Part shown: positions 1 through 64,000 of the stretch, piece after piece
Layout of the letters: each line of letters opens with the position of its first letter
Position numbering within the stretch: position 1 is the first letter of the stretch
Source of the DNA: an uncultured Candidatus Saccharibacteria bacterium
GTDB taxonomy: Bacteria > Patescibacteriota > Minisyncoccia > Phycocordibacterales > UBA9973
Reading direction: 5' to 3'
Length of the DNA stretch: 64,000 nt
Assembly (NCBI GenBank): GCA_964496425.1
Contig: CAZBZO010000002.1
Location: forward strand, 2,450 to 66,449
The notes under the pieces: model-generated
The model's input: only the letters and a program-made list of their open reading frames with translations
Databases searched by the model: none
What the model was told of the DNA's origin: nothing
Made by a program: the position numbers and the translations under genes

Positions 1-662
1 GCTTTTTCAAATTCGAGCAAATATTTTTCATCGGCATCTTTACGGAGGGCGAGGAGATTTTTTACTTCTTTATATTCTTTTGGATAGGCAAATGGAAATG
101 CTGCATCTTCCAGTTCGCCGCGGAGCTTACCCATCGAAAGGCGATTGGCAAGCGGTGCGTATATCTCGAGTGTTTCCATTGCTATGCGGCGCTGTTTATC
201 AGGTCGGACGTGCTTGAGCGTTTCGACATTGTGAAGTCGATCTGCTAGTTTAATGATGATCACGCGAAAATCTGCCGCAATAGAAACGAAAAATTTCCGT
301 AGATTTTCAATATTACGTTCGGCTCCGCGGTACTTGACCGTACCGAGTTTGGTTACGCCTTCTACAAGCCCTAAAATTTCCGATCCGAATTCTTTTTCAA
401 GCTCGGCACTGGTAGTCGGAGTGTCTTCGAGCACATCATGGAGAAAGCCGGCGGCAATAACTATCGGGCTCATACGGAGTGAAGCGAGCTTTTTGGCTGT
501 AGCAAGCACATGGATAAAATACGGTTCACCGCTTTTCCGTAGCTGCCCGTGGTGTGCTTTCAAGGCGAAATCATAGGCATGAGTTATGAGCGCTACATCC
601 TTTTTAGATACAGCACCGAGTTCAGAGACGATCTCTTGTATAGGCATGCATCCATCATACAT
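1..662 (-). CDS. RelA/SpoT-family (p)ppGpp synthetase/hydrolase, N-terminal HD domain (partial, continues beyond window start)
   Basis: Minus-strand translation from ATG (complement of 660-662) gives MYDGCMPIQEIVSELGAVSKKDVALITHAYDFALKAHHGQLRKSGEPYFIHV...GFLHDVLEDT with HD / HDxxED metal-binding motifs typical of RelA/SpoT hydrolase domain; not in ORF track because truncated. Confidence 0.75.
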   Translation of the reverse strand, partial: MYDGCMPIQEIVSELGAVSKKDVALITHAYDFALKAHHGQLRKSGEPYFIHVLATAKKLASLRMSPIVIAAGFLHDVLEDTPTTSAELEKEFGSEILGLVEGVTKLGTVKYRGAERNIENLRKFFVSIAADFRVIIIKLADRLHNVETLKHVRPDKQRRIAMETLEIYAPLANRLSMGKLRGELEDAAFPFAYPKEYKEVKNLLALRKDADEKYLLEFEK

Positions 663-699
663 GACTTCCAAATTGCAAACAATTTTGTATTTGAGGGGC

Positions 700-2937
700 T
701 TAGAGGTCTATTTTTGCCTGCTTGTCTGGTCGATGGTTTTTGCAGAGTCTGTTACTGCAGCGCTCGGGAATAGTTTTGGTGCCTTCCATCATAAGACTTC
801 CACATTGATCACAAATACGTCCAGTTGGCTTGGCTTTTATTGCGTGTTTGCAGTCAGGATAATTTGAACATGAATAAAATATGCCAAAGCGACCGCGTCG
901 CTCCATCATATTTCCTTTTTTACAGACGGGACAGAGCACGTCTGTCATTTTCTTTTTCTTTTCTTCTTCGTCTTCTTTGATAAATTTACATTTCGGATAT
1001 CGCGAGCAGGAAACAAACATGCCGAAGCGGCCTTCGCGCGTCACAAGCTTGCCGCCGCCGCTCTTGGATGGTTCTTTCGGCTTTCCGTCTTTATCTAAGC
1101 CACAGAGTGGACACATCTCGCCCGTTTCTTTTGGTCCCTCCATCTCTTTGCCTTCAATCGTCCGTGCACCATCACACTCTGGATAGCGAGCACAGGACAT
1201 AAATTTTCCATTGCGGCCGAGCTTGATGATCATCGCACCGCCGCATTTCGGACAGAGAAATTCTTTTGGTGCGTCGCCGAGCGTAGTGAGCTTGTCTATT
1301 TTATCTTTTGCTTTTACCTCTTTTTGAAACGGTCCGTAAAAATCTTTGAGTGTTTTTACATATTCGCGTTTGCCTTCGGCGATCTCATCGAGCTGATCTT
1401 CCATGTCCGCCGTGAAGGTGTCACTAATATATTCTGCAAAATTATTTTCTAAAAACGTTGAGACGACGTCACCAGTATCAGTCGGGAACAGGGTGCGGCC
1501 TTCTTTGGTCACATACCCGCGCTCTTCAATCGTGCGCATGATAGATGCATACGTACTCGGTCGTCCTATACCGCGGGCTTCAAGTTCTTTGACGAGGCCT
1601 GCTTCGCTGTAGCGGCCTGGAGGCTCGGTAGCTTTTTCTTCGCTCTCTAAATGGACGAGCATTAATGTTTCACCAGCTGTTACCTTTGGAAGCTCTACGT
1701 CTTCTCCGCGCGCACCGGTATCGACTGCAAGCCAGCCGGGAAAAAGTACACGTGAACCGTTCGCTGCAAATGCTGGGATTTCTTTTTCATGACCTTTGAC
1801 CACTGCAGTGATTTTTGTTTTCAAAAGTTTGGCGTCCACCATTTGAGACGAGACAGCTCGCTCCCAAATGAGGGTATATAATTTTTTCTGCTCATCGTTT
1901 GCGCCTTCATGAAGTGCTTCGACATGCGACGGGCGAATAGCTTCATGCGCCTCTTGAGCATTTTTGGATTTGGTTTTATAGACATTGGCTTGTGCGTATT
2001 CCTTGCCGTATTTTTTGGTGATAAGCGCCAAGATTTGCTCTTGAGCTACCTTGGAAATGTTGGTGCTGTCAGTACGCATGTAGGTGATATGTCCGGCTTC
2101 GTAAAGTTTTTGCGCGACTTGCATGGTGCGTGATGGGGAAAAGCCGAGACGGGTGCTGGCGACTTGTTGGAGGGTAGAAGTGGTAAATGGCGCTCGAGCA
2201 GTACGTTTCTGTTCTGATTCTTTCACGTCGTCCACAATCCATGCGCCGGCACGTCCGACTTCTAGAATTTTTTTCACAACTTTTTCATCACGTGGCTCCT
2301 CTGCACACGTGAGAGCAAGTTCTTCCTTTTTGATAGTATGAAAGAGTCCTTTGATGACCCAATATTGCTCAGGAACGAATGCGCGGATTTCACGCTCACG
2401 TTCCATGATGATGCGTAGCGCTGGAGATTGTACGCGTCCAGCAGAGAGACCGTAGCGCACTTTTTTCCAAATAAGTCCGGAGAGATCATAGCCGACTAGG
2501 CGATCAAGCACTCGGCGAGCTTCTTGTGCTTGGACTAAGTCGCCGTCAATATCGCGCGGATGTTTCAAGGCTTCTTCGACGGCTTCTTTAGTAATCTCAT
2601 TGAAGGCCACGCGTTTGATCGGCGCTTTGACTTTTTTGTCTTCGTCGAGGATAGCTTTGATATGCCAGGAAATCGCTTCACCTTCACGGTCAGGGTCGGT
2701 AGCAAGCATGATCTCTTTCGCTTTTTCTGCTAGGCCTTGCAGCTCGTGCACTACTTTTTCTTTGCCTTTGGAGATTTCGTAGAAGGGGACGAAGCCAGCA
2801 GGAATGTCGATGGCTTTTTTGTTGGACTTCGGAATATCCCGCACGTGGCCGACGGATGCGCGCACAGTAAAAGCGCCATCGAGATATTTCTCGATTGTTT
2901 TTGCTTTTGATGGGGATTCGACAATTAGTAATTTCAT
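700..2937 (-). CDS. topA: DNA topoisomerase I with C-terminal zinc-ribbon repeats
   Basis: 745 aa; TOPRIM N-terminus MKLLIVESPSKAKTIEKYL, catalytic Tyr region, multiple CxxC...CxxC zinc ribbons at C-terminus. Confidence 0.95.
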   Translation of the reverse strand: MKLLIVESPSKAKTIEKYLDGAFTVRASVGHVRDIPKSNKKAIDIPAGFVPFYEISKGKEKVVHELQGLAEKAKEIMLATDPDREGEAISWHIKAILDEDKKVKAPIKRVAFNEITKEAVEEALKHPRDIDGDLVQAQEARRVLDRLVGYDLSGLIWKKVRYGLSAGRVQSPALRIIMEREREIRAFVPEQYWVIKGLFHTIKKEELALTCAEEPRDEKVVKKILEVGRAGAWIVDDVKESEQKRTARAPFTTSTLQQVASTRLGFSPSRTMQVAQKLYEAGHITYMRTDSTNISKVAQEQILALITKKYGKEYAQANVYKTKSKNAQEAHEAIRPSHVEALHEGANDEQKKLYTLIWERAVSSQMVDAKLLKTKITAVVKGHEKEIPAFAANGSRVLFPGWLAVDTGARGEDVELPKVTAGETLMLVHLESEEKATEPPGRYSEAGLVKELEARGIGRPSTYASIMRTIEERGYVTKEGRTLFPTDTGDVVSTFLENNFAEYISDTFTADMEDQLDEIAEGKREYVKTLKDFYGPFQKEVKAKDKIDKLTTLGDAPKEFLCPKCGGAMIIKLGRNGKFMSCARYPECDGARTIEGKEMEGPKETGEMCPLCGLDKDGKPKEPSKSGGGKLVTREGRFGMFVSCSRYPKCKFIKEDEEEKKKKMTDVLCPVCKKGNMMERRGRFGIFYSCSNYPDCKHAIKAKPTGRICDQCGSLMMEGTKTIPERCSNRLCKNHRPDKQAKIDL

Positions 2938-3021
2938 AGTAAATAGGTAGAAGTAAATAGTTAATAGCTATTCACTGAAGCTAATTAGTAGCATCAATCA
3001 ATTTTTTTGGCAAATTTTGGT

Positions 3022-3066
3022 AAATAAAAAACTTCCTTATCCATAATTAAATATATGAATAAGGAA
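3022..3066 (-). terminator. Rho-independent terminator-like hairpin (ttccttat/ataaggaa stem followed by U-run on minus strand)
   Basis: 8-bp inverted repeat 3033-3040 / 3059-3066 with A-run 3022-3031 on + strand (U-run on minus strand) directly downstream of minus-strand gene 3091..3585. Confidence 0.45.
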
Positions 3067-3090
3067 ATTATATTTCAGTGAATTTTTGAC

Positions 3091-3585
3091 TCAGCGGCGC
3101 TGAACCATATCGCTGTCCAAGATATCTTTCAAGTCAGGTTTGCGTGTTGTGTAGCGTAAAATGGACACAAGAATTCTTGAGAGGATTATTGAGGCAATAT
3201 TAAATTGAAGGCAACTAATTAAAATCTCTACTTCCTCGAATATATACCAATCCTGAAATCCTATCAGTATTGTGAAGTAGACAAATTCAATACAATTTAA
3301 TGTCCTAAGACTGACCCAAACCGCCCGTGCTCTTACTAAATTTGATTCTTTCCAAAATCGTAGGTATGTGAATGTGGCAACTAATATTATTGGAACAATT
3401 AAGAAAAGTCCAAATTCAACACGATCATTCCAAAAAAATAAGTTCATTGATCCTAAGGGTAGTACAAAGGATAGTTCGAGCATTAACCTCATTGATAGAT
3501 AAGTAAGGAATCCCATTAGTATGAGTAGGCAGGATTTTCCCCAACGTCTGAGCTTTTTCAGCTCGGTGTATTCTTCTTTTTTCAT
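3091..3585 (-). CDS. hypothetical integral membrane protein
   Basis: 164 aa ORF, several hydrophobic segments, no recognisable motif. Confidence 0.4.
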   Translation of the reverse strand: MKKEEYTELKKLRRWGKSCLLILMGFLTYLSMRLMLELSFVLPLGSMNLFFWNDRVEFGLFLIVPIILVATFTYLRFWKESNLVRARAVWVSLRTLNCIEFVYFTILIGFQDWYIFEEVEILISCLQFNIASIILSRILVSILRYTTRKPDLKDILDSDMVQRR

Positions 3586-3660
3586 AGGAATGTTGTTTTG
3601 CTTGAAACTCTAACACTCTATGACTTTTTGTCAATTTGTATAAGATATTCATAGAAATAT

Positions 3661-4512
3661 TTAAGCTCGCCTGATCTCACCCATTTCTTCTTTGATGAGT
3701 CCTTTGATTTCCATGACTGAAAGAATAGTGTTGGCTTTGGCGGTATCCATTTTCATGAGACGCAAAAGTTCGTCACGAGGATATGGCTCGCGCAAGATTT
3801 CCAAAACTTGTTTTTCTTCCGGGCTACAGTCCTCGAGTTCGCGATTGATTTTTTCTTCAGTGTCGACGCTAAATCCAAGTGCGAGCAACAGCTCTTCGAC
3901 TTTGGTGATTGGTGTGGCTCCGAGACGAAGAAGACTATTGGTACCGATTGAAGTCGGAGAAAATATCGAGCCGGGAATCACGAGAAGATCGCGATTGTAG
4001 TCGAGCGCGAGTCGTGCAGTGATAAGTGTGCCGGATTTGTCTTCAGCTTCAATGATGAGAGTCGCTTTTGCAAGTCCTGCCATCAATCGATTGCGCTGCG
4101 GAAAGGTCCAATATGCCGCTTTAGTTTCGGGTGGGAGTTCGGAGATGAGCGCACCGCCTGCGTCAAGAATTTTTTTCACCAAGGTTTTATTGACGGCGGG
4201 GTAGAGCACATTTTCTCCGAGGCCAGAGCCCGGGAAAGCTATCGTTAGTAAATCATTCGCAAGGGCAGCGTTGTGAGCAATCGTGTCGATACCGTAGGCT
4301 AGACCCGAAACTATGACGACGGGGTAGCCTCGAAGTCCAGCGATGAGTTTCTCGCAAGCTTCGCGGCCGTAGGAAGAAAATTTTCGTGAGCCGACGACGG
4401 TGAGATAGACTGATCCTTGTGGTGGCAGATTGCCCTGGATATAAAGTTTTTTTGGCGCCTGCGGAATTTCTAAAAGTTCTACAGGGATCTCATGTTCTTC
4501 GAGAAGCCTCAT
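3661..4512 (-). CDS. dprA: DNA processing protein A (DprA/Smf)
   Basis: 283 aa; Rossmann-like DprA core VVGSRKFSSYGREA...VVIVSGLAYGIDTIAHNAAL and C-terminal winged-helix-like tail. Confidence 0.85.
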   Translation of the reverse strand: MRLLEEHEIPVELLEIPQAPKKLYIQGNLPPQGSVYLTVVGSRKFSSYGREACEKLIAGLRGYPVVIVSGLAYGIDTIAHNAALANDLLTIAFPGSGLGENVLYPAVNKTLVKKILDAGGALISELPPETKAAYWTFPQRNRLMAGLAKATLIIEAEDKSGTLITARLALDYNRDLLVIPGSIFSPTSIGTNSLLRLGATPITKVEELLLALGFSVDTEEKINRELEDCSPEEKQVLEILREPYPRDELLRLMKMDTAKANTILSVMEIKGLIKEEMGEIRRA

Positions 4513-4557
4513 ATTGTTAATTCTACCATTTGCTGGTACTATTTGAAGACAAAAGCT

Positions 4558-5820
4558 ATGTTAGATATCAAATTTATCCGAGAAAATAAGGATCTTGTAG
4601 CCGCCGGTGCAAAGAAAAAGCAGATCGATTTTGACGTGGAAGCACTGTGCGCTATCGACGATAAACGTCTCGCCTTGATGCGCGAAACCGAAGCTTTGCG
4701 TGCTGAGCAAAATGAAATGTCTACGCATATCAGTACTGAAGCTGATAGTGAAAAGCGGGCGGCGATGATAGCAGGCATGCGCACTGTCAAAGAAAATTTT
4801 AATGCCAAAGAAGAAGAGCTCAAAGAAGTCATGAAAGAGTGGCAGGTCCTCATGCTTCATGCGCCAAACATTCCTGATATGTCAGTGCCAGAAGGTGAGA
4901 GTGACGCGAATAATCAAGAGATAAAAAAGTGGGGAGAGTTGCCGCAGTTTGATTTTACTCCAAAGTCACACATCGAGATCATGACAGCTCTCGGTATGCT
5001 CGATCTTGAGCGTGGTACCAAAGTGGCAGGATTTCGCGGATATATATTGAAGGGTGACGGTGCGCGATTGTCGTTTGCGATTTGGCAGTACGCACTGTCG
5101 TTTTTCTCTAGTCGCGGTTTTACCCCGATGATCGTTCCATCGCTTGTGCGACGAGAATCATTGATGGGCACTGGTTTTCTGCCGCAAAGCGAAGATGATA
5201 TTTATAAAGTGCAGGACGAATTATATTTGGCAGGAACTGGCGAAGTGGCGACTATGGGCTACCACGCTGGCGAAGTGCTTGAAAAAAACCAGCTTCCATT
5301 AAAATACTTAGCATTCTCGCCATGTTTTCGTCGAGAGATCGGCGCACATGCAAAAGATGTGAAAGGCCTTATCCGCGTGCATGAATTTTTCAAGTTTGAG
5401 CAAGTGATTTTGTCTGAAGCTTCGCATGAGGAATCAGTGCGTCATCATGAAGAGCTTACAGAAAATACAGAGCATTTCATCGAGTCGCTCGGCATTCCAT
5501 ATCATCGGGTGCTCAACTGCGGCGGCGATCTTGGTCTCGGGCAAGTGAAAAAATACGATATTGAACTTTGGGTCCCGCTTGAAAATACCTATCGGGAAAT
5601 CGGCTCGGCATCATATTTCCATGATTTTCAAACCCGCCGCTTAGGTATTCGGTATAAAGATGACGATGGCAAGCTTCGCTATGTGCATTCGCTCAACAAT
5701 ACTGCGATCCCTACGCCACGCATCCTTGTTTCTTTGGTAGAAAATTTTCAGCAAGCTGATGGCTCAATCCGTATTCCTGACGCGCTCGTACCGTATTTTG
5801 GAAAAGATACTATTAAATAG
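4558..5820 (+). CDS. serS: seryl-tRNA synthetase
   Basis: N-terminal coiled-coil MLDIKFIRENKDLV..., class II motifs incl. FRRE, GxGxGxxR-like region; ORF-track start 4492 overlaps dprA, conserved MLDIK start at 4558 preferred. Confidence 0.9.
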   Translation: MLDIKFIRENKDLVAAGAKKKQIDFDVEALCAIDDKRLALMRETEALRAEQNEMSTHISTEADSEKRAAMIAGMRTVKENFNAKEEELKEVMKEWQVLMLHAPNIPDMSVPEGESDANNQEIKKWGELPQFDFTPKSHIEIMTALGMLDLERGTKVAGFRGYILKGDGARLSFAIWQYALSFFSSRGFTPMIVPSLVRRESLMGTGFLPQSEDDIYKVQDELYLAGTGEVATMGYHAGEVLEKNQLPLKYLAFSPCFRREIGAHAKDVKGLIRVHEFFKFEQVILSEASHEESVRHHEELTENTEHFIESLGIPYHRVLNCGGDLGLGQVKKYDIELWVPLENTYREIGSASYFHDFQTRRLGIRYKDDDGKLRYVHSLNNTAIPTPRILVSLVENFQQADGSIRIPDALVPYFGKDTIK

Positions 5821-5832
5821 CTTGTAGGCTGT

Positions 5833-6717
5833 ATGAAGACATCGCGAGACATTGTATTGCCTCCCAAAGTCGTCGCTCTTGCGCGCCAAAAGCGTCTTCG
5901 CAAACGAAGACGGACAATTCTCTGGGGTATTTTTTCTATCCTTTGTATTTTTTTTCTTGCGTGGATCTCGACGCTTGAAGCGCTGGCTATCCGGACGATT
6001 GAAGTTTCAGGTAATGTTGTGATACCTGAGAGTAGGCTTGTCGAACATGTAGAAAAAAAATTAGAAGGGAAGTATATCCATTTGTTTTCCAAACGCAATA
6101 GTTTCATTTATCCAAAGCGCACGGTGACCGAGAGCATGACCGAAGAATTTTCTCGTATCCGTACACTGGAAGTCTCTCGCAAAAATCTCCATACGCTCTC
6201 CATTCGTATCACTGAAGAAGCCGGAAAATATTTATGGTGCGGTGAAAAATTTACCGGCCTTAAACAAGTTGCGCCGTGTTACTACGTAAACAACCAAGGA
6301 GAGATATTTGCTGAAGCACCATTTTTCTCGGGGAACATTTACTTCAAATTTTTTACGCCACTTGTCGGAGATTCACCGAAAGCTCCGATTGGGAATACTA
6401 TTTCTGCGTCAGAGGGTTTTCATACTTATATAGAATTTATGGACAGTGTGCAGGCGCTCGATCTGCCGCTTGCTGGATTTGTGACTGTGTCTGACACAGA
6501 AAATAATATTGTCCTTTATGGAAAGAATACTACGGAGTTGCCACGCATTCGCTTCAGTAGTGATGCGGACCTCGTACAGGTAGCGAACGATTTGGCTTTG
6601 GTACTGAAAACTGAAGCATTTGCAGGAGATCGGGAAGATATATTGAGTCGACTCGACTACATTGATCTACGGTTTGAAAATAAAGCGTACTACAAATTTA
6701 AGGTGGCAGGTTTTTAA
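5833..6717 (+). CDS. FtsQ/DivIB-like cell division protein (POTRA domain)
   Basis: 294 aa; basic N-terminus, single TM (ILWGIFSILCIFFLAWI), then IRTIEVSGNVVIPESRLVEHV POTRA-like segment typical of FtsQ. Confidence 0.55.
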   Translation: MKTSRDIVLPPKVVALARQKRLRKRRRTILWGIFSILCIFFLAWISTLEALAIRTIEVSGNVVIPESRLVEHVEKKLEGKYIHLFSKRNSFIYPKRTVTESMTEEFSRIRTLEVSRKNLHTLSIRITEEAGKYLWCGEKFTGLKQVAPCYYVNNQGEIFAEAPFFSGNIYFKFFTPLVGDSPKAPIGNTISASEGFHTYIEFMDSVQALDLPLAGFVTVSDTENNIVLYGKNTTELPRIRFSSDADLVQVANDLALVLKTEAFAGDREDILSRLDYIDLRFENKAYYKFKVAGF

Positions 6718-6724
6718 AATTAAA

Positions 6725-7723
6725 ATGATAAAAAATGCAAATCAAAATTTTTGGGATAGTTTGCCGCATCCTTTTTTTGTATTGGCGCCGATGGCTGATG
6801 TGACAGATGAAGCATTCCGTCAAATCATTGCAAAACATTCGAGACACGGACAAGTCGGCGGCGGTCCAGATGTATTTTGGACAGAGTTTGTTTCGGCTGA
6901 CGGACTCGCGAGTGGAGGTAGGGAAGTTTTGAAGCGTGATCTGGCATATTCGCATGGTGAGCATCCGATCGTGGCGCAGATATTTGGCTCAAATCCAGAC
7001 AACATTTTTACGGCCGCAAAACTTTGTCGCGAACTTGGCTTCGATGGTGTCGATATCAATATGGGTTGTCCTGATCGCTCGATCGAAAAACAAGGCGCGG
7101 GAGCCGCTCATATCAAAGATCCTGCCACTGCTGCTCGTGTTATCGCTGCTGCCAAAGCAGGTACCGATGGATTACCTGTCTCAGTGAAAACCCGAGTCGG
7201 ATATAACAAAATAGAAATTGATACCTGGATCCCATTTCTCCTTGAGCAAGACCTCGCAGCACTCACGGTTCATGCCCGCACACGCAAAGAAATGTCTTTG
7301 GTGCCCGCTCGCTGGGAACATGTAAGAGAAGCAGTAAAGATGCGAGATAAAATAGGGAAAGCTACTCGTATCATTGGTAACGGTGATGTGCAAGATCTTG
7401 TTGACGCAAAAAAGAAAGCTCTAGAAACAGGCTGCGACGGTGTGATGCTCGGTCGGGCAATATTTGGCAATCCGTGGCTTTTTGATACGAACAAAGATTC
7501 TCTATCGATAAAAGAAAAACTTACCGTCATGGTGGAACACACCAAACTCTTCGAGGAGTGTCTTGGTGACATCAAAAGTTTTGCCATTATGAAAAAGCAC
7601 TATAAGGCCTACGTAAATGGTTTTGATGGTGCCAAAGAACTCCGGATGCGCCTTATGGACACTGCCCACACCGCAGCAGATGTTGGAATACTCGTGGACG
7701 AATATTTGAATACGCTGCCGTAA
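6725..7723 (+). CDS. dus: tRNA-dihydrouridine synthase
   Basis: LAPMADVTDEAFRQI N-terminal Dus signature, TIM-barrel FMN motifs (DINMGCP, catalytic Cys region); upstream start 6662 overlaps preceding gene so 6725 ATG preferred. Confidence 0.85.
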   Translation: MIKNANQNFWDSLPHPFFVLAPMADVTDEAFRQIIAKHSRHGQVGGGPDVFWTEFVSADGLASGGREVLKRDLAYSHGEHPIVAQIFGSNPDNIFTAAKLCRELGFDGVDINMGCPDRSIEKQGAGAAHIKDPATAARVIAAAKAGTDGLPVSVKTRVGYNKIEIDTWIPFLLEQDLAALTVHARTRKEMSLVPARWEHVREAVKMRDKIGKATRIIGNGDVQDLVDAKKKALETGCDGVMLGRAIFGNPWLFDTNKDSLSIKEKLTVMVEHTKLFEECLGDIKSFAIMKKHYKAYVNGFDGAKELRMRLMDTAHTAADVGILVDEYLNTLP

Positions 7724-7842
7724 ATTTTCTGTGGAAAACTCCGCTTGTGTAATTTTTATTTTTCGCTACACTACTTCCTAGTGTATATAAAAAGGAAATT
7801 TAAAAATGTTTGTGTCGACGATGTTTTTGATTTTTCTTTTTT

Positions 7843-7872
7843 AAAAGCCCCCGCTTCGGGGGCTTTTTTTTA
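7843..7872 (+). terminator. Rho-independent terminator (GCCCCCG-CTTC-GGGGGC + T-run)
   Basis: Perfect GC-rich hairpin followed by 8 T immediately after dus. Confidence 0.8.
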
Positions 7873-7899
7873 TCAAAATTATAAAAAAATAAATGGTAT

Positions 7900-8733
7900 A
7901 TGATCAACAATTATAAAGGGGTAGAGGACACAGTCGCGTTTAGTAAAGCAGTGAACATGCTTCGCGGGTTTTTCCTTAAGAAAGGATTTACTGAAGTTTC
8001 CACACAAGATCGTCTGTCTATCTTGGCGGCATGCGAAGATCCGTCGACGGTCGCAATGTTTGAATATTCGGGAGAGCGTTGGCCGTTGCCGCAAACGGGA
8101 CAAATGTGGCTTGAATACGAATTGCTTTCAAAACCGGAGCTTGCCGGAGTCTTCTGCGTGTCGACAAGTTATCGAGCTGAGAAAAATCCTGTCCCGGGCC
8201 GCCATAAAGTTATTTTTCCAATGTTTGAATTCGAGACTCGTGGCACTATCGATGATCTTCGGGCACTTGAAGAAGAACTATTGCATGATCTCGGCTTTGC
8301 TGCGCCCTTTATCCATAAACAGTATGATGAGCTCGCGCAGCACTATGGCGTCGCCGATCTTTCACATAAAGAGGAAAATATGATGGAGCATGATTTCAGC
8401 CCGGTTTTATTTTTGGAAAATTTTCCTATTAAAACGTCGCCCTTTTGGAATATGAAACGCAACGGTGACCATGCCAATAAAATCGATGTCATTTTGCACG
8501 GCAATGAAACCATCGGTTCTGCGGAGCGGAGCACGAACCCGATCGAGATGAAAGAGGAGTTCTATACCATCTCAGGTGGTGGTTACGCAGCCAAGCTCTT
8601 TGAGCTTTTTGGGAAAGAAAGGGTAGAGAAGGAGCTGGAAGAATTTTTGACCCTCAATTTCTTCCCTCGATATGGCGCGGGCATCGGTATGAGTCGAATG
8701 ATTGATGCGCTTAAAAAGGCAAAAATTATATAA
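7900..8733 (+). CDS. class II aminoacyl-tRNA-synthetase-like catalytic-core paralog (EpmA/AsnA-like)
   Basis: 277 aa; motif-2-like TSYRAE and motif-3-like GAGIGMSRM, MWLEYELLS resembles LWL..SPE of EpmA/LysRS core; no anticodon-binding domain. Confidence 0.5.
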   Translation: MINNYKGVEDTVAFSKAVNMLRGFFLKKGFTEVSTQDRLSILAACEDPSTVAMFEYSGERWPLPQTGQMWLEYELLSKPELAGVFCVSTSYRAEKNPVPGRHKVIFPMFEFETRGTIDDLRALEEELLHDLGFAAPFIHKQYDELAQHYGVADLSHKEENMMEHDFSPVLFLENFPIKTSPFWNMKRNGDHANKIDVILHGNETIGSAERSTNPIEMKEEFYTISGGGYAAKLFELFGKERVEKELEEFLTLNFFPRYGAGIGMSRMIDALKKAKII

Positions 8734-8844
8734 AAAATTTAGCGTAAAGGGATATGACGTCACATCGTAGTATTCTTATACGTCCCAGCTTAAGGATGGA
8801 TATCAGTCTGAGAATAGTTTTCCCCTCCTTGGTGGGACTTTTCC

Positions 8845-8873
8845 TTGACCCGCACTGGCAAAAAGGTTAAAAT
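8845..8873 (+). promoter_or_regulatory. sigma70-like promoter (TTGACC-17-TAAAAT) upstream of adhesin gene
   Basis: -35 TTGACC 8845-8850, 17-nt spacer, -10 TAAAAT 8868-8873; ~95-nt leader to ATG 8968. Confidence 0.5.
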
Positions 8874-8967
8874 ATGCAATATATATAAGTCTCGGTCAAT
8901 AGAACCCTATTGGCGTGATGGCTGTGTACGTGCTCGAAATTTATTATTACTTTAAGTTTAAAAATCT

Positions 8968-11010
8968 ATGTATAAAAAATCTCTTTTCTCAAGCGGGTGG
9001 CTCAAAAAATTTCTTGGAGTCTTAGCGATAGCCGCTCTCATGACGCCCTATTCAGTACTCAATTGGCCACAATTGGTGATAGCAATGGATGCAGCACCGA
9101 TTACAGATAGTAGCGAAGCGCTTTTTGAAGAACAATCTCTTCGAAGCTATGAGCTTTCTGATGCAGTTGTGCTTGGAGAGGAGATACAAGATACTATTAT
9201 ATCTACCCAGGAAGAAGTAGATACAGATGACGAGCACAGTACGAGCAGCAATACTCCGTCTCCAAAAAACCATCTTGAAAAAGATGAAGATCTTGATTTA
9301 CAAAGTGCAAACCGCAGCATAAGTTCCATGGTACTTGTTGATTCTTTTGGATCATATTGTGGCGACCAGATTGTCAATCAAGACTGGGAAATGTGTGACG
9401 GCGGCGCAAGCTGCACAGCGCAATGCCAAGGCGTAGATGTTTGTACCGATAAAGCTTTTGCTCGCGTGGTAGTAGATAGCATACAGACCCGACCAGAAGG
9501 CGACCTTTCAAGCGATGTGTATGTTGGTGGGAACAGCGGTGCAGATATTGTGCCAGCTGGTACTTGGTTTCTTATTCATGAGAATGGTGCACCTATCGTC
9601 GACGACAATATGTATACATCTGATACCACTGGATACGCATTTTCTGCTGGTATTGTTGTTGAACGCGGCACCAATCAGATTCGACTTGAAGTCTCTGGTA
9701 CCAATGATGAATCAGTAGCTGGCGAACACGTAGAAGGTGCACTCGAATTTTTTAATACAAGCGCGACTTCCCAAAGCAACGACTCTACTGGTTTTATAGG
9801 TAATGCCGTAGAAAATCCAACCGACGGCAACATGGCCATAAATGCAGATAGTGATGAGTATTGGCTCTCGGGCGGCGCATCTCACTTCTGGCTTACTGTC
9901 ACGACTGCAAACGATGGATTTTTTACTTCTTATGATGCACCAGCAACCTGTCCAACTGAAGACCCAACTCGTTATCGCGAGTATTGCGGAGATGGAGTAG
10001 TAAATCAAGACTGGGAAATGTGTGACGGCGGCGCAAGCTGCACAGCGCAATGTCAAACTGCAGATCAGTGTACCGACAAAGCATTTGCACAGGTTGTATT
10101 CGATACAGTCGAAAATACAGGCACTGGCGATATGACCAATGACGTCTATCTTGGAAGTACCGACAATGTTATTCCAAACGGTACATGGTTTTTGATCGGA
10201 GATTCAGATGCTTCTATTGTAGATCCTGATATTGCCCTTTATCGAGATGTGAAAGGTTTGGCTGTTGAACGTACAGATGGGTCAGTGCGCGTCAATCAAT
10301 ATGCGTTTCATCCAAGCGATGGTCATGAGCATACGATAGGGCACATCAATTTCTTCGGGGGTGCGCTTTCAAGCATTGTCTCCGATATTTCAGATGACAA
10401 AATGGAACTTACTGACGCTGATCCGCATCCAGAAAAAGATAGCATGGCGGTGAATGGGACAGCGGTAGACTTTGAAATGCACACTACGCCAAAAGCCGAT
10501 GGATTTTACGCATACTATAATGCTCCACAAATGTGTGATGGTGGTCAAGGTGGTGGTGGCGACACAGACACTGATGGCGATGGTGTAAACGATGATACTG
10601 ACAACTGTGTCAATGATGCCAACGAAGACCAAGCCGATGAAGATGGAAATGGCGTAGGAGATGCGTGTCAACTTCCTGGTGGCGGAGGAGGCGATACTGC
10701 AGGAGATAACACTTCTGGCACAGGCGGACATTCTCATAATAACGGAGACGACGATGATGATAACGGAAGCAGTGGAAGTAATGGTGGCAATAATAATTCT
10801 AACGACGATGATACAACCGACTCGAGTACTCCTGGCACCGTGCTTGCGGCCCTGACTGGTCCCAATGCAGGCGGGGAAGTGTTGGGGACGTCATCTAGCA
10901 CAGGCGAAGTACTCGCCGAGACCGGAGTGGATTTCTCACCATTTACTTTCTTTGCACTTGGAATGCTCGCCGTGCTCTATATTGTACGACCACGAAAAAT
11001 AATTTCTTAA
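8968..11010 (+). CDS. secreted cell-wall-anchored adhesin-like protein with duplicated Cys-rich module, thrombospondin-type-3-like Ca-binding repeats and LAETG sorting signal
   Basis: 680 aa; signal peptide; two copies of YCGD..VNQDWEMCDGGASCTAQCQ..CTDKAFA; DTDTDGDGVNDDTDNCVNDANEDQADEDGNGVGDAC (TSP3-like); C-terminus LAETG + hydrophobic stretch + RPRK. Confidence 0.75.
   Translation: MYKKSLFSSGWLKKFLGVLAIAALMTPYSVLNWPQLVIAMDAAPITDSSEALFEEQSLRSYELSDAVVLGEEIQDTIISTQEEVDTDDEHSTSSNTPSPKNHLEKDEDLDLQSANRSISSMVLVDSFGSYCGDQIVNQDWEMCDGGASCTAQCQGVDVCTDKAFARVVVDSIQTRPEGDLSSDVYVGGNSGADIVPAGTWFLIHENGAPIVDDNMYTSDTTGYAFSAGIVVERGTNQIRLEVSGTNDESVAGEHVEGALEFFNTSATSQSNDSTGFIGNAVENPTDGNMAINADSDEYWLSGGASHFWLTVTTANDGFFTSYDAPATCPTEDPTRYREYCGDGVVNQDWEMCDGGASCTAQCQTADQCTDKAFAQVVFDTVENTGTGDMTNDVYLGSTDNVIPNGTWFLIGDSDASIVDPDIALYRDVKGLAVERTDGSVRVNQYAFHPSDGHEHTIGHINFFGGALSSIVSDISDDKMELTDADPHPEKDSMAVNGTAVDFEMHTTPKADGFYAYYNAPQMCDGGQGGGGDTDTDGDGVNDDTDNCVNDANEDQADEDGNGVGDACQLPGGGGGDTAGDNTSGTGGHSHNNGDDDDDNGSSGSNGGNNNSNDDDTTDSSTPGTVLAALTGPNAGGEVLGTSSSTGEVLAETGVDFSPFTFFALGMLAVLYIVRPRKIIS
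9376..9425. repeat. 50-bp exact direct repeat, copy 1 (within adhesin gene)
   Basis: aatcaagactgggaaatgtgtgacggcggcgcaagctgcacagcgcaatg identical at 10003-10052. Confidence 0.9.
10003..10052. repeat. 50-bp exact direct repeat, copy 2 (within adhesin gene)
   Basis: identical to 9376-9425; reflects internal domain duplication. Confidence 0.9.
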
Positions 11011-11021
11011 TATAATCAAAA

Positions 11022-11050
11022 ATAGCCCCGCTGTGGCGGGGCTATTTTTG
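11022..11050 (+). terminator. Rho-independent terminator (atagccccgc-tgtg-gcggggctat + T-run)
   Basis: 10-bp perfect stem, 4-nt loop, TTTTT after; directly after adhesin stop. Confidence 0.75.
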
Positions 11051-11068
11051 TACTATACTATATATCGT

Positions 11069-11695
11069 ATGACAGATCAGGATAAGAAAAAATATATTCG
11101 ACTTCGCAAAATTAATGTCTATCTTGCACGAGTGGTTTTGGTCATCTGCATCTATTTTATAAGTTTTCCATACTTACCTGAGCTTTCATATGCGGCAACA
11201 CATGTGTTTGCAAGCGTCGAGCGCTATAGTGTCAGTATTGATTCGGGTATCCCGTCTCGTCTCACTGACGCCATTGCTACAAAAAGTCGAGTACTCTATA
11301 TTCCTGCGATTGATGTACGGGAGGACATTATTGAAGCGAATGATATTGGCGAAGTCCATGAAAAAATATGGCGCCGGCCGAAAAGCGCCACGCCTGCTAC
11401 GGGCAGCAATACAGTTTTGGCTGCTCATCGGTATGCAACAATTGGAGGAATACATGGGAGCACATTTTATAATTTGCCAAAACTTGGCGAGGGTGACGTA
11501 GTATACGTGGCATGGGACGGAGATCTCTATATATACATCGTTGAAAAAACGAAAGTGGTGACACCGGATCATATAGAAATCGAAGGTCCGTCTGAAACGC
11601 CAATGATTACACTCTATACCTGTACACCACTGTGGAGCGCTAAGGAGCGTTTTGTAGTAGAGGCACATCTCATAAATACAATTGTATGGCAGTAA
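11069..11695 (+). CDS. sortase (class E/A-like transpeptidase)
   Basis: N-terminal TM, conserved His in LAAHR, TLYTCTP catalytic Cys motif, downstream Arg; start moved to 11069 because 11033 lies inside terminator. Confidence 0.85.
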   Translation: MTDQDKKKYIRLRKINVYLARVVLVICIYFISFPYLPELSYAATHVFASVERYSVSIDSGIPSRLTDAIATKSRVLYIPAIDVREDIIEANDIGEVHEKIWRRPKSATPATGSNTVLAAHRYATIGGIHGSTFYNLPKLGEGDVVYVAWDGDLYIYIVEKTKVVTPDHIEIEGPSETPMITLYTCTPLWSAKERFVVEAHLINTIVWQ

Positions 11696-12105
11696 AAAAA
11701 AACGTAGATACAATTTCAGCTCCTAAAAAACGCGCGCCAGCAAAGCGTAAAGCTGTTGCCGACACCGCACTAGCAAAGACCAAAAAGAAAGCTCCTTTGC
11801 AGAAGCGGACACCGAGAAAAAAAATTATTTCTGTACCGGAAATTATTCCTGAGGCTATTGCCGCCCCGGTTCCAGTATGTATCCCTCCACCTGCATTAGA
11901 TTTCTCTCAAGTCACTACAACTCCTCCTGTGGCAGCTTCGGTGCCTAAAAGTGAGACGAATTTTAGTATTCTTATTAAGCAAGAATATGTCCGTATGGGT
12001 GTTTTGGCAGTAATTCTTCTTTGTTCGGTTGCCTTTTATCTTCATATGAATCATAATTATAAGGTAAATTTTGTTGATACTGCAGAAGATGCATCGAGTC
12101 TCTAG
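11686..12105 (+). CDS. hypothetical Lys/Ala/Pro-rich protein with C-terminal TM
   Basis: 139 aa ORF, basic low-complexity N-terminus, single C-terminal hydrophobic helix. Confidence 0.4.
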   Translation: MAVKKNVDTISAPKKRAPAKRKAVADTALAKTKKKAPLQKRTPRKKIISVPEIIPEAIAAPVPVCIPPPALDFSQVTTTPPVAASVPKSETNFSILIKQEYVRMGVLAVILLCSVAFYLHMNHNYKVNFVDTAEDASSL

Positions 12106-12111
12106 ACTTTT

Positions 12112-13137
12112 TTGAAAATTTGTGATATAATGCGAGTAATGAATTTTATGCGAATCGTAAAAGACTATTTTATACCGCACGAAAATAATAATTTTAAGCC
12201 GCATTTTTTCCGCGAAGAAGCGATCATTTTTGTCATGCTTGTTCTTGTTGTGCTCTTTGCATCATCCGTCGGAAGTACTACTATTTTGCGGACCAATACA
12301 CTCTTGGGCGACGTCTATGCATCGGTGCTTGTCGATCTCACGAATGAAGATCGCGTAGCAAACCAAGAAGCGCCCCTTATTTTAAATTCCATCCTTGCCT
12401 CTGCTGCAGAGCTTAAGGCAACCGACATGGTCTCGAAAGGATATTTTGCTCATACCAGTCCGGAAGGTATTACACCCTGGCATTGGTTTGCGCAGGCTGG
12501 ATATTCATTTATATACGCCGGAGAAAATCTGGCGGTTGGATTTGATGAATCAGACGCTGTGAATCAAGGATGGCTCGATTCGCCAGGACATAAAGCGAAT
12601 ATCCTCAGTGAAAAATTTACTGAAATCGGCATTGCAGCTGTGCCTGGAATATATAAAGGAAAACCAACGACTTATGTCGTACAACTTTTTGGCAAACCAA
12701 AAGTCGCTCCCGCCACTGTTGTGGCGCCTCCTGTTGTAGCGCCGATCATACCTACTGCGCTTGTCGTACCTACAGAAACAAAAGTTTTGGGTGCAGAAGT
12801 TGAGAATGTCCCTGCGGTGGTGATTGTTGCTGAAGAGGAAAATATGATCGTAGCGCAAAGTTTTGAAACTCCAGATCCTGTGCCAGCGCCCGAGCGAGTC
12901 GTGCCACACTATAGCACCTGGTATGAACGCCTATTAGTCAGCCAGCCCTACCGAGTACAAACGACGTTTACACTTGTCTCTATAGTCGTCATAGTGGCGC
13001 TGATCCTTTATATTTTTATTGAAATTAGAATTCAGCATAAGAAAAACCTGATCTATGGCTTCGGCTTACTCGCGTTTGTCGTACTTCTCATGATAGTGAA
13101 TCATTCACTGATCGTGATTCCAACTATTGTCAGCTAA
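12112..13137 (+). CDS. CAP/SCP (PR-1/YkwD-like) domain membrane protein
   Basis: GYFAHTSPEG...AGENLAVG...GWLDSPGHKANIL signature of CAP superfamily; N- and C-terminal TM segments. Confidence 0.7.
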   Translation: MKICDIMRVMNFMRIVKDYFIPHENNNFKPHFFREEAIIFVMLVLVVLFASSVGSTTILRTNTLLGDVYASVLVDLTNEDRVANQEAPLILNSILASAAELKATDMVSKGYFAHTSPEGITPWHWFAQAGYSFIYAGENLAVGFDESDAVNQGWLDSPGHKANILSEKFTEIGIAAVPGIYKGKPTTYVVQLFGKPKVAPATVVAPPVVAPIIPTALVVPTETKVLGAEVENVPAVVIVAEEENMIVAQSFETPDPVPAPERVVPHYSTWYERLLVSQPYRVQTTFTLVSIVVIVALILYIFIEIRIQHKKNLIYGFGLLAFVVLLMIVNHSLIVIPTIVS

Positions 13138-13206
13138 AATAATTGCTGATTATAAAGAGCAGCGCTTTCCAAACAGCGTGTATTTCTGTATACTCTCCAT
13201 ATATTT

Positions 13207-14247
13207 ATGAGCGAATCCACTGCCCTCTATCGAAAATACCGATCAAAAAACTTTGACGAAGTGATCGGGCAATCGCATGTCATAGACGTCCTTCGTGCAG
13301 CTTTCCAAAAAGGAAAAGTATTTCATGCCTACCTACTCTCAGGTGGCCGCGGCATCGGTAAAACATCGGTCGCGCGCATTATCGCAAGCGAGCTTGGCAC
13401 GCAGCCGTCTGACATCTACGAGATTGATGCAGCATCAAATCGCGGCATAGATGATATTCGCGAACTTCGTGAAGGAGTGCGCACGCTGCCATTTGATTCA
13501 AAGTACAAAGTCTACATCATCGATGAAGTCCACATGCTTACCAAAGAAGCCTTCAATGCGCTTTTAAAAACTCTGGAAGAGCCTCCTGCGCATGTCGTGT
13601 TCATCTTAGCGACGACCGAGCTTGATCGAGTCCCTGACACTATCATTTCACGCTGTCAGACATTTGTCTTCAAAAAGCCAACTGAAACTATTTTGCGCGA
13701 CTTCATCATGGAGACTGCCAAGAAAGAAGGAGTGATTCTTGATGCGGGCGGAGCGGCACTGATCGCTCTTTTGGCTGATGGATCATTTCGCGATGCGCTC
13801 GGCACGCTTGAAAAAGTGGCAAGTTTTGCTGGCACAAAAAAAATCAGTCAAAGCGAAATCGAACGCATCACCGGCGCACCGGAGAGCGCTCATGTCGACG
13901 AATTTATTTTGGCAATTGCTGAAAAAGATATCGAACGAGGATTTGCTGCGGTGAGAGCTGCGAGTAGCGCCAACATCGACATGGAAATCTACGCCAAGCT
14001 TATTCTCATGAAGTTTCGCCTACTTTTGGTTTTCCGCTATGCTCCGGGGACTGCCAAGGAGGTCAAAGCCGAGCTTTCCGAAGGCGATCGTGCATTCTTT
14101 GAACATATACTGAAAGAAAAAACCAATACTATCACTTCAGCTACCCTTGTCGTACTCCTTGAGGCCTACCAGGGCATTCGCCGAGCATTTATCAAGGAAT
14201 TGCCGCTTGAGCTTGCGCTTATTGAAATATTAGGGCAAGATAAATAG
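13207..14247 (+). CDS. dnaX: DNA polymerase III subunit gamma/tau (short form, AAA+ clamp-loader core)
   Basis: YRKYRSKNFDEVIGQ, Walker A GGRGIGKTS, DEVHML Walker B, SRC motif (SRCQTF); only 346 aa. Confidence 0.85.
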   Translation: MSESTALYRKYRSKNFDEVIGQSHVIDVLRAAFQKGKVFHAYLLSGGRGIGKTSVARIIASELGTQPSDIYEIDAASNRGIDDIRELREGVRTLPFDSKYKVYIIDEVHMLTKEAFNALLKTLEEPPAHVVFILATTELDRVPDTIISRCQTFVFKKPTETILRDFIMETAKKEGVILDAGGAALIALLADGSFRDALGTLEKVASFAGTKKISQSEIERITGAPESAHVDEFILAIAEKDIERGFAAVRAASSANIDMEIYAKLILMKFRLLLVFRYAPGTAKEVKAELSEGDRAFFEHILKEKTNTITSATLVVLLEAYQGIRRAFIKELPLELALIEILGQDK

Positions 14248-14285
14248 GTTTTTGAGGTATCGCGTCTGCTTTGTAGGTAAATAAT

Positions 14286-14356
14286 TGGGGTATCGTCTAA
14301 TGGTAGGACAGAGGCCTTTGAAGCCTTTAATCGAGGTTCGAATCCTTGTACCCCAG
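14286..14356 (+). tRNA. tRNA-Gln (anticodon TTG)
   Basis: Cloverleaf: acceptor tggggta/tacccca, anticodon loop ctTTGaa, T-loop ggttcgaatcc; close to E. coli tRNA-Gln. Confidence 0.85.
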
Positions 14357-14379
14357 CACTTCTATCAAAGTTTAATATA

Positions 14380-14916
14380 ATGCAAAATATTGTTAAGGGA
14401 GAAAATACATCCAAGATCGGAATGACATCAAGAGATGTTGTTGATCTTTATAATAAACTAGAAAATTTGGGGATTAAAATCTGGGTAGATGGTGGTTGGG
14501 GTGTGGATGCCTTACTGGGCAAACAAACTCGTGAGCATAAAGATCTTGATATCGCTATTCAATATAAAGATCTCCAAAAATTCCGAGAATATTTAGAATC
14601 CCAAGGATACAGTGAAGTGGAACGACAAGAAGATAAGAAGTGGAACTTTGTTTTAGGAGATAAGGATGGACACGAAGTAGATGTACACGCTTTTACTTTT
14701 GATGAAAATGGACTAGTGATTGAAGGTATTGAATACCCCGAAGGTTCTCTTTCTGGTATCGGTAGTATAAATGAGTGTAAGGTGAGATGTATTGATCCAA
14801 AACATTTAGTCATGTTCCATACTACATATGAACCAAGAGAATATGATTACCAAGATGTGCATGCTCTGTGCGAGAAATTTAATATAGAATTGCCAGAGGT
14901 ATTTCGCACTAAATAA
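14380..14916 (+). CDS. nucleotidyltransferase of the ANT(2'')-Ia / LinB-like family
   Basis: IWVDGGWGVDALLGKQTREHKDLDIAI matches WxxGGWxxDAxLGxxTRxHxDxD core of aminoglycoside 2''-nucleotidyltransferase family. Confidence 0.6.
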   Translation: MQNIVKGENTSKIGMTSRDVVDLYNKLENLGIKIWVDGGWGVDALLGKQTREHKDLDIAIQYKDLQKFREYLESQGYSEVERQEDKKWNFVLGDKDGHEVDVHAFTFDENGLVIEGIEYPEGSLSGIGSINECKVRCIDPKHLVMFHTTYEPREYDYQDVHALCEKFNIELPEVFRTK

Positions 14917-14932
14917 TAGGTCAAACTTTAAT

Positions 14933-15613
14933 ATGAATCAAGCACCTAAAATTACCGATCTTACCCATACGATTTCCTCCGATATTCCTACCTTCGACGG
15001 AAGCTGTGGTTTTACGATGTCGCTCGCTGTTGATTACAAAGATTGCAAGGAACCCAATTTGTTTCGTCTGCAAAAAATAGAAACCAAGACTGGCATTGGT
15101 ACGCATATGGATGCGCCGGTGCATTGTTTTCCTGGTGCAAAAACTATTGATATGATCGATCTCAATGATCTGGTGACTGATTGCGTCATGATAGATGTAA
15201 GTGAGGTGGCAGATGAAAACTACGTCATTATGCCATCTGTTGTAGAAGAATTTGAAAATAAACACGGAAAGATCGCACCAAATACGTTTGTTATTTTCTA
15301 TACAGGCTGGGATCAGTTTTGGACTACTCCAGAAAAATATAGGAATGGGAATATATCGCCGAGCGTCGATGCGAGCACTGCCGAAATGCTCACATCGCGA
15401 GATATTGCCGGTCTTGGTATTGATACGCTTTCTGCCGACAAAGGGAAAGATGATTTTCCTGTGCATCGAATCGTTCTTGGAGCAGGGAAGTATCTCGTAG
15501 AAAATATCGCCAACGCCAAAGCTTTACCACCAACTGGTGCCAAAATCTTTGTGTTGCCGATGAAAATAAAAGATGGCACAGAAGCACCGATTCGGTTGGT
15601 TGCACAAATCTAA
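14933..15613 (+). CDS. cyclase-family protein (kynurenine formamidase-like)
   Basis: GTHMDAPVHCF motif (HxDxPxH) characteristic of putative cyclase/KynB family. Confidence 0.7.
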   Translation: MNQAPKITDLTHTISSDIPTFDGSCGFTMSLAVDYKDCKEPNLFRLQKIETKTGIGTHMDAPVHCFPGAKTIDMIDLNDLVTDCVMIDVSEVADENYVIMPSVVEEFENKHGKIAPNTFVIFYTGWDQFWTTPEKYRNGNISPSVDASTAEMLTSRDIAGLGIDTLSADKGKDDFPVHRIVLGAGKYLVENIANAKALPPTGAKIFVLPMKIKDGTEAPIRLVAQI

Positions 15614-15626
15614 GTATTTAAGAACT

Positions 15627-16115
15627 ATGAAAATCACATTTATACAAACTGGCGGGACAATTGATAAGGATTATCCAAAAACGAAACTTGGGTATGCGTT
15701 TGAGATTACCGCTCCGGCCGCTCATCGTATTTTGGAAAATGCTAATCCTTCATTTAAGCCGGAAGTTATTACAGCCTTCCGCAAAGACAGCACTGAAATC
15801 ACTCTCGTCGACCGCCGCAAACTTTTAAAAATCTGCAAAGATACTAAGAATAATAAAATTATTATCACTCACGGCACCGATACCATGCTTCTGTCTGCCA
15901 AAGTACTCTCTGTAATAAAAGATAAAACGATCATTCTTACAGGAGCTATGCGGCCGGAAAAGTTTTCCAATTCCGATGCACCGTTTAATCTTGGCATGGC
16001 AGTAGGAGGAGTGAAAGTCCTTCCGTATGGAGTTTATATCGCTATGCATGGACAAATCATTCCCTGGGACCTTTGTTGGCGCAATGCTAGTGGGCAGTTT
16101 GTATCAAAAGTTTAA
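15627..16115 (+). CDS. L-asparaginase N-terminal-domain-only protein
   Basis: ITFIQTGGTIDK (TGGTI threonine motif) and ITHGTDTM (hGTDT) signatures; only ~160 aa so lacks C-terminal domain. Confidence 0.6.
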   Translation: MKITFIQTGGTIDKDYPKTKLGYAFEITAPAAHRILENANPSFKPEVITAFRKDSTEITLVDRRKLLKICKDTKNNKIIITHGTDTMLLSAKVLSVIKDKTIILTGAMRPEKFSNSDAPFNLGMAVGGVKVLPYGVYIAMHGQIIPWDLCWRNASGQFVSKV

Positions 16116-16149
16116 ATATAAACAGCTCTGCGTTGCGTTGGTGCCATAA

Positions 16150-17685
16150 ATGTACTACCATTTTGGCATGATTACACAACAACTAATCGACTCTATTAAA
16201 AATGAGCAGGTCAAAGGCAATTCTGCTGAATTCATTCGTGCCACGCTTGCCAAGCAAGGTTACAGCGATGAGGATATCACTCTCGCCTTTGCGAGTCTGT
16301 CTGATGTCCAAACTGGTACAAACCACGCATCGTATACAGTAAGTCCAGCACGGAGCGTAAAATTTTTAATTATTGCTATCATTATTTTAGGAGTTGCTGG
16401 AGCAGCAAGCGCATACGCATACTACAGCGGGTACTTTGTCTCGCCCGACGTAGTCACAACTGAGGCATTTCAAGCTGCTCGGGAAGCGACCAGTGGCGCG
16501 TTTGACACGACTATCACTATCGATACTTCGGGCCTCAAAAATAGTAAGCCTTCAACCATGCAATTTTTACCGATCGGGGCTTCGAAAAAATTTAGTATCA
16601 CTACTAAAGGGACGTACGATATGAGTGATTCTTTAAATAGTAAATTTGATGTGGCACTTTCGTTTGATCTTGGCACGCTTTCTGCCGCTGCCAATGTTCG
16701 TAGTGTCGACGGAATGTTCTATGCAACTTTAACGAAAGTGCCCACGGTGTCTTTGGTCCCGATGCCAATATTTTCAAATTATCAAAATAAATGGATTTCT
16801 TTTGTAAGCAAAGGCGAGAATAGTATCCTCGAGCGCTTGCCCCTCATGACGACAACAGGCATCAACCCAAACACTTTTTCTCGTCTTACGGAAGAGCAGA
16901 AAGATCACATATATGATTTGACGACTGATGCACACTTTGTCACGGTTACTCAAAAACTGCCAAGCGAGACTGTTGGTGGTGCATCATCCTATCATTATAT
17001 GTTTGATCTTGATCGTGCTGGCGTGGCTGCTTACTTTGAGAAACTAAAAGAATATGTGCAAACCATAGGCAAGGATGACTCGGTGCTGTCTTCTTTTGAC
17101 CCGACTCTCTATAACCAAAGTCTCGAATCAATACAAAATTTCATCGGCGAAGCCTGGATCGGCAAAAGCGATAAGTTGCCGCATAAGGTCGTGCTTAGTT
17201 TTGATATTTTGCGTAAGGGGCATGAAGATGAGGGCGCTGTAAAAATAGGTATGGTCAGTATTTTTAGTGACTGGAATACTCCACAGAGTGTTCCAGTGCC
17301 TGCAGGAAGTATGACACTTGAAAATTTTATGGCTGAAATGACTGGCGCATCGCTTGACCAGGCTCGACAAAAAGCTGCCGATGCGGAAATAAAATCAGTT
17401 CTTGCAAGTATGCGTGCCGAAGCAGAATTATTTAACATGAGCAACGGCGATTCATATGTAAATTTCTGCTTAGCTCCTAAGACTGGAAGTATGAAAGTGC
17501 AGATAGAGGAAAAAAATCCTGATGCAACTTTCTTCTGTAAAGATGCAGTTAGTTCGTTTGCCGTATCTGCAAAACTTATTGGAGAAGGGTACCACTGTGT
17601 TGATTCAACAGGTTTTTCTGGTAGTTCCACCGTGCCTGCCACTTCGACTGCGTGCCCGATTGATCATGCTAATTTGCCGGATTAA
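16150..17685 (+). CDS. hypothetical secreted/membrane-anchored protein
   Basis: 511 aa ORF, N-terminal TM (FLIIAIIILGVAGAASAYAYY), Cys pairs near C-terminus; no recognisable domain. Confidence 0.4.
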   Translation: MYYHFGMITQQLIDSIKNEQVKGNSAEFIRATLAKQGYSDEDITLAFASLSDVQTGTNHASYTVSPARSVKFLIIAIIILGVAGAASAYAYYSGYFVSPDVVTTEAFQAAREATSGAFDTTITIDTSGLKNSKPSTMQFLPIGASKKFSITTKGTYDMSDSLNSKFDVALSFDLGTLSAAANVRSVDGMFYATLTKVPTVSLVPMPIFSNYQNKWISFVSKGENSILERLPLMTTTGINPNTFSRLTEEQKDHIYDLTTDAHFVTVTQKLPSETVGGASSYHYMFDLDRAGVAAYFEKLKEYVQTIGKDDSVLSSFDPTLYNQSLESIQNFIGEAWIGKSDKLPHKVVLSFDILRKGHEDEGAVKIGMVSIFSDWNTPQSVPVPAGSMTLENFMAEMTGASLDQARQKAADAEIKSVLASMRAEAELFNMSNGDSYVNFCLAPKTGSMKVQIEEKNPDATFFCKDAVSSFAVSAKLIGEGYHCVDSTGFSGSSTVPATSTACPIDHANLPD

Positions 17686-17760
17686 TTTTTAGTGTATTAA
17701 TTGCATGAAATGTACCTGGGATAATGTTCTATAAAAATAATAATTTATTTAAAAAAGTAT

Positions 17761-18984
17761 ATGGGTAGAAGTCTCGTGGGCGGCGATCCATTTTGGCTCG
17801 CTAAAAATGGCATCCCAGTTTCTTTTCCTCTACTTGAAACTTCGCTCGAAGTCGATGTACTCATTTTAGGCGGAGGTATCTCTGGTGCCCTTATTGCCCA
17901 CGCGTTTGCTAAAGCTGGTGTAAAAGTCGCGGTGGTAGACAAACGTGCTATTGCACATGGAAGTACGGTAGCTTCGACAGCACTACTTCAGTACGAAATA
18001 GACGTACCACTTTCAAAATTAAAAAAACAAATTGGTAAAGAAAAAGCCGTACGAGCGTACATGCTGTGCAAAGACGCGATTTCTAAAGTTGAAACAGTGA
18101 CCAAGGCATATGGTGAACGCTGTCTGTTTTCGTACCGACCAAGTGTGTATTTTGCTGGTTCGGAAAAAGATATTCCGTATCTAGAAGAAGAGTACCGGGC
18201 TCGCGCAGAAGCAGGTTTCGTCGTATCTTTTCTCAATGCCGCTACACTTTATGATGAGTATGGTATCAAAGCAGAGGGCGCGATTCGATCGGAAGAGGGA
18301 GGAGAAGTCGATCCTTATATGCTTACCTATACCATACTCGGCGAGCTACAGGAGCAGGGGCATTTTATATTTGAAAATACTAAAATTGATGTTGATACCA
18401 TTGAAACAAAAAATGGAATTGTCGCCAAAAGTACTACGGGACACACAATCAAAGCAAGGAAACTTATTTTTGCGACTGGTTATGAATCGCAAGGATATTT
18501 GAAAGAAAAAATCGTTGATCTTCAAAGTTCATTTGCTCTAGTCACTGATGTTGTTCCTCATACAGATGGTCATATTTGGAAAGATAATGCTTTGTTGTGG
18601 AATACAAATGACCCCTATCTCTATGCTCGAACCACCAAAGATAATCGTATCTTGGTTGGCGGCAGGGATATACGCACCAAGCATATGATTATCCGTGATT
18701 TGCAGATCAGGCATAAAGCCAAAAAGATTTTAAAAGATTTTCAAATGTATATGCCTCACACTGACCTTCATATTGCCCATGCCTGGAGCGGTACCTTTGG
18801 GGAAACCAAAGACGGCTTGGCATATATTGGAGAGTCGCCAGAGTGGCCGGAATGTTATTTTGCGCTTGGATTTGGAGGAAATGGGATTACGTACAGCGCA
18901 CTTGCAGGTGATTTACTCGTGCGACTCTGGCAGGGTGAAACACCCGACGACCTTTCACTCTTTCGCTTCGGAAGGAATATATAA
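17761..18984 (+). CDS. FAD-dependent oxidoreductase (DAO family)
   Basis: Rossmann dinucleotide fold VLILGGGISGALIAHAFAKAGVKVAVVDK near N-terminus; 407 aa. Confidence 0.7.
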   Translation: MGRSLVGGDPFWLAKNGIPVSFPLLETSLEVDVLILGGGISGALIAHAFAKAGVKVAVVDKRAIAHGSTVASTALLQYEIDVPLSKLKKQIGKEKAVRAYMLCKDAISKVETVTKAYGERCLFSYRPSVYFAGSEKDIPYLEEEYRARAEAGFVVSFLNAATLYDEYGIKAEGAIRSEEGGEVDPYMLTYTILGELQEQGHFIFENTKIDVDTIETKNGIVAKSTTGHTIKARKLIFATGYESQGYLKEKIVDLQSSFALVTDVVPHTDGHIWKDNALLWNTNDPYLYARTTKDNRILVGGRDIRTKHMIIRDLQIRHKAKKILKDFQMYMPHTDLHIAHAWSGTFGETKDGLAYIGESPEWPECYFALGFGGNGITYSALAGDLLVRLWQGETPDDLSLFRFGRNI

Positions 18985-19001
18985 ACGTAACATACTTTTT
19001 C

Positions 19002-20189
19002 GTGGCTGTATGTTACACTACGGTATCTATGAGCAATACCCCAAAGATCCTATCCGGTAAAACGTATCTGTATATCTTTTTGTGTATATGCGTGGCGCTT
19101 GCGCTTTTTCTTGTTTTAAATCACACCAGCGTGCTTGGCGAAAAATACGATTCTACTATTCCAGTAGTGCTCGGAGATACGGAAGCAAAGACAAAAAAAG
19201 ATAAAATCGTTCTTCCAAAATATGTGCCGCTCGATAAAGATTTGTATGATAAAAAAATCATCGAGCTGGCCAATCATTATTTTCCACCTGAGCCTGCAGT
19301 AGTGGAGCCGGTCCCATCTGCTGATGGGACCGTACCTGTCGCTCCGCCAGCCAAAGTTGTCCCACCACCCCTTTGGCCGCCAAAAACTGTCTATCCAAAA
19401 GACGGAGCCATCTTGCCTTTCAACCGCATCGTTGCGTACTACGGTAATTTTTATTCCACCAAAATGGGAGCGCTCGGCGAATACGAGGAAGATGTTATGC
19501 TGGCCAAACTCGATGCAGAAGTAAAGCGCTGGACTGCGGCTGATCCATCTACGCCAGCAATCCCAGCTATTCACTATATTGCACTTACGGCACAGGGAAG
19601 TCCGGGCGCTGACGGTATGTATCGCTTTCGTATGCCCAAGGAGCAAATCGACATCGCCCTTCGAATGGCTGAGAAAATACACGGCATTGTCTTTTTAGAT
19701 ATTCAAGTCGGGCTCAGCACTGTACAAAAAGAAGTTGAAGTGCTTGAACCGTATCTCAAACTCCCCAACGTTCACCTCGGTATAGACCCAGAGTTTGCTA
19801 TGAAAAATGGCGCAAAGCCTGGTACGGTGATCGGTACTGTAGATGCGAGTGAAATAAACGCTGTTGCGGCATACCTAGCGCGTCTCGTGCAGGAAAACGA
19901 TTTGCCTCCAAAAATATTGATTATTCATCGTTTCACGCAAAGAATGGTAACCAATGCCGAGCTGATCGAGCCCTTGCCTGAAGTCCAAGTAGTCATGGAC
20001 ATGGATGGATGGGGATCGCAAGCAAAGAAGAAAGGCACGTATCGCCAGGTCATATATCCTGAGCCAGTGCAGTTTACAGGCTTTAAAATTTTCTACAAAA
20101 ATGATCTGAAAGAGCCAAGCACAGGGCTCCTTACACCTGAGGATCTTCTCCAGCTCGAGCCGCGCCCGATCTATATTCAGTATCAGTAG
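19002..20189 (+). CDS. hypothetical secreted protein
   Basis: 395 aa, N-terminal TM/signal, Pro-rich linker, no confident domain call. Confidence 0.4.
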   Translation: MAVCYTTVSMSNTPKILSGKTYLYIFLCICVALALFLVLNHTSVLGEKYDSTIPVVLGDTEAKTKKDKIVLPKYVPLDKDLYDKKIIELANHYFPPEPAVVEPVPSADGTVPVAPPAKVVPPPLWPPKTVYPKDGAILPFNRIVAYYGNFYSTKMGALGEYEEDVMLAKLDAEVKRWTAADPSTPAIPAIHYIALTAQGSPGADGMYRFRMPKEQIDIALRMAEKIHGIVFLDIQVGLSTVQKEVEVLEPYLKLPNVHLGIDPEFAMKNGAKPGTVIGTVDASEINAVAAYLARLVQENDLPPKILIIHRFTQRMVTNAELIEPLPEVQVVMDMDGWGSQAKKKGTYRQVIYPEPVQFTGFKIFYKNDLKEPSTGLLTPEDLLQLEPRPIYIQYQ

Positions 20190-20190
20190 T

Positions 20191-20862
20191 ATGAAATCAA
20201 AACATATCGTTATATATTCGCATGGCTTCGGTGTCCAAAAAGATGATGATGGACTTTTTACCGATATTTCAAAGGCACTTAAGGAAGATGGTATCCAATC
20301 AGTATTATTTGACTACTTTGAATACCATTCTGATACAAAAGAACTTCTTACAACTCCATTCAGTGATCAAGTGAAAAAATTAGCAGAAGTCATAAAGATG
20401 ACCCGGGAAGAAAATCCTGATGCACGAATCAGTATTATTGGTCATTCCCAAGGTTGTATTATTCCAACCTTATGTAATTTAGAGGGAGTTGAAAGGATTA
20501 TTGCAATTTCTCCTTTTTTCCATACTGACATGAGCGAAGTGTTAAAGCGTTATACTAAAAATGCCAATAATCATATTGAACTAACAGGAATTTCTCGCAG
20601 ATATCGATCAAACGGTAGTGTGACTGTTATTCCTCCCGAATATTGGCAAGAGCGTTTTGCGACCGACGTAATTGCACTCTATAATCGCATGGCTTTAGAA
20701 ATAGAATTCACGACAATATATGGACTTAATGATGAAATAATGAGTTTTAGTGATTTTAATAAATTGAAATACGTCCGTATGATTAATACCGATGGAGATC
20801 ATAATTTTTCAAAAAGTCATCGCTCTGATCTTATTGCTCTTATACGGAAAGAACTTCTCTAA
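20191..20862 (+). CDS. alpha/beta-hydrolase (esterase/lipase-like)
   Basis: GHSQG nucleophile elbow (GxSxG), 223 aa. Confidence 0.6.
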   Translation: MKSKHIVIYSHGFGVQKDDDGLFTDISKALKEDGIQSVLFDYFEYHSDTKELLTTPFSDQVKKLAEVIKMTREENPDARISIIGHSQGCIIPTLCNLEGVERIIAISPFFHTDMSEVLKRYTKNANNHIELTGISRRYRSNGSVTVIPPEYWQERFATDVIALYNRMALEIEFTTIYGLNDEIMSFSDFNKLKYVRMINTDGDHNFSKSHRSDLIALIRKELL

Positions 20863-20924
20863 CTAGTACTCGCAGTAACTCCTAAAAAGAATTTCTCGTA
20901 GTATTCATGGTAAAATAGGATGTT

Positions 20925-21887
20925 ATGAAATCAATACATATATCTCTCGGAGCATGGTTTATTTTAGCTCTCATTAGTGTGCCGCTTTGTACATTCGCAT
21001 CTCATACAAGTAGTAGTACAGACAAGAAAGTAAATAGTCTAAGTAAAAGCGCGGTGGATCAATTCCCCGTACCCATACTGCTTGGAGTAGAGCCAGGTCA
21101 TTTTTCTGATACCTGGGGCGATGCCCGCTCTTCCGGCCGCACGCATGAAGGTACCGATATTCTGGCGCCTCTAAATGCGTTTATTGCCAGTCCCACCGAA
21201 GCTGTGGTGACATCGATCGGCACGAGCACGCTTGGCGGCAACTACGTCTACACAGCCAATCCTGGCAAAGAACGTTTTTACTATGCACATTTGGATCACA
21301 TTGCAGAAGGACTCAAAGTAGGTACTGAGCTTGAGGTTGGAGATCTTATTGGCTATGTTGGTAATTCTGGCAATGCCTCGGGCGGTCCGACCCATCTTCA
21401 CTTTGGTATTTATCATGGCAGCGAAGCTGTCAATCCATTTTCTCGGATGGATCGTATTTTTACTTTGAAAAATCGTATCGAAAGCATAGAGAAAATTCTT
21501 GAAAATAGTGATGATGCTCAAGCACTAGCCCAAACACTGACTGAAAGTTATCGCAGTCTCTTTCTTCAAGCAAAAACACTTTCTATTGCTTTGCCGGATG
21601 ATATCGAAACAGCACTTGGCGGGGGATTCCTGGCTGGTTCGATCGGTCCAGCCCGTGATTTGTCGCTTAATATGTCAGGTGACGATGTTAAATGGCTCCA
21701 GCAATTCCTTGTGGCAGAAAATAAAGGACAAAAAGCTCTCGCATTGGCTTCTCTTCCTTTGACCGGATACTATGGTTCGTATACGCAAGCAGCACTTGCT
21801 GAATATCAAGCCAGTGTTGGTATTTCACCGGCCTCTGGATCCTATGGTCCCATCACTCGTGCCTACTTTCGATCAATAGGGCATTAG
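20925..21887 (+). CDS. M23-family peptidoglycan endopeptidase with C-terminal peptidoglycan-binding domain
   Basis: HEGTDI and HLHFGIY (HxH) M23 motifs; C-terminal GYYGSYTQAALAEYQASVGI PG-binding-like repeat; signal peptide. Confidence 0.7.
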   Translation: MKSIHISLGAWFILALISVPLCTFASHTSSSTDKKVNSLSKSAVDQFPVPILLGVEPGHFSDTWGDARSSGRTHEGTDILAPLNAFIASPTEAVVTSIGTSTLGGNYVYTANPGKERFYYAHLDHIAEGLKVGTELEVGDLIGYVGNSGNASGGPTHLHFGIYHGSEAVNPFSRMDRIFTLKNRIESIEKILENSDDAQALAQTLTESYRSLFLQAKTLSIALPDDIETALGGGFLAGSIGPARDLSLNMSGDDVKWLQQFLVAENKGQKALALASLPLTGYYGSYTQAALAEYQASVGISPASGSYGPITRAYFRSIGH

Positions 21888-21903
21888 TAGAATAGACTTT
21901 TTA

Positions 21904-21932
21904 TTGACAAAGAAAGACTTTTTTGCTATAGT
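21904..21932 (+). promoter_or_regulatory. sigma70-like promoter (TTGACA-17-TATAGT)
   Basis: consensus -35 and near-consensus -10 with 17-nt spacer, ~110 nt upstream of helicase gene. Confidence 0.5.
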
Positions 21933-22045
21933 ATAGATAGAGTATTTCTCACTCGTTTTCGTTTTTGAAGTAATCCTTTATAAACAAATTCTAAAGCGAA
22001 CTGGATTTGATTCCTCCGCGCGCGAGACGACTCCTAATAATAAGT

Positions 22046-23239
22046 ATGCAACCAAAACGCACTTTTTCGCGTCCCAAGTTTGGGGCACCCCGTAGGCCTC
22101 GTGGACATGCTGCACCATCTCGTGGTCGCGGCAAGTCAGATCATTTGAATCCTGCGCTATTTATCAACAAAGCAGTCATTGTCGAGGAAGCTGATCACTT
22201 TATACCGGAGCATCGCTTCGAGGATTTTGTTATTCACGAAGCACTCAAGAAAAACATCATCACCAAAAAATATACGGCACCGACTCCGATTCAGGATCGG
22301 GCTATTCCGCATATTTTACAAGGTCGCGATGTTGTGGGTATCGCTAACACCGGTACTGGTAAAACTGCAGCCTTTCTTATTCCGCTTATCCATAAAGTAC
22401 TGACGCACAAAGATGAACGCATTTTGATCGTCGTGCCAACACGTGAGCTTGCGATTCAGATCAATCAAGAGCTTAAGACCCTCGCGCCACACCTCGGCAT
22501 TTATTCAGTGTGTTGCGTTGGTGGGGCACCGATCGGAGGACAAATCAAGGAACTCAAGTTTACCAATCAATTCATTATTGGTACTCCAGGTCGTCTCAAA
22601 GATTTGCTCGAACGCAAATGTCTTGATCTTTCTCATACCGGCACCGTCGTGCTTGACGAAGCAGATCGGATGCTTGATATGGGCTTCATCGGGGATATGC
22701 GTTTTCTAATGACGAAAATGCCCCCGATTCGCCATACGCTTTTCTTTTCAGCGACCATGAATCCGACTATCGAAAAACTTATTCATGAATTTCTTCGCGA
22801 TCCAGTTTCTATTTCGGTTAAAACCCAAGACACTGCCAAAAACGTTGATCAAGATATTGTCAAAATGAAAGCAGGGGAAGACAAGGTGGATGCTCTCGTT
22901 GCGCTTTTGAAACAACCAGAATTTAAAAAAGTACTCATCTTCGGCCGCACTAAGCATGGTGTCGAACGTCTTTCGGTCGCACTTCTTAAAAAGGGATTCA
23001 AAGCTGAGTCTATTCACGGCAACAAAAATCACAATCAACGCCAGCGTGCACTTTCATTTTTCAAAAGCGACAGCTTGCAAGTACTGGTCGCTACCGACGT
23101 AGCAGCTCGCGGACTTGATATACCAGGTGTTTCTCATGTCATCAACTTCGACATCCCTGCTACATACGAAGATTATATTCACCGCGTTGGCCGAACTGGT
23201 CGAGGGGATAAAAAAGGTAAAGCATTGACGTTCGTCTAA
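22046..23239 (+). CDS. DEAD-box ATP-dependent RNA helicase
   Basis: Q-motif/PTPIQ, Walker A AxTGTGKT, VLDEADRMLDMGF, SAT, HRVGRTGR; basic N-terminal extension (alt. start 22007). Confidence 0.9.
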   Translation: MQPKRTFSRPKFGAPRRPRGHAAPSRGRGKSDHLNPALFINKAVIVEEADHFIPEHRFEDFVIHEALKKNIITKKYTAPTPIQDRAIPHILQGRDVVGIANTGTGKTAAFLIPLIHKVLTHKDERILIVVPTRELAIQINQELKTLAPHLGIYSVCCVGGAPIGGQIKELKFTNQFIIGTPGRLKDLLERKCLDLSHTGTVVLDEADRMLDMGFIGDMRFLMTKMPPIRHTLFFSATMNPTIEKLIHEFLRDPVSISVKTQDTAKNVDQDIVKMKAGEDKVDALVALLKQPEFKKVLIFGRTKHGVERLSVALLKKGFKAESIHGNKNHNQRQRALSFFKSDSLQVLVATDVAARGLDIPGVSHVINFDIPATYEDYIHRVGRTGRGDKKGKALTFV

Positions 23240-23245
23240 ATTATC

Positions 23246-23285
23246 AAACAAACAAAGCCCTGCGTACGCAGGGCTTTGTTTGTTT
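23246..23285. terminator. 40-bp perfect palindrome / bidirectional rho-independent terminator
   Basis: aaacaaacaaagccctgcgtacgcagggctttgtttgttt; A-run upstream and T-run downstream, immediately after helicase stop. Confidence 0.75.
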
Positions 23286-23337
23286 CACTAAGTGACTTTG
23301 CTATACTGTAGACATTATTTAATAGCAGGTAAGGTAT

Positions 23338-24375
23338 ATGGATAAAAATCTACTCAAAACAACAGCACAAGCTCTGGTCGCAAAAGGCAAAGGGATTTTA
23401 GCAGCAGATGAAAGTATCAGCACGTGTAATGCGCGGTTTAAAAAAGTCGGTATTCCAGAGACGGAAGAAGTAAGGCGCGATTGGCGAGAGCTTCTCTTAG
23501 CGGCACCGGGGATAGAGCAATATGTTTCGGGCGTTATTTTATTTGATGAGACGATCCGCCAATCGACTGCGAGCGGCATTCCATTTTCTAAATTATTGAG
23601 TGACAAAGAAATTTTACCCGGCATTAAAGTGGATAAAGGAGCGATCCCGTTTCCCGGACATCCTGGCGAACTTTTTACCGAGGGCTTGGATGGTTTGCGG
23701 CAGCGATTTGCTGAATATGCTACTTTAGGAGCGCGATTTTCAAAGTGGCGAATAGTGGTGACATTTGATACGGCACATAATATTCCTTCTGAAACAGTTA
23801 TGCGAGCGAATGCAGTAGGCCTTGCCATGTATGCGCTCTTGGCGCAAGAAGCAGGTATCGTGCCACTCGTTGAACCAGAAGTTCTGCATGATGCACTTAT
23901 GTTTCCGGGACAAATCGCTACGCATTCGATCGAGACAGCTGAAGCGGCCAGTGCTCGCATGCTAACTATTCTTTTCGAGGAACTCAATCGCTACGGTGTC
24001 TATCTTCCAGGTGCAATCTTAAAAACAAGCATGGTTGTACCGGGTAAAGACAGCGGAGTCCCAATTGATACTAACGAAACCGCCAAGCGTACATCAGAGC
24101 TTCTAAAAAATATTGTTCCAAAAGATCTCGGTGGTGTGGTATTTCTCTCTGGTGGGCAATCCTCCGATGATTCAGTCAAAAATTTGAACGCAATTGCAAA
24201 ACTTGGGCCGTATCCGTGGGGACTTACGTATTCGTTTGGTCGTGGTATTCAGCAGCCCGCACTTGATTATTGGAAAGGAGAAGCCGGAAATATTGAAGGA
24301 TCTCGTGCGCTGTATTTGGCGCGTCTCAAGGAATCAAGCGATGCTTCGGTAGGTATGTACTCACCAGAAGTGTAA
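23338..24375 (+). CDS. fba: fructose-bisphosphate aldolase, class I
   Basis: GILAADES N-terminal signature and Schiff-base Lys region of class I FBA; 345 aa. Confidence 0.85.
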   Translation: MDKNLLKTTAQALVAKGKGILAADESISTCNARFKKVGIPETEEVRRDWRELLLAAPGIEQYVSGVILFDETIRQSTASGIPFSKLLSDKEILPGIKVDKGAIPFPGHPGELFTEGLDGLRQRFAEYATLGARFSKWRIVVTFDTAHNIPSETVMRANAVGLAMYALLAQEAGIVPLVEPEVLHDALMFPGQIATHSIETAEAASARMLTILFEELNRYGVYLPGAILKTSMVVPGKDSGVPIDTNETAKRTSELLKNIVPKDLGGVVFLSGGQSSDDSVKNLNAIAKLGPYPWGLTYSFGRGIQQPALDYWKGEAGNIEGSRALYLARLKESSDASVGMYSPEV

Positions 24376-24414
24376 GATTGAGTTTGTTGCCGCACTTTCT
24401 CGTCTATTTGAAAT

Positions 24415-25308
24415 ATGAAAAAAACCTATCTTTTCCTTTTGCTTTGTATTGTAATGAGTGGTTTTTCTCTGCGATCTGCCAGCGCCGCTCCACTTTCAAA
24501 TGCCGGTTTGATCCCTGGCGACATTTGGTTTTCAGTCGCCACACCAAAAGAAGGGGAGACTATTTCTGTCTATACGCTTTTTTTTAACGGATCTTCAGCC
24601 ACCCTCTCGGGTAGTATCGAATTTTATGACAAAGGAGCTATCTTGGATGTAGCAACATTTACAGTCGGTCCCCAAGAATCTGAACAGATCTCCGTCCTTT
24701 GGCAGGTAAATGCTGGCGATCATGTGGTAAGTGCTCGAGCGATCGGTGTCGTTTCCACACCTGTGGGCGGGGGCGATGGTACCAATGTCTACCTCGAACA
24801 AAATATTACAGCCCCAAAGACATTTTTCGTTTCTCGAAGCAATTTTTCTCCCCGGCCTTCGAGTGAAACTGTAGAGCCAATCCTCAATCAAGTGGATTCG
24901 ATAGAATCAAAATTTACTGCGTGGATACCGCAGTGGCTTAAAAACAGTGTTACGAATCTTATTATGCAGCTTGAAGATTTTCGTACCGGCGTTGTGCAGG
25001 ATTATAGCATTAAAAACCTTGACGCACTCAATAAAAAAGACGTGCTTTCAACACGCGTAAGTAGCGTCGATACAGAAGGACAGGGTATTTCGCCATCGAC
25101 GAAATTTATTGAAATACCAAGTGTCTACGGAAAACTTTTTTGGGTGGCGCTCGTACTCTTTGTTTTCAGCTCGCAATTCGTTTTTTACGGCTTAAGTATC
25201 TTACTCGTAGTATTTTTTGTGGATCGGATCATCAATGGCATAAAAAAAATCTCAGGGCGATTCCATGCGCAGCCTGTACCCAAAACGTATAAAAGCCTCA
25301 AATCATAG
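24415..25308 (+). CDS. hypothetical protein with signal peptide and C-terminal TM
   Basis: 297 aa ORF; no recognised domain. Confidence 0.4.
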   Translation: MKKTYLFLLLCIVMSGFSLRSASAAPLSNAGLIPGDIWFSVATPKEGETISVYTLFFNGSSATLSGSIEFYDKGAILDVATFTVGPQESEQISVLWQVNAGDHVVSARAIGVVSTPVGGGDGTNVYLEQNITAPKTFFVSRSNFSPRPSSETVEPILNQVDSIESKFTAWIPQWLKNSVTNLIMQLEDFRTGVVQDYSIKNLDALNKKDVLSTRVSSVDTEGQGISPSTKFIEIPSVYGKLFWVALVLFVFSSQFVFYGLSILLVVFFVDRIINGIKKISGRFHAQPVPKTYKSLKS

Positions 25309-25348
25309 GAATTTTTGGTTTTTATGTCGATAAGCGTATAATGCCGAT

Positions 25349-25609
25349 ATGGACCTTACTCGCCTTGGCGTATTTTTCTTACTTATTTTGGGGGTCTTTT
25401 TCCTGCCATTTTGGATAAATATCATCCTTTGGTTAGTTTTCCTTTACTATGCTCACAACGGATATGAAGTATTATTTCTCGGCTTTTTAAGCGATGCCCT
25501 CTATGGAGAAAGCCTCGGGTACTGGCATGGGTTTTCGGTGGTTACGCTTGCGCTCGCTGCACTACTTTGTATTGGTATGAATGTACTTAAAACACGCCTC
25601 ATTCGATAA
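25349..25609 (+). CDS. small multi-pass membrane protein (possibly MreD-like, immediately upstream of PBP2)
   Basis: 86 aa, three hydrophobic helices; position before mrdA-like gene is where mreD usually sits. Confidence 0.3.
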   Translation: MDLTRLGVFFLLILGVFFLPFWINIILWLVFLYYAHNGYEVLFLGFLSDALYGESLGYWHGFSVVTLALAALLCIGMNVLKTRLIR

Positions 25610-25614
25610 AATGT

Positions 25615-27318
25615 ATGATTTTTAAATTTTTTAAAAAAAATAAATATCGCGGACGGCAAGCTGAAGTGGCGCCTGATGAAATCTTTCTGGATTCGAAAAA
25701 TCTACCTGCGTTCAACCGCCAGCAATTTGAAGGTAGTATCGAGCATCCGATTGAAAAACGCACTGTGTTATTTCTCGGAATTTTTTTTGTGATTATTGGC
25801 ATTTTATTCACCTATCGCTTGGGTGTGCTCCAAATCGCGCAAGGTGAAACATATTTTGAAAAAAGCCAAAACAATGTTCTCAATCGCGAACCAATTTTTG
25901 CAAATCGGGGAATTGTCTATGATCGCAACGGCCTCGAGTTGGTTTCCAATACCGAAAATACTGACGGAGAAGATTTTCCGTTTCGGAAATATACTGAGAG
26001 CGGTGGCTTCGCCCATATCTTGGGATATGTCAGCTATCCATCTCGCGACAAGCAGGGGTTCTATTGGCAGCCCGAATTTATCGGCAAAGCTGGTGTGGAA
26101 AAGATCTACAACACTATTCTCTCGGGACGTAATGGTTTGAAAATTCTTGAAACAGATGTTCATGGTAGTGTGCTTTCAGAAAATATGATCAATCCGCTTG
26201 TGCAAGGAGAAAATCTTACGTTGTCGATCGATAAGCGAGTGCAAGAAAAACTATTTGAATCGATACACGACGTCGCACGTGACGCCGACTATCAAGGAGC
26301 TACTGCCATGGTCATGGATGTAACCAATGGAGAGCTTATCGCGCTGACGAGCTATCCAGAATATGATCCCAATATTCTTTCAGATGGAAAAAATGAAGAA
26401 GAAATACAGAATTATCTGACAAGTACGGATCGACCATTTCTCAATCGCGCCATTGGCGGACTGTATTCTCCCGGATCAACCGTGAAGCCGTTTATTGCAC
26501 TTGGTGGCTTAGCCGAGGGTGTGATCGATCCTGAAACGGAAATAGAAAGTAGCGGTTCTATTACCATTCCAAATCCGTATTTTCCAGATTTGCCTTCGGT
26601 ATTTAAAGATTACAACCCTGATAATGGCTGGGTCGATATGCGAAAGGCACTTCAGGTGTCATCCAATATTTATTTTTATGAAATCGCCGGTGGCTTTAAA
26701 GACCAACGGGGAATCGGAATAGATAATATTGGCAAATATGCGCGGTTGTTCGGTCTTGGAGAGCGCTCTGGTATTGATTTGCCAGGCGAAGTAGAAGGGA
26801 CGATTCCATCACCACAGTGGAAAGAGAAAAATTTTCCTGGTGATCCGTGGCGTCTCGGCGATACCTATCATACGGCAATCGGACAATATGGATTTCAGGT
26901 TACTCCGATAAACATGCTCCGCGGCGTGGCAGCTATTGCAAGCTATGGCCGTCTCGTGACTCCGCACGTGAAAAAGTATGATCCGAGTATGCCCGTAGAG
27001 GAAGAGATAATTGATATGCCACATGACGATTTTCAAGTGATTCATGATGGTATGCGGCAGGTGGTAGAGCTTGGTACTGCTCGAAGCTTAAACGATTTGT
27101 CGGTGCATGTAGCTGCCAAGTCGGGAACTGCCGAGGTCGGCGTGGCAAATGAATTCATCAACTCTTGGATCATGGGTTTTTTCCCATATGAGCATCCGCG
27201 GTATGCTTTTGCTGTTTTGATGGAGCGCGGACCTTCTACCAATACCGTAGGAGCACTTGCTGCCCTTAAAAATACTCTTGTCTGGATGGAGGCCAACACC
27301 CCTGAATATTTCGATTAG
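25615..27318 (+). CDS. penicillin-binding protein 2-like peptidoglycan D,D-transpeptidase
   Basis: N-terminal TM, dimerisation domain, transpeptidase motifs STVKP (SxxK), SSN, KSGTA. Confidence 0.85.
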   Translation: MIFKFFKKNKYRGRQAEVAPDEIFLDSKNLPAFNRQQFEGSIEHPIEKRTVLFLGIFFVIIGILFTYRLGVLQIAQGETYFEKSQNNVLNREPIFANRGIVYDRNGLELVSNTENTDGEDFPFRKYTESGGFAHILGYVSYPSRDKQGFYWQPEFIGKAGVEKIYNTILSGRNGLKILETDVHGSVLSENMINPLVQGENLTLSIDKRVQEKLFESIHDVARDADYQGATAMVMDVTNGELIALTSYPEYDPNILSDGKNEEEIQNYLTSTDRPFLNRAIGGLYSPGSTVKPFIALGGLAEGVIDPETEIESSGSITIPNPYFPDLPSVFKDYNPDNGWVDMRKALQVSSNIYFYEIAGGFKDQRGIGIDNIGKYARLFGLGERSGIDLPGEVEGTIPSPQWKEKNFPGDPWRLGDTYHTAIGQYGFQVTPINMLRGVAAIASYGRLVTPHVKKYDPSMPVEEEIIDMPHDDFQVIHDGMRQVVELGTARSLNDLSVHVAAKSGTAEVGVANEFINSWIMGFFPYEHPRYAFAVLMERGPSTNTVGALAALKNTLVWMEANTPEYFD

Positions 27319-27322
27319 TGCC

Positions 27323-28330
27323 ATGGTAGAAATCAAAGTAATAAACGAAAAGTACGATCAGACTGATTTTGATAATCGGGTACTACATCCGATACAATCA
27401 TGGGCCTGGGGGGAAGCTCGAAAGCAGATGGGGCATACCGTGCTCCGTTTTGGAGTATTTGAAAATAATAACTTGATCGAAGGTTATACACTTACGTTTC
27501 ATCGCGTACCAAAAACATCCTTTATGATCGGATACCTTGGCATGAGTCATATGCCTTCAGCGCTCGTTGTAGATTTTCTTGCCTCACTGAAAAAATCCCT
27601 GCCTCTCCTTTTTGTAAAAATAGAGCCCTATGTGAGAGAGCAAGATTCTCACCCTATACTTCCTGAAAATATTTCTACAAAACTGGTATTCTCTCGCCAT
27701 CCACTTTTTTTTAAGCATACCGAATGGGTGGATTTGAGAAAATCTGAAGAAGAATTGTTAGCGTCGTTTGATAAAGATGTTCGATACGATATTCGAATGG
27801 CTGCTAAAAAAGGCGTAGAAGTGCGAGAAGTAGTAGGGGAAGAGGCATTTGCAATTTTTTCCGATCTCTATTTTACAACTGTCCGGGCAAAAAAATACCA
27901 CGGCCATACTCTTTCGTATCACCATACGATCTGGCAAGCAATGTCGAAAGCAGGCATCGGCCATATTTTTGTGGCATACGTACATGAAGTTCCTATTGCA
28001 GCACATATGATATTTCATTTTGCCAACAACTTATACTATCCCTATAGTGGTTCAAATCCCAAGTTTAGGGACTTTCATGGGCCTTCAATAGCACTCTATG
28101 AAGCGATGAAATTTGGCCACAAGGTCGGTGCTACACATTTTGATCTGTGGGGGTCGGAAGGTGAGGCTACAGCAGGCCGCGTCGGATGGAAGGGCTTTAG
28201 CGACTTTAAGAAAGGATTTGGTACTGAGCATATGAAGCTTGTGGGAAGTTATGACCTTGTTTTTTCTCCAACATTGTATTTTATATATGGGCTCGCATAC
28301 CGATTGCGTCGATTTTTCCTTGCTCTCTAA
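27323..28330 (+). CDS. FemAB-family peptidoglycan interpeptide-bridge aminoacyltransferase
   Basis: ~335 aa GNAT-fold FemABX-like pattern (HPIQSWAWGE...; FKKGFG near C-term); adjacent to PBP2. Confidence 0.6.
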   Translation: MVEIKVINEKYDQTDFDNRVLHPIQSWAWGEARKQMGHTVLRFGVFENNNLIEGYTLTFHRVPKTSFMIGYLGMSHMPSALVVDFLASLKKSLPLLFVKIEPYVREQDSHPILPENISTKLVFSRHPLFFKHTEWVDLRKSEEELLASFDKDVRYDIRMAAKKGVEVREVVGEEAFAIFSDLYFTTVRAKKYHGHTLSYHHTIWQAMSKAGIGHIFVAYVHEVPIAAHMIFHFANNLYYPYSGSNPKFRDFHGPSIALYEAMKFGHKVGATHFDLWGSEGEATAGRVGWKGFSDFKKGFGTEHMKLVGSYDLVFSPTLYFIYGLAYRLRRFFLAL

Positions 28331-28364
28331 ACGTGTCGATTTTTCAATATACCCTAAGAGCCGT

Positions 28365-28393
28365 TTGACTTTTTGGTCAAAAAAGCATAGTAT
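28365..28393 (+). promoter_or_regulatory. sigma70-like promoter (TTGACT-17-TAGTAT) for greA
   Basis: -35/-10 hexamers with 17-nt spacer followed by strong SD AAGGGAG before ATG 28447. Confidence 0.45.
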
Positions 28394-28446
28394 GTACGCG
28401 CAGTCCCGAAAAGGGACTTTTATCGTTAGACTAAAGGGAGTTTTTT

Positions 28447-28914
28447 ATGGATAATACACAACAATATATCACTGTAGAAAAACGTGAAGAATTAGAAAAT
28501 GAATTAGTCGCTTTGAAAGGTCCAAAACGAAAACAAATTCTTGAGTCACTCGAGTTTGCAAAATCACTCGGCGATCTTTCTGAAAATGCTGAATACCATC
28601 AAGCCCGCGAAGAACAAGCCAAGCTCGAAGAGCGAATCGGCACAATCGAAGAAGTGCTTCGGAATTCTGAGGTAGTGAAAGCTCATAGTAGTACACAGGT
28701 TGAAGTCGGCACGACTGTCATCGTCCAGAAAGAAGGTACAAAAGAACAAAAGAAATACCAAATCGTAGGATCAGAAGAAGCCGATATGCAAAACGGTAAG
28801 ATCTCTCACCAGTCTCCACTTGGTGTGGCACTCTTTAGCAAAAAGAAAGGTGACACTGTCTCTTTCAATAGTCCTAAAGGTGCGGTACAATACAAAATAA
28901 TAGATATAGAGTAA
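28447..28914 (+). CDS. greA: transcription elongation factor GreA
   Basis: N-terminal coiled-coil with LGDLSENAEYH signature, C-terminal FKBP-like domain; 155 aa. Confidence 0.9.
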   Translation: MDNTQQYITVEKREELENELVALKGPKRKQILESLEFAKSLGDLSENAEYHQAREEQAKLEERIGTIEEVLRNSEVVKAHSSTQVEVGTTVIVQKEGTKEQKKYQIVGSEEADMQNGKISHQSPLGVALFSKKKGDTVSFNSPKGAVQYKIIDIE

Positions 28915-28921
28915 AAGCTTC

Positions 28922-29018
28922 GCAAAACGTAAAATTAGGAGCACAGATATTTGCGTGGTCGCAAATTCTTCCTGCTCGGGCCGTCGCCCTGCGCAAGTCT
29001 CCTAATTTTACATTTTGC
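28922..29018 (+). ncRNA. large structured intergenic element (20-bp inverted repeat enclosing two nested hairpins) between greA and lysS
   Basis: gcaaaacgtaaaattaggag (28922-28941) pairs with ctcctaattttacattttgc (28999-29018) with 1 mismatch; inner hairpins atttgcg-tggt-cgcaaat and gggc-cgtc-gccc. Confidence 0.35.
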
Positions 29019-29069
29019 TCCGCATAGAATTTATTCTCTTACCTATTTTACCCCTAACTACTTATTATT

Positions 29070-30533
29070 TTGGCCTCTTTAGAAGAATTACGCGAAACAC
29101 GACTTGCCAAATTGGCGCTTTTAAAAGAAGCGGGTATGAATCCTTACCCAGCTACAGTTTTGCGAGATGCTTCACTCGCCGACCTACGAGCTTCATTTGA
29201 AGAGCGAGTAGCGAAGGCTGAAAGTATTTCTATCTCAGGCCGCATTATGGCTATCCGCGGCCAAGGCGCTATTCTCTTTGTGGTGCTTGACGACGGTACT
29301 GATACATTTCAAACAGTATTTAAAAAAGATTCTCTCGACGAAAAACTTTTCAGCCTTTTTGTCGACGGTATAGACATCGGAGATTTTATATCAGTTTCAG
29401 GTACATGTTTTACGACTGAGCGGGGAGAGAAAAGCCTGATGGTTTCTACCTGGATGCTTGCTGCTAAGACACTTTTGCCAATGCCTGAAAAATGGCACGG
29501 TATTACCGATCCAGATGAGCGGTTCCGCAAACGTTACCTCGATCTTTTGATGACACCAGCGCTTCGCGATACTTTTCGCAAACGTGCGCTCTTTTGGGAA
29601 GTCATACGCGATATTTTAATACGGGAAGGATTTTTGGAAGTGGAAACGCCGACTTTGGAAGTGACGACTGGCGGTGCAGAAGCACGGCCGTTTAAAACCC
29701 ATCACAATGATTTTGATATGGATGTGTTTTTGCGTATTTCGGTCGGTGAGCTCTGGCAGAAAAAACTTTTAGCCGCCGGCTTTCCGAAAACATTTGAAAT
29801 CGGACGCGTCTATCGCAATGAAGGCAGTAGCCCCGATCATTTGCAAGAATTTACCAACGTGGAATTTTACTGGGCCTATGCCAACTATACGATGGGCATG
29901 GAGCTCATCGAAAAAATGTTTGCCGAAATCACAACACGGGTGTTTGGCACCACGTCGTTTTCAGCACGAGGATACACGTTTGATCTCTCCGGTACATGGC
30001 CGCGGATAGATTATAGAGAAGAAGTTCTGAAACAAACTGGTATTGATATTTTAGCGGCAAGCGAAATAGAAATGAAAGAAAAGCTCACTGAGCTTGGTGT
30101 GGTCTATGAAGGCGACAACAAAGAGCGTCTTACGGACACACTCTGGAAATATTGCCGTAAAAATATTTCGGGCCCAGTATTTTTGATCAATCATCCAAAA
30201 CTTGTTTCACCACTCTCAAAAGCAAGTCCCGAAAATCCACTTCTCACAGAACGCTTTCAAGTCATTATTGCTGGGAGCGAACTCGCCAATGGCTTCTCTG
30301 AGCTCAATGATCCAATCGATCAGCGAGAACGTTTCGATCTTCAGCAGAAGCTGATCGAGCGGGGAGACGAAGAAGCCATGATGCCTGACTATGAATTCGT
30401 GGAAATGCTTGAACACGGTATGCCACCAGCTTGTGGATTTGGTTTTGGCGAGCGACTCTTTTCATTCCTTGTTGATAAACCGATCCGCGAGACGACTTTG
30501 TTCCCACTGATGCGACCCAAAGACAACAACTAA
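29070..30533 (+). CDS. lysS: lysyl-tRNA synthetase, class II
   Basis: OB anticodon-binding N-domain, class II motifs (FRNEG, GFGFGERL); ORF begins with TTG at 29070. Confidence 0.9.
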   Translation: MASLEELRETRLAKLALLKEAGMNPYPATVLRDASLADLRASFEERVAKAESISISGRIMAIRGQGAILFVVLDDGTDTFQTVFKKDSLDEKLFSLFVDGIDIGDFISVSGTCFTTERGEKSLMVSTWMLAAKTLLPMPEKWHGITDPDERFRKRYLDLLMTPALRDTFRKRALFWEVIRDILIREGFLEVETPTLEVTTGGAEARPFKTHHNDFDMDVFLRISVGELWQKKLLAAGFPKTFEIGRVYRNEGSSPDHLQEFTNVEFYWAYANYTMGMELIEKMFAEITTRVFGTTSFSARGYTFDLSGTWPRIDYREEVLKQTGIDILAASEIEMKEKLTELGVVYEGDNKERLTDTLWKYCRKNISGPVFLINHPKLVSPLSKASPENPLLTERFQVIIAGSELANGFSELNDPIDQRERFDLQQKLIERGDEEAMMPDYEFVEMLEHGMPPACGFGFGERLFSFLVDKPIRETTLFPLMRPKDNN

Positions 30534-30644
30534 TATTTAATATAAAAAATAAATTATCAAAAGCTCCAATATTTTTGGAGCTTTTGACGTTTATAAATAA
30601 ACATTTTTTAATACTTAAGCTGTGGATAACTCTACTTTTGCATA

Positions 30645-30690
30645 GTGGCATGAAGTGGCATATACTTACATGTAAGTGGGATAAGGTGGG
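30645..30690 (+). promoter_or_regulatory. candidate MraZ operator: GTGGC-N5-GTGGC and GTGGG-N5-GTGGG direct repeats upstream of mraZ
   Basis: gtggc atgaa gtggc (30645-30659) and gtggg ataag gtggg (30676-30690); MraZ is known to bind GTGG[GN] direct repeats with 5-nt spacers in its own promoter. Confidence 0.5.
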
Positions 30691-30744
30691 ATTTCGAAGA
30701 TTGTGGTTAGTCTTCGAAATCCCATCAGGATCTCCAGAAAAAAT

Positions 30745-31179
30745 ATGCTTATCGGCGAATACACACATACCATCGATGAAAAAAATAGAATGTCTTTGCC
30801 GGTCAAGTTCCGCAAGGAAATGGGCTCAACGGTCGTCTTGGCGCCGGGGCTCGACAAGTGTCTGTTTATGTTCACGGTCAAAGAGTGGGAAAAGATTTCC
30901 GCTAAACTCTCGGAATCTTCCATGCTTCAAGCAGACAACCGTAGCTTCAATCGCTTTATGTTCGGCGGAGCAGTGGAAACAGCAGTTGACGGCAGTGGTC
31001 GAATCTTGATCCCAGACTTTTTGAAGGATCGGGCAGGTCTTTCAAGCAAAGTCGCTGTGATCGGGGTGCAAAACCGTGTTGAGATCTGGAATGATAGTGC
31101 GTGGGGCAATTATAAGAAGGTGGTGGAAGCTGAGGCAGATCAGTTGGCAGAAAAGTTGGGGAGCGTGGGAGTGCTCTAG
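30745..31179 (+). CDS. mraZ: transcriptional regulator MraZ
   Basis: MLIGEYTHTIDEKNRMSLP and second DxxxR repeat (duplicated SpoVT/AbrB-like halves); first gene of dcw block. Confidence 0.85.
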   Translation: MLIGEYTHTIDEKNRMSLPVKFRKEMGSTVVLAPGLDKCLFMFTVKEWEKISAKLSESSMLQADNRSFNRFMFGGAVETAVDGSGRILIPDFLKDRAGLSSKVAVIGVQNRVEIWNDSAWGNYKKVVEAEADQLAEKLGSVGVL

Positions 31180-31276
31180 TAGTTATTAATTACGAATGAC
31201 GAATTACGAATTGAAATATATTAGTGATTCGAGTTTCGCAATTAATTTGCATCAATTAGTAATTATTAATTTGTAA

Positions 31277-32179
31277 TTGTTAATTGCTATGCACATTCCA
31301 GTTCTTTTAGATGAAGTTATAGATGGTCTGGCAATAAAAGCAGACGATATTTTCCTTGATGGCACGCTTGGCTCAGGAGGACATAGTCTTGCAGTATGCA
31401 AAAAATACGGCAAGAATGTGAAGCTCATCGGCGTGGATCTTGATGCTGATGCGCTGGCTCGCTCAGAAGCACTACTGAACACAGCTGGCTGCTCATGTAA
31501 AGCAGTGCACGGCAGCTTTGAAAATATCGAAAATATTCGTATGTCGTCTGGCATCACTACCGCCAACAAGATACTGCTTGATTTGGGGTATAGCTCAGTG
31601 CAAATGGATGATTCGGGTCGAGGCTTCTCCTTTCTCCGTAAAGAAGGACTTAGTATGTCGCTCAAATGGCCGCTCGGCGAGAACGATACCACTGCGTCAG
31701 ATATTGTGAACGATTGGAGTGAGGAGCATATTGCAGACATTATCTACGGCTACGGTGAAGAACGCTTTTCACGCCAGATTGCAGCGGCGATCGTCAAAGC
31801 TCGAGCAGAGGCACCGATTCTCGACACTCATCAGCTTGCAGCATTGATTGAAGGTGCAATACCGAAACGTTTCCAGTCACGAAGGATTCATCCAGCCACC
31901 AAGACATTTCAGGCACTGCGCATTGCAGTGAACGATGAGCTCGGTACGCTTGCTCGCGGTATGGCCAATCTGTTTGACTTCTTAGCCCCCTCTGGCCGAC
32001 TTGCAATCATCAGTTTTCATAGCTTGGAAGATCGTATAGTAAAAAATTATTTTAAACAAAAAAAAGAAAGTGGGGAGGGAAGCATTATCACTAAAAAACC
32101 AATCATTGCGAGTATCGCAGAAAAGAAAGCCAATCCCAGGTCTCGCAGTGCAAAATTAAGAATTATAGAAAAAAAATAA
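31277..32179 (+). CDS. rsmH: 16S rRNA (cytosine1402-N4)-methyltransferase RsmH (MraW)
   Basis: HIPVLLDEV, DGTLGSGGHS SAM-binding motif; follows mraZ. Confidence 0.9.
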   Translation: MLIAMHIPVLLDEVIDGLAIKADDIFLDGTLGSGGHSLAVCKKYGKNVKLIGVDLDADALARSEALLNTAGCSCKAVHGSFENIENIRMSSGITTANKILLDLGYSSVQMDDSGRGFSFLRKEGLSMSLKWPLGENDTTASDIVNDWSEEHIADIIYGYGEERFSRQIAAAIVKARAEAPILDTHQLAALIEGAIPKRFQSRRIHPATKTFQALRIAVNDELGTLARGMANLFDFLAPSGRLAIISFHSLEDRIVKNYFKQKKESGEGSIITKKPIIASIAEKKANPRSRSAKLRIIEKK

Positions 32180-32180
32180 T

Positions 32181-32516
32181 ATGTCCCATTCTTCACTCCC
32201 ATTTACTACAGTCCCAACATTCTCACACCGTGCCTTCCACGCTCTCTTTGGCATTGTTGGAGCACTCGTGTGTGCGTACGTCCTTTTTTTGGGTCTTACC
32301 GTTTTCAATATCATTCATATTAAAAGTGCTGAGCTCTCTATCAAATCCATAAGCTCTGAAATCGGCACTCTCGAGCAAGAATATTTTTCAAAAGCAAATA
32401 GTATTGACCTTACCTTCGCAAAAGCGCGTGGCTTCACAGAAGCGACCGACGCGCAGTACGCTTCTCGTGATAACCATGTTGCCTTCGGGACTCACTTGAA
32501 TCCTCATGAACTCTAA
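32181..32516 (+). CDS. FtsL-like small bitopic cell-division protein
   Basis: 111 aa, single TM then short coiled region; canonical position between rsmH and ftsI. Confidence 0.5.
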   Translation: MSHSSLPFTTVPTFSHRAFHALFGIVGALVCAYVLFLGLTVFNIIHIKSAELSIKSISSEIGTLEQEYFSKANSIDLTFAKARGFTEATDAQYASRDNHVAFGTHLNPHEL

Positions 32517-34215
32517 GTCGTTTCATGTACGCATAAAAATCGTCGGTGGTGTTATTGTTCTCTTTTCTTTTGTTCTTATCGCAAAACTATTTTTTATACA
32601 AGTCGTCCATGGAGCTGATTATCGTGATCGCGCTGATCATCAATACAGCACCCCAGCGTCGGATATATTCGAACGTGGCTCAATATTTGCCACGAGCAAA
32701 GACGGTGCTCCAGTCACTCTCGCGGGCGTCACGACGGGTTTTAAGATCGCTGTGGTGCCACGAGAGATCACAGACCCTGATACTACCTACGCCGCGCTTA
32801 CCGCGATTGTTCCCATTGATCGGAATTCGTACGATACCCATATGGACCGTACGAACGATCCCTATGAGGAAGTTGCGACGCATCTAACGAAACGACAGGC
32901 GGATTTGGTGTCCGCACTCGATATTCCCGGTGTTTCTATCTACAAAGATAAATGGCGTTTTTATCCCGGCGGGAGTCTTGCAGCACGAACACTCGGCTTT
33001 CTTGGATTTAGTGGCGAAAACTTTGGTGGCCGTTATGGACTTGAACGGACCTACGAAAATGTTTTAGGGGCATCAGGCAACAACCCTTCGGTCAATTTTT
33101 TCGCACGTGTTTTTTCAAATATCACGAGCACCTTTGAAGATGAAAAAGGCATGGGAGATCTTGTGACGACGATAGAGCCTTCGGTGCAAGCCTATCTCGA
33201 TGATGCCCTTTCTGACGCAGTGGAGAAATGGGGCGCAGAGAGCGCGGGCGGGATCATTATTGATCCCATGACCGGCGCGATTTATGCCATGTCAACGGTG
33301 CCGACTTTCGATCTTAATAATTTTTCGAAAGTGAAAAATCCACTGACATTTGCAAATCCGTTGGTGGAAAATGTCTATGAGTTGGGCTCTGTGGTAAAGC
33401 CCCTCACGCTCGCAGCGGGACTGGATGCGGGAGTTATTACACCTTCCACCACCTATGAAGACAAAGGCTTTTTAGTGATCAACACAGAACGGATCAACAA
33501 CTTCGACAAGAAAGGCCGTGGTGTCATACCAATGCAAGAAATTCTCAATCAGTCCTTAAATACCGGTGCCGCCTTTGTCATGGAAAAACTCGGTCGTAAT
33601 CGTTTCCGAGAATATATGCTTGAGTATGGTTTGGGAGAAAAAACTTTAATCGATATGCCTGGAGAAGTAAAAAGTCTCGTCAACAATCTTCAAAGTCCTC
33701 GCGACATCGAATACGCTACTGCGTCGTTTGGTCAGGGTATTGCGCTTACACCAGTCGCTGCAGTGCGAGCATTTTCTACGCTTGCCAATGGCGGATACCT
33801 CATAACACCTCATCTTGGCAAATCTATCACCTATGCGGACGATAGTGTGGAAACGCTTGAATTTCCTGTTGACAAAGAAGCAGTACTCAAAAAAGAAACA
33901 TCACTTGCTATCACCCGCATGCTCGTAGAGGCCTTTGATACCGGACTTTTGGACGGCAAGTTTAAATTTGAGCATTACAGTGTAGCTGCTAAAACAGGTA
34001 CAGCTCAGATTGTGAATCCGAGCGGGGAGTATTATACTGATCAGTACCTCCACAGTATGTTTGGTTATTATCCGGCCTACAATCCACGTTTTTTGACCTT
34101 TATGTATCTCTACAATCCCAAAGGTGTTGATTTTGCTTCAAATACGTTGGCCTATACCTTTTCTGATATCGCAAAGTTTTTATTCAATTATTATTCCGTG
34201 CCGCCTGATCGATAA
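32506..34215 (+). CDS. ftsI: FtsI-like penicillin-binding protein (septal D,D-transpeptidase)
   Basis: N-terminal TM, SVVKP (SxxK), SxN and KTGTAQ motifs; dcw position. Confidence 0.85.
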   Translation: MNSKSFHVRIKIVGGVIVLFSFVLIAKLFFIQVVHGADYRDRADHQYSTPASDIFERGSIFATSKDGAPVTLAGVTTGFKIAVVPREITDPDTTYAALTAIVPIDRNSYDTHMDRTNDPYEEVATHLTKRQADLVSALDIPGVSIYKDKWRFYPGGSLAARTLGFLGFSGENFGGRYGLERTYENVLGASGNNPSVNFFARVFSNITSTFEDEKGMGDLVTTIEPSVQAYLDDALSDAVEKWGAESAGGIIIDPMTGAIYAMSTVPTFDLNNFSKVKNPLTFANPLVENVYELGSVVKPLTLAAGLDAGVITPSTTYEDKGFLVINTERINNFDKKGRGVIPMQEILNQSLNTGAAFVMEKLGRNRFREYMLEYGLGEKTLIDMPGEVKSLVNNLQSPRDIEYATASFGQGIALTPVAAVRAFSTLANGGYLITPHLGKSITYADDSVETLEFPVDKEAVLKKETSLAITRMLVEAFDTGLLDGKFKFEHYSVAAKTGTAQIVNPSGEYYTDQYLHSMFGYYPAYNPRFLTFMYLYNPKGVDFASNTLAYTFSDIAKFLFNYYSVPPDR

Positions 34216-34241
34216 GACATGTACTGAGGTGAAAATATCTC

Positions 34242-35552
34242 ATGAAAAAAATTCTCAAAAAAATTATTGTTTTTGTTCTCACGACGCTTGCGATATTGGT
34301 TCTTAAGAAATACGGGCCAAAAATAATAGCAGTCACGGGCAGCGTGGGAAAGACTTCTACAAAAGACGCAATTTTTACCGTACTTTCGACGTTTTATTCT
34401 GTACGCAAAAGTGAAAAAAGCTACAACAGTGAGACAGGGGTGCCACTTTCTATTTTAGGCGCACCATCTGGATGGAATAATATCAGTGTGTGGATGAACG
34501 ATATTATTGTCGGCCTTGACCTCTTACTTTTTAAGCATGAATATCCGACCTGGTTGGTGCTTGAAGTCGGCGCAGATCGTCCAGGTGATATTGAACATAT
34601 TGCACGGTGGCTTAAGCCTGACATTACCGTTGTGACGCGATTTCCCGACTTGCCTGCACACATAGAATTTTTCTCTTCGACCGAGGAAATCATAAAAGAA
34701 AAATCATTTTTGGCTCATGCGACCAAAGAAGCGGGTTTTATTATTCTCAATCGCGACGATGAAAAAGTATACGCACTTCACGACAGTGTGCCACGTGCCC
34801 ATTTCTCGTATGGATTTTCCGATAGCGCAACCTTGGTCGCATCGAACGACGCGCTGTGGTACGAGTCTGAAAACGAAGAAAATCACGGCGCACTTCTCGG
34901 GCTCATTTACACACTCTCTTTTGACGGTAAAACCATGCCTGTGCGGCTTCCTGGCGTGGTAGGACGCGCATATGTCTACATCACCCTCGCAGCTCTCTCT
35001 GTAGCCTATGCTTTGAAGCTTAATATGGTAGAAGCCGTAGAATCTCTGGCTTCGTACAATACGCCTCCAGGCCGCCTCCATTTGCTCCCTGGCATCCGCG
35101 GAAGCATTTTGATCGACGATACCTACAATTCCTCGCCCGCAGCTTGTGAAGCAGGTCTACAAACCTTGGCAAGCATTAAGACCGATAAGCGTAAATTTGC
35201 TGTGCTCGGAGATATGCTCGAGCTCGGACGATTTACCGATGAAGCGCATTTAGAAATAGGAAAATTGGCAAAGCGTAGCGCTGATGTGCTGATTACCGTA
35301 GGATTGCGTGCTAAGCATATTCGAGATGGCGCTCTTGTAGCGCGTATGCCAAAGAAAAATATTCAAGAATTTGTAGACGCCAAAAGCGCGGGAGAATTTC
35401 TGAAAAATGAAGTGCAAGAAGGGGACTTTGTGTTTGTGAAAGGCTCGCAAGGTGTACGCATGGAACGCACAGTAGAGGCAATCATGGCTCATCCGGAAGA
35501 TAAAGAAAAGCTCTTGGTGCGCCAGGAGCCAGAATGGCTCAGTCGACAATAG
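34242..35552 (+). CDS. Mur ligase family protein (MurF-like)
   Basis: P-loop AVTGSVGKTSTKD typical of Mur ligases; C-terminal domain; dcw position after ftsI; 436 aa. Confidence 0.65.
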   Translation: MKKILKKIIVFVLTTLAILVLKKYGPKIIAVTGSVGKTSTKDAIFTVLSTFYSVRKSEKSYNSETGVPLSILGAPSGWNNISVWMNDIIVGLDLLLFKHEYPTWLVLEVGADRPGDIEHIARWLKPDITVVTRFPDLPAHIEFFSSTEEIIKEKSFLAHATKEAGFIILNRDDEKVYALHDSVPRAHFSYGFSDSATLVASNDALWYESENEENHGALLGLIYTLSFDGKTMPVRLPGVVGRAYVYITLAALSVAYALKLNMVEAVESLASYNTPPGRLHLLPGIRGSILIDDTYNSSPAACEAGLQTLASIKTDKRKFAVLGDMLELGRFTDEAHLEIGKLAKRSADVLITVGLRAKHIRDGALVARMPKKNIQEFVDAKSAGEFLKNEVQEGDFVFVKGSQGVRMERTVEAIMAHPEDKEKLLVRQEPEWLSRQ

Positions 35553-35602
35553 AAAAGACATTTAGTAAATTAGCTAATCCATCTAGATTAGCATCCTGAA
35601 AA

Positions 35603-36361
35603 CTAGTCCGTGTATTCTCCGAACGGATAGAAAAAGCTTTCAGCGTTTTTGATACGACCTTTGAAAAGTAGATGCAACATTTCTCCATCCTTAAACATCC
35701 ACGAATAGCCATATTTGATGAGTCGGCGAGCTGATATGGGCCACTTGACCCTAATCTGATGATATGGCCCATATTTGGATGCACGCATAGAATAGTCTAC
35801 ATCCTCTCCAAGAAGTATATTGGTATCAAAACCACCTAATGCATGAAATACTTCTCGTGTCGTAGTCAATCCTGCGCCGCCAAAATATGGCCGTTTCAGC
35901 GCTAGAAGCAAACGCTGCACATACACCAACACTTTATGTATGAGAGCGATTCTGATTCCTGGTTCAATTGGCACTAATATTGGGCTCGCTACAACACTTT
36001 TTTTGTGAATAAAGTGAGAAATATAACAAACAAACGCCTCATGTGAGGGGGCGACCATGTCTGCATCACAAAACATAAATAATGAATGACGCGCTACCTC
36101 TGCTCCCAGATTACGCTGTAGAGAGATTCCTCGCTTTGAGGCCTGGATAAGGCGCAGAGAAGAATCACCGGAGAAATGAATTTGATGCTCTTGTACGATC
36201 CGAACAGTGCCATCGGTGGAATTGCCATCGACAACGATTATATCGAGAGGAGAGTTAATATTTCGCAGTGAACATAAAAGCACTGGCAAGTATTTTTCTT
36301 CGTTCAGAGTTGGAATAATAATAGAAACAGATGGAATTGCTTGGATCGGAATACGAGACAT
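35603..36361 (-). CDS. glycosyltransferase family 2
   Basis: IIIPTLNEEKYLP...VVDGNSTDGT and DAD (DxD) motifs of GT-A fold. Confidence 0.75.
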   Translation of the reverse strand: MSRIPIQAIPSVSIIIPTLNEEKYLPVLLCSLRNINSPLDIIVVDGNSTDGTVRIVQEHQIHFSGDSSLRLIQASKRGISLQRNLGAEVARHSLFMFCDADMVAPSHEAFVCYISHFIHKKSVVASPILVPIEPGIRIALIHKVLVYVQRLLLALKRPYFGGAGLTTTREVFHALGGFDTNILLGEDVDYSMRASKYGPYHQIRVKWPISARRLIKYGYSWMFKDGEMLHLLFKGRIKNAESFFYPFGEYTD

Positions 36362-36465
36362 GAATCAAGTCTACACCCTTACTGGAGTTTGTCATATTTT
36401 AAAACTTCAAACAAAACTTTCATAAATTTTATGAAGGATATAATATTTCTTTAATAAAATGGAAC

Positions 36466-36497
36466 TTTTAAGCCCTGTGATATGTCGGGCTTGTTTT
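36466..36497 (+). terminator. orphan rho-independent terminator-like hairpin (aagccc-N11-gggctt + TTTTTT)
   Basis: hairpin plus T-run on + strand with no annotated upstream + strand gene; lies in AT-rich region upstream of tRNA-Glu. Confidence 0.35.
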
Positions 36498-36603
36498 TTG
36501 GAAAGAGGTAAAACTCTTTATTTTTGGTATAAAAAATGCTATTGTCTTGGTGGTTTCAGGCTTGGCAAATAGTAATTCTTCATTGGTAATTAGTATTTAT
36601 ATT

Positions 36604-36675
36604 GGCCCTATCGTCTAACGGTTAGGACGAGTCCTTCTCAAGGATTAAATCAGAGTTCGATTCTCTGTAGGGTCA
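36604..36675 (+). tRNA. tRNA-Glu (anticodon CTC)
   Basis: Cloverleaf: acceptor ggcccta/tagggtc (one GU), anticodon loop ttCTCaa, T-arm cagag-ttcgatt-ctctg. Confidence 0.75.
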
Positions 36676-36867
36676 CAAAACGTAGAAAGCAGACAAACTG
36701 CTTTGTCTGCGAGCGTTTTGTGAAGCCACAGTCATGCTGCTTGCAGTAGACGAGGCGGGGTCGGCAAGTACTTAGTCCGCGCAATCACTTGTGATGAGCA
36801 GACTTAGTAACTTGTGATCACATAAAATTTTTATGCAAAGCATATCAATTAACTAACAATTCTAAAA

Positions 36868-37404
36868 ATGAAAATCTATATCATTCGGCACGGACAGACA
36901 GAGCTCAATGTAAAAGGCCTTATCAACGGCCATATCGATGACTGCCTTACTCAAGAAGGTGAAGAAGCAGCGCGAAGCGCAGCCCTAATCTTGCCAGATA
37001 CCATAAAACACATTTACTCTTCACCTCTTCTTCGCGCCAAGCAGACTGCGGAAATAATAAATGAAAGACTCAAAGTTTTACTGACTTTTCACGATGAACT
37101 CAAAGAAGCGAACTTTGGCGACCTCAACGGCACACCGTTTCTTGACGAGTATAAAAAAAGACATGCCGCGCAGGATTATGATTGGCGACCCTCGGGTGAG
37201 TGTTTTGAAGACGTAAAAAAGAGAGTACTCGATATCCTCAGTATCATTGTGGCCAAAAATGGAGATGGGGAAGTGCTGATCGTCGCACATGGTGGTATTA
37301 TCAGGCTTCTTCACCTTCTTGAGTACGGCGAAGTTATGGGTGACATCGGCAATGTTGCTCTGTATGACTTTGATTTGGATGCAATACTACTGAAGCATAA
37401 ATAA
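36868..37404 (+). CDS. histidine phosphatase family protein (phosphoglycerate mutase-like)
   Basis: RHGQTELN catalytic motif at N-terminus, 178 aa. Confidence 0.75.
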   Translation: MKIYIIRHGQTELNVKGLINGHIDDCLTQEGEEAARSAALILPDTIKHIYSSPLLRAKQTAEIINERLKVLLTFHDELKEANFGDLNGTPFLDEYKKRHAAQDYDWRPSGECFEDVKKRVLDILSIIVAKNGDGEVLIVAHGGIIRLLHLLEYGEVMGDIGNVALYDFDLDAILLKHK

Positions 37405-37411
37405 ATATTTC

Positions 37412-37999
37412 ATGACTTTAAAAATTATCATTAGCATAATCGCCATTATCCTCACGTTTATTGGATACGGTGTATATATCCGAGATATTTTGAAAGGTAA
37501 AATAAAGCCGCATACATTTACGTTTTTAATTTGGGGTGTAGCAAGTACGATTACTTGGGCGCTTCAAGTATATGGGGGAGCTGGAGTTGGAGCATGGATT
37601 ACATTTGTCGTATCGGCGATTTGTATTTTTATATTCTTCCTTTGTTTGAAATATGGTGAAAAGCGTATAACTTCTCTCGATGTTCTCTTTTTCTTCCTCT
37701 CTTTATTCGCACTTTTTTTGTGGCTGGTCGTAAAGCAACCAGTCTGGTCTATTATTTTGCTTGTAGCAAGTGATTTGCTGGGCTTTGCTCCAACAATCCG
37801 TAAGTCATGGAACAAACCTCACGAAGAAGGCCTTTTTACTTGGGAGCTGACTGCATTCCGTCATGCGCTCGGTATCATCGCTCTCGAAAAATTTAATATT
37901 CTCACCCTTCTCTATCCTGTGGCGTGGACAATAGCTAATCTGCTTTTTAGTATATTTATCATTGTGCGAAGAAAACAAATGGGTAAAGATCAAAAATAG
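37412..37999 (+). CDS. hypothetical multi-pass membrane protein
   Basis: 195 aa, ~6 hydrophobic helices. Confidence 0.4.
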   Translation: MTLKIIISIIAIILTFIGYGVYIRDILKGKIKPHTFTFLIWGVASTITWALQVYGGAGVGAWITFVVSAICIFIFFLCLKYGEKRITSLDVLFFFLSLFALFLWLVVKQPVWSIILLVASDLLGFAPTIRKSWNKPHEEGLFTWELTAFRHALGIIALEKFNILTLLYPVAWTIANLLFSIFIIVRRKQMGKDQK

Positions 38000-38023
38000 T
38001 AGCATTTTTGCCTCATACGCAAT

Positions 38024-38458
38024 ATGGTATTATGTCCCCATATGGAACTGGAAGAAAAAGTCGGGGAGGATGGCAAGCATGTTAGTCCGCATTTGCCCGA
38101 GGGGATGAAAAACTATCTGATCGACATTGACGGCACGATATGCGAGGACATTCCCAACGAAGAACCTGCGCGTATGCTCACTGCAGAAGAGTTTCCAGAA
38201 GCGCGTGAAATCATCAATGGCTGGTACGACGAGGGGCACATCATCACTTTTTTTACGTCTCGCACCGAAGCTCACCGAGCATATACCGAAGCGTGGCTCG
38301 CTGATCATGGCTTCAAGTATCACCACATCCTTTTTGGCAAACCCCGCGGTGGCAATTATCACTGGATCGATAATCATACCGTGAGAGCGACACGCTATAT
38401 CGGTAAATTTACGGAGTTTGTGAAAGCGCAGAAGGAAATTTTAGTCTTCGAAGAGTAG
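38024..38458 (+). CDS. small HAD-superfamily phosphatase
   Basis: LIDIDGTI (DxDGT motif I), downstream TSR and K/D motifs; ~140 aa. Confidence 0.55.
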   Translation: MVLCPHMELEEKVGEDGKHVSPHLPEGMKNYLIDIDGTICEDIPNEEPARMLTAEEFPEAREIINGWYDEGHIITFFTSRTEAHRAYTEAWLADHGFKYHHILFGKPRGGNYHWIDNHTVRATRYIGKFTEFVKAQKEILVFEE

Positions 38459-38483
38459 GGTTGACCCGGTAGTGAGACTTCGT
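38459..38483. repeat. left arm of imperfect 25-bp inverted repeat flanking GIY-YIG gene
   Basis: gttgacccggtagtgagacttcgtc vs reverse complement of 38757-38781 (19/25 identical, identical cores acccggtagt and cttcgtc). Confidence 0.6.
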
Positions 38484-38489
38484 CTTGTT

Positions 38490-38756
38490 ATGTTCTATAC
38501 CTATTGTTTGCAAAGTAAAAAAGATGGTGAAGAGTTATATTTTGGGTATACCCGCGATCTAAAAGCTCGGGTTCTTGAACATAACTCTGGGCAGAACACT
38601 TCTACAAAAAGATATATGCCCTGGAGAATTATTTATTACGAAGCTTGCTTACTCGAAAGCGACGCACGTAGACGAGAAAAATATCTTAAAACAAGTATGG
38701 GCAGAAGGATGTTCAAAAGGAGGCTAAAAGATTATTTTAAAAAAGTTCTGCCCTAG
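38490..38756 (+). CDS. GIY-YIG nuclease-domain protein (YhbQ/UPF0213-like)
   Basis: FYTYCLQSKKDGELYFGYTRDLKARVLEHNSG matches GIY-(10)-YIG core with conserved R and E/N. Confidence 0.7.
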   Translation: MFYTYCLQSKKDGEELYFGYTRDLKARVLEHNSGQNTSTKRYMPWRIIYYEACLLESDARRREKYLKTSMGRRMFKRRLKDYFKKVLP

Positions 38757-38781
38757 ACGAAGCTCTACTACCGGGTTGACG
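38757..38781. repeat. right arm of imperfect 25-bp inverted repeat flanking GIY-YIG gene
   Basis: gacgaagctctactaccgggttgac; see left arm. Confidence 0.6.
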
Positions 38782-38831
38782 CGTGTGATATAATTACATT
38801 GTAAGAGAATTAATAATTTAGGAGTTACAAA

Positions 38832-39071
38832 ATGAAAAAAGTATCCATTTACACCACCGTTTCCTGCCACTTCTGTCATATGGCTAAAGAATTTTTTAAA
38901 GAAAAGGGCGTAGAGTTTGAAGAATATAATGTCGGTACTGATGCTGCACGTCGGAGCGAAATGGTAGAAATCACTGGCCAAATGGGAGTGCCAGTCATCC
39001 GCATCGACAACGATGTCATCATCGGATTCAATAAACCAAAAGTCGTAGAACTCCTGGGGCTGACCGGGTAA
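38832..39071 (+). CDS. glutaredoxin-like protein (NrdH/Grx fold)
   Basis: 79 aa, VSIYTTVSCHFCHMAKEF with CxxC redox motif in thioredoxin-fold context. Confidence 0.7.
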   Translation: MKKVSIYTTVSCHFCHMAKEFFKEKGVEFEEYNVGTDAARRSEMVEITGQMGVPVIRIDNDVIIGFNKPKVVELLGLTG

Positions 39072-39154
39072 TGGTCAGCATCTGTAGACGAGCTTTAAGA
39101 ATAGAGCTAAATATACTAAGATACAGAAGCACTCGATAGCGAGTGTTTTTGTTT

Positions 39155-39226
39155 GCCCTCGTAGTTCAATGGATAGAACAGTCCCGTCCTAAGGGATAGA
39201 TGTACGTTCGATTCGTGCCGAGGGCA
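39155..39226 (+). tRNA. tRNA-Arg (anticodon CCT)
   Basis: Acceptor gccctcg/cgagggc, anticodon loop gtCCTaa, T-arm gtacg-ttcgatt-cgtgc. Confidence 0.8.
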
Positions 39227-39341
39227 CAATTTTAGACATTGGTACTGGGGTCCTATGGATGTACGTTCCCTGCCTGCGGCAGGCAGGGATTCCTGCCTGT
39301 GGCACATTGAAACTGCCTCATTTATATGATATTGTAGGCAC

Positions 39342-39638
39342 ATGGATCCAGAAATGAGGCGCTATTTGGAAGAGGGCCTCGTGCTTTTAAAAGAGAATAA
39401 TAAGATGCTCCATGAGATCCGTGGTTCTCAGCGACGAGGGCAGATCATAAAAGCGCTCTATTGGGCGGTGATTATCGCTGTCACAGTCGGTGGCTATCTT
39501 ATCGCCAAGCCATATTTGGATTCGGTGATGGGTTTATACACGCAGAATAAAGGAGTAGTGGATAGTTTGAAAACATTTAATACCGATGCACAAAACGGTG
39601 ACTTGCAAGAGTTGTTGAAAACACTGCAAGGGAATTAA
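39342..39638 (+). CDS. hypothetical small membrane protein
   Basis: 98 aa, one TM (ALYWAVIIAVTVGGYLIA). Confidence 0.35.
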   Translation: MDPEMRRYLEEGLVLLKENNKMLHEIRGSQRRGQIIKALYWAVIIAVTVGGYLIAKPYLDSVMGLYTQNKGVVDSLKTFNTDAQNGDLQELLKTLQGN

Positions 39639-39647
39639 TTTAAATAT

Positions 39648-39720
39648 GCCAAGGTAGCTCAGTTGGTAGAGCATGTCCCTGAAGAGGATGTGGTCGGCGG
39701 TTCGAGTCCGCCCCTTGGCA
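39648..39720 (+). tRNA. tRNA-Phe (anticodon GAA)
   Basis: Acceptor gccaagg/ccttggc, D-loop agctcagttggtagagc, anticodon loop ctGAAga, T-arm ggcgg-ttcgagt-ccgcc. Confidence 0.85.
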
Positions 39721-39721
39721 C

Positions 39722-39760
39722 CGCAAAACAAAAAACTCCCCGTAGGGAGCTTTTTGGTTT
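39722..39760. terminator. hairpin ctccc-cgta-gggag with flanking A/T runs (bidirectional terminator between tRNA-Phe and convergent hsp20)
   Basis: aaaaaactccccgtagggagctttttgg. Confidence 0.5.
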
Positions 39761-40235
39761 ATACAGATTTGATTCGAAGGAGTGTCTTTCGTCCTTTATC
39801 AATCTTTGGCAAGCGGATCATGAGCAGACCATGACGTTCGATAGCTTCTGCTTCTTCCGGCTCGACTTCTTGCGGGAGGGAAATAGTACGTGAAAAGCTA
39901 CCCCAGTAAAGCTCACGAATAAAAAAGTTGTCGTCAGCGATAGCTTTATTTTCTTCACGTTTGCCTTTGATGGTCACGAGATCTCGAGTGATATTGATCT
40001 GAAGATCCTCGGTCCGTACACCAGCCACCATTGTTTGTATGACTATGTCGGTCGCTGTTTGATACACGTCGACTGAAAGTTGACCTTCTTCACTTTCGTC
40101 AGTGGCCCAGGCGGGATTGCCGAGGCGTTCGCCTTTTTGGCCAAGTGGAGAGACTGGCTCTGCAAGCTCTTCATCTTCGAGACGAATGCCGCCAGTGATT
40201 TTTTCAAAAAAGGATCTTTTTTTCTTATTAAACAT
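39759..40235 (-). CDS. Hsp20/alpha-crystallin family small heat-shock protein
   Basis: 158 aa with alpha-crystallin domain pattern (DVYQT..DIVIQTMVAGV..DLQINITRDLVTIKG...ISLP). Confidence 0.8.
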   Translation of the reverse strand: MFNKKKRSFFEKITGGIRLEDEELAEPVSPLGQKGERLGNPAWATDESEEGQLSVDVYQTATDIVIQTMVAGVRTEDLQINITRDLVTIKGKREENKAIADDNFFIRELYWGSFSRTISLPQEVEPEEAEAIERHGLLMIRLPKIDKGRKTLLRIKSV

Positions 40236-40252
40236 AGTATAAGGATTTGGCT

Positions 40253-40969
40253 TCAGGCAAAATCTCCCATGCGCCGAAGTTTTTCAAATAGAAGCATTAT
40301 AATAATCGACACGACCCACAAAAACGCGAACACTTGCAGAAAGTTTATTCCGTTGTTTTCTATTATAAAGAAATTGAAGATACTGTGCAAGGCGACAGAG
40401 AAGATCACGCCGCCTACGCAATAGATAAACTTCACACCTTTGGATTGAAAGAAAGCAAGTCCGAGCGAAATACCGATCAAGGCGCTCGATGTGGCATGAA
40501 GTAAGGTGGCGCCCATAAAACGCAGGTTGCCGGTGAGGAGTGAGACCGTGGTGTCGTTGACGGTAATCGGGTAGATCAGGAAGAGTGCGTTTTCAAGTGC
40601 TGCGAAGCCCAAAGCGCAAGTAATGAAATAAATTGGGTAGTCGACTGGCTGGTCGACTTCTTGGCTTTTAAGGGCAATGATGAAGACTGCAGCAAACTTC
40701 ATGAGTTCTTCTGCTGCCGCCCAAAGGATAGTCAGGATGTTAGAGTCATTTGAAAGGGTAGCGATGAATTTTTCAACTGGCAAGACAAGAATCACTGCAA
40801 ACATACCCATGATGAAGGTCAGAAAGAGGAGTCCGGTTGGTTCGGGATTGTCTTTATCTTCGCGGAGCCAAAAGTGAAGCCAGAAAATAGCTGGCACCAT
40901 GCCGCCGGCCAAGGCGATCAGAAGTGTCGTCGGGTCGTTTGAAAATGCGACGTTGCTAAGACTGTTCAT
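40253..40969 (-). CDS. PrsW-family intramembrane metalloprotease
   Basis: AAAEELMKF (EExxK), FALGFAALEN and HATSSALIG motifs across multiple TM helices, characteristic of PrsW/CPBP proteases. Confidence 0.65.
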   Translation of the reverse strand: MNSLSNVAFSNDPTTLLIALAGGMVPAIFWLHFWLREDKDNPEPTGLLFLTFIMGMFAVILVLPVEKFIATLSNDSNILTILWAAAEELMKFAAVFIIALKSQEVDQPVDYPIYFITCALGFAALENALFLIYPITVNDTTVSLLTGNLRFMGATLLHATSSALIGISLGLAFFQSKGVKFIYCVGGVIFSVALHSIFNFFIIENNGINFLQVFAFLWVVSIIIMLLFEKLRRMGDFA

Positions 40970-43118
40970 TGTGAGTCGGCCAAGAGCTTGCGATTAATAA
41001 TCTGCTGTCTTTCTTTTGGCTTTCGGGCATCATGCTCCAGATCTCCTCTGTCACAAACGGCATAAAAGGATGGAGAGCCCTGATTAATATTTCATGTTGA
41101 GATTTTAAGATCCATTTGGCAGACTCCACGTTTTTTCCTTCAAGGATTTTTTTCTTACTGCGTTCTATTATTATATCAGCAAAGGTATGCCAGAAATAAT
41201 GATAGATTTTTTCTCCAGCTAGATAAAATTTGTACTCATTCATCTCAGTGGTGATGGTGTCGATAAGTGTACCCAGTTCGTCGACTGATTTTTGATCTTC
41301 TTCGTCATAGACTGGCATACTTTCTAAGTCATGCGTATTATCAAATACAAAGCGAGTCGCATTCCAGACCTTATTGGCAAATTTACCATACCCTTTAACA
41401 TCGTTTTCAGAAAGTTTGGAATCGTTGCCTGGACCTGTGCCGATAATCATCGCCATACGAAGTGCGTCGGCGCCGTATTTATCGACAAGTCCGACTGGGT
41501 CAACAATGTTGCCGAGAGATTTGCTCATCTTGCGGCCTTTCTCGTCGCGTACTAAACCATGGAGATATACAGTTTCAAACGGGATCTCGCCTAAAAGATA
41601 GGTACTCATCAAAATCATTCGTGCTACCCAGAAGAAAATAATATCGTAGCCAGTTTCAAGGACGGTTGTCGGATGGAATGTTTTTAGATCAGCTGTTTCG
41701 TCTGGCCAGCCGAGCGTGGAGAAGGTCCAGAGTCCGGACGAAAACCATGTATCGAGCGTATCTTCGTCTTGGATCCATCCTTCGCCAGTTGGAGCAATGA
41801 CTCCACAGTAAATTTCTTCACCTTTGTACCAGACCGGAATGCGATGCCCGTACCAGATCTGTCGAGAGATACACCAATCCCGAAGATTATTGATCCAGTT
41901 GAAGTACACACGTTCAAAGTGGTCGGGGAGTATGGTAATATTTTTATTTTCTACCGGAGCAAGCATGAGCTCTTTGAGGCTTTTATTGTCACGGTGTGCA
42001 ATCGGTTTGTTGACGTCGATAAACCACTGGTTCATGATCTGCGGCTCTATCGTAGCTCCAGTGCGTTCTGCTGTAGCAATGTTGTGAGTGTAGTCTTCAG
42101 TTTTTTCTACCAAGCCCTTTGCTCCTAGTTTTTCGATTATTTTTTCTCGAGCCTCGGTTATTTTTATACCAGCAAATTCTCCTGCGATCGGCAAGAGCTT
42201 GCCGTACTTATCAATGATTTGCTCTTTGTCGAGTTTGTGCCGTTCAGCGATCTCAAAGTCTATGACTGAATGCCATGGAGTGATTGTCATCACCCCTGTG
42301 CCAAACTCCATATCTATGGCTTCGTCTTTTATGATCGTGGCAGTGATCGGGCCATTGATCCATTCAAGCTCGATCTGTTGACCATGAGTATAGTCAGCAT
42401 ACCGTGTGTCGGCAGGATGCATGACGACGTATTTATCTCCAAACTTTGTTTCTGGTCGGGCGGTACCGATCGTGAACGGTCCATATTTCAAGTAATAGAA
42501 TTTTGTTTTTTCTTCCACATATACGAGCTCATCGTCGGAAATAACAGTCTGTCCTTTTGGATCCCAGTTGACGATGCGATGACCGCGATAAATAAGTTTA
42601 TCGTCATACATTTTTTTGAAGGCTGTGTAGACGGCACGCTCTCGAGGAGCGTCGAGGGTGAATGCTTCACGCGACCAATCAAGCGATGCTCCCATTTTTT
42701 TACATTGTCCGACGATGGTGTCGTGGCTCTCTTTTGCAAAAGCATCCACGCGCTTGAGGAATTCTTCTCGCCCTAAGTCAGTTTTTCGTTTACCTTCTTC
42801 TTTTTCGAGAATCTTTTCGACTTTTGACTGCGTAGCGATCGCCGCATGGTCGGTGCCAGGCAGCCACAGAGTGCGCTTGCCCTGCATACGAGCATAGCGA
42901 GTCATGATGTCTTCGATCACGAGCATAAGCGCATGGCCAGTGTGGAGAGTACCAGTGACGTTCGGCGGCGGCAAAACAATAGAGAAGGGCGTTGCGTCAG
43001 GCGCAGTGATGCCTTTTTGAACACAGATATCAGGATTAAAAAAACCTGAGTCTTCCCAGGCGGTATAGATCCTCGCCTCGGTCGCTTTGGGATCATAGGG
43101 TTTCAGCAATTTATCCAT
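40956..43118 (-). CDS. valS: valyl-tRNA synthetase (compact 720-aa form)
   Basis: PPPNVTGTLHTGHAL (HIGH), KMSKSLGN (KMSKS), N-terminus parallels E. coli ValRS; lacks long C-terminal coiled coil. Confidence 0.85.
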   Translation of the reverse strand: MDKLLKPYDPKATEARIYTAWEDSGFFNPDICVQKGITAPDATPFSIVLPPPNVTGTLHTGHALMLVIEDIMTRYARMQGKRTLWLPGTDHAAIATQSKVEKILEKEEGKRKTDLGREEFLKRVDAFAKESHDTIVGQCKKMGASLDWSREAFTLDAPRERAVYTAFKKMYDDKLIYRGHRIVNWDPKGQTVISDDELVYVEEKTKFYYLKYGPFTIGTARPETKFGDKYVVMHPADTRYADYTHGQQIELEWINGPITATIIKDEAIDMEFGTGVMTITPWHSVIDFEIAERHKLDKEQIIDKYGKLLPIAGEFAGIKITEAREKIIEKLGAKGLVEKTEDYTHNIATAERTGATIEPQIMNQWFIDVNKPIAHRDNKSLKELMLAPVENKNITILPDHFERVYFNWINNLRDWCISRQIWYGHRIPVWYKGEEIYCGVIAPTGEGWIQDEDTLDTWFSSGLWTFSTLGWPDETADLKTFHPTTVLETGYDIIFFWVARMILMSTYLLGEIPFETVYLHGLVRDEKGRKMSKSLGNIVDPVGLVDKYGADALRMAMIIGTGPGNDSKLSENDVKGYGKFANKVWNATRFVFDNTHDLESMPVYDEEDQKSVDELGTLIDTITTEMNEYKFYLAGEKIYHYFWHTFADIIIERSKKKILEGKNVESAKWILKSQHEILIRALHPFMPFVTEEIWSMMPESQKKDSRLLIASSWPTHNEQS

Positions 43119-43200
43119 GCGTTTACTATACCAATTTTTATTATTTTTCGTACTTTGACTTTCTCAATTAATATGGTATTTTTACAAAAATCTTCGTAAA

Positions 43201-43674
43201 ATGAAAAAATCAACACATGGAAACATTGCCGCAATTTACATTTGTTCTGTCGCTGGAGAACCAATGCAATTAGTGCAAGAAGTTGAAGCTATTGCTGGTA
43301 GTGGCCTAAAGGGTGATCGCTACAGTACGGCTGAAGGCAGCTTCAACAAAGGAAAGCAAGGGAACAGACAAGTAACCTTGATTAATGGAATGTTTTTTGA
43401 AAAAAGTGGTTTTGACTATATTGATAGCAGACGCAATATTGTTACGTTAGGTGTTGAGCTCATGTGGCTCATTGGCCGGGAATTTCAAGTCGGGACTGCG
43501 TATTTTCGTGGAGTAAAATACTGTGATCCCTGCGATCGACCAAGTAATCTTGCCACTAAAAAAATTAGTTTCAAAGAAGCATTCTTTGATCGTGGCGGTC
43601 TCATTGCCGAAATAATCGAAAGTGGTTTGATAAAGATTGGTGACCAAATTGTTCCGCCACCAAAAAACTACTAA
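43201..43674 (+). CDS. MOSC-domain protein
   Basis: beta-barrel MOSC pattern incl. GLKGDRY and conserved Cys (YCDPC); 157 aa. Confidence 0.65.
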   Translation: MKKSTHGNIAAIYICSVAGEPMQLVQEVEAIAGSGLKGDRYSTAEGSFNKGKQGNRQVTLINGMFFEKSGFDYIDSRRNIVTLGVELMWLIGREFQVGTAYFRGVKYCDPCDRPSNLATKKISFKEAFFDRGGLIAEIIESGLIKIGDQIVPPPKNY

Positions 43675-43691
43675 ACAAGTATCCATTACTG

Positions 43692-43724
43692 GTCGCGCTG
43701 GCATTTAACCAGCGCGACTTTTTA
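43692..43724. terminator. bidirectional rho-independent terminator (gtcgcgctgg-N7-ccagcgcgac + T-run)
   Basis: 10-bp perfect GC-rich stem between convergent MOSC and tsaD genes. Confidence 0.75.
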
Positions 43725-43732
43725 TTTGGATT

Positions 43733-44983
43733 TTAATTTCCAAGTTGCAGGTTTCCCTGTGCAAGAATAGTTTTAGAAAATTTTTTCTTTGTACGAGATT
43801 GCATATAACCAGCAATGGCGATCATGAGGGAATTATCGCCGGTCATGTCGGAGCGGGGGAAGAGGACATTAATGTCTAATTTCAAATTACTAATTACTAA
43901 TTGAAGTTGCTTACAGAGGTGTTTGTTGGCAGCTACGCCTCCTCCGACGATCAGTGTTTTGATTTTATAGTGCTCAATAGCTTTACATGTTTTTGCGACC
44001 AAAACATCCACAACGGCATCCTCGAATTCTCGAGCGATTTCATTTTTTATACTATTGTTTTGTAAAATTGCGGGATTTGGTTTTTTTAAATCCCGAAGCA
44101 AGTAAAGAACAGCGGTCTTAAGACCCGAGAAAGAAAAATCGTAGTCTTTGCTGTGGATCATTGGGCGCGGCAGAGTAACTTGTAACATGTCACTTGTCAC
44201 ATGTGATTTTAGCTTTCTCGCTATTTCTCCAAGCTTGGAAATCTGCGGTCCACCGGGATAGGGAAGCTCGAGCATGCGAGCGACTTTGTCGAAGGCTTCG
44301 CCAGCTGCATCGTCGCGTGTTTGTCCGAGGATTTTATATGAGCCCCACTTTTTCATAAGTACAAGCTCGGTATGTCCGCCAGAGACCAGCAAAGAAAGTG
44401 CTGGAAACTCTAAATCCGAAATTCTAAATTCTAATTTTTTCGATCTTAGAGTTTCGAGCTTAGAGTTTTGTTTCTGTTTTTGTTGAGGAACAAAAACAGA
44501 AAAGACGTGTCCTTCCATGTGATTGACTGGCACGACGGGAACATTCCATAGTTTTGCCAACGCTTGAGCGAAGTTGATGCCGACCCAGAGTGCTGGTTCA
44601 AGCCCCGGACCGACAGTGACGGCAATAAGATCGATACTGGGTTTTTTTATCGTAGGAATAAATTGTAAAAAATGCTCCAGGAGTTCAGGCTCACGCGTAA
44701 GGGCGGATTTGAGTTGTGCGATTTGAGACTGAGATAATTCAGGACCGCCTTTTTTTATTTTTACGAACAACTTTGATTTTTTGAGAACTTTTTCAAAGAG
44801 GGGAATGAGAGCCTTGGCATGTTCTCGCTTGGCCATCATTGGGAAGACGCCACCATATTGTTCATGCAGTTTGGCTTGCGAAGCGACCAGGTTGGCCTCC
44901 ACAGTAAAGACACCTTTCTTGTCTACGCTTACAATCGAAAGGGCTGTTTCATCGCACGATGTTTCAATAGATAAAATTCGCAT
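43733..44983 (-). CDS. tsaD: tRNA N6-adenosine threonylcarbamoyltransferase TsaD (with lineage-specific insertions)
   Basis: MRILSIETSCDETALSIV N-terminus, HMEGH metal site, VSGG; 416 aa vs ~340 typical, extra Lys/Gln-rich insert. Confidence 0.85.
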   Translation of the reverse strand: MRILSIETSCDETALSIVSVDKKGVFTVEANLVASQAKLHEQYGGVFPMMAKREHAKALIPLFEKVLKKSKLFVKIKKGGPELSQSQIAQLKSALTREPELLEHFLQFIPTIKKPSIDLIAVTVGPGLEPALWVGINFAQALAKLWNVPVVPVNHMEGHVFSVFVPQQKQKQNSKLETLRSKKLEFRISDLEFPALSLLVSGGHTELVLMKKWGSYKILGQTRDDAAGEAFDKVARMLELPYPGGPQISKLGEIARKLKSHVTSDMLQVTLPRPMIHSKDYDFSFSGLKTAVLYLLRDLKKPNPAILQNNSIKNEIAREFEDAVVDVLVAKTCKAIEHYKIKTLIVGGGVAANKHLCKQLQLVISNLKLDINVLFPRSDMTGDNSLMIAIAGYMQSRTKKKFSKTILAQGNLQLGN

Positions 44984-45004
44984 GTTCTATTAACTACTTA
45001 CTAT

Positions 45005-46540
45005 CTAAATTCCCCGCATGACTTCGATTTTGGCACCAAGAGTATTTAAGCGCCGAGCTAAATCAGCATAGCCACGGGTAATAGAATGCACATTGCGAAG
45101 CGTTGATACGCCTTCAGCTCCGAGCATGGCGATCAAGATAGAAGCTGATGGCCGGAGTGCGGGCGGGCAGATGATTTGGGCGCCACGAAGTTTGGTGCTG
45201 CCGGTAACGAGTGCTCGATGTTGATCAAGAAGTTTTACATCTGCACCTAAACGATTGAGTTCGGTAAAATAAATGGCTCGGTTTTCCCATGACCAATCAT
45301 GAATGAGGGTAGTGCCGGTAGCAATAGCAGAAATAGGCACAAAAAACGGCAGACTATCGTTTTGAAGTCCGGGAAAGGGTTGGGTGTGGAGCTTATCATG
45401 CAGTGCGTGCAATTTCGAAGGCGCAATAGTGATGTCGACAAGCTTCGTTTTGCCGTTTTTTGAAAGATACGGTGCACTTTGTGTGTACGACTGACCCATG
45501 CGAGAGAGTTTTTCAAGTTCAAGCTCGAGAAAATCAATCGGCACTCTTTTTATCGTGAGTGTCGAATGAGTCAGGATACCAGCTGCCAGGAAAAACATAC
45601 TTTCAATCGGATCTTCGCTATTGTAGTGTTCAACAGTTTGGTTTATGTCTGCGATACCGTGCACAATAAGTGTTGTCGTGCCGATACCTTCAATGACAAC
45701 GCCCATCTTTTCGAGTAAGAAACAGACATCTTGAACTTGATAGTTTGGCGGAGCAAACTTGATCGTTGTGGTACCAGGAATACGCGCAGCAGCCGCAATC
45801 ATACATATGGCTCCTGTGTCACTTGATTCGTAGAGAATGATCGTTCGATCTTTTTTGAGATTTTTTGGACGAGTAATGTGGTAGCCGTCCTCTTTGGTAG
45901 TGATTTTCACACCGAGCGTTTCCAGACCGTAGCGATTTGAAGAAATAGTACGCTCTCCCATTTTGCATCCACCAGCATGCGGAAAAACAAATTTATCTGC
46001 GTAGTGAATAAGACTACCAAGAAAGGTGGCACTTCTGGTTTTGGTAACTGCATCTCGATCGATATGATCAAATGTCATTTTTTTACCTGGTATGATTTCT
46101 ACGGTGTCTGCTGAAAGCCACCGTACCTCAACACCGAGACTTTTCATGATAGCAATGTAACGATACACTTCATCAATCTCTGGAATGCCATGGAGGATTG
46201 TTTTGCCGCGGTTGACTAATGCCGCACAGAACATATTGATTGCTCCATTTTTTGAAGTATTGGTGGTGATTGAGCCATGGAGCTTGCGGCCGCCGTAGAT
46301 TTTGAAATCAAGCGATTCTGACAAGCCGACAAGCTTGCGCTCCAGTACTTCACCGATCTTTGTGAGCTGTTCTAGGGTCAGATTTTGACCGCCTCTTTCC
46401 ATACGGGCGACCGCGCTTTGGGAGGTACCTAAGGCTTTGGCGAAATCGCTTTGAGTCATGGATTTTTCTTCGCGGAGTTTCTTTATTCGATCCCCAATTT
46501 TCTCGGAGTCGCTTTTCTGGGCTGTTTTTGTTGATGCCAT
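45005..46540 (-). CDS. murA: fusion protein: N-terminal XRE-family HTH domain + UDP-N-acetylglucosamine 1-carboxyvinyltransferase (MurA)
   Basis: HTH_3 segment (LREEKSMTQSDFAKALGTSQSAVARMERG) followed by complete MurA (KLHGSITTNTSKNGAINMF..., active-site GGCKMGERTISS, C-terminal ITRGYADLARRLNTLGAKIEVMRG). Confidence 0.8.
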   Translation of the reverse strand: MASTKTAQKSDSEKIGDRIKKLREEKSMTQSDFAKALGTSQSAVARMERGGQNLTLEQLTKIGEVLERKLVGLSESLDFKIYGGRKLHGSITTNTSKNGAINMFCAALVNRGKTILHGIPEIDEVYRYIAIMKSLGVEVRWLSADTVEIIPGKKMTFDHIDRDAVTKTRSATFLGSLIHYADKFVFPHAGGCKMGERTISSNRYGLETLGVKITTKEDGYHITRPKNLKKDRTIILYESSDTGAICMIAAAARIPGTTTIKFAPPNYQVQDVCFLLEKMGVVIEGIGTTTLIVHGIADINQTVEHYNSEDPIESMFFLAAGILTHSTLTIKRVPIDFLELELEKLSRMGQSYTQSAPYLSKNGKTKLVDITIAPSKLHALHDKLHTQPFPGLQNDSLPFFVPISAIATGTTLIHDWSWENRAIYFTELNRLGADVKLLDQHRALVTGSTKLRGAQIICPPALRPSASILIAMLGAEGVSTLRNVHSITRGYADLARRLNTLGAKIEVMRGI

Positions 46541-46547
46541 ATTGTGG

Positions 46548-46571
46548 AAGTATATCATATATGATATACTT
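46548..46571. promoter_or_regulatory. 24-bp perfect palindrome (aagtatatcatatatgatatactt) in murA/murB divergent intergenic region; candidate operator
   Basis: perfect dyad symmetry; contains TATGAT/TATACT -10-like hexamers in both orientations; 8 bp from HTH-MurA start codon. Confidence 0.5.
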
Positions 46572-46578
46572 GGCAAGT

Positions 46579-47607
46579 ATGATAGATATGCATCACAACG
46601 TCGCACTTGCTCGGTATTCAACGTTTCGAATGGGTAGTACGGCCGCATATTTTGCCAGTGTCTCGTCTTTGCCTGAAATAGAAGAGTGTCTTTCTTTTGC
46701 AGATGCTAATAATCTTCCCGTCATTGTGTTAGGCGGGGGATCCAATACAATATTTGCCTCAGTAGAGCCGCTCAATGCTTTCGTAATAAAAATAGATAGT
46801 AAGGGCAAAAAAATTATTTCTACAAATGAGAACAGTACGCTGGTGGAGATCGGAGCCGGGGAAAATTGGGACGATGTGGTGGCATGGAGCGTAGAAAATA
46901 ATCTCTCGGGAATTGAAATGCTCTCTGCCATACCTGGTACCTCTGGAGCTACCCCCATACAAAATGTTGGCGCATACGGTGGCGAGATCAAAAATGTCCT
47001 CGTATCACTTCGGGCCTACGATAGACATTCTCGTAGCGTTGTCACGCTTTCAAACACCGACTGTGGGTTTGGGTATCGCGATAGTATTTTTAAAAAAGAT
47101 GCTCGTGACCGTTATATTATTCTTAGTATTACTTTGCGACTATCTCCCCATGCACCCGAGGCTCCAGAGTACCCAGGTGTGAAGAAGTATTTTGATGAGA
47201 AGGGAATCGTTTCGCCCACTCTTTTGCAAATCCGTGAAGCTATTGTCGCCATCCGAGCCCATAAGCTGCCAGATCCCCGGGATATAGCATCGGTGGGTTC
47301 TTTTTTTAAGAACCCGTTTATAGAGACCCAAAAAGCGCTTACGCTCAAAACGAAGTATCCAACACTCGCTGTTTTCCCAGTAAGTGAAACTCAGGCGAAG
47401 ATAGGTGCGGGATCACTGCTTGATACGCTCGGACTTCGAGGAAAAGTATTTGGCAATTTGTCACTGTATGCCGGCAATGCATTAGTGATTGTAAACAATG
47501 GTCAGACGCGACCAGAAGAGCTTTTAGAACTCAAGGAGTACATTATTTCTGAAGTAGAAAAAAAATTCGGTATTACACTTGAACCTGAACCAGTGTTTGT
47601 GACTTGA
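46579..47607 (+). CDS. murB: UDP-N-acetylenolpyruvoylglucosamine reductase MurB
   Basis: FAD-binding PCMH domain (ARYSTFRMGSTAAYF...VLGGGSN), C-terminal MurB domain. Confidence 0.85.
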   Translation: MIDMHHNVALARYSTFRMGSTAAYFASVSSLPEIEECLSFADANNLPVIVLGGGSNTIFASVEPLNAFVIKIDSKGKKIISTNENSTLVEIGAGENWDDVVAWSVENNLSGIEMLSAIPGTSGATPIQNVGAYGGEIKNVLVSLRAYDRHSRSVVTLSNTDCGFGYRDSIFKKDARDRYIILSITLRLSPHAPEAPEYPGVKKYFDEKGIVSPTLLQIREAIVAIRAHKLPDPRDIASVGSFFKNPFIETQKALTLKTKYPTLAVFPVSETQAKIGAGSLLDTLGLRGKVFGNLSLYAGNALVIVNNGQTRPEELLELKEYIISEVEKKFGITLEPEPVFVT

Positions 47608-47612
47608 TCATT

Positions 47613-47631
47613 GTGCGCGATAGAGGATTCG
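47613..47631. repeat. 19-bp exact copy of tRNA-Val 3' end (att-like island boundary)
   Basis: gtgcgcgatagaggattcg identical to 53045-53063 (3' acceptor/T-arm part of minus-strand tRNA-Val); 6 nt after murB stop. Confidence 0.8.
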
Positions 47632-47787
47632 GTCACAGATAATTTTCTGCTGAAAATTTCCGCGAGTCTCCGACGACACGATCCTCTGATCGCCCGCCTC
47701 GCGCCGCCGCGCTTTGGCTTTCTCATCCCTTTCGCATCGCAATGATGCTCCACTCGAATAGTTCCCAACTATTCTCGTGGATCATTG

Positions 47788-48008
47788 TGCACCTTAGGAA
47801 TAAAATTACGAACCCTCCATATCTGGCAAATTTCCCAAACGGTGCTGCTATATCTACTGATTCTGGAAATAGTGCGCTTGGTACTGATCCAGAATTTTGG
47901 CAGAAAGTAAGGAATGACATAGTCACTCTCAGTGAGATTATAAAGGATAGTGGGAAAGAAGACAATGAGGAGGAATTGTCATTTCTAGCACGTTATCCTG
48001 GGCAATGA
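47788..48008. repeat. ~210-bp direct repeat copy 1 flanking defence cassette (contains 71-nt 100% identical core 47895-47965; encodes small ORF)
   Basis: aligns with 51344-51556; small + strand ORF 47742..48008 and minus ORF 47723..47965 both have paralogs in copy 2. Confidence 0.8.
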
Positions 48009-48093
48009 TTCTTTTTTTTGATTATTCTCATTCAAAAGTATTGAATTTAATAAATAGCTTTATCTGCAAGAGTAAAAATGCTAAATTGCATAT

Positions 48094-49779
48094 ATGGCAA
48101 ATATCCATAACCTGAAAATCAAAAACTTTAAGGGGATCAAGGAACTGGATCATACTTTTGGTCCAGCTAACTTGATTTGCCTGGTGGGTCGCGGGGATTC
48201 TGGAAAAACAACTATTCTCGAAGCAATTGAACGTGCATTATACCCGAACTGGAATCCATCTATAAGTGATAATGATTTTTATAACTGTGACATTTCTTTG
48301 CCGCTCGAGATAGAGGTAACACTCAAGGGGATTGCCGATAAGCTATTGAGCGATAATAAATATGGACTACATATTCGTGGTCTTCATGCGGATGGAATGA
48401 CTATTTGTGATGAAATTCAAGATGGGCAAGAAAAACTTCTTACAATACTGTTTAAAGTTGAAAAAGATCTGGAACCTAAATGGTTTGTAACAAGTCATCG
48501 CCCACATCAGGAGGACATGAAAATTGACACGGGAGATCGCTCTACTTTTAATGTTTTTTTGCTATCTGATTATCTGGATAAACATTTTTCATGGAGTAAA
48601 GGAACACCATTATTCGCTTTACTTAAACAGGACGGAAATATAGCAGAAAGTTCATTGTTACTAGATGCTGTTCGAGATTTAAAGATAGGGATCGATAGAG
48701 TAGGATTTCCTCATCTAGACACAGTTATTGATAGGGTTAAGAGTTCGACACTAAAATTTGGTGTCAATATCAATAATACTAAAACTAGCATTGATATAAA
48801 GGATCTTGCCATAAAGGATAGTAAGGTAATTCTTCATGATGACTTGGTTCCTTTAAAACTTAAGGGAAAAGGTTCAAAAAGACTTATTTCTGTTGCAATC
48901 CAAACGGAATTAGCAAAAGACGGGATATTATTACTTGACGAAATAGAACAAGGCCTTGAACCTGATAGAGTTAAGCATCTTGTCAGAACTCTTTGCTGTA
49001 ATACCAACGAACAAACATTTGTGACCACTCATTCACAGCAAGTAATTGAAGAACTTGAACCAGAAAATATATTTGTTGTGAATGCCGAAAATGGCATTGT
49101 GACTATCAAGCAAACAAATAGTGCTGAAAGCGATAAATATAAGAGTCTTTTTAGAACATGCTCTGAAGCACTGTATGCAAATCGAGTCATTGTTTGTGAA
49201 GGCAAAACTGAGCTTGGATTTTGCCGGTCCATAGACAAACAAAGAGTCCTATCATCATTACCATCAATGGCCATGAAGGGTGTTGTGTACTCCCTAGGTG
49301 GTGGTGATGGATTTAACAGAAAGGCAAAACAACTGAAAGAAAATCTTGGTAAAGAAGTTTGTGTTTTTTGTGATTCAGATAAAGATGAGGATATTGGTGA
49401 ACCAACAAAAGTTGAATTGAGAGCTTCAGGTATAGATATTTTTGATTGTGAGACACTTAATAATTTAGAACAACAGATTTCAAAAGATCTACCATGGGAA
49501 GGGATCGAGGAGCTTTGCAACTATGTTGTTCAAGATAAAAACATTAAGAAAGAATTTGCTCTTTATTTTAAAGAATTGACTACTTCTAGTTGGAATAACG
49601 CTGATACTCCTGAAAATAGAAAACTCTTTTCCGATGCAGCAAAAAAATATTCTTGGTTTAAAAGAATTGATCACGGTGAGAAACTAGGGGACATCTGTCT
49701 TAAATATAAGAGTCAATTAGCAGAAGACTCACGGCTAAAAGTGATTATCTCCGGAATAAATTCCTGGATAGAAATATGA
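48094..49779 (+). CDS. OLD-family ABC-type ATPase with C-terminal TOPRIM nuclease domain (class 2 OLD; GajA-like)
   Basis: Walker A GRGDSGKTT, ABC signature/Walker B LLLDEIEQGLEP...H, TTHSQQ; TOPRIM glutamates VIVCEGKTE and DxD CDSDKD. Confidence 0.75.
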   Translation: MANIHNLKIKNFKGIKELDHTFGPANLICLVGRGDSGKTTILEAIERALYPNWNPSISDNDFYNCDISLPLEIEVTLKGIADKLLSDNKYGLHIRGLHADGMTICDEIQDGQEKLLTILFKVEKDLEPKWFVTSHRPHQEDMKIDTGDRSTFNVFLLSDYLDKHFSWSKGTPLFALLKQDGNIAESSLLLDAVRDLKIGIDRVGFPHLDTVIDRVKSSTLKFGVNINNTKTSIDIKDLAIKDSKVILHDDLVPLKLKGKGSKRLISVAIQTELAKDGILLLDEIEQGLEPDRVKHLVRTLCCNTNEQTFVTTHSQQVIEELEPENIFVVNAENGIVTIKQTNSAESDKYKSLFRTCSEALYANRVIVCEGKTELGFCRSIDKQRVLSSLPSMAMKGVVYSLGGGDGFNRKAKQLKENLGKEVCVFCDSDKDEDIGEPTKVELRASGIDIFDCETLNNLEQQISKDLPWEGIEELCNYVVQDKNIKKEFALYFKELTTSSWNNADTPENRKLFSDAAKKYSWFKRIDHGEKLGDICLKYKSQLAEDSRLKVIISGINSWIEI

Positions 49780-51182
49780 GTGAGACATTTGATGTAAGAT
49801 CTTTTGCAACCGCGCGGGATAATGTTTTAATTGCTCCAGCAGGTTTTGGCAAAACCCATTCAATTAGTGAATGTCTTAAGTACACTCATGGTAGACAACT
49901 TATTCTAACGCATACTCAAGCTGGTGTCGCTTCTATTAAAGACAAGCTACAAAAATGTTATATCAGTAAAGACAAATACAGTGTGGAGACCATATCTAGT
50001 TTTGCTAAAAGGTATGTGGTTTCCTTCGATAATTCAACAAGTATTCCAAATGAAACAGATGATAACTTCTATCCTTATTTCATTGAACAGGCAACCAATT
50101 TGTTATCTTCAATCTTAGTACAGGATATAATAAAGCTTTCCTACTCAGGCTTGTTTGTTGATGAATATCAAGACTGTACTATTAAGCAACATAATTTAAT
50201 ATTGATATTGGCCGGAATACTGCCAACCCACGTTTTAGGTGATCCTTTACAAGGAATTTTTGGTTTTGCTGGCGATCTAGTTGATCTAAATGACTCTCCT
50301 CAGATGGGTAGATTCAATACAGTCCATTATTTGAAAGTCCCTCATCGGTGGATCATTGGGGGTAATAAGCAACTTGGAACGGATTTACTACAAATAAGAG
50401 AGAAATTGCAATTAAATCTTGAAATTGAATTAAAGCACTTTCCATCCATAGAATTTAGGCAAGGAGGTTATTTAGATCATTATAATTTCATAATGGAAAC
50501 CCTAAAAAACTGTGATAGCGTCTTAGTAATTGATCCTAATTCAATGAGATTAAGTAACAGGGAAAAGTTTGTTGTTACTTTCAAGTATATTCCCTTACTA
50601 ATTGAAGCATTTGATGGGAAGGACTTTTATTCTTCCGCGATCCATTTTGATAATAAAAACAATCTTCCTGCTAGTGAGGTTTTACACAAGTTTATTGAAG
50701 GTAAGTTTTCTAATTTAGATAATTGGTACGATAAGACTAATAGGAGATTCAGAAAAAAAAGAAACCCTGTTGAAGAGAAGGAGTTGTTCGTGATAAAACA
50801 ACTTATGAGTAGGTTGGAATTAAGTTACTCACTAATGGATTTGAAAGAGGTCATATTTAGAATAAGAAATTTAAAGGGTGTTAACTGCGCGAGAAGGGAT
50901 CTTTTAAGTTCTCTGAGTAGATCAATGGAAGATGCTCATTATTCAAGAATCTCAGTACTGGAAGCAATGAGAAACAATCGAAATGGGATAAGGAGATTAG
51001 GTAGAAAAATGTATGGCAAATGTGTAGGTACAACTCTTCTAACTAAAGGGTTGGAGTTTGAAACCGTAATTATATTAGATGCAGATAAATTTAATGACCC
51101 CAAGAATTTTTATGTTGCAATATCAAGATGTATTAAGAGGCTTATTATACTTGCCAGTAATAGTAAATTAAATCCGTATTAA
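49776..51182 (+). CDS. short UvrD-like superfamily-1 helicase (GajB-like)
   Basis: Walker A APAGFGKTH, motif II VDEYQD, C-terminal motif VI-like TLLTKGLEFETVIILDAD; 4-bp overlap with upstream ATPase. Confidence 0.7.
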   Translation: MSETFDVRSFATARDNVLIAPAGFGKTHSISECLKYTHGRQLILTHTQAGVASIKDKLQKCYISKDKYSVETISSFAKRYVVSFDNSTSIPNETDDNFYPYFIEQATNLLSSILVQDIIKLSYSGLFVDEYQDCTIKQHNLILILAGILPTHVLGDPLQGIFGFAGDLVDLNDSPQMGRFNTVHYLKVPHRWIIGGNKQLGTDLLQIREKLQLNLEIELKHFPSIEFRQGGYLDHYNFIMETLKNCDSVLVIDPNSMRLSNREKFVVTFKYIPLLIEAFDGKDFYSSAIHFDNKNNLPASEVLHKFIEGKFSNLDNWYDKTNRRFRKKRNPVEEKELFVIKQLMSRLELSYSLMDLKEVIFRIRNLKGVNCARRDLLSSLSRSMEDAHYSRISVLEAMRNNRNGIRRLGRKMYGKCVGTTLLTKGLEFETVIILDADKFNDPKNFYVAISRCIKRLIILASNSKLNPY

Positions 51183-51343
51183 CCAAGAATAGATTCTTTG
51201 TGTTATTATTACTTTTTTTGAATTGCTGAGCTTGTTGAAGTTGATTGTGAGAGGTTCAAATTTTGTTTAGGTAACCTTCAATTACAAGAACATTTGACAA
51301 GATTCTGTAAAGGAGGGAGCATTTGCTATTTATGACAATTGGG

Positions 51344-51556
51344 TGCACCTTAGGAAAAAAATTATGCCCTCCATATCTGGCAAATTTCCCAAACGGTGCG
51401 GCTATACCTACTGATCCTGGAAATAACATCCTAGCTACAGATCCAGCATTTTGGCAGAAAGTAAGGAATGACATAGTCACTCTCAGTGAGATTATAAAGG
51501 ATAGTGGGAAAGAAGACAAACCGGATGAATTGTCGTTTCTAGCAAAACTTCCCTAG
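51344..51556. repeat. ~210-bp direct repeat copy 2 flanking defence cassette (71-nt identical core 51450-51520)
   Basis: see copy 1; small ORF 51323..51556 paralogous to 47742..48008. Confidence 0.8.
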
Positions 51557-51591
51557 TTATCAAGCTAGGTACTTATTAGTATGCTACTTGT

Positions 51592-51828
51592 ATGGATACC
51601 TCTATACCAAATGATTTAAGAAAGTGGAGGAAGGCTAAGGGATTTCGACAGCTTGATGTAGCATGTAAACTAGGATTTTCTAGCACTGATCGAATTTCGA
51701 AGTGGGAGAAGGGAATTTCCTATCCTCATCTGATTAATCTCTTTAAGCTCTGCGCGATATATGAGGTAATGCCGCAGGAGTTGTATGGAGAAGTCTTGAG
51801 ACAAGTTTATCAATCACAAAATAAATAA
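51592..51828 (+). CDS. XRE-family helix-turn-helix transcriptional regulator
   Basis: 78 aa; LRKWRKAKGFRQLDVACKLGFSSTDRISKWEKG HTH_3 pattern. Confidence 0.7.
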   Translation: MDTSIPNDLRKWRKAKGFRQLDVACKLGFSSTDRISKWEKGISYPHLINLFKLCAIYEVMPQELYGEVLRQVYQSQNK

Positions 51829-51830
51829 TT

Positions 51831-52748
51831 TTAGTAAGTCTTATTGAGCAAGGGGTCAAAGACCATTTTGTAATTAGAATCTTTTACAAAATCATGCTCA
51901 TCGAATTCAAGAATAGTTTGTTTCAGGTTAAAATTATACGCTTCTGTTTTGGATTGAATAAAAAAACTTACTCCCTCAGCATTGCCAAAAAAATGCCTTT
52001 GTGGATTCGTTACATTTTCATGAAGTAGTTTTGCATGGAATATTTCACTATTAAAGTAATGAAGTATTCTCTTGTGAACTTCCCCAAAATAATCTTTACC
52101 GGAATCAGTGCCGTTAAAATATTCTCCGTGTACCAATCTATGCCTTAATCCAGATCGAGAATTTCCTTTTATGCCAAATAATTCGATTTTAAGCTCTTTC
52201 CCTAGTATTAGTTCAATAAAGTTAAAGTCCTTTTTGTCATTTCTTTTGGCAAGAGCTTCAATGGCTGAAAACATGAGCAGCAACTTAGAAGAATACCCAG
52301 TAGCATTGGTTGCATCATTCCAATAAAAGTAGAATTCATCGGGTATCTGGAGGTTCCTATGAAGTACATCCAATGCCTTCAGATGGTCTTCCATGAACAT
52401 TAGTCCAACAGGCGACCTATCTTTCACAATTCTTATAAATGCTGTATCAGAATCTTCCCTATGAATAAGAAAAGATTCATTCACAAAATCAATATAGCAT
52501 TGAGAGATAAGGGCAATCTTGGGAATAATCTGAAGTAGTTTTAATCTAAATTCCTTGAAAGCTTCATGGAAGTCAGCTGCTTCAAATGTTGCTTCAGCCA
52601 GCCAGGCATCTCCTTTCCATCCATATGCATGATTGAAATCCCATTGTGAAAGGGTTATGTCATCAATCGCAAATGATGCTGGATTATCCTTTCCGATAAT
52701 TGCATTGTGAGCAAGAGTTGTAATGCGATGCTGAATTTTATACTTCAT
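51831..52748 (-). CDS. hypothetical protein, island-encoded (possible Rx4H/HEPN-like motif RHRLVH)
   Basis: 305 aa ORF, AT-rich codon usage like neighbouring Gabija genes; no confident domain. Confidence 0.4.
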   Translation of the reverse strand: MKYKIQHRITTLAHNAIIGKDNPASFAIDDITLSQWDFNHAYGWKGDAWLAEATFEAADFHEAFKEFRLKLLQIIPKIALISQCYIDFVNESFLIHREDSDTAFIRIVKDRSPVGLMFMEDHLKALDVLHRNLQIPDEFYFYWNDATNATGYSSKLLLMFSAIEALAKRNDKKDFNFIELILGKELKIELFGIKGNSRSGLRHRLVHGEYFNGTDSGKDYFGEVHKRILHYFNSEIFHAKLLHENVTNPQRHFFGNAEGVSFFIQSKTEAYNFNLKQTILEFDEHDFVKDSNYKMVFDPLLNKTY

Positions 52749-52942
52749 AAATCTTTTTGCTTCTCCATAAATGTATCAACAAGTAATTTAGCGAGATACA
52801 TCAATTGAATATTTTCTTCTTGTTCCTTAGCTGATAAGCGTTCAAAGGCTTGGACTCCCGCGTGCTTTATAGCTGACTCCTTCGCATACAGATAACCTTC
52901 TAAATCCATTCTTGCATTATTCATCAGCGTACTATAGCGCAT
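52745..52942 (-). CDS. hypothetical small protein, translationally coupled upstream of 305-aa ORF
   Basis: 65 aa; stop overlaps start of downstream ORF (ATGA). Confidence 0.35.
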   Translation of the reverse strand: MRYSTLMNNARMDLEGYLYAKESAIKHAGVQAFERLSAKEQEENIQLMYLAKLLVDTFMEKQKDL

Positions 52943-53045
52943 AGTAGGAGAAAGTTCGAATCCCTTTAACCTCCACCATGTTTTTGGTGTTTCTGCAAAA
53001 TAAAAAATCCTTAGGAAGTAAGGATTTTTGAGTAATACCTTAAGG

Positions 53046-53118
53046 TGCGCGATAGAGGATTCGAACCTCTGGCCTACCCCACGTCAAGGGGTCGCTCTAC
53101 CAACTGAGCTAACCGCGC
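53046..53118 (-). tRNA. tRNA-Val (anticodon GAC)
   Basis: Reverse complement folds: acceptor gcgcggt/atcgcgc, D-loop agctcagttggtagagc, anticodon loop ttGACgt, T-arm agagg-ttcgaat-cctct. Confidence 0.85.
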
Positions 53119-53207
53119 GTCACCCCACAATACTAAAAAATAGCCAATGCTGCAATAATAGCTTTATTGATGGGTTGATTGTTGTTATAATGGGGTAGCT
53201 CGGCACA

Positions 53208-56200
53208 ATGCTTTTTTTTAATCAAAAAAAAATAAAAGACCAAGAAAACAATCAAATTCAGGATGTTTTTTTTGATTCAGCCAAAAGCATCATCAATCTT
53301 AAAAAAAAGACGCCATTTATTGAATTTCACTTTGAAAATTCAATTATTCTATTTAAAAAATACGAACGAAAATTGTTTGTCACCCTTGCAATATTTTTTG
53401 GAGTTGCAATTTTTAGTATGTTTTATGTCACCACGGCGAATGTTGCTGTTTTTTATTCAAGTAAATGTCTTGGGGGGTGGGAACATCCAGAAAACGCCGA
53501 AGGTAAGCCATCGCTTTCTTCTGGAGCTCATGCAGAAGATTTTACCAAAAATAATTCTGCATATGTGAAAGAACATTCTGCCTCTATGTACTGCGGCGAA
53601 TTTGACGGCGTAGTTCCCGTGGATGCTATACCTAAAACTTTCAAGCTTTCTCTGGCCTGGTCTGTTGATAATGGAACCGTTCGTCATCGCGAACCAAAAC
53701 CGTTTGATCTTTCCACTGAGTTTGAACCAGATACGAGTACCGCGGTAACTGATGAGAATAAAAATGATGATATTTTAAACGAAGGTGGTGAACAGGAAGA
53801 AATTATAACGGATGAGTCTAGAGAGAGTACTGACATCCTACAAGTAGAAGAGCGTGATAGTTCTCCTGAAACCGATCCTCAAGATGAGGAAGCATCCAGT
53901 GAGGATATTTCCTCAGAACAGAGTGATGAATCTTCAGACCAGCAAACATTCTTTGAGCGATTATTTACTAAAAAAGTATTTGCCCAAGAAGAAAATTCTG
54001 AAGGTACGAGCTCTGAGAGTTCTTCAAATAACAATGACTCAACATCTACCGAAAATGGATCTGAGAGCTCGGACTCAAGCTCGGATAATAAGAATGGTTC
54101 CGAACCATCAGGCGATGCTCCACAAGATTCTGAAAGCATAACAGAAAACGAGCCTTCAAACGTTCCGACTCAAGGATCGGAACAGAATAGAGATACTTCC
54201 GTACGGGATCAGAGAGAAATAACAGAGAAGAAAAATCGAATAAAAAAGGAAACAGGAAGCATCCCCGAAACGGAGCCAGTGGTAGACGGGTTTATGGAAG
54301 TTTCTTATACATTAGATGGAGCAACCTGGAACAGTCTGGGACAAGTCAGTATGAATAATTGGCAAGACGTATCTTTCGATATCCCACTTACCGCCTGGGC
54401 GGACCTTTCAACATTTCAAATCGGTTTTCAAACCCTAGCCAATCTTGATGAGTCACCGGCAATATATATAGACAGCGTGAGCGTCGAAGTGCAATATGAA
54501 ACAGAACAAGAAAACTTCAATCTTGAAGTTCCTACTGTAAAAATAATAGATTCGTCTGAAAATATCATTTTCAGCGACATGACAACATTCTCTTCCCAAG
54601 ACGAACCGTTCTTCGATGTAGTTAATCCAAAATATAGTGAGAGTGATTTACTTTTACTTATTAATGAAGGCAAAATTGAGATTGTAGAAGATACAGATAA
54701 GATGATAGATCTTTGGGAAATGCCCAGTATGCTCGAAGATCCGGTAAAAAATAGTATTGAATCAATCAAAAGTATTGTTAATCCAACAGTGTCGCATACA
54801 CCTTCTCAGATAGAGGAAGAAACTTTCTCTTCTCAAGATGAAGAGCAAGGTTCGGCGGGGCCACGCCGGAAGTCTACTCTTGAAATCATCGAAGGTTCTC
54901 CTCCTGACGAGCAAGCGCAAGAAGAGACCACAAACGGAGCGATTCAATTAAAAGAAAATACTTCCGAAGAATCTCCTGCAATTGAAAGTGATGGTGAGAA
55001 TATAGATCAATCAGAAGAAGGAGATAATGAGATTATATCAATGCTCCCCAAACAGAGCCTTGATCGTTATTGGGGAAATAGAATAAAATCTGAAAAAACA
55101 AACTCAATAATAAGTAATCAGAGTGGAGGTACTTCGAAAGCTTTTTTATTTGGGCCATATATTGCTCATGCGCAAGAAGAAGAAGCTCTGCATCTGAATG
55201 ATATTGTTGCGGAAGTGTTTGATTCTCAAGGTAAAACAGATATACAGACAAGTATAACAACCGTGATTATCGGTGGAGTACAAAAGAGAAGAGTCAATAT
55301 AGAGCGACCACAGCAATTCCGACCAGGAACGTATACCTTGCGGATAACATTGAGAGGAGAAAATGCAAATATTATTTCAGAGCAGAATTTTACGTGGGGA
55401 GTACTTGCGATCAATATTGACCGCTCAATAGAATTGCCTGGGGAAGATGCCTATATTCAAATGGCCGTGCTCAACGATCTTGGGCATACGCTGTGTAACG
55501 CTGATCTTTCACTTGAAATCAAAAGTCCTAGTGGTATCGTTACTCATTTCAATACAAGTGACGCTACTATTGTGTCTGCACAAGAATGTGGCGTAGATAA
55601 TATTATCCCAGTTCCAGACTATTTCAGTCACTACACTGTTTCAAACGAGATTGGTGTTTACTCAATGACACTAACTGCCGAGACGTTAAACGGCACAAAA
55701 ACGATTACTGATTCATTTGAAACAAAGGCATCTCCACTATTTGATGTTGTTCGTACCGGACCTACCAGAATAAATCCAACTGCTGGATATCCTGTGACTA
55801 TTGAAATTACCCCAAAGGCAGATTGGAATGGTGTTATAACCGAAACCGTACCGATTGATTTTACGATTTCACCGCCGATGAGAAGTATTGCATATGACAG
55901 TATTGAAATAGTAAACAATAAAAAAAATATTACGTGGAATATATCCTTGATTAAGGGTGAGACAACAACAATCGGCTATTACTTTGATGCACCGGACGAA
56001 AGTCCTCAATTTTATTTGTTGGGTCCCCTTGATTTTAGCCTACTTTCATTTAAAGGTTTGAAAACTACTTCTGTTTTTCAAGAAGCACGTGAGTGGCAAA
56101 TTGCAAGTGACGTTGCGACTATCGTACTTTTAACGACTGGTACGAGCTGGAGTGTGCCTGTAGACTTTGATCCAGCAAACAATACGATCGAAGGTATTGG

Positions 56201-59200
56201 CGGCGGCGGCGGCGGTGGTGGTGGAACGAATGGAACAGGAGCACAGGGTCGTGGTGGTGGCGGAGCTGGTGGTGGAGGTGAATATAGAAAAATTTCGAAT
56301 TTCAATCCAGGCGGTGCTGGATCAATATCATATGTAATTGGACAAGGTGGAACTTTCGGTGCAGCAAATACAAGTGGTAGTAATGCTACTGATACGACAT
56401 GGAATAGTACATCACTTGTTGCAAAAGGTGGACTTTTAGGAACGAATACTGGAGCAGGCACTGGTGGTACAGGTGGTGCTGGTGGTACTGGTGGTACTGG
56501 AGCTGCAGGAAATAATAATGGTGGTAAAGGTGGCCGTGGAGGAAACCGTTCTGTGACATTAGGCGGTGGTGGCGGTGGTGGAGGAGGTGCCGGTGGGACA
56601 AGTGCAGTTGGGGGCGCAGGAACAAACGGTACTGCTGGTAGTACTGGGGGTGCAGGAGGTGCGGGAGGTAATGCTTCTGGTGGAACAGCAGGAACGAGTA
56701 ATGGTGGGGCTGGAGGAGCTGGTACTGTTTGGACCGACAACTCAGGTGGCGCCAATAATGGTATACAAGGTGGTGCTGGTGGTGGTGGCGGAGGAGGACT
56801 TGCCAGTGCCGGTGCCGGTGGTGCATCAGGTACTGCTGGTAATTATGGAGCTGGCGGTGGCGGTGGTGCTGGTGGAGGTTCAGGTTCTTCAGCTGGAAGT
56901 GCTGGCAAGGCAGGAGCAAATGGTATTATTGCTATTACCTATACTCCGTTTACTATTTCAGGGACTGCAAATGGTAATGATACCGCAACTGTAAGAGTTG
57001 CTATTAATGGAACTTTACAAGCTCAAACAGGCACTATTTCTGCTAGTGCTTGGTCTATAAGTGGAGTCACTTTACCAACGTCTGGGGATATTATTACTGT
57101 TTGGGTAGATAACGTAAGTGACGCAAATGAATCAAGTGCGGTAACCAAGTGGAGTTCTGGTAGTGTTTCTAGTATGGTGCTTAACACCAATTTTTTAACA
57201 ATTGGAAGTAATCAAAATACAAGTTTGACGGTCACTAACCTTGGTCAATATGATTCTGACAATGATGAGGACATTATGCATACTGCGAATAGTGGGGCTT
57301 TCTTAGTGCAAGCATCTGGCAATACATATACAGGAGAAACCATCACAATAGCGTCAAGTAATACACTAACAGTTAGTACCGGTGAATCACTTACAACTGA
57401 AAAGATGATTATAAGTGGAACAGTAACTTCGTCAGGTACTGCCACCTATACATTTACTGCAACATCTGGGACACTACTTACGAGAACTGGAACATTCACT
57501 CAAAGTAATTCAACGGTTAATGTTACATCAGCATCAGGAACCCCTACATTCCTCTCTGCTGCAGTCACATTTCATATTCTTACTATTAATGCAGCTGCAA
57601 CGGTCATAAATGCTGGCGCAGTGATTACTATTGATGACACAAGTGGAGCTTTGCTCTACATTCAATCTGGAGTTCTCAATGACGATGGTTTGGGAATATC
57701 AACTTCGGCTTCTACCGCTAATACATTGCAAATAGATTCTGGTGGTACGATGTGTTTAGGTGGATCAAGTTCAAATACATCTGCAACTTGCAACACTGGC
57801 ACCGTATCAACGACGACAAGGTCTATGCCAGCATTTAGTACGTATACATTAAATGCTTCTTCGACTATTATTTATTTATCAGACGCAGACACAACTATTT
57901 CATCTACACCAACCTATGGTAATTTGAAATTACAGCCAAAATTCGTAACTACTGCACGTACCTATACCTTGAATGGCGCTATGACCATTAATGGTAATTT
58001 TGATATAAATCCCGAAGAATCAGGTGCGGGTACTCCTGCGCTTACAGTTAATGCCGGAGGTACCATTACAGTTGCGACAACAAAAACAATAACTTTGACA
58101 CGATCAAATAGTTCAAGTAGCTCTCTTGATCTAAGGCCCTCATCAACTGATTATAATCTTTCAACAGGGTTTTTGGTTGTGGCCACTGGTGGCACGCTTG
58201 ACGCAGCCAGTGCTTCGTCAACGATTACGCTTACAGGTACTTCTGGAACGCTATTTACAAAAGCTGGCACATTTACCCAAGGCACTTCTGATGTGGTTGT
58301 CACCAGTGCTTCAGGGACACCAACATTATTATCTGCCGGAACTACATTTCACAGGTTGACGATTAATAGCGCTGCAACTGTCATAAATGCAGGCGCAGTG
58401 ATTACTATGTCGAGTGCTGATGCCAATAACAGACTCTATATTCAAACTGGTGTGCTCAACGATGGAGGTAGTCAAATTGTTGGCACGGCAAATGGGACAA
58501 TGCTCATAGATGGAGGGGCAATGCTCTGTATTAATGGCACGGTGGGTGGGACCAATGCGACATGTAATAGCGGAGCAGCTGTTAATGGTGGATCAGGTGG
58601 ATTCCCAACCAACTATACCACTGGCAATATTACTCTTGCTGTTACTTCTACGGTTGCCTATCTTGGAAATGGTGGTTTGAGCATTTCATCCACGCCTACG
58701 TACGGGAATTTAAAATTGATCCCGGTACTAGCTTCAACAAATAAAAGTTATACATTTTCTGGTGTTACAACGATAAATGGAGATTTTACGATCCTACCTT
58801 CAGGTGCCGCACTGGAATTAAAAGTAAAGTTAGGCGGTGATCTAACGGTGGCTGCAACTAAAACGACAACAATTTCAAATAGCGGAGTTCCAACCTCTTT
58901 GTTGCAGCTGCGTCCAGTGAGTACAGATTATAATCTGACCACTGGCTTTTTGAGTGTCAGTAGTGGCTCCGAGCTCGATGCAACTCTCAGTGCATCGACT
59001 ATTACAATTACTGGGACATCAGGTACGCTGTATACAAATGCAGGGACATTTAGTAACGGAAGTACAGAAGTAAACTTTTCAGGTAATGGTAGTGCGACGA
59101 TCAATTCCGGTAGTATTACATTTAATAATTTTAGAAGTTCTGGTACGGGCACAAAAAGCCTCGGTGTTTCAGGAATTTCTGTTGCGAATAATATATTTAT

Positions 59201-60956
59201 TACCGCAGGTACGTTTAATCCAAACGGAGTAACTATGACAGGTTCAGGAATCAGTAACGTACTAACGGCGACTAATAGTACTTTATTGGTGGATAAAAAT
59301 ACCACTACAGCATTTTCGGATAATTATTCAAGTATGGAAACAGTAACACTTGGTACCGGTTCGACGGTTGACTACATGGGAAGTGGTTCGCAGACAATTA
59401 GTAGTTCGTTCGGTTATGAAAATATAAAAACCTCAACAGGAGGTACCAAGACTTTAAATGGTACTACTGTTGCAAATGGATCAATTACTATTACTACATC
59501 AACACTCACCACTGCAGGTAATACACTGACTGCTCTGAGCATTTCAGTTGATGGAACAAGTACATTTACTGCTAGTTCGACATCTACGGTCACCATTACT
59601 GGCACGACAGGACCAGTTTTTACGCTTACCTCAGGAGGCGCATTTAATGCAAATTCTTCATCTTTTGTTTTTAACGGCAATGCGACCATGACGCTTCTTT
59701 CTGGTACATTCACCGGCGGTAATGCGTTTAACGACGTCACATTCTCTCCAACGGTTTCGGTAGGTGGTAATAAAACCTACACTCCAAGTTCTACGGCAGT
59801 AGCGATAAATGGCAATTTTACTATTAATCCTTCCGCATCGGTTATCACAACAACTTTGATAGTAAATTTAGCCGCAAATCTTACTGTTGCAACAAATAAA
59901 ACAATAACAATCCAAGGTACCGGTACAGGATTAGGTAGAATTGATTTACAGTCATTTGCCTTGAGCGCGGGTTCGATGTCAATTGCGTCAACCGGCACGG
60001 TCCTTGGTAATACCGGGAGTATTACATTAGCTGGCAGTTGGACGAATGGTGGTACTTTTACTGAAGGAACATCGACAGTGACTTTAAATAGTGGCACAAC
60101 AGCAGTCGTGACAGGTACGACAACATTTTACAATCTTACTATTACTCATACTGCAGCCAAAGAAGTTGATTTCGCAACTTCGGGTACTCCGATTTTTCAC
60201 GTGACGAATGCTTTTGTTGTAACGGGAAGTTCGGGCAATCTTATTAAATTATATTCAGATTCCGCCGGTACTCAGTGGGAATTTCATCCGACAGGCACGG
60301 CCTCGGTTGATTACGCTGATGTGAAAGATGGTGGTTGTCAGTCGGGCGCTATTACTATTACGCCCACAAACTCGATCAACAGCGGCAACAATGATTCGTG
60401 TTGGTTTTTTGCAAGTGCATTATCGTTTGATATTGATACAGCATTAACTGATGCCGAGTCTGCTTCGCCGTACTCAGTAGCGTTGGGTACACTTACCACT
60501 TCGGATACCAGGGTCTCAGGCAGTACTGATAGCATCAATTATATTTGGCTTGATATTAGCAGCAGTGCGCCTGGTGGGGCGGTTATAACGGTCCTCAATG
60601 CCAATGGATCAAACGGCCTCGTTTCTACCTCAAAACCAACAAGTACCATAAATAGCACGGATGGTTCAGTAGCGGACGGAACGGAAAATTATGGGTTGTG
60701 CGTTGTCTCAGTATCTACAAGTTCTGGTACCTTAGATGATGAAGGGGGATATGATGGAGACACGTGCGCGGGTAACAGCGAAACTAATAATGTTCAGGAG
60801 CTTAGTTCGTCCGGTGAGATACTACTTGATACCAATGGAGCCGCGATTACTGCCGGAAGGGCACAAATTGCCGTAAATGCATCCATAAGTTCCGTAACTC
60901 CTGCACATGATGATTATACCGATACGCTTATATTTTTAGTAACAGGAACGTTTTAG
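53208..60956 (+). CDS. giant (2582 aa) repeat-rich cell-surface protein with N-terminal TM, acidic/Ser-rich region, Gly-rich low-complexity block, Thr/Ser/Gly-rich ~270-aa tandem repeats and a conserved ~190-aa C-terminal domain
   Basis: single uninterrupted ORF; repeats e.g. TSASGTPTFLSAAVTFHILTINAAATVINAGAVIT / TSASGTPTLLSAGTTFHRLTINSAATVINAGAVIT; C-terminal domain homologous to C-terminus of ORF 61121..62260. Confidence 0.8.
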   Translation: MLFFNQKKIKDQENNQIQDVFFDSAKSIINLKKKTPFIEFHFENSIILFKKYERKLFVTLAIFFGVAIFSMFYVTTANVAVFYSSKCLGGWEHPENAEGKPSLSSGAHAEDFTKNNSAYVKEHSASMYCGEFDGVVPVDAIPKTFKLSLAWSVDNGTVRHREPKPFDLSTEFEPDTSTAVTDENKNDDILNEGGEQEEIITDESRESTDILQVEERDSSPETDPQDEEASSEDISSEQSDESSDQQTFFERLFTKKVFAQEENSEGTSSESSSNNNDSTSTENGSESSDSSSDNKNGSEPSGDAPQDSESITENEPSNVPTQGSEQNRDTSVRDQREITEKKNRIKKETGSIPETEPVVDGFMEVSYTLDGATWNSLGQVSMNNWQDVSFDIPLTAWADLSTFQIGFQTLANLDESPAIYIDSVSVEVQYETEQENFNLEVPTVKIIDSSENIIFSDMTTFSSQDEPFFDVVNPKYSESDLLLLINEGKIEIVEDTDKMIDLWEMPSMLEDPVKNSIESIKSIVNPTVSHTPSQIEEETFSSQDEEQGSAGPRRKSTLEIIEGSPPDEQAQEETTNGAIQLKENTSEESPAIESDGENIDQSEEGDNEIISMLPKQSLDRYWGNRIKSEKTNSIISNQSGGTSKAFLFGPYIAHAQEEEALHLNDIVAEVFDSQGKTDIQTSITTVIIGGVQKRRVNIERPQQFRPGTYTLRITLRGENANIISEQNFTWGVLAINIDRSIELPGEDAYIQMAVLNDLGHTLCNADLSLEIKSPSGIVTHFNTSDATIVSAQECGVDNIIPVPDYFSHYTVSNEIGVYSMTLTAETLNGTKTITDSFETKASPLFDVVRTGPTRINPTAGYPVTIEITPKADWNGVITETVPIDFTISPPMRSIAYDSIEIVNNKKNITWNISLIKGETTTIGYYFDAPDESPQFYLLGPLDFSLLSFKGLKTTSVFQEAREWQIASDVATIVLLTTGTSWSVPVDFDPANNTIEGIGGGGGGGGGTNGTGAQGRGGGGAGGGGEYRKISNFNPGGAGSISYVIGQGGTFGAANTSGSNATDTTWNSTSLVAKGGLLGTNTGAGTGGTGGAGGTGGTGAAGNNNGGKGGRGGNRSVTLGGGGGGGGGAGGTSAVGGAGTNGTAGSTGGAGGAGGNASGGTAGTSNGGAGGAGTVWTDNSGGANNGIQGGAGGGGGGGLASAGAGGASGTAGNYGAGGGGGAGGGSGSSAGSAGKAGANGIIAITYTPFTISGTANGNDTATVRVAINGTLQAQTGTISASAWSISGVTLPTSGDIITVWVDNVSDANESSAVTKWSSGSVSSMVLNTNFLTIGSNQNTSLTVTNLGQYDSDNDEDIMHTANSGAFLVQASGNTYTGETITIASSNTLTVSTGESLTTEKMIISGTVTSSGTATYTFTATSGTLLTRTGTFTQSNSTVNVTSASGTPTFLSAAVTFHILTINAAATVINAGAVITIDDTSGALLYIQSGVLNDDGLGISTSASTANTLQIDSGGTMCLGGSSSNTSATCNTGTVSTTTRSMPAFSTYTLNASSTIIYLSDADTTISSTPTYGNLKLQPKFVTTARTYTLNGAMTINGNFDINPEESGAGTPALTVNAGGTITVATTKTITLTRSNSSSSSLDLRPSSTDYNLSTGFLVVATGGTLDAASASSTITLTGTSGTLFTKAGTFTQGTSDVVVTSASGTPTLLSAGTTFHRLTINSAATVINAGAVITMSSADANNRLYIQTGVLNDGGSQIVGTANGTMLIDGGAMLCINGTVGGTNATCNSGAAVNGGSGGFPTNYTTGNITLAVTSTVAYLGNGGLSISSTPTYGNLKLIPVLASTNKSYTFSGVTTINGDFTILPSGAALELKVKLGGDLTVAATKTTTISNSGVPTSLLQLRPVSTDYNLTTGFLSVSSGSELDATLSASTITITGTSGTLYTNAGTFSNGSTEVNFSGNGSATINSGSITFNNFRSSGTGTKSLGVSGISVANNIFITAGTFNPNGVTMTGSGISNVLTATNSTLLVDKNTTTAFSDNYSSMETVTLGTGSTVDYMGSGSQTISSSFGYENIKTSTGGTKTLNGTTVANGSITITTSTLTTAGNTLTALSISVDGTSTFTASSTSTVTITGTTGPVFTLTSGGAFNANSSSFVFNGNATMTLLSGTFTGGNAFNDVTFSPTVSVGGNKTYTPSSTAVAINGNFTINPSASVITTTLIVNLAANLTVATNKTITIQGTGTGLGRIDLQSFALSAGSMSIASTGTVLGNTGSITLAGSWTNGGTFTEGTSTVTLNSGTTAVVTGTTTFYNLTITHTAAKEVDFATSGTPIFHVTNAFVVTGSSGNLIKLYSDSAGTQWEFHPTGTASVDYADVKDGGCQSGAITITPTNSINSGNNDSCWFFASALSFDIDTALTDAESASPYSVALGTLTTSDTRVSGSTDSINYIWLDISSSAPGGAVITVLNANGSNGLVSTSKPTSTINSTDGSVADGTENYGLCVVSVSTSSGTLDDEGGYDGDTCAGNSETNNVQELSSSGEILLDTNGAAITAGRAQIAVNASISSVTPAHDDYTDTLIFLVTGTF
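56200..56920 (+). repeat. Gly-codon (GGN) low-complexity tract inside giant ORF
   Basis: runs of ggcggcggcggtggtggt...; antisense proline-rich ORFs here are artefacts. Confidence 0.85.
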
Positions 60957-61120
60957 TTCTGAGGACTATTTAAGGTATTCTAAAAATATCAGTGACAAAC
61001 AATAAAGCGTATTACATGGCTGTGGATAACTTACGTTGCTGATATTTCTTTATATAAATGCTATAATTTGTGAAGCCTACAACATTACTAATTTTTTCTT
61101 ATACTTACATTAATCAATCA

Positions 61121-62260
61121 ATGAATAAATTTTTACGTAAAAGTACAGCGATTGCTCTCACGCTCGCAATGCTTGTTTCAGTTTCTTATCTTCATTTTCA
61201 AACCCTGCAAGCGGCGACGATCACAAGCGCTAAGGCTACATTTGGAAGACTTAAAGCTAGTACTGCGAATGAATTTGGCACAATTGAATTTGCGACTCCA
61301 ACCGGTATTCAAACAGGAGGCGCGGATACTATCACGCTTACGTTCAGCGCGGATTTTACTCTTGCAGCAGAAGTTGCAAACAACTACGATATTGAACTCG
61401 GGGATAGCGCTACGTGTTCTACGGCTACATATACTGATGAAGTCGTTGCGCTTTCGCCTTCAGCAACCGATTGGGGACTCGATATTACTGGCCAAGTAAT
61501 TACGCTTTCTCCGGAAACCGACCAAGTACTTACTGCTGGGTTTTGTATGAGACTTGTCTGGGGTACCGCTGCAACCACTGGTGCAACTGGATCATCAAGT
61601 ACGATTACAAACGGTGCAGTAGATGATGATGACACAATTACTATTGCAGGTGCCTTTGGGGATACCGGGACTATTACCGTAGATATTATCGATGATGACC
61701 AAGTCACTGTGACTGCTAGCGTCAACCAGTCTATTACATTTGACCTCGATGCCACAGTGGCAGACGGAGAGACCGGTACTCCTTACAACGTTGCACTTGG
61801 TACGATCACTACGACTGATACTCGCGTCTCAGGGTCAACAGATAGCGTTAACATGATTGTTGCGGAAGCTGACACCAATGCTTCCGGCGGGGTAGTGGTA
61901 ACAGTACGTAACGCGAACGGTTCAAATGGCCTAGTGTCTACCTCTGTTCCAGCTGATAACATAAATAGCGCTGATGCGGCAATGATTGATGGTACGGAAA
62001 ATTATGGTCTCTGTGTTATCACTGCAGGACTAAGCGGATTTACAATCGCAACTCCGTATGCGTCAAATACGTGCGCGACAAACTCTGAGACAAACGACGT
62101 AGAAGCACTTACAACAACAGGAGAAAACATTTTGAGTACAACAGCACCAGTGTCTGCTGCTCATGCAGAAATTTCGGTCAATGCTGCTATATCTGGCACT
62201 ACTGTTGCTCACTCAGACTACACGGATACGCTGACATTTATTGCAACTGCAACTTTCTAA
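61121..62260 (+). CDS. secreted protein sharing the ~190-aa C-terminal domain of the giant protein (WxL/CscB-like candidate)
   Basis: signal peptide MNKFLRKSTAIALTLAMLVSVS; C-terminal region (ITFDLDATVADGETGTPYNVALGTITTTDTRVSGSTDS...SDYTDTLTFIATATF) ~60% identical to giant protein C-terminus. Confidence 0.7.
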   Translation: MNKFLRKSTAIALTLAMLVSVSYLHFQTLQAATITSAKATFGRLKASTANEFGTIEFATPTGIQTGGADTITLTFSADFTLAAEVANNYDIELGDSATCSTATYTDEVVALSPSATDWGLDITGQVITLSPETDQVLTAGFCMRLVWGTAATTGATGSSSTITNGAVDDDDTITIAGAFGDTGTITVDIIDDDQVTVTASVNQSITFDLDATVADGETGTPYNVALGTITTTDTRVSGSTDSVNMIVAEADTNASGGVVVTVRNANGSNGLVSTSVPADNINSADAAMIDGTENYGLCVITAGLSGFTIATPYASNTCATNSETNDVEALTTTGENILSTTAPVSAAHAEISVNAAISGTTVAHSDYTDTLTFIATATF

Positions 62261-62271
62261 ATTTTAACTAA

Positions 62272-63306
62272 ATGAACTCTAATTCATTCTCAAGAAACGC
62301 ATTTCTTTTTCTCACTGCTGCTATCGTTCTATTGTATGGCGTAAAAGCTGAAGCTCTTACGCTTTCTCCCGTGCGTTTTGAACTTACGGCAGACCCTGGG
62401 GCAACAGTTTCGGGAGAGATGGTTCTTACCAATGAACGAGAAACCACAGAGACGTACTATTCTTCATTTTCCAATTTTGAAGCACAAGGAGAATCAGGAA
62501 GCCCGAACTTCATCACTCCAACTGAAGGCTTAGGAACATGGATGAGTACGCAAGCAAGTCTAACCCTTCAGTCCGGCGAATCACAAATTGTACCTTTCCA
62601 AATCAAGGTACCTAGCGATGCCGAACCAGGAGGGAATTTTGCTGCAATTTTTTGGTCTACAAGTCCAAGTGACATTGGTGAAGGTGGTGCTGTTGTTATT
62701 GGTGCTCGAACAGGAATACTCGTACTTCTTTCGGTTAATGGAGAGGTAGAAGTGAGTGGGGGAGTTACTGGATATACCACAAAGGATGAAAAAAGCTATT
62801 ACGAATCCCTCCCCATTGAATTTGTCTATCGGTTTAGAAACGATGGAGGCGATCGTATCAAACCTGAAGGCGACATAACTATCAAAAATCTTTTTGGTTT
62901 TACGAAAGCGGTAATACCTGCCAATACCGTAGAAGGCAATGTACTTCCGACCCAAATCCGCCGTTTTGAAACAGCATGGGTTGGTAATGGAAAAAATGCT
63001 TCCACTGAGCCCGAGCTTATCGATGGATTTTTTAATAAAGCAAAAAATGAATGGCGCAATTTTGCTCTTGGCCGCTTTACTGCAACCCTTGATCTTACCT
63101 ACGGCGAAACTGAGCAAAAAACGCAGTCAAAAATAGCATTTTGGGTATTTCCATGGCATTTTTTGATTGTCTTTCTCGTATTACTTATTCTTGCTCTCTA
63201 TACTATTTCGAAACTGATGCGCGCGTATAACAGATGGATTATCGCACGAGTCGAAGAGCGAATGATCGCTGAGGGAAAAATTTCCTCATCTCGCAAGACT
63301 AACTAA
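62272..63306 (+). CDS. cell-surface protein with signal peptide, beta-rich ectodomain and C-terminal TM anchor (DUF916/DUF3324-like, CscA-like candidate)
   Basis: 344 aa; N-terminal signal, C-terminal FWVFPWHFLIVFLVLLILALYTI helix then basic tail. Confidence 0.5.
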   Translation: MNSNSFSRNAFLFLTAAIVLLYGVKAEALTLSPVRFELTADPGATVSGEMVLTNERETTETYYSSFSNFEAQGESGSPNFITPTEGLGTWMSTQASLTLQSGESQIVPFQIKVPSDAEPGGNFAAIFWSTSPSDIGEGGAVVIGARTGILVLLSVNGEVEVSGGVTGYTTKDEKSYYESLPIEFVYRFRNDGGDRIKPEGDITIKNLFGFTKAVIPANTVEGNVLPTQIRRFETAWVGNGKNASTEPELIDGFFNKAKNEWRNFALGRFTATLDLTYGETEQKTQSKIAFWVFPWHFLIVFLVLLILALYTISKLMRAYNRWIIARVEERMIAEGKISSSRKTN

Positions 63307-63338
63307 TACGCCTATGCGGAGGAATCCCACACGATTCC

Positions 63339-64000
63339 ATGAAACAACGTTTGAACGCTTTGTGTGTTCGATCGTATTGATTGCGTATCTTGTTTTATAT
63401 TCTCAAAGTGGCAGAGCTCAAACAGATCCCGTAGAAGTACCGCTTAGCGTGACGGCGACCGTAGTAGGGGAACCAGGCGTAGACAATGGTGGTGGCGGAG
63501 GCGGCAATTTTTCTAGTCCGACTGAAGTTATTTTTTCAGGACGTGCGTACCCGCTTTCGGTAGTCATTTTACTTAAAGATGGAGTCGAGGTTGTAAACAC
63601 CATCGCAGGCCCTGATGCAAAATTTGAAATTAAACTCTCCAATCTTTCAAGCGGTACCTATACGTTTTCACTTCTTTCAGAAGACTCTGCTGGGCGCCGT
63701 TCAATACCTTTTACGATTCCGATTATGATTACCAAAGGAGCGTCAACTACGGTATCGGGTATTTTTTTGGCTCCCACCATCGATATAGATAAAGAAGTCG
63801 TTAAGCGTGGCGATATTTTAGCTATTTTCGGACAGAGTGTCCCATCGGCAACGATCACTATTGAAGTTCACTCAGACCAGGAAATTACAGCTGTCGTACC
63901 GACTGATGCATGGGGAACATATTTATATAATCTTAATACGACACTTCTATCATACGGAGAGCATGATACGAGTACTCGCGCCGAGCTTGTAGCAACCAAT
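63339..64000 (+). CDS. secreted hypothetical protein (partial, continues beyond window)
   Basis: ATG 63339 followed by signal-like N-terminus MKQRLNALCVRSYLIAYLVLYSQSGRAQT and open frame to window end; not in ORF track because unterminated. Confidence 0.45.

What the first reader, a model, noticed from the sequence alone, without database searches (positions are those of the whole stretch)
45005..46571. MurA fused to an N-terminal XRE-type HTH domain, with a 24-bp perfect palindrome in its divergent promoter region shared with murB
The first ~70 residues of the murA ORF form a canonical HTH_3 DNA-binding domain. The rest is a complete MurA with the active-site Cys. Eight bp upstream of its start lies aagtatatcatatatgatatactt, a perfect 24-bp dyad, in the 38-bp gap to the divergent murB. 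This suggests a peptidoglycan-precursor enzyme that directly (auto)regulates murA/murB transcription. That would be an unusual enzyme-regulator fusion.
Basis: partly seen in the sequence, partly recalled or inferred. Interest (0 to 1): 0.6.

Follow-up and report, generated by a model that had tools for sequence, protein, structure and literature searches.

The report
MurA enzyme fused to its repressor
The first enzyme of bacterial cell-wall precursor synthesis (MurA) here carries its own DNA-binding domain, and a matching palindromic binding site sits on its promoter in dozens of related species, so the enzyme most likely switches off its own gene and the neighbouring murB.

Summary
ORF 45005-46540(-) encodes 511 aa: a Pfam HTH_3 domain (res 19-70, E=7.7e-13), a roughly 10-residue linker, and a MurA with all catalytic residues aligned. 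The perfect 24-bp palindrome lies at 46548-46571, in the 38-nt gap to the divergent murB.

The fusion is not an artefact. The best 120 database homologues and 80 species-representative Patescibacteria genomes all carry it.

The 18-bp core TATAnCA-N4-TGnTATA lies 8-11 nt before the start codon in 72 of 76 loci. It is there whether or not murB is divergent. It overlaps an extended -10 box of an apparently leaderless promoter.

The residue before the recognition helix (S or T) co-varies with symmetric operator positions 5/14 in 74 of 75 tips, with about 6 changes on the tree.

Distant relatives keep the HTH and the dyad but have lost the MurA catalytic loop. One of them sits divergent to a canonical murA-murB pair. 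Cultured Nonomuraea also carry the fusion.

Most likely this is a bifunctional enzyme-repressor that autoregulates murA and murB. I found no publication on it. DNA binding, dimerisation and control by ligands are untested.

The parts
45005..46540 (-). HTH-MurA fusion gene (511 aa plus stop)
   Evidence: One open frame. Pfam HTH_3 plus EPSP_synthase. The same architecture is found in the best 120 homologues and in 80 GTDB loci.
46331..46510 (-). XRE/Cro-C1-type HTH domain (residues 11-70)
   Evidence: PF01381 E=7.7e-13. AlphaFold2 predicts four helices, with pLDDT 82-90 for residues 11-50 and 72-74 for residues 51-70. The closest solved relatives are dimeric operator-binding C-proteins, HipB and SinR.
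46397..46423 (-). Predicted recognition helix and its N-cap (S40-Q41-S42-A-V-A-R-M-E48)
   Evidence: Helix H41-48 in the model. Residue 40 (S or T) co-varies with operator positions 5/14 across relatives.
46307..46330 (-). Flexible linker between the HTH and MurA (residues 71-78)
   Evidence: pLDDT is below 50 for residues 71-75. The MurA models start to match at residue 79.
45008..46306 (-). MurA (UDP-GlcNAc 1-carboxyvinyltransferase) domain, residues 79-511. The catalytic Cys192 codon is at 45965-45967.
   Evidence: NCBIfam NF006873, 295 bits. Foldseek TM-score 0.86-0.91 (normalised to the target) against solved MurA structures. K97, C192, R197, D395 and R463 are invariant in 59 homologues and align with the catalytic residues of solved MurA.
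46548..46571 (.). Perfect 24-bp palindrome. The conserved 18-bp operator core TATATCATATATGATATA is at 46551-46568.
   Evidence: Unique in the window. Exceeds chance. The core is conserved upstream of HTH-murA in 72 of 76 loci. There are symmetric compensatory changes at positions 5/14. The left half is kept where there is no divergent gene.
46549..46576 (-). Predicted murA promoter: -35 TTGCCA (46576-46571), a 16-nt spacer, then TG-n-TATACT as an extended -10 (46557-46549). The -10 ends 8 nt before the ATG, so the mRNA would be leaderless or nearly so.
   Evidence: Consensus scan gives 10 of 12 matches with TG present. Position 20 is T in 57 of 73 sites, against A in 33 of 73 at the mirror position. 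Only 6 of 44 genes in the window have an SD-like motif (none upstream of murA), and other genes carry TGnTAnnnT 6-9 nt before the ATG.
46562..46570 (+). Mirror-image extended -10 (TG-A-TATACT) for murB, 8 nt before the murB ATG
   Evidence: Read directly from the sequence. The murB ATG lies 8-12 nt from the left edge of the core in 19 of 24 loci with a divergent murB.
46579..47607 (+). murB (UDP-N-acetylenolpyruvoylglucosamine reductase), divergent, sharing the dyad
   Evidence: NF000755, 335.5 bits against a cut-off of 277. Pfam FAD_binding_4 plus MurB_C.
43733..44983 (-). tsaD, 21 nt downstream of murA on the same strand (possibly co-transcribed)
   Evidence: Pfam TsaD E=4.4e-74. No terminator-like site was found between the two genes.

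Best explanation
The gene encodes a bifunctional protein: an active MurA enzyme with an N-terminal XRE-type HTH that acts as the repressor of its own promoter.

Proposed mechanism. Two HTH domains bind the two half-sites of the dyad TATAtCA-N4-TGaTATA (core 46551-46568). The dyad overlaps the extended -10 box and the start point of a leaderless murA promoter. In this genome it also overlaps the mirror-image -10 of the divergent, leaderless murB promoter. As HTH-MurA accumulates, it occupies the site, excludes RNA polymerase and holds down transcription of the first two committed steps of UDP-MurNAc synthesis. This is negative autoregulation.

What is shown: the architecture, its conservation, the conserved dyad, its overlap with consensus promoter elements, the protein-DNA co-variation, and the intact catalytic residues.

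What is inferred: DNA binding, dimeric binding, repression rather than activation, and any modulation by MurA ligands.
For: 1. Architecture. HTH_3 plus a full MurA lie in one frame. The model has a well-folded helical HTH, a short disordered linker and a MurA fold. The catalytic Lys, Cys, Arg, Asp and Arg are invariant.

2. Conservation of the fusion. All of the best 120 homologues and 80 GTDB species representatives at 60-71% identity have it. About 200 clusters at 50% identity match the HTH-MurA junction at E<=1e-10.

3. Phylogenetic footprint. The core with at most 1 mismatch is upstream of the gene in 72 of 76 loci, mostly 8-11 nt before the ATG. Only 10 other sites occur in 640 kb.
- Positions 9 and 10 were left free in the search pattern, yet they are invariant.
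- Anchoring on TGnTATA alone, the left half matches 5 or 6 of 6 positions in 64 of 67 loci, against 13 of 573 background sites.
- In 40 loci whose upstream neighbour is co-directional, the left half is perfect in 36. So it is not a second promoter.

4. Symmetric compensatory changes. Positions 5/14 are T/A in 53 sites and G/C in 11.

5. Protein-DNA co-variation. TTQS rather than TSQS at the N-cap of the recognition helix goes with C at position 14 in 14 of 15 loci, and with none of the 60 others. This needs about 6 independent changes on a tree built from the MurA domain only.

6. Promoter overlap.

7. Relatives with a dead MurA domain keep the HTH and the dyad next to cell-wall precursor genes.
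- L083: divergent to a canonical murA-murB pair and followed by a murF-like gene.
- L085: the dyad precedes a glmU-like nucleotidyltransferase gene and then the fusion gene.

8. The GC-rich Nonomuraea copy has the symmetric variant ATCTCA-N4-TGAGAT 11 nt before its start codon.

9. The same 18-mer precedes HigBA-type toxin-antitoxin operons and small XRE genes whose HTH resembles this one. XRE regulators as a class are dimeric autoregulators of palindromic sites (PMC12565409).
Against: - No experiment exists. DNA binding is inferred only.
- None of the solved MurA chains matched here carries a DNA-binding domain. From general knowledge MurA is usually described as a monomer, and nothing here shows how two HTH domains are brought together.
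- The right half of the dyad is itself a plausible extended -10 box, so part of its conservation is explained by promoter function.
- The 18-mer is not exclusive. Only 13 of 80 exact metagenomic occurrences sit next to HTH-murA, and other XRE proteins use it. Another XRE protein could therefore occupy the site.
- MurA scores fall just below, or well below, the NCBIfam cut-offs (295.2 against 297; 276.5 against 392.7).
- Whether this is the only murA of the genome could not be checked beyond the window.
- The 80 loci form one clade chosen by similarity, and the tree is a simple neighbour-joining tree.
Confidence: 0.75

Rival explanations
1. The MurA-like domain is mainly a ligand sensor and the protein is chiefly a transcription factor. 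Catalysis would be secondary, or supplied by another murA elsewhere in the genome.
For: Distant family members (P0141, P0147, P0172, P0187, P0209, P0227) have lost the GGC loop, and some have also lost the Lys, Asp and Arg. They still keep the HTH and the dyad. One of them lies beside a canonical murA-murB pair. The window protein scores below the MurA equivalog cut-offs.
Against: In the window protein and 58 close homologues every catalytic residue is invariant, and the fold matches MurA at TM 0.86-0.91. No second murA lies in the 64-kb window. murB sits next to it, as expected for the working enzyme pair.
Confidence: 0.1
2. The dyad is bound by a different, free-standing XRE protein, for example a HigA-type antitoxin. 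The fused HTH would then serve another role, such as dimerisation or protein-protein contact.
For: The identical 18-mer sits upstream of HigBA-like operons and small XRE genes in metagenomes. A few further sites lie in front of trxB-like, NUDIX and other genes.
Against: The dyad travels with the fused gene across 72 of 76 species, into Nonomuraea and into the pseudo-enzyme branches. The operator variant tracks a residue of the fused HTH itself in 74 of 75 tips. No free XRE gene lies next to the site in the window.
Confidence: 0.07
3. The palindrome is only promoter architecture, that is, two back-to-back extended -10 boxes for divergent leaderless genes. No regulator binds it, and the HTH is a passive leftover.
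For: Both halves read TGnTATAcT towards a start codon 8 nt away. Such boxes occur before other genes of this genome, which has almost no SD motifs. The mirror layout with murB recurs in 19 of 24 loci.
Against: The left half is perfectly kept in 36 of 40 loci that have no divergent gene. Positions 5/14 change symmetrically although position 14 is the free 'n' of TGn. They also co-vary with the protein. The HTH is under strong purifying selection, with invariant Q30, Q41, R46, E48, G50, Q52 and N53.
Confidence: 0.05
4. Assembly or annotation artefact: a frameshift or mis-join has fused a small XRE gene to murA.
For: None found.
Against: The same continuous frame occurs in hundreds of independent assemblies, including complete genomes of cultured Nonomuraea.
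Confidence: 0.01

Closest known systems
BirA (biotin protein ligase / bio operon repressor)
   Same: One polypeptide carries an N-terminal HTH-type DNA-binding domain and a catalytic domain of the pathway it controls. It binds a palindromic operator that overlaps divergent promoters (PMC6391492, PMC4462617).
   Different: BirA has a winged HTH, not an XRE/Cro-C1 HTH. Its dimerisation and DNA binding are driven by the reaction intermediate biotinyl-AMP; no such ligand control is shown here. The pathway differs, and BirA regulates the biosynthetic operon rather than primarily its own gene.
RbkR, PutA, NadR and other 'trigger enzymes' (bifunctional enzyme/regulators)
   Same: An enzyme fused to a DNA-binding domain controls genes of its own pathway. 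RbkR was likewise predicted by comparative genomics from conserved palindromic sites (PMC5397151).
   Different: The DNA-binding folds and the chemistry differ. As far as six literature searches show, none acts on peptidoglycan precursor synthesis.
Free-standing XRE/Cro-C1 autoregulators: R-M controller C-proteins (C.Esp1396I, C.AhdI), HipB, HigA, SinR
   Same: These are the closest solved relatives of the HTH. They are dimers that bind AT-rich palindromes overlapping their own promoters. HigBA-like operons in metagenomes carry the identical 18-mer.
   Different: They are small proteins of 70-110 aa, with dimerisation helices or toxin partners. Here the HTH is tethered to a 430-aa enzyme and has no obvious dimerisation element.
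Known ways of controlling MurA: tight binding of the pathway product UDP-MurNAc with a PEP-Cys adduct, and regulated proteolysis in Firmicutes (the second from general knowledge, not tested here)
   Same: MurA is the committed, tightly regulated step. Solved MurA structures hold UDP-MurNAc, which is the product of MurB (3swd, 3su9, 8d84; listed). This gives a plausible ligand signal for the fused repressor.
   Different: Those mechanisms act on the protein after translation. The fusion would act on transcription, through the enzyme itself.

Membership tests
MurA (UDP-N-acetylglucosamine 1-carboxyvinyltransferase, EPSP-synthase fold) | Two-lobed EPSP-synthase/MurA fold along the full length | tested here: met
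   PF00275 covers residues 83-496, E=6.5e-41. Foldseek against solved MurA gives TM 0.86-0.91 normalised to the target, E about 1e-35.
MurA (UDP-N-acetylglucosamine 1-carboxyvinyltransferase, EPSP-synthase fold) | Catalytic residues (E. coli numbering K22, C115, R120, D305, R397) | tested here: met
   K97, C192, R197, D395 and R463 align to these residues in 5ujs and are invariant in 59 homologues.
MurA (UDP-N-acetylglucosamine 1-carboxyvinyltransferase, EPSP-synthase fold) | Score above the curated family cut-offs | tested here: inconclusive
   NF006873 scores 295.2 against 297. TIGR01072 scores 276.5 against 392.7. This is a divergent MurA, as is common in Patescibacteria.
MurA (UDP-N-acetylglucosamine 1-carboxyvinyltransferase, EPSP-synthase fold) | Enolpyruvyl transfer activity, and being the cell's working MurA | not testable with these tools
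   No other murA lies in the 64-kb window, but the rest of the genome is not available.
XRE / Cro-C1 HTH transcriptional autoregulators (Pfam HTH_3) | HTH_3 domain above the gathering score, with a helical-bundle fold | tested here: met
   48.7 bits against 23. Helices 11-25, 30-37, 41-48 and 56-66, with pLDDT 82-90 for residues 11-50 and 72-74 for residues 51-70. PDB sequence hits are C-proteins, HipB and SinR.
XRE / Cro-C1 HTH transcriptional autoregulators (Pfam HTH_3) | Conserved palindromic site in its own promoter | tested here: met
   72 of 76 loci. The unbiased anchor test supports it. The site overlaps the predicted -10 box.
XRE / Cro-C1 HTH transcriptional autoregulators (Pfam HTH_3) | Recognition-helix residues determine operator sequence | tested here: met
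   S/T at residue 40 against operator positions 5/14: 74 of 75 tips concordant, with 6-7 parsimony steps. This is a correlation, not a binding assay.
XRE / Cro-C1 HTH transcriptional autoregulators (Pfam HTH_3) | Binds DNA as a dimer | not testable with these tools
   Only single-chain prediction is available. The dyad symmetry implies two HTH domains per site.
Trigger enzymes (bifunctional enzyme-repressors such as BirA, PutA, NadR, RbkR) | Catalytic domain and DNA-binding domain in one polypeptide | tested here: met
Trigger enzymes (bifunctional enzyme-repressors such as BirA, PutA, NadR, RbkR) | Target sites lie at genes of the enzyme's own pathway | tested here: met
   The dyad is shared by murA and murB in the window and in 19 of 24 loci with a divergent murB. 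In distant relatives it is linked with murA-murB, murF-like and glmU-like genes.
Trigger enzymes (bifunctional enzyme-repressors such as BirA, PutA, NadR, RbkR) | DNA binding switched by substrate or product occupancy of the enzyme domain | not testable with these tools
   The only hint is that pseudo-enzyme relatives retain the whole MurA-like domain.

The most novel reading that the evidence does not exclude
The MurA domain acts as the allosteric sensor of the repressor. Occupancy by UDP-GlcNAc and PEP, or locking by the MurB product UDP-MurNAc, would change how two HTH domains are presented to the dyad. A single protein would then measure cell-wall precursor flux and set murA and murB transcription accordingly. 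In sister lineages the module would have split into a catalytically dead sensor-regulator (pseudo-MurA) that controls a separate canonical murA-murB pair. The module would also have moved by horizontal transfer into Nonomuraea.
Probability: 0.35. Interest if true: 0.8.

Novelty: new variant of a known kind. Interest (0 to 1): 0.68.

Why it matters
MurA is the committed step of peptidoglycan synthesis and the target of fosfomycin. The regulation I know of (general knowledge; only the UDP-MurNAc-bound structures appear in my results) acts on the protein after translation.

A MurA that represses its own promoter and that of murB would be a new layer of control. It would also be the first trigger-enzyme-type regulator I could find for cell-wall precursor synthesis.

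It appears to be the standard MurA of a large clade of Patescibacteria (Paceibacteria/Nomurabacteria). These organisms have tiny genomes, and I know of no described regulation of their cell-wall synthesis.

The hypothesis is unusually easy to test:
- the operator, the specificity residue (S40 or T) and the matching operator variants are all predicted;
- cultured Nonomuraea carry a homologue;
- natural pseudo-enzyme versions provide a separation-of-function series.

Tried and rejected
- Frameshift or mis-assembly: rejected. The fusion is in frame in all of the best 120 homologues and in 80 genomes.
- More operator copies in the window, to define a regulon: only the murA/murB site was found. Matches with 2 mismatches do not exceed chance (6 found against 2.8 expected).
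- Candidate regulon genes seen elsewhere (trxB-like, NUDIX): absent from the window.
- Dyad as a generic promoter feature of the genome: rejected. TGnTATA sites elsewhere lack the left half (13 of 573).
- Dyad as a divergent promoter only: rejected, from the loci with co-directional neighbours.
- Exclusivity of the 18-mer for HTH-murA: rejected. Only 13 of 80 exact metagenomic occurrences sit next to the gene. Most of the others lie in AT-rich DNA with no adjacent ORF, and eight lie at XRE or HigBA-like genes.
PMC8066302 turned out to be irrelevant.
- Whether HTH-MurA is the only MurA of a genome could not be tested.
Full report
**What is in the sequence**

- On the minus strand an ORF runs from ATG 46540 to a stop that ends at 45005. 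It is 511 aa and one frame.
- Pfam finds HTH_3 at residues 19-70 (E=7.7e-13, 48.7 bits against a cut-off of 23) and EPSP_synthase at residues 83-496 (E=6.5e-41).
- NCBIfam MurA models match residues 79-508. The scores are 295.2 bits against a cut-off of 297 for NF006873, and 276.5 against 392.7 for TIGR01072.
- The perfect 24-bp palindrome AAGTATATCATATATGATATACTT lies at 46548-46571, 7 nt from the murA ATG.
- The divergent murB ATG is at 46579, which leaves a 38-nt intergenic gap. murB itself is clear (NF000755, 335.5 bits against 277).
- The palindrome is unique in the window even with 3 mismatches.
- It is one of only two perfect palindromes with arms of 8 or more in 64 kb. One of 200 Markov simulations reached arm length 12 or more.

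**The fusion is real and the enzyme looks active**

- The best 120 of 7,852 homologues all carry PF01381 plus PF00275 and are about 500-520 aa. Where they are named, they come from Paceibacterota, Parcubacteria or Patescibacteria MAGs and are annotated simply as MurA.
- Eighty GTDB species-representative loci at 60-71% identity all include the HTH.
- A search with the first 130 residues, which span the junction, against 1.84 billion cluster representatives gave 201 clusters at E<=1e-10. Roughly half of the 150 listed span both the HTH and the start of MurA.
- AlphaFold2 with 59 homologues (mean pLDDT 87.5) predicts helices 11-25, 30-37, 41-48 and 56-66.
  - pLDDT is 82-90 over residues 11-50 and 72-74 over residues 51-70.
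  - A linker at 71-75 has pLDDT below 50, and a MurA fold follows.
- That MurA fold superposes on solved MurA structures at TM 0.86-0.91 normalised to the target. Among the 50 best structural matches and the 33 sequence matches, no solved chain aligns to the HTH part as well.
- K97, C192, R197, D395 and R463 align with the catalytic Lys, Cys, Arg, Asp and Arg of solved MurA. They are invariant in 59 homologues.

**The palindrome is a conserved operator-like site**

- In the 80 loci, the pattern TATANCANNNNTGNTATA with at most 1 mismatch occurs just upstream of HTH-murA in 72 of 76 usable loci. The core usually ends 8-11 nt before the ATG. Only 10 other sites occur in 640 kb.
- Positions 9 and 10 were free in the pattern, yet they are A and T in 73 of 73 sites.
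- To avoid ascertainment bias I anchored on the right half alone (TGnTATA).
  - The left half then matches 6 of 6 positions in 53 loci and 5 of 6 in 11, out of 67 loci.
  - Only 13 of 573 TGnTATA sites elsewhere reach 5 of 6.
- In the 40 loci whose upstream neighbour is co-directional, the left half is perfect in 36. Several of these visibly have a terminator hairpin or a tRNA gene just upstream. So the left half is not there to serve a divergent gene.
- Positions 5 and 14 change together and symmetrically: T/A in 53 sites and G/C in 11.

**The site overlaps the promoters**

- On the murA strand the consensus scan finds -35 TTGCCA, a 16-nt spacer, then TG-n-TATACT. This is 10 of 12 matches with TG present. 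The -10 ends 8 nt before the ATG.
- Position 20 of the aligned sites is the final T of the -10 box. It is T in 57 of 73 sites, whereas its mirror position is A in only 33 of 73. The right half therefore carries an extra constraint from promoter function.
- The window has almost no SD motifs (6 of 44 genes). Several first genes carry TGnTAnnnT 6-9 nt before the ATG, for example valS. Leaderless transcription is therefore plausible.
- On the plus strand the mirror TG-A-TATACT lies 8 nt before the murB ATG.
- In 19 of 24 loci with a divergent murB, the murB ATG is 8-12 nt from the left edge of the core.
- A protein bound to the dyad would cover both -10 boxes and both start points. That arrangement argues for repression.

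**The fused HTH is the likely binder**

- The motif at the N-terminus of the predicted recognition helix is K-T-S-Q-S in most loci.
- It is K-T-T-Q-S in 14 of the 15 loci whose operator has C at position 14, and usually G at position 5. It is T-T-Q-S in none of the 60 others.
- On a neighbour-joining tree built from the MurA domain alone, the T-T-Q-S state needs 6 parsimony steps and the operator state needs 7. Of 75 tips, 74 are concordant.
- The tree is simple and the loci belong to one clade. Even so, repeated joint changes of protein and site are what direct readout predicts.
- From memory, and not tested here: by ungapped comparison with the GTTQQS motif of 434 repressor, residue 40 corresponds to Thr27, next to the base-contacting glutamines.

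**Independent support from other contexts**

- *Pseudo-enzymes.* More distant fusions (P0141, P0147, P0172, P0187, P0209, P0227) keep the motif TSQSA[VI][AN]R[IM]E-G-QN. They have lost the GGC catalytic loop, and in two cases also the Lys, Asp and Arg equivalents. Each still has the dyad.
  - L083: TATAACATATATGCTATA lies 9 nt before the gene. The gene is divergent to a canonical murA-murB pair and is followed by a murF-like gene.
  - L084: the dyad lies 18 nt upstream of the gene, with murB nearby.
  - L085: one dyad precedes a NUDIX gene. Another lies 9 nt before a glmU-like nucleotidyltransferase gene that leads into the fusion gene.
- *Nonomuraea.* The fusion occurs in cultured Nonomuraea, in a cluster of 246 members.
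  - In N. phyllanthi, AATCTCATATGTGAGATA lies 11 nt before the GTG start. It has symmetric arms ATCTCA/TGAGAT.
  - At up to 3 mismatches, 0.10 matches per locus would be expected by chance.
- *Metagenomes.* A scan for the exact 18-mer returned 80 loci.
  - 13 lie next to HTH-murA.
  - Most of the rest lie in AT-rich DNA with no adjacent ORF.
  - Five lie upstream of HigB(Gp49-like)/HigA operons. Three lie upstream of small XRE proteins.
  - One of these small proteins is a 74-aa protein with the motif LKTSQSAVARMESGKQNMT (L120).
- The closest solved relatives of the HTH are controller C-proteins, HipB and SinR. XRE regulators as a class are dimeric autoregulators of palindromic sites (PMC12565409).
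- The HTH-plus-dyad pair thus looks like a module shared with antitoxins and small regulators, which was captured by murA.

**Mechanism and its limits**

- Best explanation (0.75): an active MurA whose N-terminal HTH binds the dyad, two domains per site, and represses its own leaderless promoter. Here it would also repress the mirror murB promoter. This gives negative feedback on the first two steps of UDP-MurNAc synthesis.
- Shown: the architecture, its conservation, the footprint, the promoter overlap by consensus, the co-variation, and the intact catalytic residues.
- Inferred: binding, dimerisation, the direction of the effect, and control by ligands.
- Points against:
  - there is no assay;
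  - there is no visible dimerisation element;
  - promoter function explains part of the conservation;
  - other XRE proteins use the same 18-mer;
  - the MurA scores lie below the curated cut-offs;
  - the genome beyond the window could not be checked for a second murA.
- Rivals: mainly a sensor-regulator (0.10); the site is bound by another XRE protein (0.07); promoter architecture only (0.05); artefact (0.01).

**Comparison with what is known, and novelty**

- It works like BirA, PutA, NadR or RbkR, that is, an enzyme fused to a DNA-binding domain that regulates its own pathway (PMC6391492, PMC5397151).
- It differs in using an XRE HTH, in primarily regulating its own gene, and in acting on peptidoglycan precursor synthesis.
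- Solved MurA structures hold UDP-MurNAc, the product of MurB (entries listed). This makes ligand-dependent repression an attractive but untested extension.
- Six literature searches found no description of the fusion. Public annotation calls it MurA or 'helix-turn-helix domain-containing protein'.
- I rate it a new variant of a known kind, with interest 0.68.

Noticed in passing
window 48094-51182 (+): A Gabija defence pair lies immediately downstream of murB: GajA (48094-49779, PADLOC E=1e-156) and GajB (49776-51182, E=4e-119). It sits in a low-GC island (GC 0.34-0.38 at 48-54 kb, against about 0.44 elsewhere), in what looks like a Patescibacteria genome.
   Followed up: partly
window, all genes (for example valS start at 43118; 3661-4512; 20925-21887): Only 6 of 44 likely genes have an SD-like motif. 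Several first genes carry TGnTAnnnT 6-9 nt before the ATG. This suggests that leaderless mRNAs from extended -10 promoters are common in this genome.
   Followed up: partly
window 23246-23285: A perfect 40-bp palindrome, AAACAAACAAAGCCCTGCGTACGCAGGGCTTTGTTTGTTT, lies between two plus-strand genes. It looks like a bidirectional intrinsic terminator.
   Followed up: no
L083 2504-7791; L084 2388-6467; L085 3685-6554: Catalytically dead HTH-pseudoMurA paralogues keep the HTH and the dyad and sit beside cell-wall precursor genes. In L083 the gene is divergent to a canonical murA-murB pair and followed by a murF-like gene. In L085 it lies in an operon behind a glmU-like nucleotidyltransferase gene.
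   Followed up: partly
L081 6001-7530 (Nonomuraea phyllanthi CP045572.1, 5673057-5674586): Cultured actinomycetes of the genus Nonomuraea carry an HTH-MurA that keeps the catalytic Cys. It is 46% identical to the query over the N-terminal stretch matched (query residues 14-129). It follows a formyltransferase/enoyl-CoA-hydratase fusion gene by 16 nt and lies next to a phage-type integrase gene, which suggests horizontal transfer.
   Followed up: partly
L097:922, L111:3381, L131:3572, L141:24, L143:5571; L087:3420, L100:2257, L120:6150: The exact 18-mer TATATCATATATGATATA lies upstream of HigB(Gp49-like)/HigA-type toxin-antitoxin operons and of small XRE proteins in metagenome contigs. The HTH of L120 (74 aa) is 58% identical to the MurA HTH.
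   Followed up: partly
L021:250, L024:254, L050:1169; L026:7941 and L085:3685; L054:342 and L070:2410: Additional dyad copies in relatives lie 10-42 nt upstream of a thioredoxin-reductase/AhpF-like gene (three loci), upstream of NUDIX hydrolase genes (two loci), and 33 nt upstream of an 87-aa protein of unknown family (two loci). These are possible further regulon members.
   Followed up: partly
L020 and L055 (both from assembly CAYWEW01): Two different HTH-murA loci come from the same MAG. This is either two paralogues or a mixed bin.
   Followed up: no
P0121 (1002 aa), P0126, P0154, P0178, P0219: These are long proteins made of 7-11 tandem XRE-type HTH repeats, each resembling this HTH at 30-35% identity. 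Their role is unknown.
   Followed up: no
window 53208-60956 (+): A giant ORF of 2,583 aa lies downstream of the Gabija island. I did not annotate it. The neighbouring ORFs 51831-52748, 61121-62260 and 62272-63306 have no Pfam match.
   Followed up: no

Follow-up and report, generated by a model that had tools for sequence, protein, structure and literature searches.

Between murB and an intact tRNA-Val(GAC) gene, the window (the whole 64,000-nt stretch of uncultured Saccharibacteria DNA analyzed) carries a short structured element, here called X, and 5258 nt of gene cargo. A first-pass annotation had read this interval as one ~5.5-kb integrase-less island, decayed or satellite-type, delimited by an exact 19-bp duplication of the tRNA 3' end. 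Features are given as window coordinates, strand and description.

46588-47607, plus: murB (UDP-N-acetylmuramate dehydrogenase), left housekeeping flank; Pfam FAD_binding_4 and MurB_C
47613-47631, minus: copy of the tRNA-Val 3' end (C56 to C74), exact 19-mer
47613-47786, minus: element X, made up of the tRNA-end copy and 155 nt of structured sequence; from covariance model R1, folding and comparison with relative L042
47787-53044 (equivalently 47791-53048), no strand: probable inserted cargo, 5258 nt; absent in L042 between X and tRNA-Val
47787-48008, plus: R-left, 73 aa; 100% identical to P0241; repeat shared with R-right
48094-49779, plus: GajA, predicted ATPase and OLD-type TOPRIM nuclease; PADLOC PDLC04168, 1e-156; Pfam AAA_15/AAA_21 and OLD-like_TOPRIM
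49776-51182, plus: GajB, predicted UvrD-like helicase; PADLOC PDLC04173, 4e-119; Pfam UvrD-helicase
51289-51342, plus: PE, closing the Gabija module on its right (TTGACA ... AAGGAGGGAG ... ATG); a homologous segment closes the L044 cassette on the same side
51332-51556, plus: R-right, 74-aa R paralogue (P0242); repeat at 51343-51544
51592-51828, plus: XRE-type HTH regulator, 78 aa; Pfam HTH_3, 1.2e-8
51831-52748, minus: 305-aa protein, N-terminal beta domain and HEPN-like helical domain; R202-x4-H207
52745-52942, minus: 65-aa ORF; 4-nt overlap with the 305-aa gene
53003-53029, no strand: hairpin AAAAATCCTTA-GGAAG-TAAGGATTTTT, terminator-like in both directions, between tRNA-Val and the 65-aa gene; read from sequence
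53044-53118, minus: tRNA-Val(GAC), intact; ARAGORN; Rfam tRNA, 68.5 bits

In the 64-kb window there are exactly two occurrences of the 19-mer GTGCGCGATAGAGGATTCG (47613-47631 and 53045-53063), with no third match there at up to two mismatches and none expected in 100 shuffles; the duplication is thus as exact as first described and, within the window, is not a common repeat. Read on the tRNA strand, the right copy runs from C56 in the T-loop through the 3' strands of the T-stem and acceptor to A73 and C74, and the left copy, in tRNA sense, forms the 3' arm of X. The left copy begins 5 nt past the murB stop (TGA, 47605-47607; spacer TCATT), or 6 nt, as previously given, if counted inclusively. 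The exact 339-aa MurB protein is already on record as P0121. An independent contig (L001) spans window positions 47539-53563 at 99.95% identity, and the arrangement is therefore not an assembly artefact.

Two tandem modules in the cargo

The enclosed DNA is AT-richer than its surroundings, as had been proposed, with a G+C content of 0.353 (47787-53043) against 0.436 in the rest of the window. The sole sequence repeated at its two junctions (47787 and 53044) is GTGC, because of which the cargo can be placed equally well at 47787-53044 or 47791-53048. In a check for terminal inverted repeats, the cargo ends (ACCTTAGG... and ...CCTTAAGG) showed no more than weak inversion, and ACCTTAAGGT is itself palindromic. 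The cargo holds no transposase, its non-coding gaps are at most 149 nt long, and the earlier statement that no integrase is present holds for all island ORFs of at least 65 aa, none of which matched an integrase or recombinase family in Pfam, NCBIfam, PHROGs or PADLOC. No circular cassette junction was observed. The cargo has boundaries of its own and, rather than being a single decayed element, consists of two tandem modules, each headed by a 73-74-aa gene, R; the order is R-GajA-GajB-PE in the first and R-HTH-305-65 in the second, which has no PE end.

The gene pair previously noted as a defense pair is, by its full-length PADLOC profile matches, Gabija. GajA matches PDLC04168 over residues 1-559 of 561, its OLD-like_TOPRIM match scores 22.5 bits against a Pfam cut-off of 23.2 bits, and plasmid homologues, several of which adjoin annotated UvrD-helicase genes, share 30-33% identity with it. 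GajB, which overlaps GajA by 4 nt, matches PDLC04173 along its full length. In the second module, the HTH regulator seen in the first pass is supported by its Pfam HTH_3 match, and PHROG transcriptional regulator and NCBIfam RstR-like matches both fell under cut-off. Two further products had been called unknown. The 65-aa ORF has no family match in Pfam, PADLOC, NCBIfam or PHROGs; several contigs from one and the same population have it called together with the gene for the 305-aa protein. In the 305-aa protein, R202, R204, L205, H207, G208 and Y210 are invariant among 38 homologues. Its R202-x4-H207 corresponds to the HEPN Rx4-6H motif, and we regard it as HEPN-like, a candidate member of a class of putative RNases. 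The 65-aa and 305-aa genes also adjoin the giant ORF in a 94%-identical strain.

A direct repeat of ~204 nt (47787-47990 and 51343-51544, 90% identical), overlooked in the first pass, flanks Gabija and represents the two copies of R; a 72-nt block is identical between them (51448-51519 in R-right, 47894-47965 in R-left). Homology between R-left and R-right starts exactly at the cargo boundary, GTGCACCTTAGG, and the GTG start of R-left coincides exactly with that left boundary. The R family comprises about 10 clusters, differences between R-left and L046 are synonymous-biased in the C-terminal half, and the AF2 model of R-left has one confident helix only. PE, likewise overlooked, is a conserved promoter-like end segment that reads into R-right. 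Both end sequences of the Gabija module recur in an unrelated metagenome (L044), where a cassette composed of GTGCACC-R, an HNH/PDC-M68A-like 265-aa gene and PE adjoins the GGTGCGG of another tRNA 3' end. The window and L044 are the only two cassette-type loci known.

Relatives without the cargo

The closest relative found, and the single close one (L042; MurB 70% identical), is represented by a 1640-nt contig that stops 31 nt into the tRNA. Its order is murB, TAG, AGTT, the 19-mer with one mismatch, 155 nt that are 93.5% identical to the window with no indel, and GTGCGCGATAGAGGATTCGAACCTCTGGCCT, the last 31 nt of which are the 3' part of tRNA-Val. X thus adjoins tRNA-Val directly, and the 5.26-kb cargo is absent. 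The 93.5% identity of X compares with 68-73% at the DNA level for murB and the upstream gene. In a second relative (L015; MurB 51%), tRNA-Val(GAC) is followed by a terminator hairpin and then by an X-like element with tRNA-end copies, including two tandem copies of the H1 arm plus tRNA end, and here too the cargo is absent. These are the two relatives whose tRNA-Val 3' flank was readable; they differ in synteny, and both have X immediately after tRNA-Val.

The block is accessory, an integrase-less defense cargo at the tRNA-Val 3' end, as first surmised. The expected empty site, with murB leading directly into tRNA-Val and a single 19-mer, is not what the relative shows. Because L042 has both copies around an X that abuts tRNA-Val, the repeat brackets X and not the gene cargo, and the reading of the 19-bp pair as attL and attR of one 5.5-kb island is not supported. 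On grounds of parsimony, composition and the cassette ends shared with L044, and with one close relative at hand, we favor insertion in this lineage over deletion in the other.

Element X and its family

The segment at 47613-47786, not distinguished in the first pass, is an element in its own right. Its conserved core of two hairpins, H1 and P2 (47630-47706), contains a lineage-specific 27-nt insert, and the remainder is a distal hairpin region terminating ...GTGGATCATT. Covariance model R1 scores X at 47.4 bits (E 1.7e-8, minus strand), and the folding z-score is -4.3. Further R1 matches in the window lie at 28942-29004 (minus) and, weakly and directly after tRNA-Glu, at 36716-36820 (plus). 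Searches of Rfam 15 with window positions 47000-53600 and eight element-carrying loci returned tRNA matches alone at E up to 1. The 7 nt before the murB-side copy, GATCATT, match the right end of X, a coincidence of sequence that we count against our best explanation of the locus.

A 24-mer from X (47635-47658) has 98 exact matches in metagenome contigs; apparent sequence conservation in a family gathered in this way is inflated. A same-strand tRNA or tmRNA 3' end lies within 150 nt in 24 of 74 assessable distinct instances. At ten loci (8 distinct), 15-29 nt of the left flank are directly repeated 89-151 nt away; the copied flank is a tRNA 3' end in eight of the ten and DNA adjoining a tRNA end in the other two. 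This layout of repeat plus core, without genes, is found in other CPR genomes at many different tRNAs, so that the 5432-nt spacing in the window is an outlier. The tRNA-end copies (19-29 nt) always start at C56; their other end is ragged, coinciding with the tRNA 3' end or lying past it. Genes for tRNA-Arg, Val, Glu, Ser, Leu, Lys and Phe, as well as tmRNA, have elements of this type. R1 copies follow tRNA-Trp in L011, and elsewhere two or three copies occur per contig; in a 5S-like context the core has the opposite orientation. The core is near-identical across very different genomes, and neither an integrase nor any other recurrent protein was found near the 98 loci.

The base pairs of X are kept by compensatory change beyond controls, as is generally expected of a structured RNA: 94.2% of cells are paired in the core structure (34-53% in slid controls), and double-sided changes number 59, where shuffles give 14.7. 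The strand of X was assigned from G·U asymmetry alone: in H1, two of the pairs are G·U in 45 and 34 of 46 sequences and otherwise A-U, and would therefore be A·C on the other strand. For P2, the G·U pairs do not consistently favor one strand. In four loci (L011, L054, L087, L125) the tRNA-end copy pairs with an inverted copy reaching into the acceptor part, forming a closing stem. Judged from these sequence features, X is most likely either a structured RNA that runs in the same direction as the tRNA or a miniature element that folds as a single strand.

Proposed history of the locus

We think it probable that X is an old conserved element 3' of tRNA-Val and that the 5258-bp cassette cargo was later inserted between the tRNA terminus and X. 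X, read on the tRNA strand and normally directly 3' of tRNA-Val, would have as its arm a copy of the adjoining tRNA's 3' end, closing the ~70-nt core of H1 and P2; the 19-bp duplication would be this arm and older than the gene cargo. The junction of the tRNA-Val 3' terminus with X would then be the exact point at which the low-G+C DNA entered in this lineage. As to order and mechanism, we infer that the resident module, R-HTH-305-65, came first, either through a trans-supplied recombinase that targets the tRNA terminus, GGTGC, or through homologous replacement via conserved flanks. A circular Gabija cassette may then have joined it by Campbell-type homologous recombination, its R recombining with the resident R; both R copies would then be chimeric and share an identical 72-nt block where the crossover took place.

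The first-pass model of one ~5.5-kb island, brought in by a tRNA-targeting tyrosine integrase that has since been lost and with the 19-bp copies as attL and attR, draws on the exact T-loop-to-3'-end copy at the distal border, on the low G+C and defense content of the enclosed DNA, and on the well-documented occurrence of defense islands with direct repeats at tmRNA and tRNA genes (PMC12595487). It is contradicted by L042, where both copies surround X alone; it must also contend with the recurrence of the gene-less 89-151-nt layout at many tRNAs, with the absence of an integrase or of space for a remnant, and with a cargo left boundary that is the start of a repeated cassette end, and we hold it to be most improbable. 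Nearly as improbable is that the cargo separated X from tRNA-Val ancestrally and that L042 (and L015) deleted it through GTGC microhomology. The 4-nt match at both junctions and the streamlining of CPR genomes would suit such a deletion, but it would have had to recreate the exact ...GGATCATT/GTGCGCG junction, the two relatives of differing synteny both have X immediately after tRNA-Val, the cargo lies 8 percentage points below the rest of the window in G+C, and its left end is a cassette terminus common to a different organism at a different tRNA (L044).

Two other accounts are also unlikely, but less so. X may be a miniature non-autonomous, CIME-like element or relic whose T-loop crossover, catalyzed by an integrase in trans, made the 19-bp attR, with R modules arriving later at the same tRNA end, so that the repeat is the att scar of X and not of the cargo. 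The C56 start and ragged ends of the copies resemble att identity blocks, and the spread over various tRNA genes and tmRNA, the several copies per contig, the tandem pair in L015 and the near-identical core in very different genomes point the same way. We nonetheless find this account doubtful: no integrase or recurrent protein accompanies the 98 loci, the inverted copy of the closing stem would be needless for an att site, and the tRNA-Val X is kept in lineages of 51-70% MurB identity and is far better conserved than the neighboring genes, which would be expected if X were a functional gene and not a scar. Bacteria commonly have hotspots that lack an integrase and lie between core genes, and the cargo could have been acquired by natural transformation and homologous recombination via the conserved murB/X and tRNA-Val/giant ORF flanks with no site-specific step. 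No recombinase is present, X and the tRNA are the best-conserved local sequences, and the right-hand module also occurs in the 94%-identical strain; yet such replacement, which we judge unlikely, leaves unaccounted for both the exact boundary at the tRNA terminus and the cassette ends (GTGCACC... and PE) shared with L044. Later insertion of the cargo beside an older X remains our preferred reading.

Comparison with known systems

The tycheposon islands of Prochlorococcus are tRNA-integrated and carry defense systems. Comparable intY islands lie downstream of tmRNA in Pseudomonas (PMC12595487). Like these, the locus has a compositionally deviant accessory defense cargo directly 3' of a tRNA, a tRNA 3'-end direct repeat with one copy at the far border, and tandem modules. 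Unlike them, it has no recombinase gene within the element, its cargo junctions have only GTGC in common, and the tRNA-end copy belongs to a 155-nt conserved element that is present at the relative's unoccupied site; a single-copy empty site was found in neither L042 nor L015. CIMEs are cis-mobilizable elements flanked by att sites and devoid of recombination genes (accretion-mobilization). X resembles them as a short gene-less segment bracketed by a tRNA-end repeat, with more elements stacked at the same tRNA, but differs in its conserved, covarying, strand-asymmetric hairpin core, in being orthologously kept across deep divergence and in that no cognate integrative element was seen. The modules recall integron cassettes as small recombinase-less units of variable cargo with conserved ends, arranged head to tail, whose first ORF starts at the boundary with promoter-like sequence supplied by the preceding end; here, in contrast, the insertion point is the tRNA 3' terminus and no island ORF matches a recombinase. 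As Gabija, the pair is typical in its adjacent, overlapping genes and full-length matches to a GajA ATPase plus TOPRIM and a GajB UvrD-like helicase, and atypical in its ~30-33% identity to plasmid-borne homologues and its novel cassette setting in a Saccharibacteria-type genome.

Intervening sequences and short ORF-less insertions occur in CPR rRNA genes (PMC11270868); that work reports none of at least 100 bp in 5S genes and has no description of the X sequence. Like rRNA intervening sequences, X is a compact stem-loop module grafted onto stable-RNA gene helices in CPR, sporadically distributed, with long perfect closing stems that could be RNase III substrates; its core, however, mostly follows tRNA genes and is closed by tRNA-end copies. 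Known tRNA-like structures include the tRNA-like domain of tmRNA, viral TLS and mascRNA-type minihelices. The predicted closing stem of X likewise pairs the 3' strand of one tRNA's acceptor and T-stem with the complementary sequence, and the minihelix-like end that would result finishes at, or close to, the 3' terminus of the tRNA, but a ~70-nt two-hairpin module takes the place of the 'T-loop'.

Tentatively, and at somewhat less than even confidence, we propose that X represents an undescribed, widespread class in CPR/Patescibacteria, with a ~70-nt two-hairpin core and a closing stem built from direct and inverted tRNA 3'-end copies (a tRNA-minihelix mimic). It could be a processed small RNA at the ends of tRNA operons or a miniature single-strand-folding, T-loop-targeting mobile element, and the tRNA-X junction could serve as a landing pad for a new integrase-less defense cassette (R ... 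PE).

Ordinarily, duplication of a tRNA 3' end is taken for the scar that an integrase-borne island leaves. The comparison made here assigns the scar elsewhere, and island callers that use tRNA-fragment repeats would mis-delimit such CPR loci. Deep conservation, covariation, several copies per genome, association with tRNA, tmRNA and 5S genes, and tRNA-end copies together point to X as an unrecognized RNA or mobile-element class in a large and little-understood part of the bacterial tree. Its tRNA-mimic ends lead directly to testable predictions on how RNase P, RNase Z and RNase III would process it. The R/PE cassettes suggest that tiny-genome episymbiotic bacteria with few recognizable mobile elements still acquire and stack anti-phage systems, with predicted Gabija, HEPN-like and HNH-like genes placed at a tRNA terminus by a route that would involve no cis-encoded recombinase.

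Composition and reality of the locus

The window derives from a Saccharibacteria-type CPR bacterium, and the interval between murB and tRNA-Val contains the following features.

47613-47786, minus: X, a 155-nt structured segment with a 19-nt copy of the tRNA end
47787 (GTG start): R-left, 73 aa
48094-49779: GajA, full-length match to the PADLOC Gabija profile (1e-156), expected Pfam domains
49776-51182: GajB, full-length match to the PADLOC Gabija profile (4e-119), expected Pfam domains
51289-51342: PE, a promoter-like cassette end made up of the 54 nt before R-right; TTGACA, then AAGGAGGGAG, then ATG
51332 (ATG start): R-right, 74 aa
51592-51828: gene for an XRE-type HTH protein
51831-52748, minus: gene for a 305-aa protein, from a family of >340 proteins
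overlapping the 305-aa gene by 4 nt: 65-aa ORF
53044-53118, minus: intact tRNA-Val(GAC) (ARAGORN and Rfam)

Windowed G+C is 0.33-0.37 in the interval against about 0.44-0.47 on its left, in agreement with the AT-richness reported in the first-pass annotation; 47787-53043 has a G+C of 0.353 and the remaining window 0.436. The arrangement is real, because an independent metagenome contig (L001) spans 47539-53563 at 99.95% identity and further contigs match parts of the locus at 100%. Exact-match queries with GajA and with the 305-aa protein recovered only short contigs from the same population, which break off at the R repeat. Logan contigs running in from murB end at 47663, 30 nt into the core of X, because this core is multi-copy; we considered a population variant at this position, and the break is better explained by entry into the multi-copy core at k = 31.

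An empty site retains X and both tRNA-end copies

A MurB scan using one genome per species gave a best identity of 53% and no conserved murB-tRNA-Val synteny, and so could not inform on an empty site. A large protein collection yielded one MurB at 70% identity (P0122), encoded on a 1640-nt contig, L042. After murB, this contig reads TAG AGTT, then GTGCGCAATAGAGGATTCG, which is the 19-mer with one mismatch, and then 155 nt that are 93.5% identical to window 47632-47786 with zero indels; DNA identity across murB and its upstream gene is 68-73%. The contig ends in GTGCGCGATAGAGGATTCGAACCTCTGGCCT, 31 nt identical to the 3' part of the window tRNA-Val. The last bases of X are CTCGTGGATCATT, which are followed in the window by GTGCACCTTAGG, the start of R-left, and in L042 by the tRNA end itself; an empty site would read CTCGTGGATCATT/GTGCGCGATAGAGGATTCGAACC. 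L042 thus has the attR-like copy and X without the genes, with X touching the tRNA. The two sequences differ by 47787-53044 (5258 nt) or, equivalently, by 47791-53048, with GTGC at both junctions.

In L015, a contig from a more distant relative (MurB 51%), tRNA-Val(GAC), a terminator hairpin, an X-like element and two tandem tRNA-end copies follow one another with no genes between. Each tandem copy (16300-16360, minus) comprises the 3' arm of hairpin H1 and the tRNA-Val 3' end, and the pair looks like the product of repeated events at the same junction. The locus had been proposed as a ~5.5-kb island with the 19-mer pair as attL and attR. This proposal is supported in part: a tRNA-associated defence block is indeed present, but the 19-mers as its borders are not supported, since L042 has both copies around X alone. 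We conclude that X and its tRNA-end copy are older than the cargo and under constraint, and that the cargo is modular, specific to this lineage and of foreign composition.

The 19-mer, GTGCGCGATAGAGGATTCG, has exactly two copies in the window (47613-47631 and 53045-53063), as originally described; a search at up to two mismatches adds no further copy, and chance alone would give none. Read on the tRNA strand, it runs from C56 in the T-loop through the 3' strands of the T-stem and acceptor to A73 and C74. The murB-side copy does lie just 3' of the murB stop, at a spacing of 5 nt, or the 6 nt given previously when counted inclusively. The 7 nt before it, GATCATT, which include the murB stop codon, equal the conserved right end of X preceding the tRNA in L042 (window 47606-47631 versus L042 1603-1628), a match that may reflect gene conversion or an earlier tandem copy of X.

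Nearby, the gene for MurA (EPSP_synthase; 45005-46648, minus) encodes an N-terminal XRE-type HTH domain (HTH_3/HTH_31; precomputed Pfam marks), a fusion also found in a relative with 59% MurB identity (L043). Directly after tRNA-Val, a 2582-aa ORF (53208-60956, plus) has no Pfam match; its G+C reaches 0.54 and its GC skew +0.46 at about 56200-57100. Beside murB, L015 instead encodes a 1760-aa fibronectin-repeat surface protein.

The cargo consists of predicted defence modules without an integrase

The PADLOC profile matches of GajA and GajB identify the previously noted defence pair as Gabija. Plasmid homologues share only about 30-33% identity with GajA, and several of them are annotated next to UvrD-helicase genes. 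The HTH regulator also recognized in the first-pass annotation is the XRE-type gene at 51592-51828. The finding of that annotation that no integrase lies inside holds: no cargo ORF matches any recombinase family, and the non-coding gaps, none longer than 149 nt, are too short to contain a decayed integrase.

The 305-aa protein belongs to a family of >340 members, about 50% identical, in CPR genomes; no Pfam domain was found in the family. R202-x4-H207 is invariant among homologues and structure searches of the fold return HEPN proteins, suggestive of a HEPN-like putative RNase. We rejected a cryptic recombinase on the basis of the Rx4H motif, the HEPN fold matches and the varied non-tRNA contexts of homologues. 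Several homologues (L032, L035-L038) are solitary genes in variable regions, not beside tRNAs, with GmrSD/HNH, EcoRI-type methylase, DUF3644, DUF5677 and DUF559 genes as neighbours. They are candidates for an unnamed defence-associated family in CPR genomes. The 65-aa ORF has no relatives of known function.

A direct repeat of ~204 nt lies either side of Gabija (47787-47990 and 51343-51544) and had been missed. Its copies are 90% identical, with one 2-nt indel and an internal 72-nt identical block, and are two copies of a small gene, R. The R family is tiny, with about 10 clusters among 1.8 billion representatives, and R was not found in viral contigs. R is coding, because in the C-terminal half most changes between R-right and a 56% identical homologue (L046) are synonymous; membership of a small protein family and this synonymous bias dismiss a mere repeat or a non-coding RNA. 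Its predicted structure is uninformative, with one confident helix only. Homology between R-left and R-right starts exactly at GTGCACCTTAGG, the left cargo boundary.

An unrelated metagenome contig, L044, has a cassette whose right end is homologous to PE. The order there is GTGCACC-R (78% identical), a 265-aa gene on the opposite strand and PE, then directly GGTGCGG, which is the 3' end of another tRNA. The product of the 265-aa gene gives hits to the PADLOC candidate PDC-M68A and HNH effector profiles. Since its R and PE ends are common to L044, the Gabija module (R-GajA-GajB-PE) is a member of the same cassette type, defined from sequence comparison by conserved ends, variable defence cargo and an adjoining tRNA 3' terminus. 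The second module (R-HTH-305 aa-65 aa-hairpin) has the R end and lacks PE. In a 94% identical strain (L004), the 65-aa and 305-aa genes likewise adjoin the giant ORF.

X is a widespread structured element

Metagenome contigs from groundwater, sediments and mats contain 98 exact matches to a 24-mer of X (47635-47658). Viral contigs and phage genomes contain none, and we therefore discarded a phage end. On the window minus strand, the shared core reads GCC-GGA-(stem-GACG-stem)-GA-GGC-GG-GGUCGCGGAAAUUUUC-AGCA-GAAAAUUAUCUGUGACC. Among 46 distinct sequences, 94.2% of core pair cells hold standard pairs (34-53% in slid controls), and double-sided changes number 59 against 14.7 in shuffles. In the long hairpin H1, two pairs occur as G·U in 45/46 and 34/46 sequences and otherwise as A-U; because they would be A·C on the opposite strand, the relevant single-stranded form is probably the strand of the adjoining tRNA. 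At a tRNA-Glu locus shared by two related contigs (L085 6126-6215 and L131 110-183), one H1 copy is a perfect palindrome with both G·U pairs changed to Watson-Crick, which suggests arm-to-arm conversion.

A same-strand tRNA or tmRNA gene ends within 150 nt upstream in 24 of 74 assessable distinct instances, and the element is often the final item of a tRNA cluster. One core (L097, 6853-6928) lies just 3' of tmRNA (6389-6793) on the same strand, which extends the association beyond tRNAs. At ten loci (8 distinct), the left flank has a direct copy of 15-29 nt lying 89-151 nt away. This copy is a tRNA 3' end in eight of the ten, from tRNA-Val(UAC), Glu, Ser, Leu and Phe and always starting at C56, and is DNA adjoining a tRNA end in the other two. 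In many loci, the tRNA-end copy pairs with an inverted copy just past the core to form a closing stem, P0, which reproduces the acceptor-plus-T-stem strand of that tRNA (L011, L054, L087 and L125). Elsewhere, the core caps long hairpins that are specific to their locus.

A covariance model of the core (R1) scores the window X at 47.4 bits. It finds a second copy at 28942-29004 (minus; 33.7 bits, E 3e-5), where it caps a ~20-bp hairpin specific to that locus, between two plus-strand genes. It also finds a weak diverged copy at 36716-36820 (plus; 18.1 bits, E 0.16), which lies on the strand of tRNA-Glu(CUC), ~40 nt past that gene, and lacks a tRNA-end copy. Further copies follow tRNA-Trp in L011, and some contigs have two or three.

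On L060 (900-1170, minus), and also on L058, L078, L109 and L135, a second 5S-like copy beside an intact 5S rRNA gene is interrupted by the core, which is oriented opposite to the host RNA; these copies have further GC-rich hairpin insertions. A survey of CPR rRNA insertions (PMC11270868) described short insertions in 16S and 23S genes that are uncharacterised and lack ORFs; in 5S genes, it reported no insertion of 100 bp or longer. Two core-carrying contigs have group I introns within 23S rRNA genes (L058 3021-3213 and L123 294-495), in keeping with the many rRNA insertions known from CPR bacteria.

Proposed nature of X and assembly of the cargo

ARAGORN and Rfam gave nothing for a tRNA-like gene, a tmRNA piece or a known ribozyme or riboswitch, and X has no Rfam 15 match. 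Across the 98 loci we found no recurrent neighbouring protein family and no TnpB, IscB, CAST or IS110 protein for which X could be the guide RNA. We favour the reading that X would be a structured RNA in the same orientation as the tRNA, with ends that mimic a tRNA minihelix and that tRNA-end enzymes might process. A serious rival is that X is a miniature integrative element using a T-loop crossover, for which the copies speak with their sharp T-loop edge and ragged outer edge.

For the cargo, the R-HTH-305-65 module could have entered at the tRNA terminus through a trans-acting recombinase acting on a short GGTGC core or, alternatively, by homologous replacement via the well-conserved flanks. 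A circular form of this module would carry the joint ATACCTTAAG/GTGCACCTTAGG. A circular Gabija cassette would next have recombined homologously with the resident R. A single crossover predicts two chimeric R copies with an identical block between differing flanks, and a PE that adjoins the second R exactly as it would in the circle; this pattern is seen. The joint expected of the circular Gabija cassette (TATGACAATTGG/GTGCACC) already exists within the tandem array.

Among the papers of the library searched, by sequence as well as by topic, none contains the sequence of the X-type element or describes it. The locus is a tRNA-associated defence hotspot of a known kind with two unusual ingredients: an apparently undescribed, widespread structured element that copies tRNA ends and accounts for the 19-mer, and integrase-less R/PE cassettes.

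What the first reader, a model, noticed from the sequence alone, without database searches (positions are those of the whole stretch)
47788..51556. Defence cassette bracketed by ~210-bp direct repeats carrying a duplicated small ORF
Two regions, 47788-48008 and 51344-51556, are roughly 85-90% identical. They share a 71-nt 100% identical core (47895-47965 = 51450-51520). Each encodes a small ORF (…PPYLANFPNGAAI.TD.GN…DPEFWQKVRNDIVTLSEIIKDSGKED…). They sit immediately before and after the GajA/GajB-like pair. Such flanking repeats could mediate cassette gain, loss or exchange by homologous recombination. Alternatively they are halves of a duplicated small gene into which the cassette inserted. 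The function of the small ORF is unknown.
Basis: seen in the sequence. Interest (0 to 1): 0.55.

Follow-up and report, generated by a model that had tools for sequence, protein, structure and literature searches.

The report
Conserved end of tRNA-integrated defence cassettes
The two ~205-bp repeats are real: they are the shared left-hand end of two small, recombinase-less gene cassettes (one carrying Gabija) that sit in tandem inside a 5.3-kb island inserted exactly at the 3' end of a tRNA-Val gene of a CPR-type bacterium, which makes this a compact example of how streamlined bacteria may swap anti-phage genes.

Summary
The repeat is confirmed: 47787-47990 matches 51343-51544 over 204 columns at 89.7% identity, with a 71-nt identical core, and occurs only twice in the window. 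GajA and GajB lie between the copies.

The repeats are not a stand-alone bracket. A relative (L009) has the site empty, with the spacer ending ...GATCATT directly abutting tRNA-Val. Window 47787-53044 (5,258 bp, 35% GC against 44%) is therefore an insertion at the tRNA's extreme 3' end, with GTGC at every junction.

The island is two modules, and each begins GTGC-ACCTTAGGAA followed by the ~205-bp unit:
- M1 is the unit, Gabija and a ~60-nt right-end element.
- M2 is the unit, an HTH gene, a HEPN-like 305-aa gene and a 65-aa ORF.

A third copy (L004, another sample) has the same unit and right-end element around a different defence gene, next to a different tRNA.

A 65-66-nt core is identical in all three copies (P about 1e-6 per pair), while the flanks differ by 18-20%, mostly non-synonymously. 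The constraint is therefore on the DNA rather than on the "small ORF".

No recombinase is recognisable in the window.

Best reading: a CIME-like, trans-mobilised defence-cassette family, with the unit acting as its att arm or homology pad. This is a new variant of a known kind and of moderate interest.

The parts
47613..47786 (-). Older, conserved 174-nt GC-rich element between murB and the island. It starts (on the + strand) with a 19-nt exact copy of the tRNA-Val 3' end (47613-47631) and ends with GATCATT, the native flank of the tRNA.
   Evidence: The 19-nt exact match to 53046-53064 is. The element is present and 93.7% identical in relative L009, where murB DNA is only ~71% identical. Minus-strand fold z = -4.5. 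All 4 substitutions at paired positions keep pairing on the minus strand only. No Rfam hit.
47780..47790 (.). Left island junction (attL-like): native flank GATCATT, then GTGC, then island DNA.
   Evidence: The empty site in L009 reads ...GTGGATCATT|GTGC|GCGATAGAGGATTCGAACC (tRNA-Val). The window reads ...GTGGATCATT|GTGC|ACCTTAGGAAT.
47787..47995 (+). Repeat unit L, the left end of module M1. It begins GTGC-ACCTTAGGAA and contains small ORF copy 1 (GTG 47787 or ATG 47742 to stop 48008).
   Evidence: CCTTAGGAA at 47792; protein P0001.
47895..47965 (.). Invariant core of unit L. It is 71 nt identical to unit R, and 65-66 nt are identical in all three known copies. It contains a minus-strand TTGTCT-17-TATAAT promoter-like match.
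   Evidence: 66-nt invariant run, permutation P < 1e-5; P(0 differences) about 1e-6 per pair.
48094..49779 (+). gajA (OLD-family ATPase + TOPRIM), cargo of module M1.
   Evidence: PADLOC GajA 1e-156 over the full length; Pfam AAA_15, AAA_21 and OLD-like TOPRIM.
49776..51182 (+). gajB (UvrD-like helicase), overlapping gajA by 4 nt.
   Evidence: PADLOC GajB 4e-119 over the full length; Pfam UvrD-helicase.
51285..51342 (+). Right-end element of module M1 (~58-62 nt; contains TTGACA and AAGGAGG). It is shared with the right end of the L004 module, where it abuts a different tRNA.
   Evidence: L004 1116-1177 matches window 51285-51346 at 82% (E = 1e-11). The local alignment scores 65 against a null maximum of 30. 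There is an imperfect inverted repeat with the unit tail.
51343..51548 (+). Repeat unit R, the left end of module M2. It begins GTGC-ACCTTAGGAA and contains small ORF copy 2 (TTG 51323 or ATG 51332 to stop 51556). Core at 51449-51519.
   Evidence: CCTTAGGAA at 51348; protein P0003.
51592..51828 (+). XRE-type HTH regulator, module M2.
   Evidence: Pfam HTH_3 1.2e-8; PHROG and NCBIfam repressor-type hits.
51831..52748 (-). 305-aa protein of an unannotated family with an invariant Rx4H motif (R202...H207). It is a candidate HEPN-type nuclease and the main cargo of module M2.
   Evidence: 287 representative clusters; invariant columns; faint HEPN_MAE_28990 and RiboL-PSP hits in family members; no recombinase signature; no PDB relative.
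52745..52942 (-). 65-aa ORF overlapping the 305-aa gene by 4 nt (probable operon partner); function unknown.
   Evidence: no family hit.
53003..53044 (+). Right end of the island and of module M2. It has the hairpin AAAAATCCTTAGGAAGTAAGGATTTTT, which carries the third CCTTAGGAA of the window (53009-53017), followed by ...ACCTTAAG abutting GTGC.
   Evidence: It is unrelated to the M1 and L004 right-end element.
53044..53118 (-). Intact tRNA-Val(GAC). Its extreme 3' end (GCAC, = GTGC at 53045-53048 on the + strand) is the insertion point.
   Evidence: ARAGORN and Rfam at 68.5 bits; junction comparison with L009.

Best explanation
The two repeats are homologous copies of a ~205-bp cis-acting end-module (the 'unit'). 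The unit defines the tRNA-distal end of a small family of recombinase-less defence cassettes.

Each cassette has the layout GTGC-ACCTTAGGAA, then the unit, then cargo, then a right end. It is inserted by site-specific recombination at the last four bases (GCAC) of a tRNA gene. The recombinase must be supplied in trans, because none is recognisable in the island or in the 64-kb window.

Two cassettes have accreted in tandem at tRNA-Val:
- M1 (47787-51342) carries Gabija.
- M2 (51343-53044) carries an HTH regulator, a HEPN-like 305-aa gene and a 65-aa ORF.

That tandem arrangement is why the unit appears on both sides of Gabija.

In the circular or tandem form, the right end of one cassette plus the unit forms a ~240-270-bp attP-like site. 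This site has GTGC as the crossover point, CCTTA(A)GG-type motifs on both sides, and a 65-66-nt invariant block. I interpret that block as a protein-binding or arm-type region, with a possible outward promoter.

Because the two units share 71 identical bases, they also allow RecA-dependent loss or re-acquisition of the Gabija module.

Shown directly:
- the repeat;
- the empty site;
- the junction sequences;
- the alternative cargo with the same two ends;
- the invariant core;
- the absence of a recognisable recombinase.

Inferred:
- site-specific recombination in trans;
- the att-arm role of the unit;
- the order of the insertions.

The small ORF is probably incidental or at most secondary.
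For: 1. Empty site. In relative L009...GTGGATCATT is followed directly by GTGCGCGATAGAGGATTCGAACC (tRNA-Val). In the window the same flank is followed by GTGC and then 5,258 bp of 35%-GC DNA before the tRNA.

2. Shared junctions. All six junctions share GTGC, and homology of all three unit copies begins exactly there, with unrelated upstream flanks. The six are window attL, M1/M2, window attR, L004 left, L004 right and the L009 empty site.

3. Same ends, different cargo, different tRNA. L004, from another sample, has the unit (93% identical to L), a different defence-type cargo (PDC-M68A / HNH-like, 6e-23) and the same ~60-nt right-end element. That element is then joined at GTGC to the 3' half of a different tRNA.

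4. DNA-level constraint. A 65-66-nt core has no difference among the three copies, while the flanks differ by 18-20% (P(0) about 1e-6 per pair; run-length permutation P < 1e-5). Flank changes are mostly non-synonymous (4:11, 1:14 and 5:16 synonymous to non-synonymous).

5. End motif. CCTTAGGAA occurs only three times in 64 kb (0.36 expected). The sites are the start of each unit and 28 nt inside the island's right junction, all on the same strand. GGTGCACC is a palindrome.

6. Inverted repeat. An imperfect 27-nt inverted repeat links the right-end element and the unit tail (P about 0.003 and 0.009 for the two window copies).

7. No recombinase. No Pfam recombinase or transposase domain is found in the island ORFs or in any ORF of at least 150 aa in the window.

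8. Precedent. Tandem accretion of integrase-less elements at tRNA 3' ends is an established process (CIMEs, PMC5704250; tycheposon arrays, 10.1101/2020.12.28.424599).
Against: - Only three copies of the unit are known. It is absent from 185,579 representative genomes, JGI metagenome contigs and IMG/VR, so 'family' rests on two organisms.
- No recombinase has been identified and no circular or excised form has been seen. Logan unitigs simply break at the repeat.
- attP/attB identity is only GTGC plus scattered positions. This is short for classical tRNA-targeting tyrosine integrases, which usually duplicate 15 nt or more of the tRNA.
- M2's right end is unrelated to the right end of M1 and L004, so M2 may not be the same kind of module.
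- The L004 tRNA is known from only 28 nt at a contig end (ARAGORN cannot call it).
- The inverted repeat is weak in L004 (P about 0.03).
- The PPYL frame is the only frame open in all three copies, so a coding role is not excluded.
- The L/R duplication could equally have arisen by a single homologous crossover (see rival 1).
Confidence: 0.55

Rival explanations
1. Campbell-type homologous insertion. A resident island already carried one unit at tRNA-Val. A circular molecule carrying right-end element, unit and Gabija recombined with it by a single RecA-dependent crossover inside the identical core. That produced two chimeric units flanking Gabija. On this view the unit acts as a homology 'landing pad' and no site-specific step was needed for the Gabija module.
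For: - The 71-nt perfectly identical tract between L and R exceeds the minimal length for efficient homologous recombination.
- The L004 copy is L-like on the 5' side (8 against 21 differences) and R-like on the 3' side (10 against 19). This is the configuration expected of an unrecombined or post-deletion unit (Fisher p = 0.008).
- M2's right end lacks the element that M1 and L004 share, as expected if only M1 arrived as that kind of circle.
- dprA (competence) is present in the window, and DNA uptake is proposed as a route for Patescibacteria (PMC12455944).
Against: - It does not explain why L004's right-end element is joined to a tRNA exactly at GTGC, nor why the whole island sits exactly at the tRNA-Val terminus relative to L009.
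- It does not explain why the core is also identical in L004, from a different sample.
- The 3'-side distances are noisy (10, 13 and 19 differences in 43 nt), so the mosaic signal is only suggestive.
Confidence: 0.25
2. The unit is primarily a real small protein-coding gene of about 70-88 aa, for example a regulator or accessory factor that travels with each defence cassette. The DNA repeat would then be just two paralogous gene copies.
For: - The PPYLANF...FWQKVRNDIVTLSEIIKDSGK frame is the only one of six open in all three copies. The chance of a 62-codon open frame in any of six frames is about 0.05.
- Gene callers annotated it in three assemblies.
- The R copy is preceded by AAGGAGG 5 nt before a TTG.
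- AlphaFold places a helix on the invariant segment.
Against: - There is no homologue outside this lineage among 5.8 billion proteins, and no Pfam, NCBIfam, PHROG or PADLOC hit.
- A 2-bp indel upstream of the shared frame forces different starts and frames in different copies. There is no canonical start downstream of the indel, and no Shine-Dalgarno sequence before the L and L004 starts.
- Outside the core, changes are about 3:1 non-synonymous.
- Inside the core even synonymous sites are invariant.
- The model has pLDDT 59.7 and pTM 0.25, with a disordered N-terminal half.
Confidence: 0.13
3. The right-end element plus the unit is a ~240-bp non-autonomous transposon (MITE-like) with imperfect terminal inverted repeats. 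It happens to lie next to the cassettes.
For: A 27-nt, 74%-complementary inverted repeat (51314-51340 and 51528-51554) bounds a ~241-bp segment.
Against: - There are only two copies in 64 kb and three in all the databases searched.
- No target-site duplication is present.
- In L004 the two 'ends' are separated by the cargo and are circularly permuted. This fits a circle integrating through GTGC, not a transposon.
- No transposase is present in the window.
Confidence: 0.04
4. The repeat is an assembly artefact or a chance similarity.
For: The sequences come from a metagenome. De Bruijn unitigs break at the repeat.
Against: - BLAST E = 4e-75.
- Independent NCBI contigs from three assemblies span the junctions at 99.95-100% identity.
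- The two copies differ at 21 positions, so they are not a collapsed or duplicated read artefact.
Confidence: 0.01

Closest known systems
CIMEs (cis-mobilizable elements) and tandem accretion at tRNA 3' ends (ICESt1/ICESt3 family and others; reviewed in PMC5704250, citing Pavlovic 2004 and Bellanger 2011)
   Same: - The elements lack integration and transfer genes but keep recognisable ends.
- They sit at the 3' end of a tRNA gene.
- Successive elements accumulate side by side, and newer arrivals can insert at the regenerated site.
- Mobility depends on a recombinase encoded elsewhere.
   Different: - CIMEs are defined as decay products of ICEs or IMEs and are flanked by att repeats that copy the tRNA end. 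Here the only tRNA-derived repeat at the recent junctions is GTGC.
- The conspicuous repeat is a ~205-bp non-tRNA arm with a 66-nt invariant core.
- The modules are tiny (1.7 and 3.6 kb) and carry one defence system each.
- No helper element is known, and the host is a CPR-type bacterium.
Tycheposons of Prochlorococcus (10.1101/2020.12.28.424599)
   Same: - They occur in streamlined genomes.
- They integrate at tRNA genes.
- They form tandem arrays with older degenerate remnants pushed away from the tRNA.
- Their cargo includes defence genes.
   Different: - Tycheposons carry their own tyrosine or serine recombinase, and array members are separated by partial tRNA copies.
- Here there is no recombinase, and the separator is the unit rather than a tRNA fragment.
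- The 19-nt tRNA-Val fragment at 47613 belongs to an older event that is shared with L009.
Integron gene cassettes (attC x attI, IntI)
   Same: - Minimal, promoter-poor, recombinase-less cassettes are defined by one conserved cis site.
- Cassettes are inserted in tandem at a fixed chromosomal point by an enzyme acting in trans.
- In the array the site is split between neighbouring cassettes.
- The cargo is interchangeable.
   Different: - The unit is not an attC. It has no consistent hairpin-forming structure (z-scores from -0.2 to -2.8; core z = +1.3 and -0.9).
- No IntI or attI is present.
- The target is a tRNA terminus.
- The site is about 240-270 bp rather than 57-141 bp.
Lambda-type attP (core plus P and P' arms, ~240 bp)
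   Same: - The overall size is similar.
- A short crossover core (GTGC within the palindrome GGTGCACC) is flanked by longer conserved arms with repeated motifs.
- After integration the arms are separated to the two ends of the element.
   Different: - No integrase, Xis or IHF sites have been identified.
- The arm-site assignment is inference only.
- Identity with attB is very short.
Gabija (GajA/GajB) defence system
   Same: The cargo of M1 is a canonical, full-length gajA-gajB operon.
   Different: Nothing unusual about the system itself was found. The interest lies in its vehicle. The small ORF is not a known Gabija component.

Membership tests
Gabija | GajA: OLD-family ABC-type ATPase with a C-terminal TOPRIM nuclease domain | tested here: met
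   PADLOC GajA PDLC04168 at 1e-156, aligning residues 1-559 of 561. Pfam AAA_15, AAA_21 and OLD-like TOPRIM (the TOPRIM hit, 22.5 bits, is just under its 23.2-bit cut-off).
Gabija | GajB: UvrD-like SF1 helicase encoded immediately downstream in the same operon | tested here: met
   PADLOC GajB PDLC04173 at 4e-119, aligning residues 10-466 of 468. The start codon overlaps the gajA stop by 4 nt.
Gabija | Confers phage resistance | not testable with these tools
tRNA-integrated genomic island | Insertion at the 3' end of a tRNA gene relative to an empty site in a related genome | tested here: met
   L009 has the spacer (...GATCATT) abutting tRNA-Val. The window has 5,258 bp between the two.
tRNA-integrated genomic island | Atypical base composition | tested here: met
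   Island GC is 35.3%, against 43.6% for the rest of the window.
tRNA-integrated genomic island | Flanking direct repeats that copy the tRNA 3' end (typically 15 nt or more) | tested here: inconclusive
   The recent island is flanked only by GTGC (4 nt). A 19-nt tRNA-Val copy exists at 47613-47631, but it belongs to an older event that is also present in L009.
tRNA-integrated genomic island | Integrase gene at the tRNA-proximal end | tested here: not met
   No recombinase domain is found in any island ORF or in any ORF of at least 150 aa in the window. The 305-aa protein has no hit, but its invariant residues form an Rx4H motif, not a tyrosine or serine recombinase motif.
CIME (cis-mobilizable element) | Lacks integration and transfer genes | tested here: met
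   As above.
CIME (cis-mobilizable element) | Retains functional attL and attR recognised by a helper's integrase | tested here: inconclusive
   Conserved ends exist: GTGC, CCTTAGGAA at both ends, the unit, and the right-end element. No helper or activity is known.
CIME (cis-mobilizable element) | Derived by decay of an ICE or IME; mobilised in cis after accretion with a helper | not testable with these tools
   No related ICE or IME was found, and only three copies of the unit are known.
Integron cassette | attC: imperfect palindrome that folds into a hairpin as single-stranded DNA | tested here: not met
   Fold z-scores for unit R are -0.2 and -0.9, and for the core +1.3 and -0.9. Only unit L (+) reaches -2.8, and this is not shared by R.
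Integron cassette | Adjacent intI and attI platform | tested here: not met
   No integrase in the window. The insertion point is a tRNA terminus.
MITE / non-autonomous transposon | Terminal inverted repeats, target-site duplication and many dispersed copies | tested here: not met
   A weak inverted repeat is present (P about 0.003-0.03). There is no target-site duplication, only two copies in the window, and none in other collections.

The most novel reading that the evidence does not exclude
A previously undescribed, integron-like cassette system built on tRNA genes in CPR/Patescibacteria. Minimal defence cassettes would be defined only by a ~240-270-bp attP-like site: the right-end element, GTGC, and a 205-bp unit with a 66-nt invariant protein-binding core. 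An unidentified trans-acting recombinase would shuffle them between the extreme 3' termini (GCAC) of different tRNA genes. The unit's outward (minus-strand) promoter might restore expression of what lies downstream of the tRNA, for example the conserved structured RNA at 47613-47786.
Probability: 0.2. Interest if true: 0.7.

Novelty: new variant of a known kind. Interest (0 to 1): 0.45.

Why it matters
CPR/Patescibacteria have tiny genomes, few recognised mobile elements and poorly understood phage defence. Surveys nevertheless report that horizontally acquired defence genes are enriched in them (PMC12455944).

This locus gives a concrete, base-pair-resolved example of how such organisms may acquire and exchange defence systems:
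- The modules are 1.7-3.6 kb and carry no recombinase.
- They are recognisable only by a shared cis-acting end.
- They are stacked at a tRNA terminus.
- The same ends are seen around Gabija in one strain and around an HNH-type effector in another.

If the unit is the handle of a trans-acting recombinase, it could be used as a search key for further cassettes, and so for unknown defence genes, in this lineage. It would also extend the CIME and integron logic of minimal hitchers (compare the iOriT elements of 10.64898/2026.01.13.699239) to a phylum where no such system is described.

If it is only a homology pad, it is still a clear case of repeat-mediated gain and loss of a defence operon.

Tried and rejected
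1. tmRNA or another known RNA as the integration target or the identity of the repeat. ARAGORN and Rfam, at both gathering and permissive thresholds, found only tRNA-Val in 47.4-53.3 kb.

2. RNA or ssDNA structure of the unit or core. There is no consistent signal.

3. Finding more copies.
- The protein search found 3 clusters.
- Degenerate peptide-pattern scans of representative genomes gave one spurious Cloacimonadota hit (L005). JGI metagenomes and IMG/VR gave none.
- An exact core 27-mer gave none in JGI metagenomes or IMG/VR.

4. Population variants lacking Gabija. Exact-protein look-ups of the HTH and GajA proteins returned only contigs identical to the window, or unitigs broken at the repeat edges 47936, 51396 and 51490. 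This was uninformative.

5. Extending L004. Its cargo occurs on no other contig. The nearest homologues (61-62% identical; L016, L017) lie in unrelated contexts without the unit or a tRNA.

6. 'Gene reconstitution across attP' (the right-end element supplying Shine-Dalgarno and start for the small ORF). This works for the R frame only. In L-type and L004-type units the 2-bp difference puts the upstream start out of frame, so the idea was dropped as a general mechanism.

7. Similarity between M2's right end and the M1/L004 right-end element. None was found.

8. Function of the 305-aa protein. There is no Pfam, NCBIfam, PHROG, PADLOC or PDB-sequence match. The single-sequence AlphaFold model is unusable (pLDDT 35), so no fold search was run. 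Only the invariant Rx4H motif and faint HEPN hits remain.

9. Promoter and terminator scan. Counts were at or below shuffle expectation, so the core's TTGTCT-17-TATAAT match is noted but not claimed.

Full report
**1. The observation**

The repeat is real.
- The repeat finder, MAFFT and BLAST agree that 47787-47990 and 51343-51544 align over 204 columns at 89.7% identity with a single 2-bp indel near the 5' end.
It has no third copy in the window and no match in 100 shuffles.
- Between the copies lie full-length gajA (48094-49779; PADLOC 1e-156) and gajB (49776-51182; 4e-119).
- Independent NCBI contigs from three assemblies reproduce the arrangement at 99.95-100% identity. One 6-kb contig spans both repeats, so this is not an assembly artefact.

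**2. The wider anatomy**

- GC content drops from about 44% to about 35% between roughly 47.75 and 53.0 kb. This low-GC block ends at an intact tRNA-Val(GAC) on the minus strand (53044-53118).
- Immediately after murB there is a 19-nt exact copy of the tRNA-Val 3' end (47613-47631), followed by a GC-rich 155-nt stretch that ends in GATCATT.

The decisive comparison is L009. This contig comes from a relative whose MurB is 70% identical at the protein level (murB DNA about 71%).
- L009 has the same tRNA fragment and spacer, 93.7% identical.
- In L009 the spacer's ...GTGGATCATT is followed directly by GTGCGCGATAGAGGATTCGAACC..., which is the intact tRNA-Val.
- In the window the same flank is followed by GTGC-ACCTTAGGAAT..., which is the first base of repeat L.
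- Window 47787-53044 (5,258 bp) is therefore an insertion at the very last bases (GCAC) of tRNA-Val. The 19-nt fragment plus spacer is an older feature shared by both genomes.

**3. Two modules, and a third elsewhere**

Homology among all unit copies begins exactly at GTGCACC, with unrelated sequence upstream, and ends at about the small ORF's stop. The island therefore divides into two modules:
- M1 (47787-51342): unit L, gajAB and a ~60-nt right-end element at 51285-51342.
- M2 (51343-53044): unit R, an XRE-type HTH gene, a convergent 65-aa/305-aa operon, and a hairpin-containing right end.

The only other copy found anywhere is on L004, a 1.2-kb Logan contig from a different run.
- The search covered 5.8 billion proteins, 185,579 representative genomes, JGI metagenome contigs and IMG/VR.
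- L004 has the unit (93% identical to L), then a different cargo, a 265-aa protein matching PADLOC PDC-M68A and HNH-endonuclease effectors (6e-23).
- It then has the same right-end element (82% over 62 nt; alignment score 65 against a null maximum of 30). That element is joined at GTGC to GGAATAGGAGAATCGAACTCCTGCC, which is the reverse complement of a canonical T-arm and acceptor 3' half of a different tRNA.
- So the same two ends surround different defence genes next to different tRNAs, always with GTGC at the junction.

This is the geometry expected if a circle carrying right end, GTGC and unit recombines with the GCAC terminus of a tRNA gene. The M1/M2 boundary then looks like an uninterrupted attP.

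**4. What is conserved in the unit**

- Among the three copies, 34 of 186 gap-free positions vary, but a 66-nt run is invariant (permutation P < 1e-5).
- Given flank divergences of 18-20%, the chance of no difference in 65 nt is about 1e-6 for each pair.
- Outside the core, codon changes in the PPYLANF frame are mostly non-synonymous (4:11, 1:14 and 5:16 synonymous to non-synonymous).
- Inside the core, even synonymous sites are frozen.
- The 2-bp indel lies upstream of the shared frame. As a result the L and L004 copies can only start at the GTG formed by the unit's first three bases, with no Shine-Dalgarno sequence. The R copy starts in the right-end element of M1 (TTG 51323, 5 nt after AAGGAGG). 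No canonical start lies downstream of the indel.
- The ORF has no homologue beyond these three and no family match. Its AlphaFold model is poor (pLDDT 59.7, pTM 0.25), with a disordered N-terminal half and a helix over the core.
- The frame is nevertheless the only one open in all three copies. The chance of such an open frame in any of six frames is about 0.05.

My reading is that the constraint acts on the DNA. I put translation of the ORF at roughly one in three, and it is not needed to explain the repeat.

Neither the unit nor the core has a consistent RNA or ssDNA fold, which argues against an attC-like site or a structured RNA.

**5. Site features**

- GGTGCACC is a palindrome.
- CCTTAGGAA occurs exactly three times in 64 kb (0.36 expected). 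The sites are five bases into each unit and at 53009-53017, 28 nt inside the island's right junction, all on the same strand. The right junction itself reads ACCTTAAG|GTGC.
- A 27-nt imperfect inverted repeat links the right-end element (51314-51340) with the unit tail (51528-51554). P is about 0.003, about 0.009 against the L tail, and weaker in L004. It delimits a ~241-bp segment.
- The core contains a minus-strand TTGTCT-17-TATAAT match that points out of the unit towards the left junction. Promoter-like matches are not enriched in the region, so this is only noted.

These features fit an attP-like site with a short crossover core and protein-binding arms, but none has been tested.

**6. 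No recombinase**

- The island ORFs are GajA, GajB, the HTH protein, the 305-aa protein, the 65-aa ORF and the small ORFs.
- The 305-aa protein belongs to a real, unannotated family of 287 representative clusters. Its invariant R202 and H207 form an Rx4H motif, and family members give faint HEPN hits. That points to a defence-type nuclease, not a recombinase.
- Pfam scans of every ORF of at least 150 aa in the window found housekeeping functions and no integrase, resolvase or transposase. The housekeeping genes include topA, dprA, aminoacyl-tRNA synthetases, the mraZ/mraW-pbp-mur cluster and tsaD. Eight further ORFs have no hit at all.
- MurB relatives include Candidatus Paceibacterota, so the host is a CPR-type bacterium.

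**7. Mechanism**

Best-supported model (confidence about 0.55): the units are the conserved tRNA-distal arm of minimal, trans-mobilised defence cassettes that accreted in tandem at tRNA-Val.
- The tRNA-proximal module (M2) would be the later arrival if both came by the site-specific route.
- Alternatively M1 entered at M2's left junction.

Main rival (about 0.25): the Gabija module entered by a single homologous crossover within the core of a resident unit.
- This is favoured by the 71-nt identity.
- It is also favoured by the mosaic of the L004 copy, which is L-like on the 5' side (8 against 21 differences) and R-like on the 3' side (10 against 19) (Fisher p = 0.008).
- It cannot by itself explain the GTGC junctions at two different tRNAs.

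The two routes are not exclusive.

The ideas that one cassette is 'bracketed' by its own repeats, or that the copies are halves of a split gene, do not survive.

**8. Comparison with known systems**

- CIMEs and tandem accretion at tRNA 3' ends (PMC5704250). Shared: integrase-less elements that keep their ends. Different: here the att identity with the tRNA is only 4 nt, the repeat is a long non-tRNA arm, and no parental ICE/IME or helper is known.
- Tycheposon arrays (10.1101/2020.12.28.424599). Shared: streamlined genomes, tRNA targets, older remnants and defence cargo. Different: tycheposons carry their own recombinase and are separated by partial tRNAs.
- Integron cassettes. Shared: the logic of cassettes defined by a cis site and inserted in trans. 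Different: the attC structure and the intI/attI platform were tested here and not met.
- Gabija itself is canonical.

I therefore rate this as a new variant of a known kind, of moderate interest. It is limited by the very small number of copies and the missing recombinase.

**9. Side observations**

These are listed separately under Noticed in passing:
- the conserved structured element between murB and the island;
- an HTH-MurA fusion with a conserved 24-nt palindrome in front of it;
- the HEPN-like 305-aa family;
- the widespread PDC-M68A-like single-gene family;
- a 2,582-aa Gly-rich giant protein beside the tRNA;
- a nucleotidyltransferase gene directly after tRNA-Gln.

Noticed in passing
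window 47613-47786 (minus strand); L009 ~1436-1609: A 174-nt GC-rich (53%) element lies directly downstream of tRNA-Val in the empty-site genome. It is 93.7% identical between two genomes whose murB DNA is only ~71% identical. Its minus-strand fold has z = -4.5. Of 11 substitutions, 7 are unpaired and all 4 paired ones keep pairing on the minus strand only (G-C to G-U three times, G-U to A-U once). Its 3' end copies 19 nt of the tRNA-Val 3' end, which pairs with an internal AGAGGAT segment. It has no Rfam match. It may be an undescribed tRNA-linked small RNA, now separated from the tRNA by the island.
   Followed up: partly
window 45005-46648 (-) and 46548-46571; L006, L008, L010: The MurA homologue (EPSP_synthase fold) carries an N-terminal XRE-type HTH domain (Pfam HTH_3, 8.6e-13). 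The fusion is conserved in relatives down to 59% MurB identity. A perfect 24-nt palindrome (AAGTATATCATATATGATATACTT) sits in the divergent murA-murB start region and is conserved in L009 and L010. It is a plausible operator for autoregulation of cell-wall precursor genes.
   Followed up: no
window 51831-52748 (-), with 52745-52942 (-) and 51592-51828 (+): The 305-aa protein belongs to an unannotated family of about 300-aa proteins (287 clusters at 50% identity). Q83, R202, H207, N233 and R251 are invariant, with an Rx4H motif in GLRHRLVHGEY, and members give faint HEPN hits. Here it is flanked by an HTH gene and a 65-aa partner. It is a candidate uncharacterised defence or abortive-infection system.
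   Followed up: partly
L004 274-1071 (-); homologues P0275-P0393: The L004 cargo is a 265-aa single-gene candidate defence protein. Its N-terminal ~130 aa match PADLOC PDC-M68A and HNH effector models, and PHROG families of unknown function at 1e-26. It has more than 1,000 homologues across phyla, and the N-terminal domain is much better conserved than the rest.
   Followed up: partly
window 53208-60956 (+): A 2,582-aa ORF lies immediately beyond tRNA-Val. It has an acidic Ser/Glu-rich N-terminal region, a long Gly-rich low-complexity block (GGGGGGGTNGTGAQGRGGGGAGGGG...) and many T/S-rich repeat segments. It is probably a giant surface or adhesin-like protein typical of CPR episymbionts. It was not analysed.
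   Followed up: no
window 14286-14916: An aminoglycoside-2''-adenylyltransferase-like nucleotidyltransferase gene (Pfam 1.1e-29) starts 23 nt after tRNA-Gln. This is another accessory-looking gene placed directly at a tRNA 3' end. No unit-like sequence is present there.
   Followed up: no
window 47936, 51396, 51490 (ends of L011, L012, L014): Logan unitigs from several runs end exactly at the edges of the shared blocks of the repeat. Both murB contigs (L006, L008) end at 47663, inside the spacer, next to the first position where L009 differs (47664, C versus T). This may indicate co-occurring strain variants in those samples.
   Followed up: no
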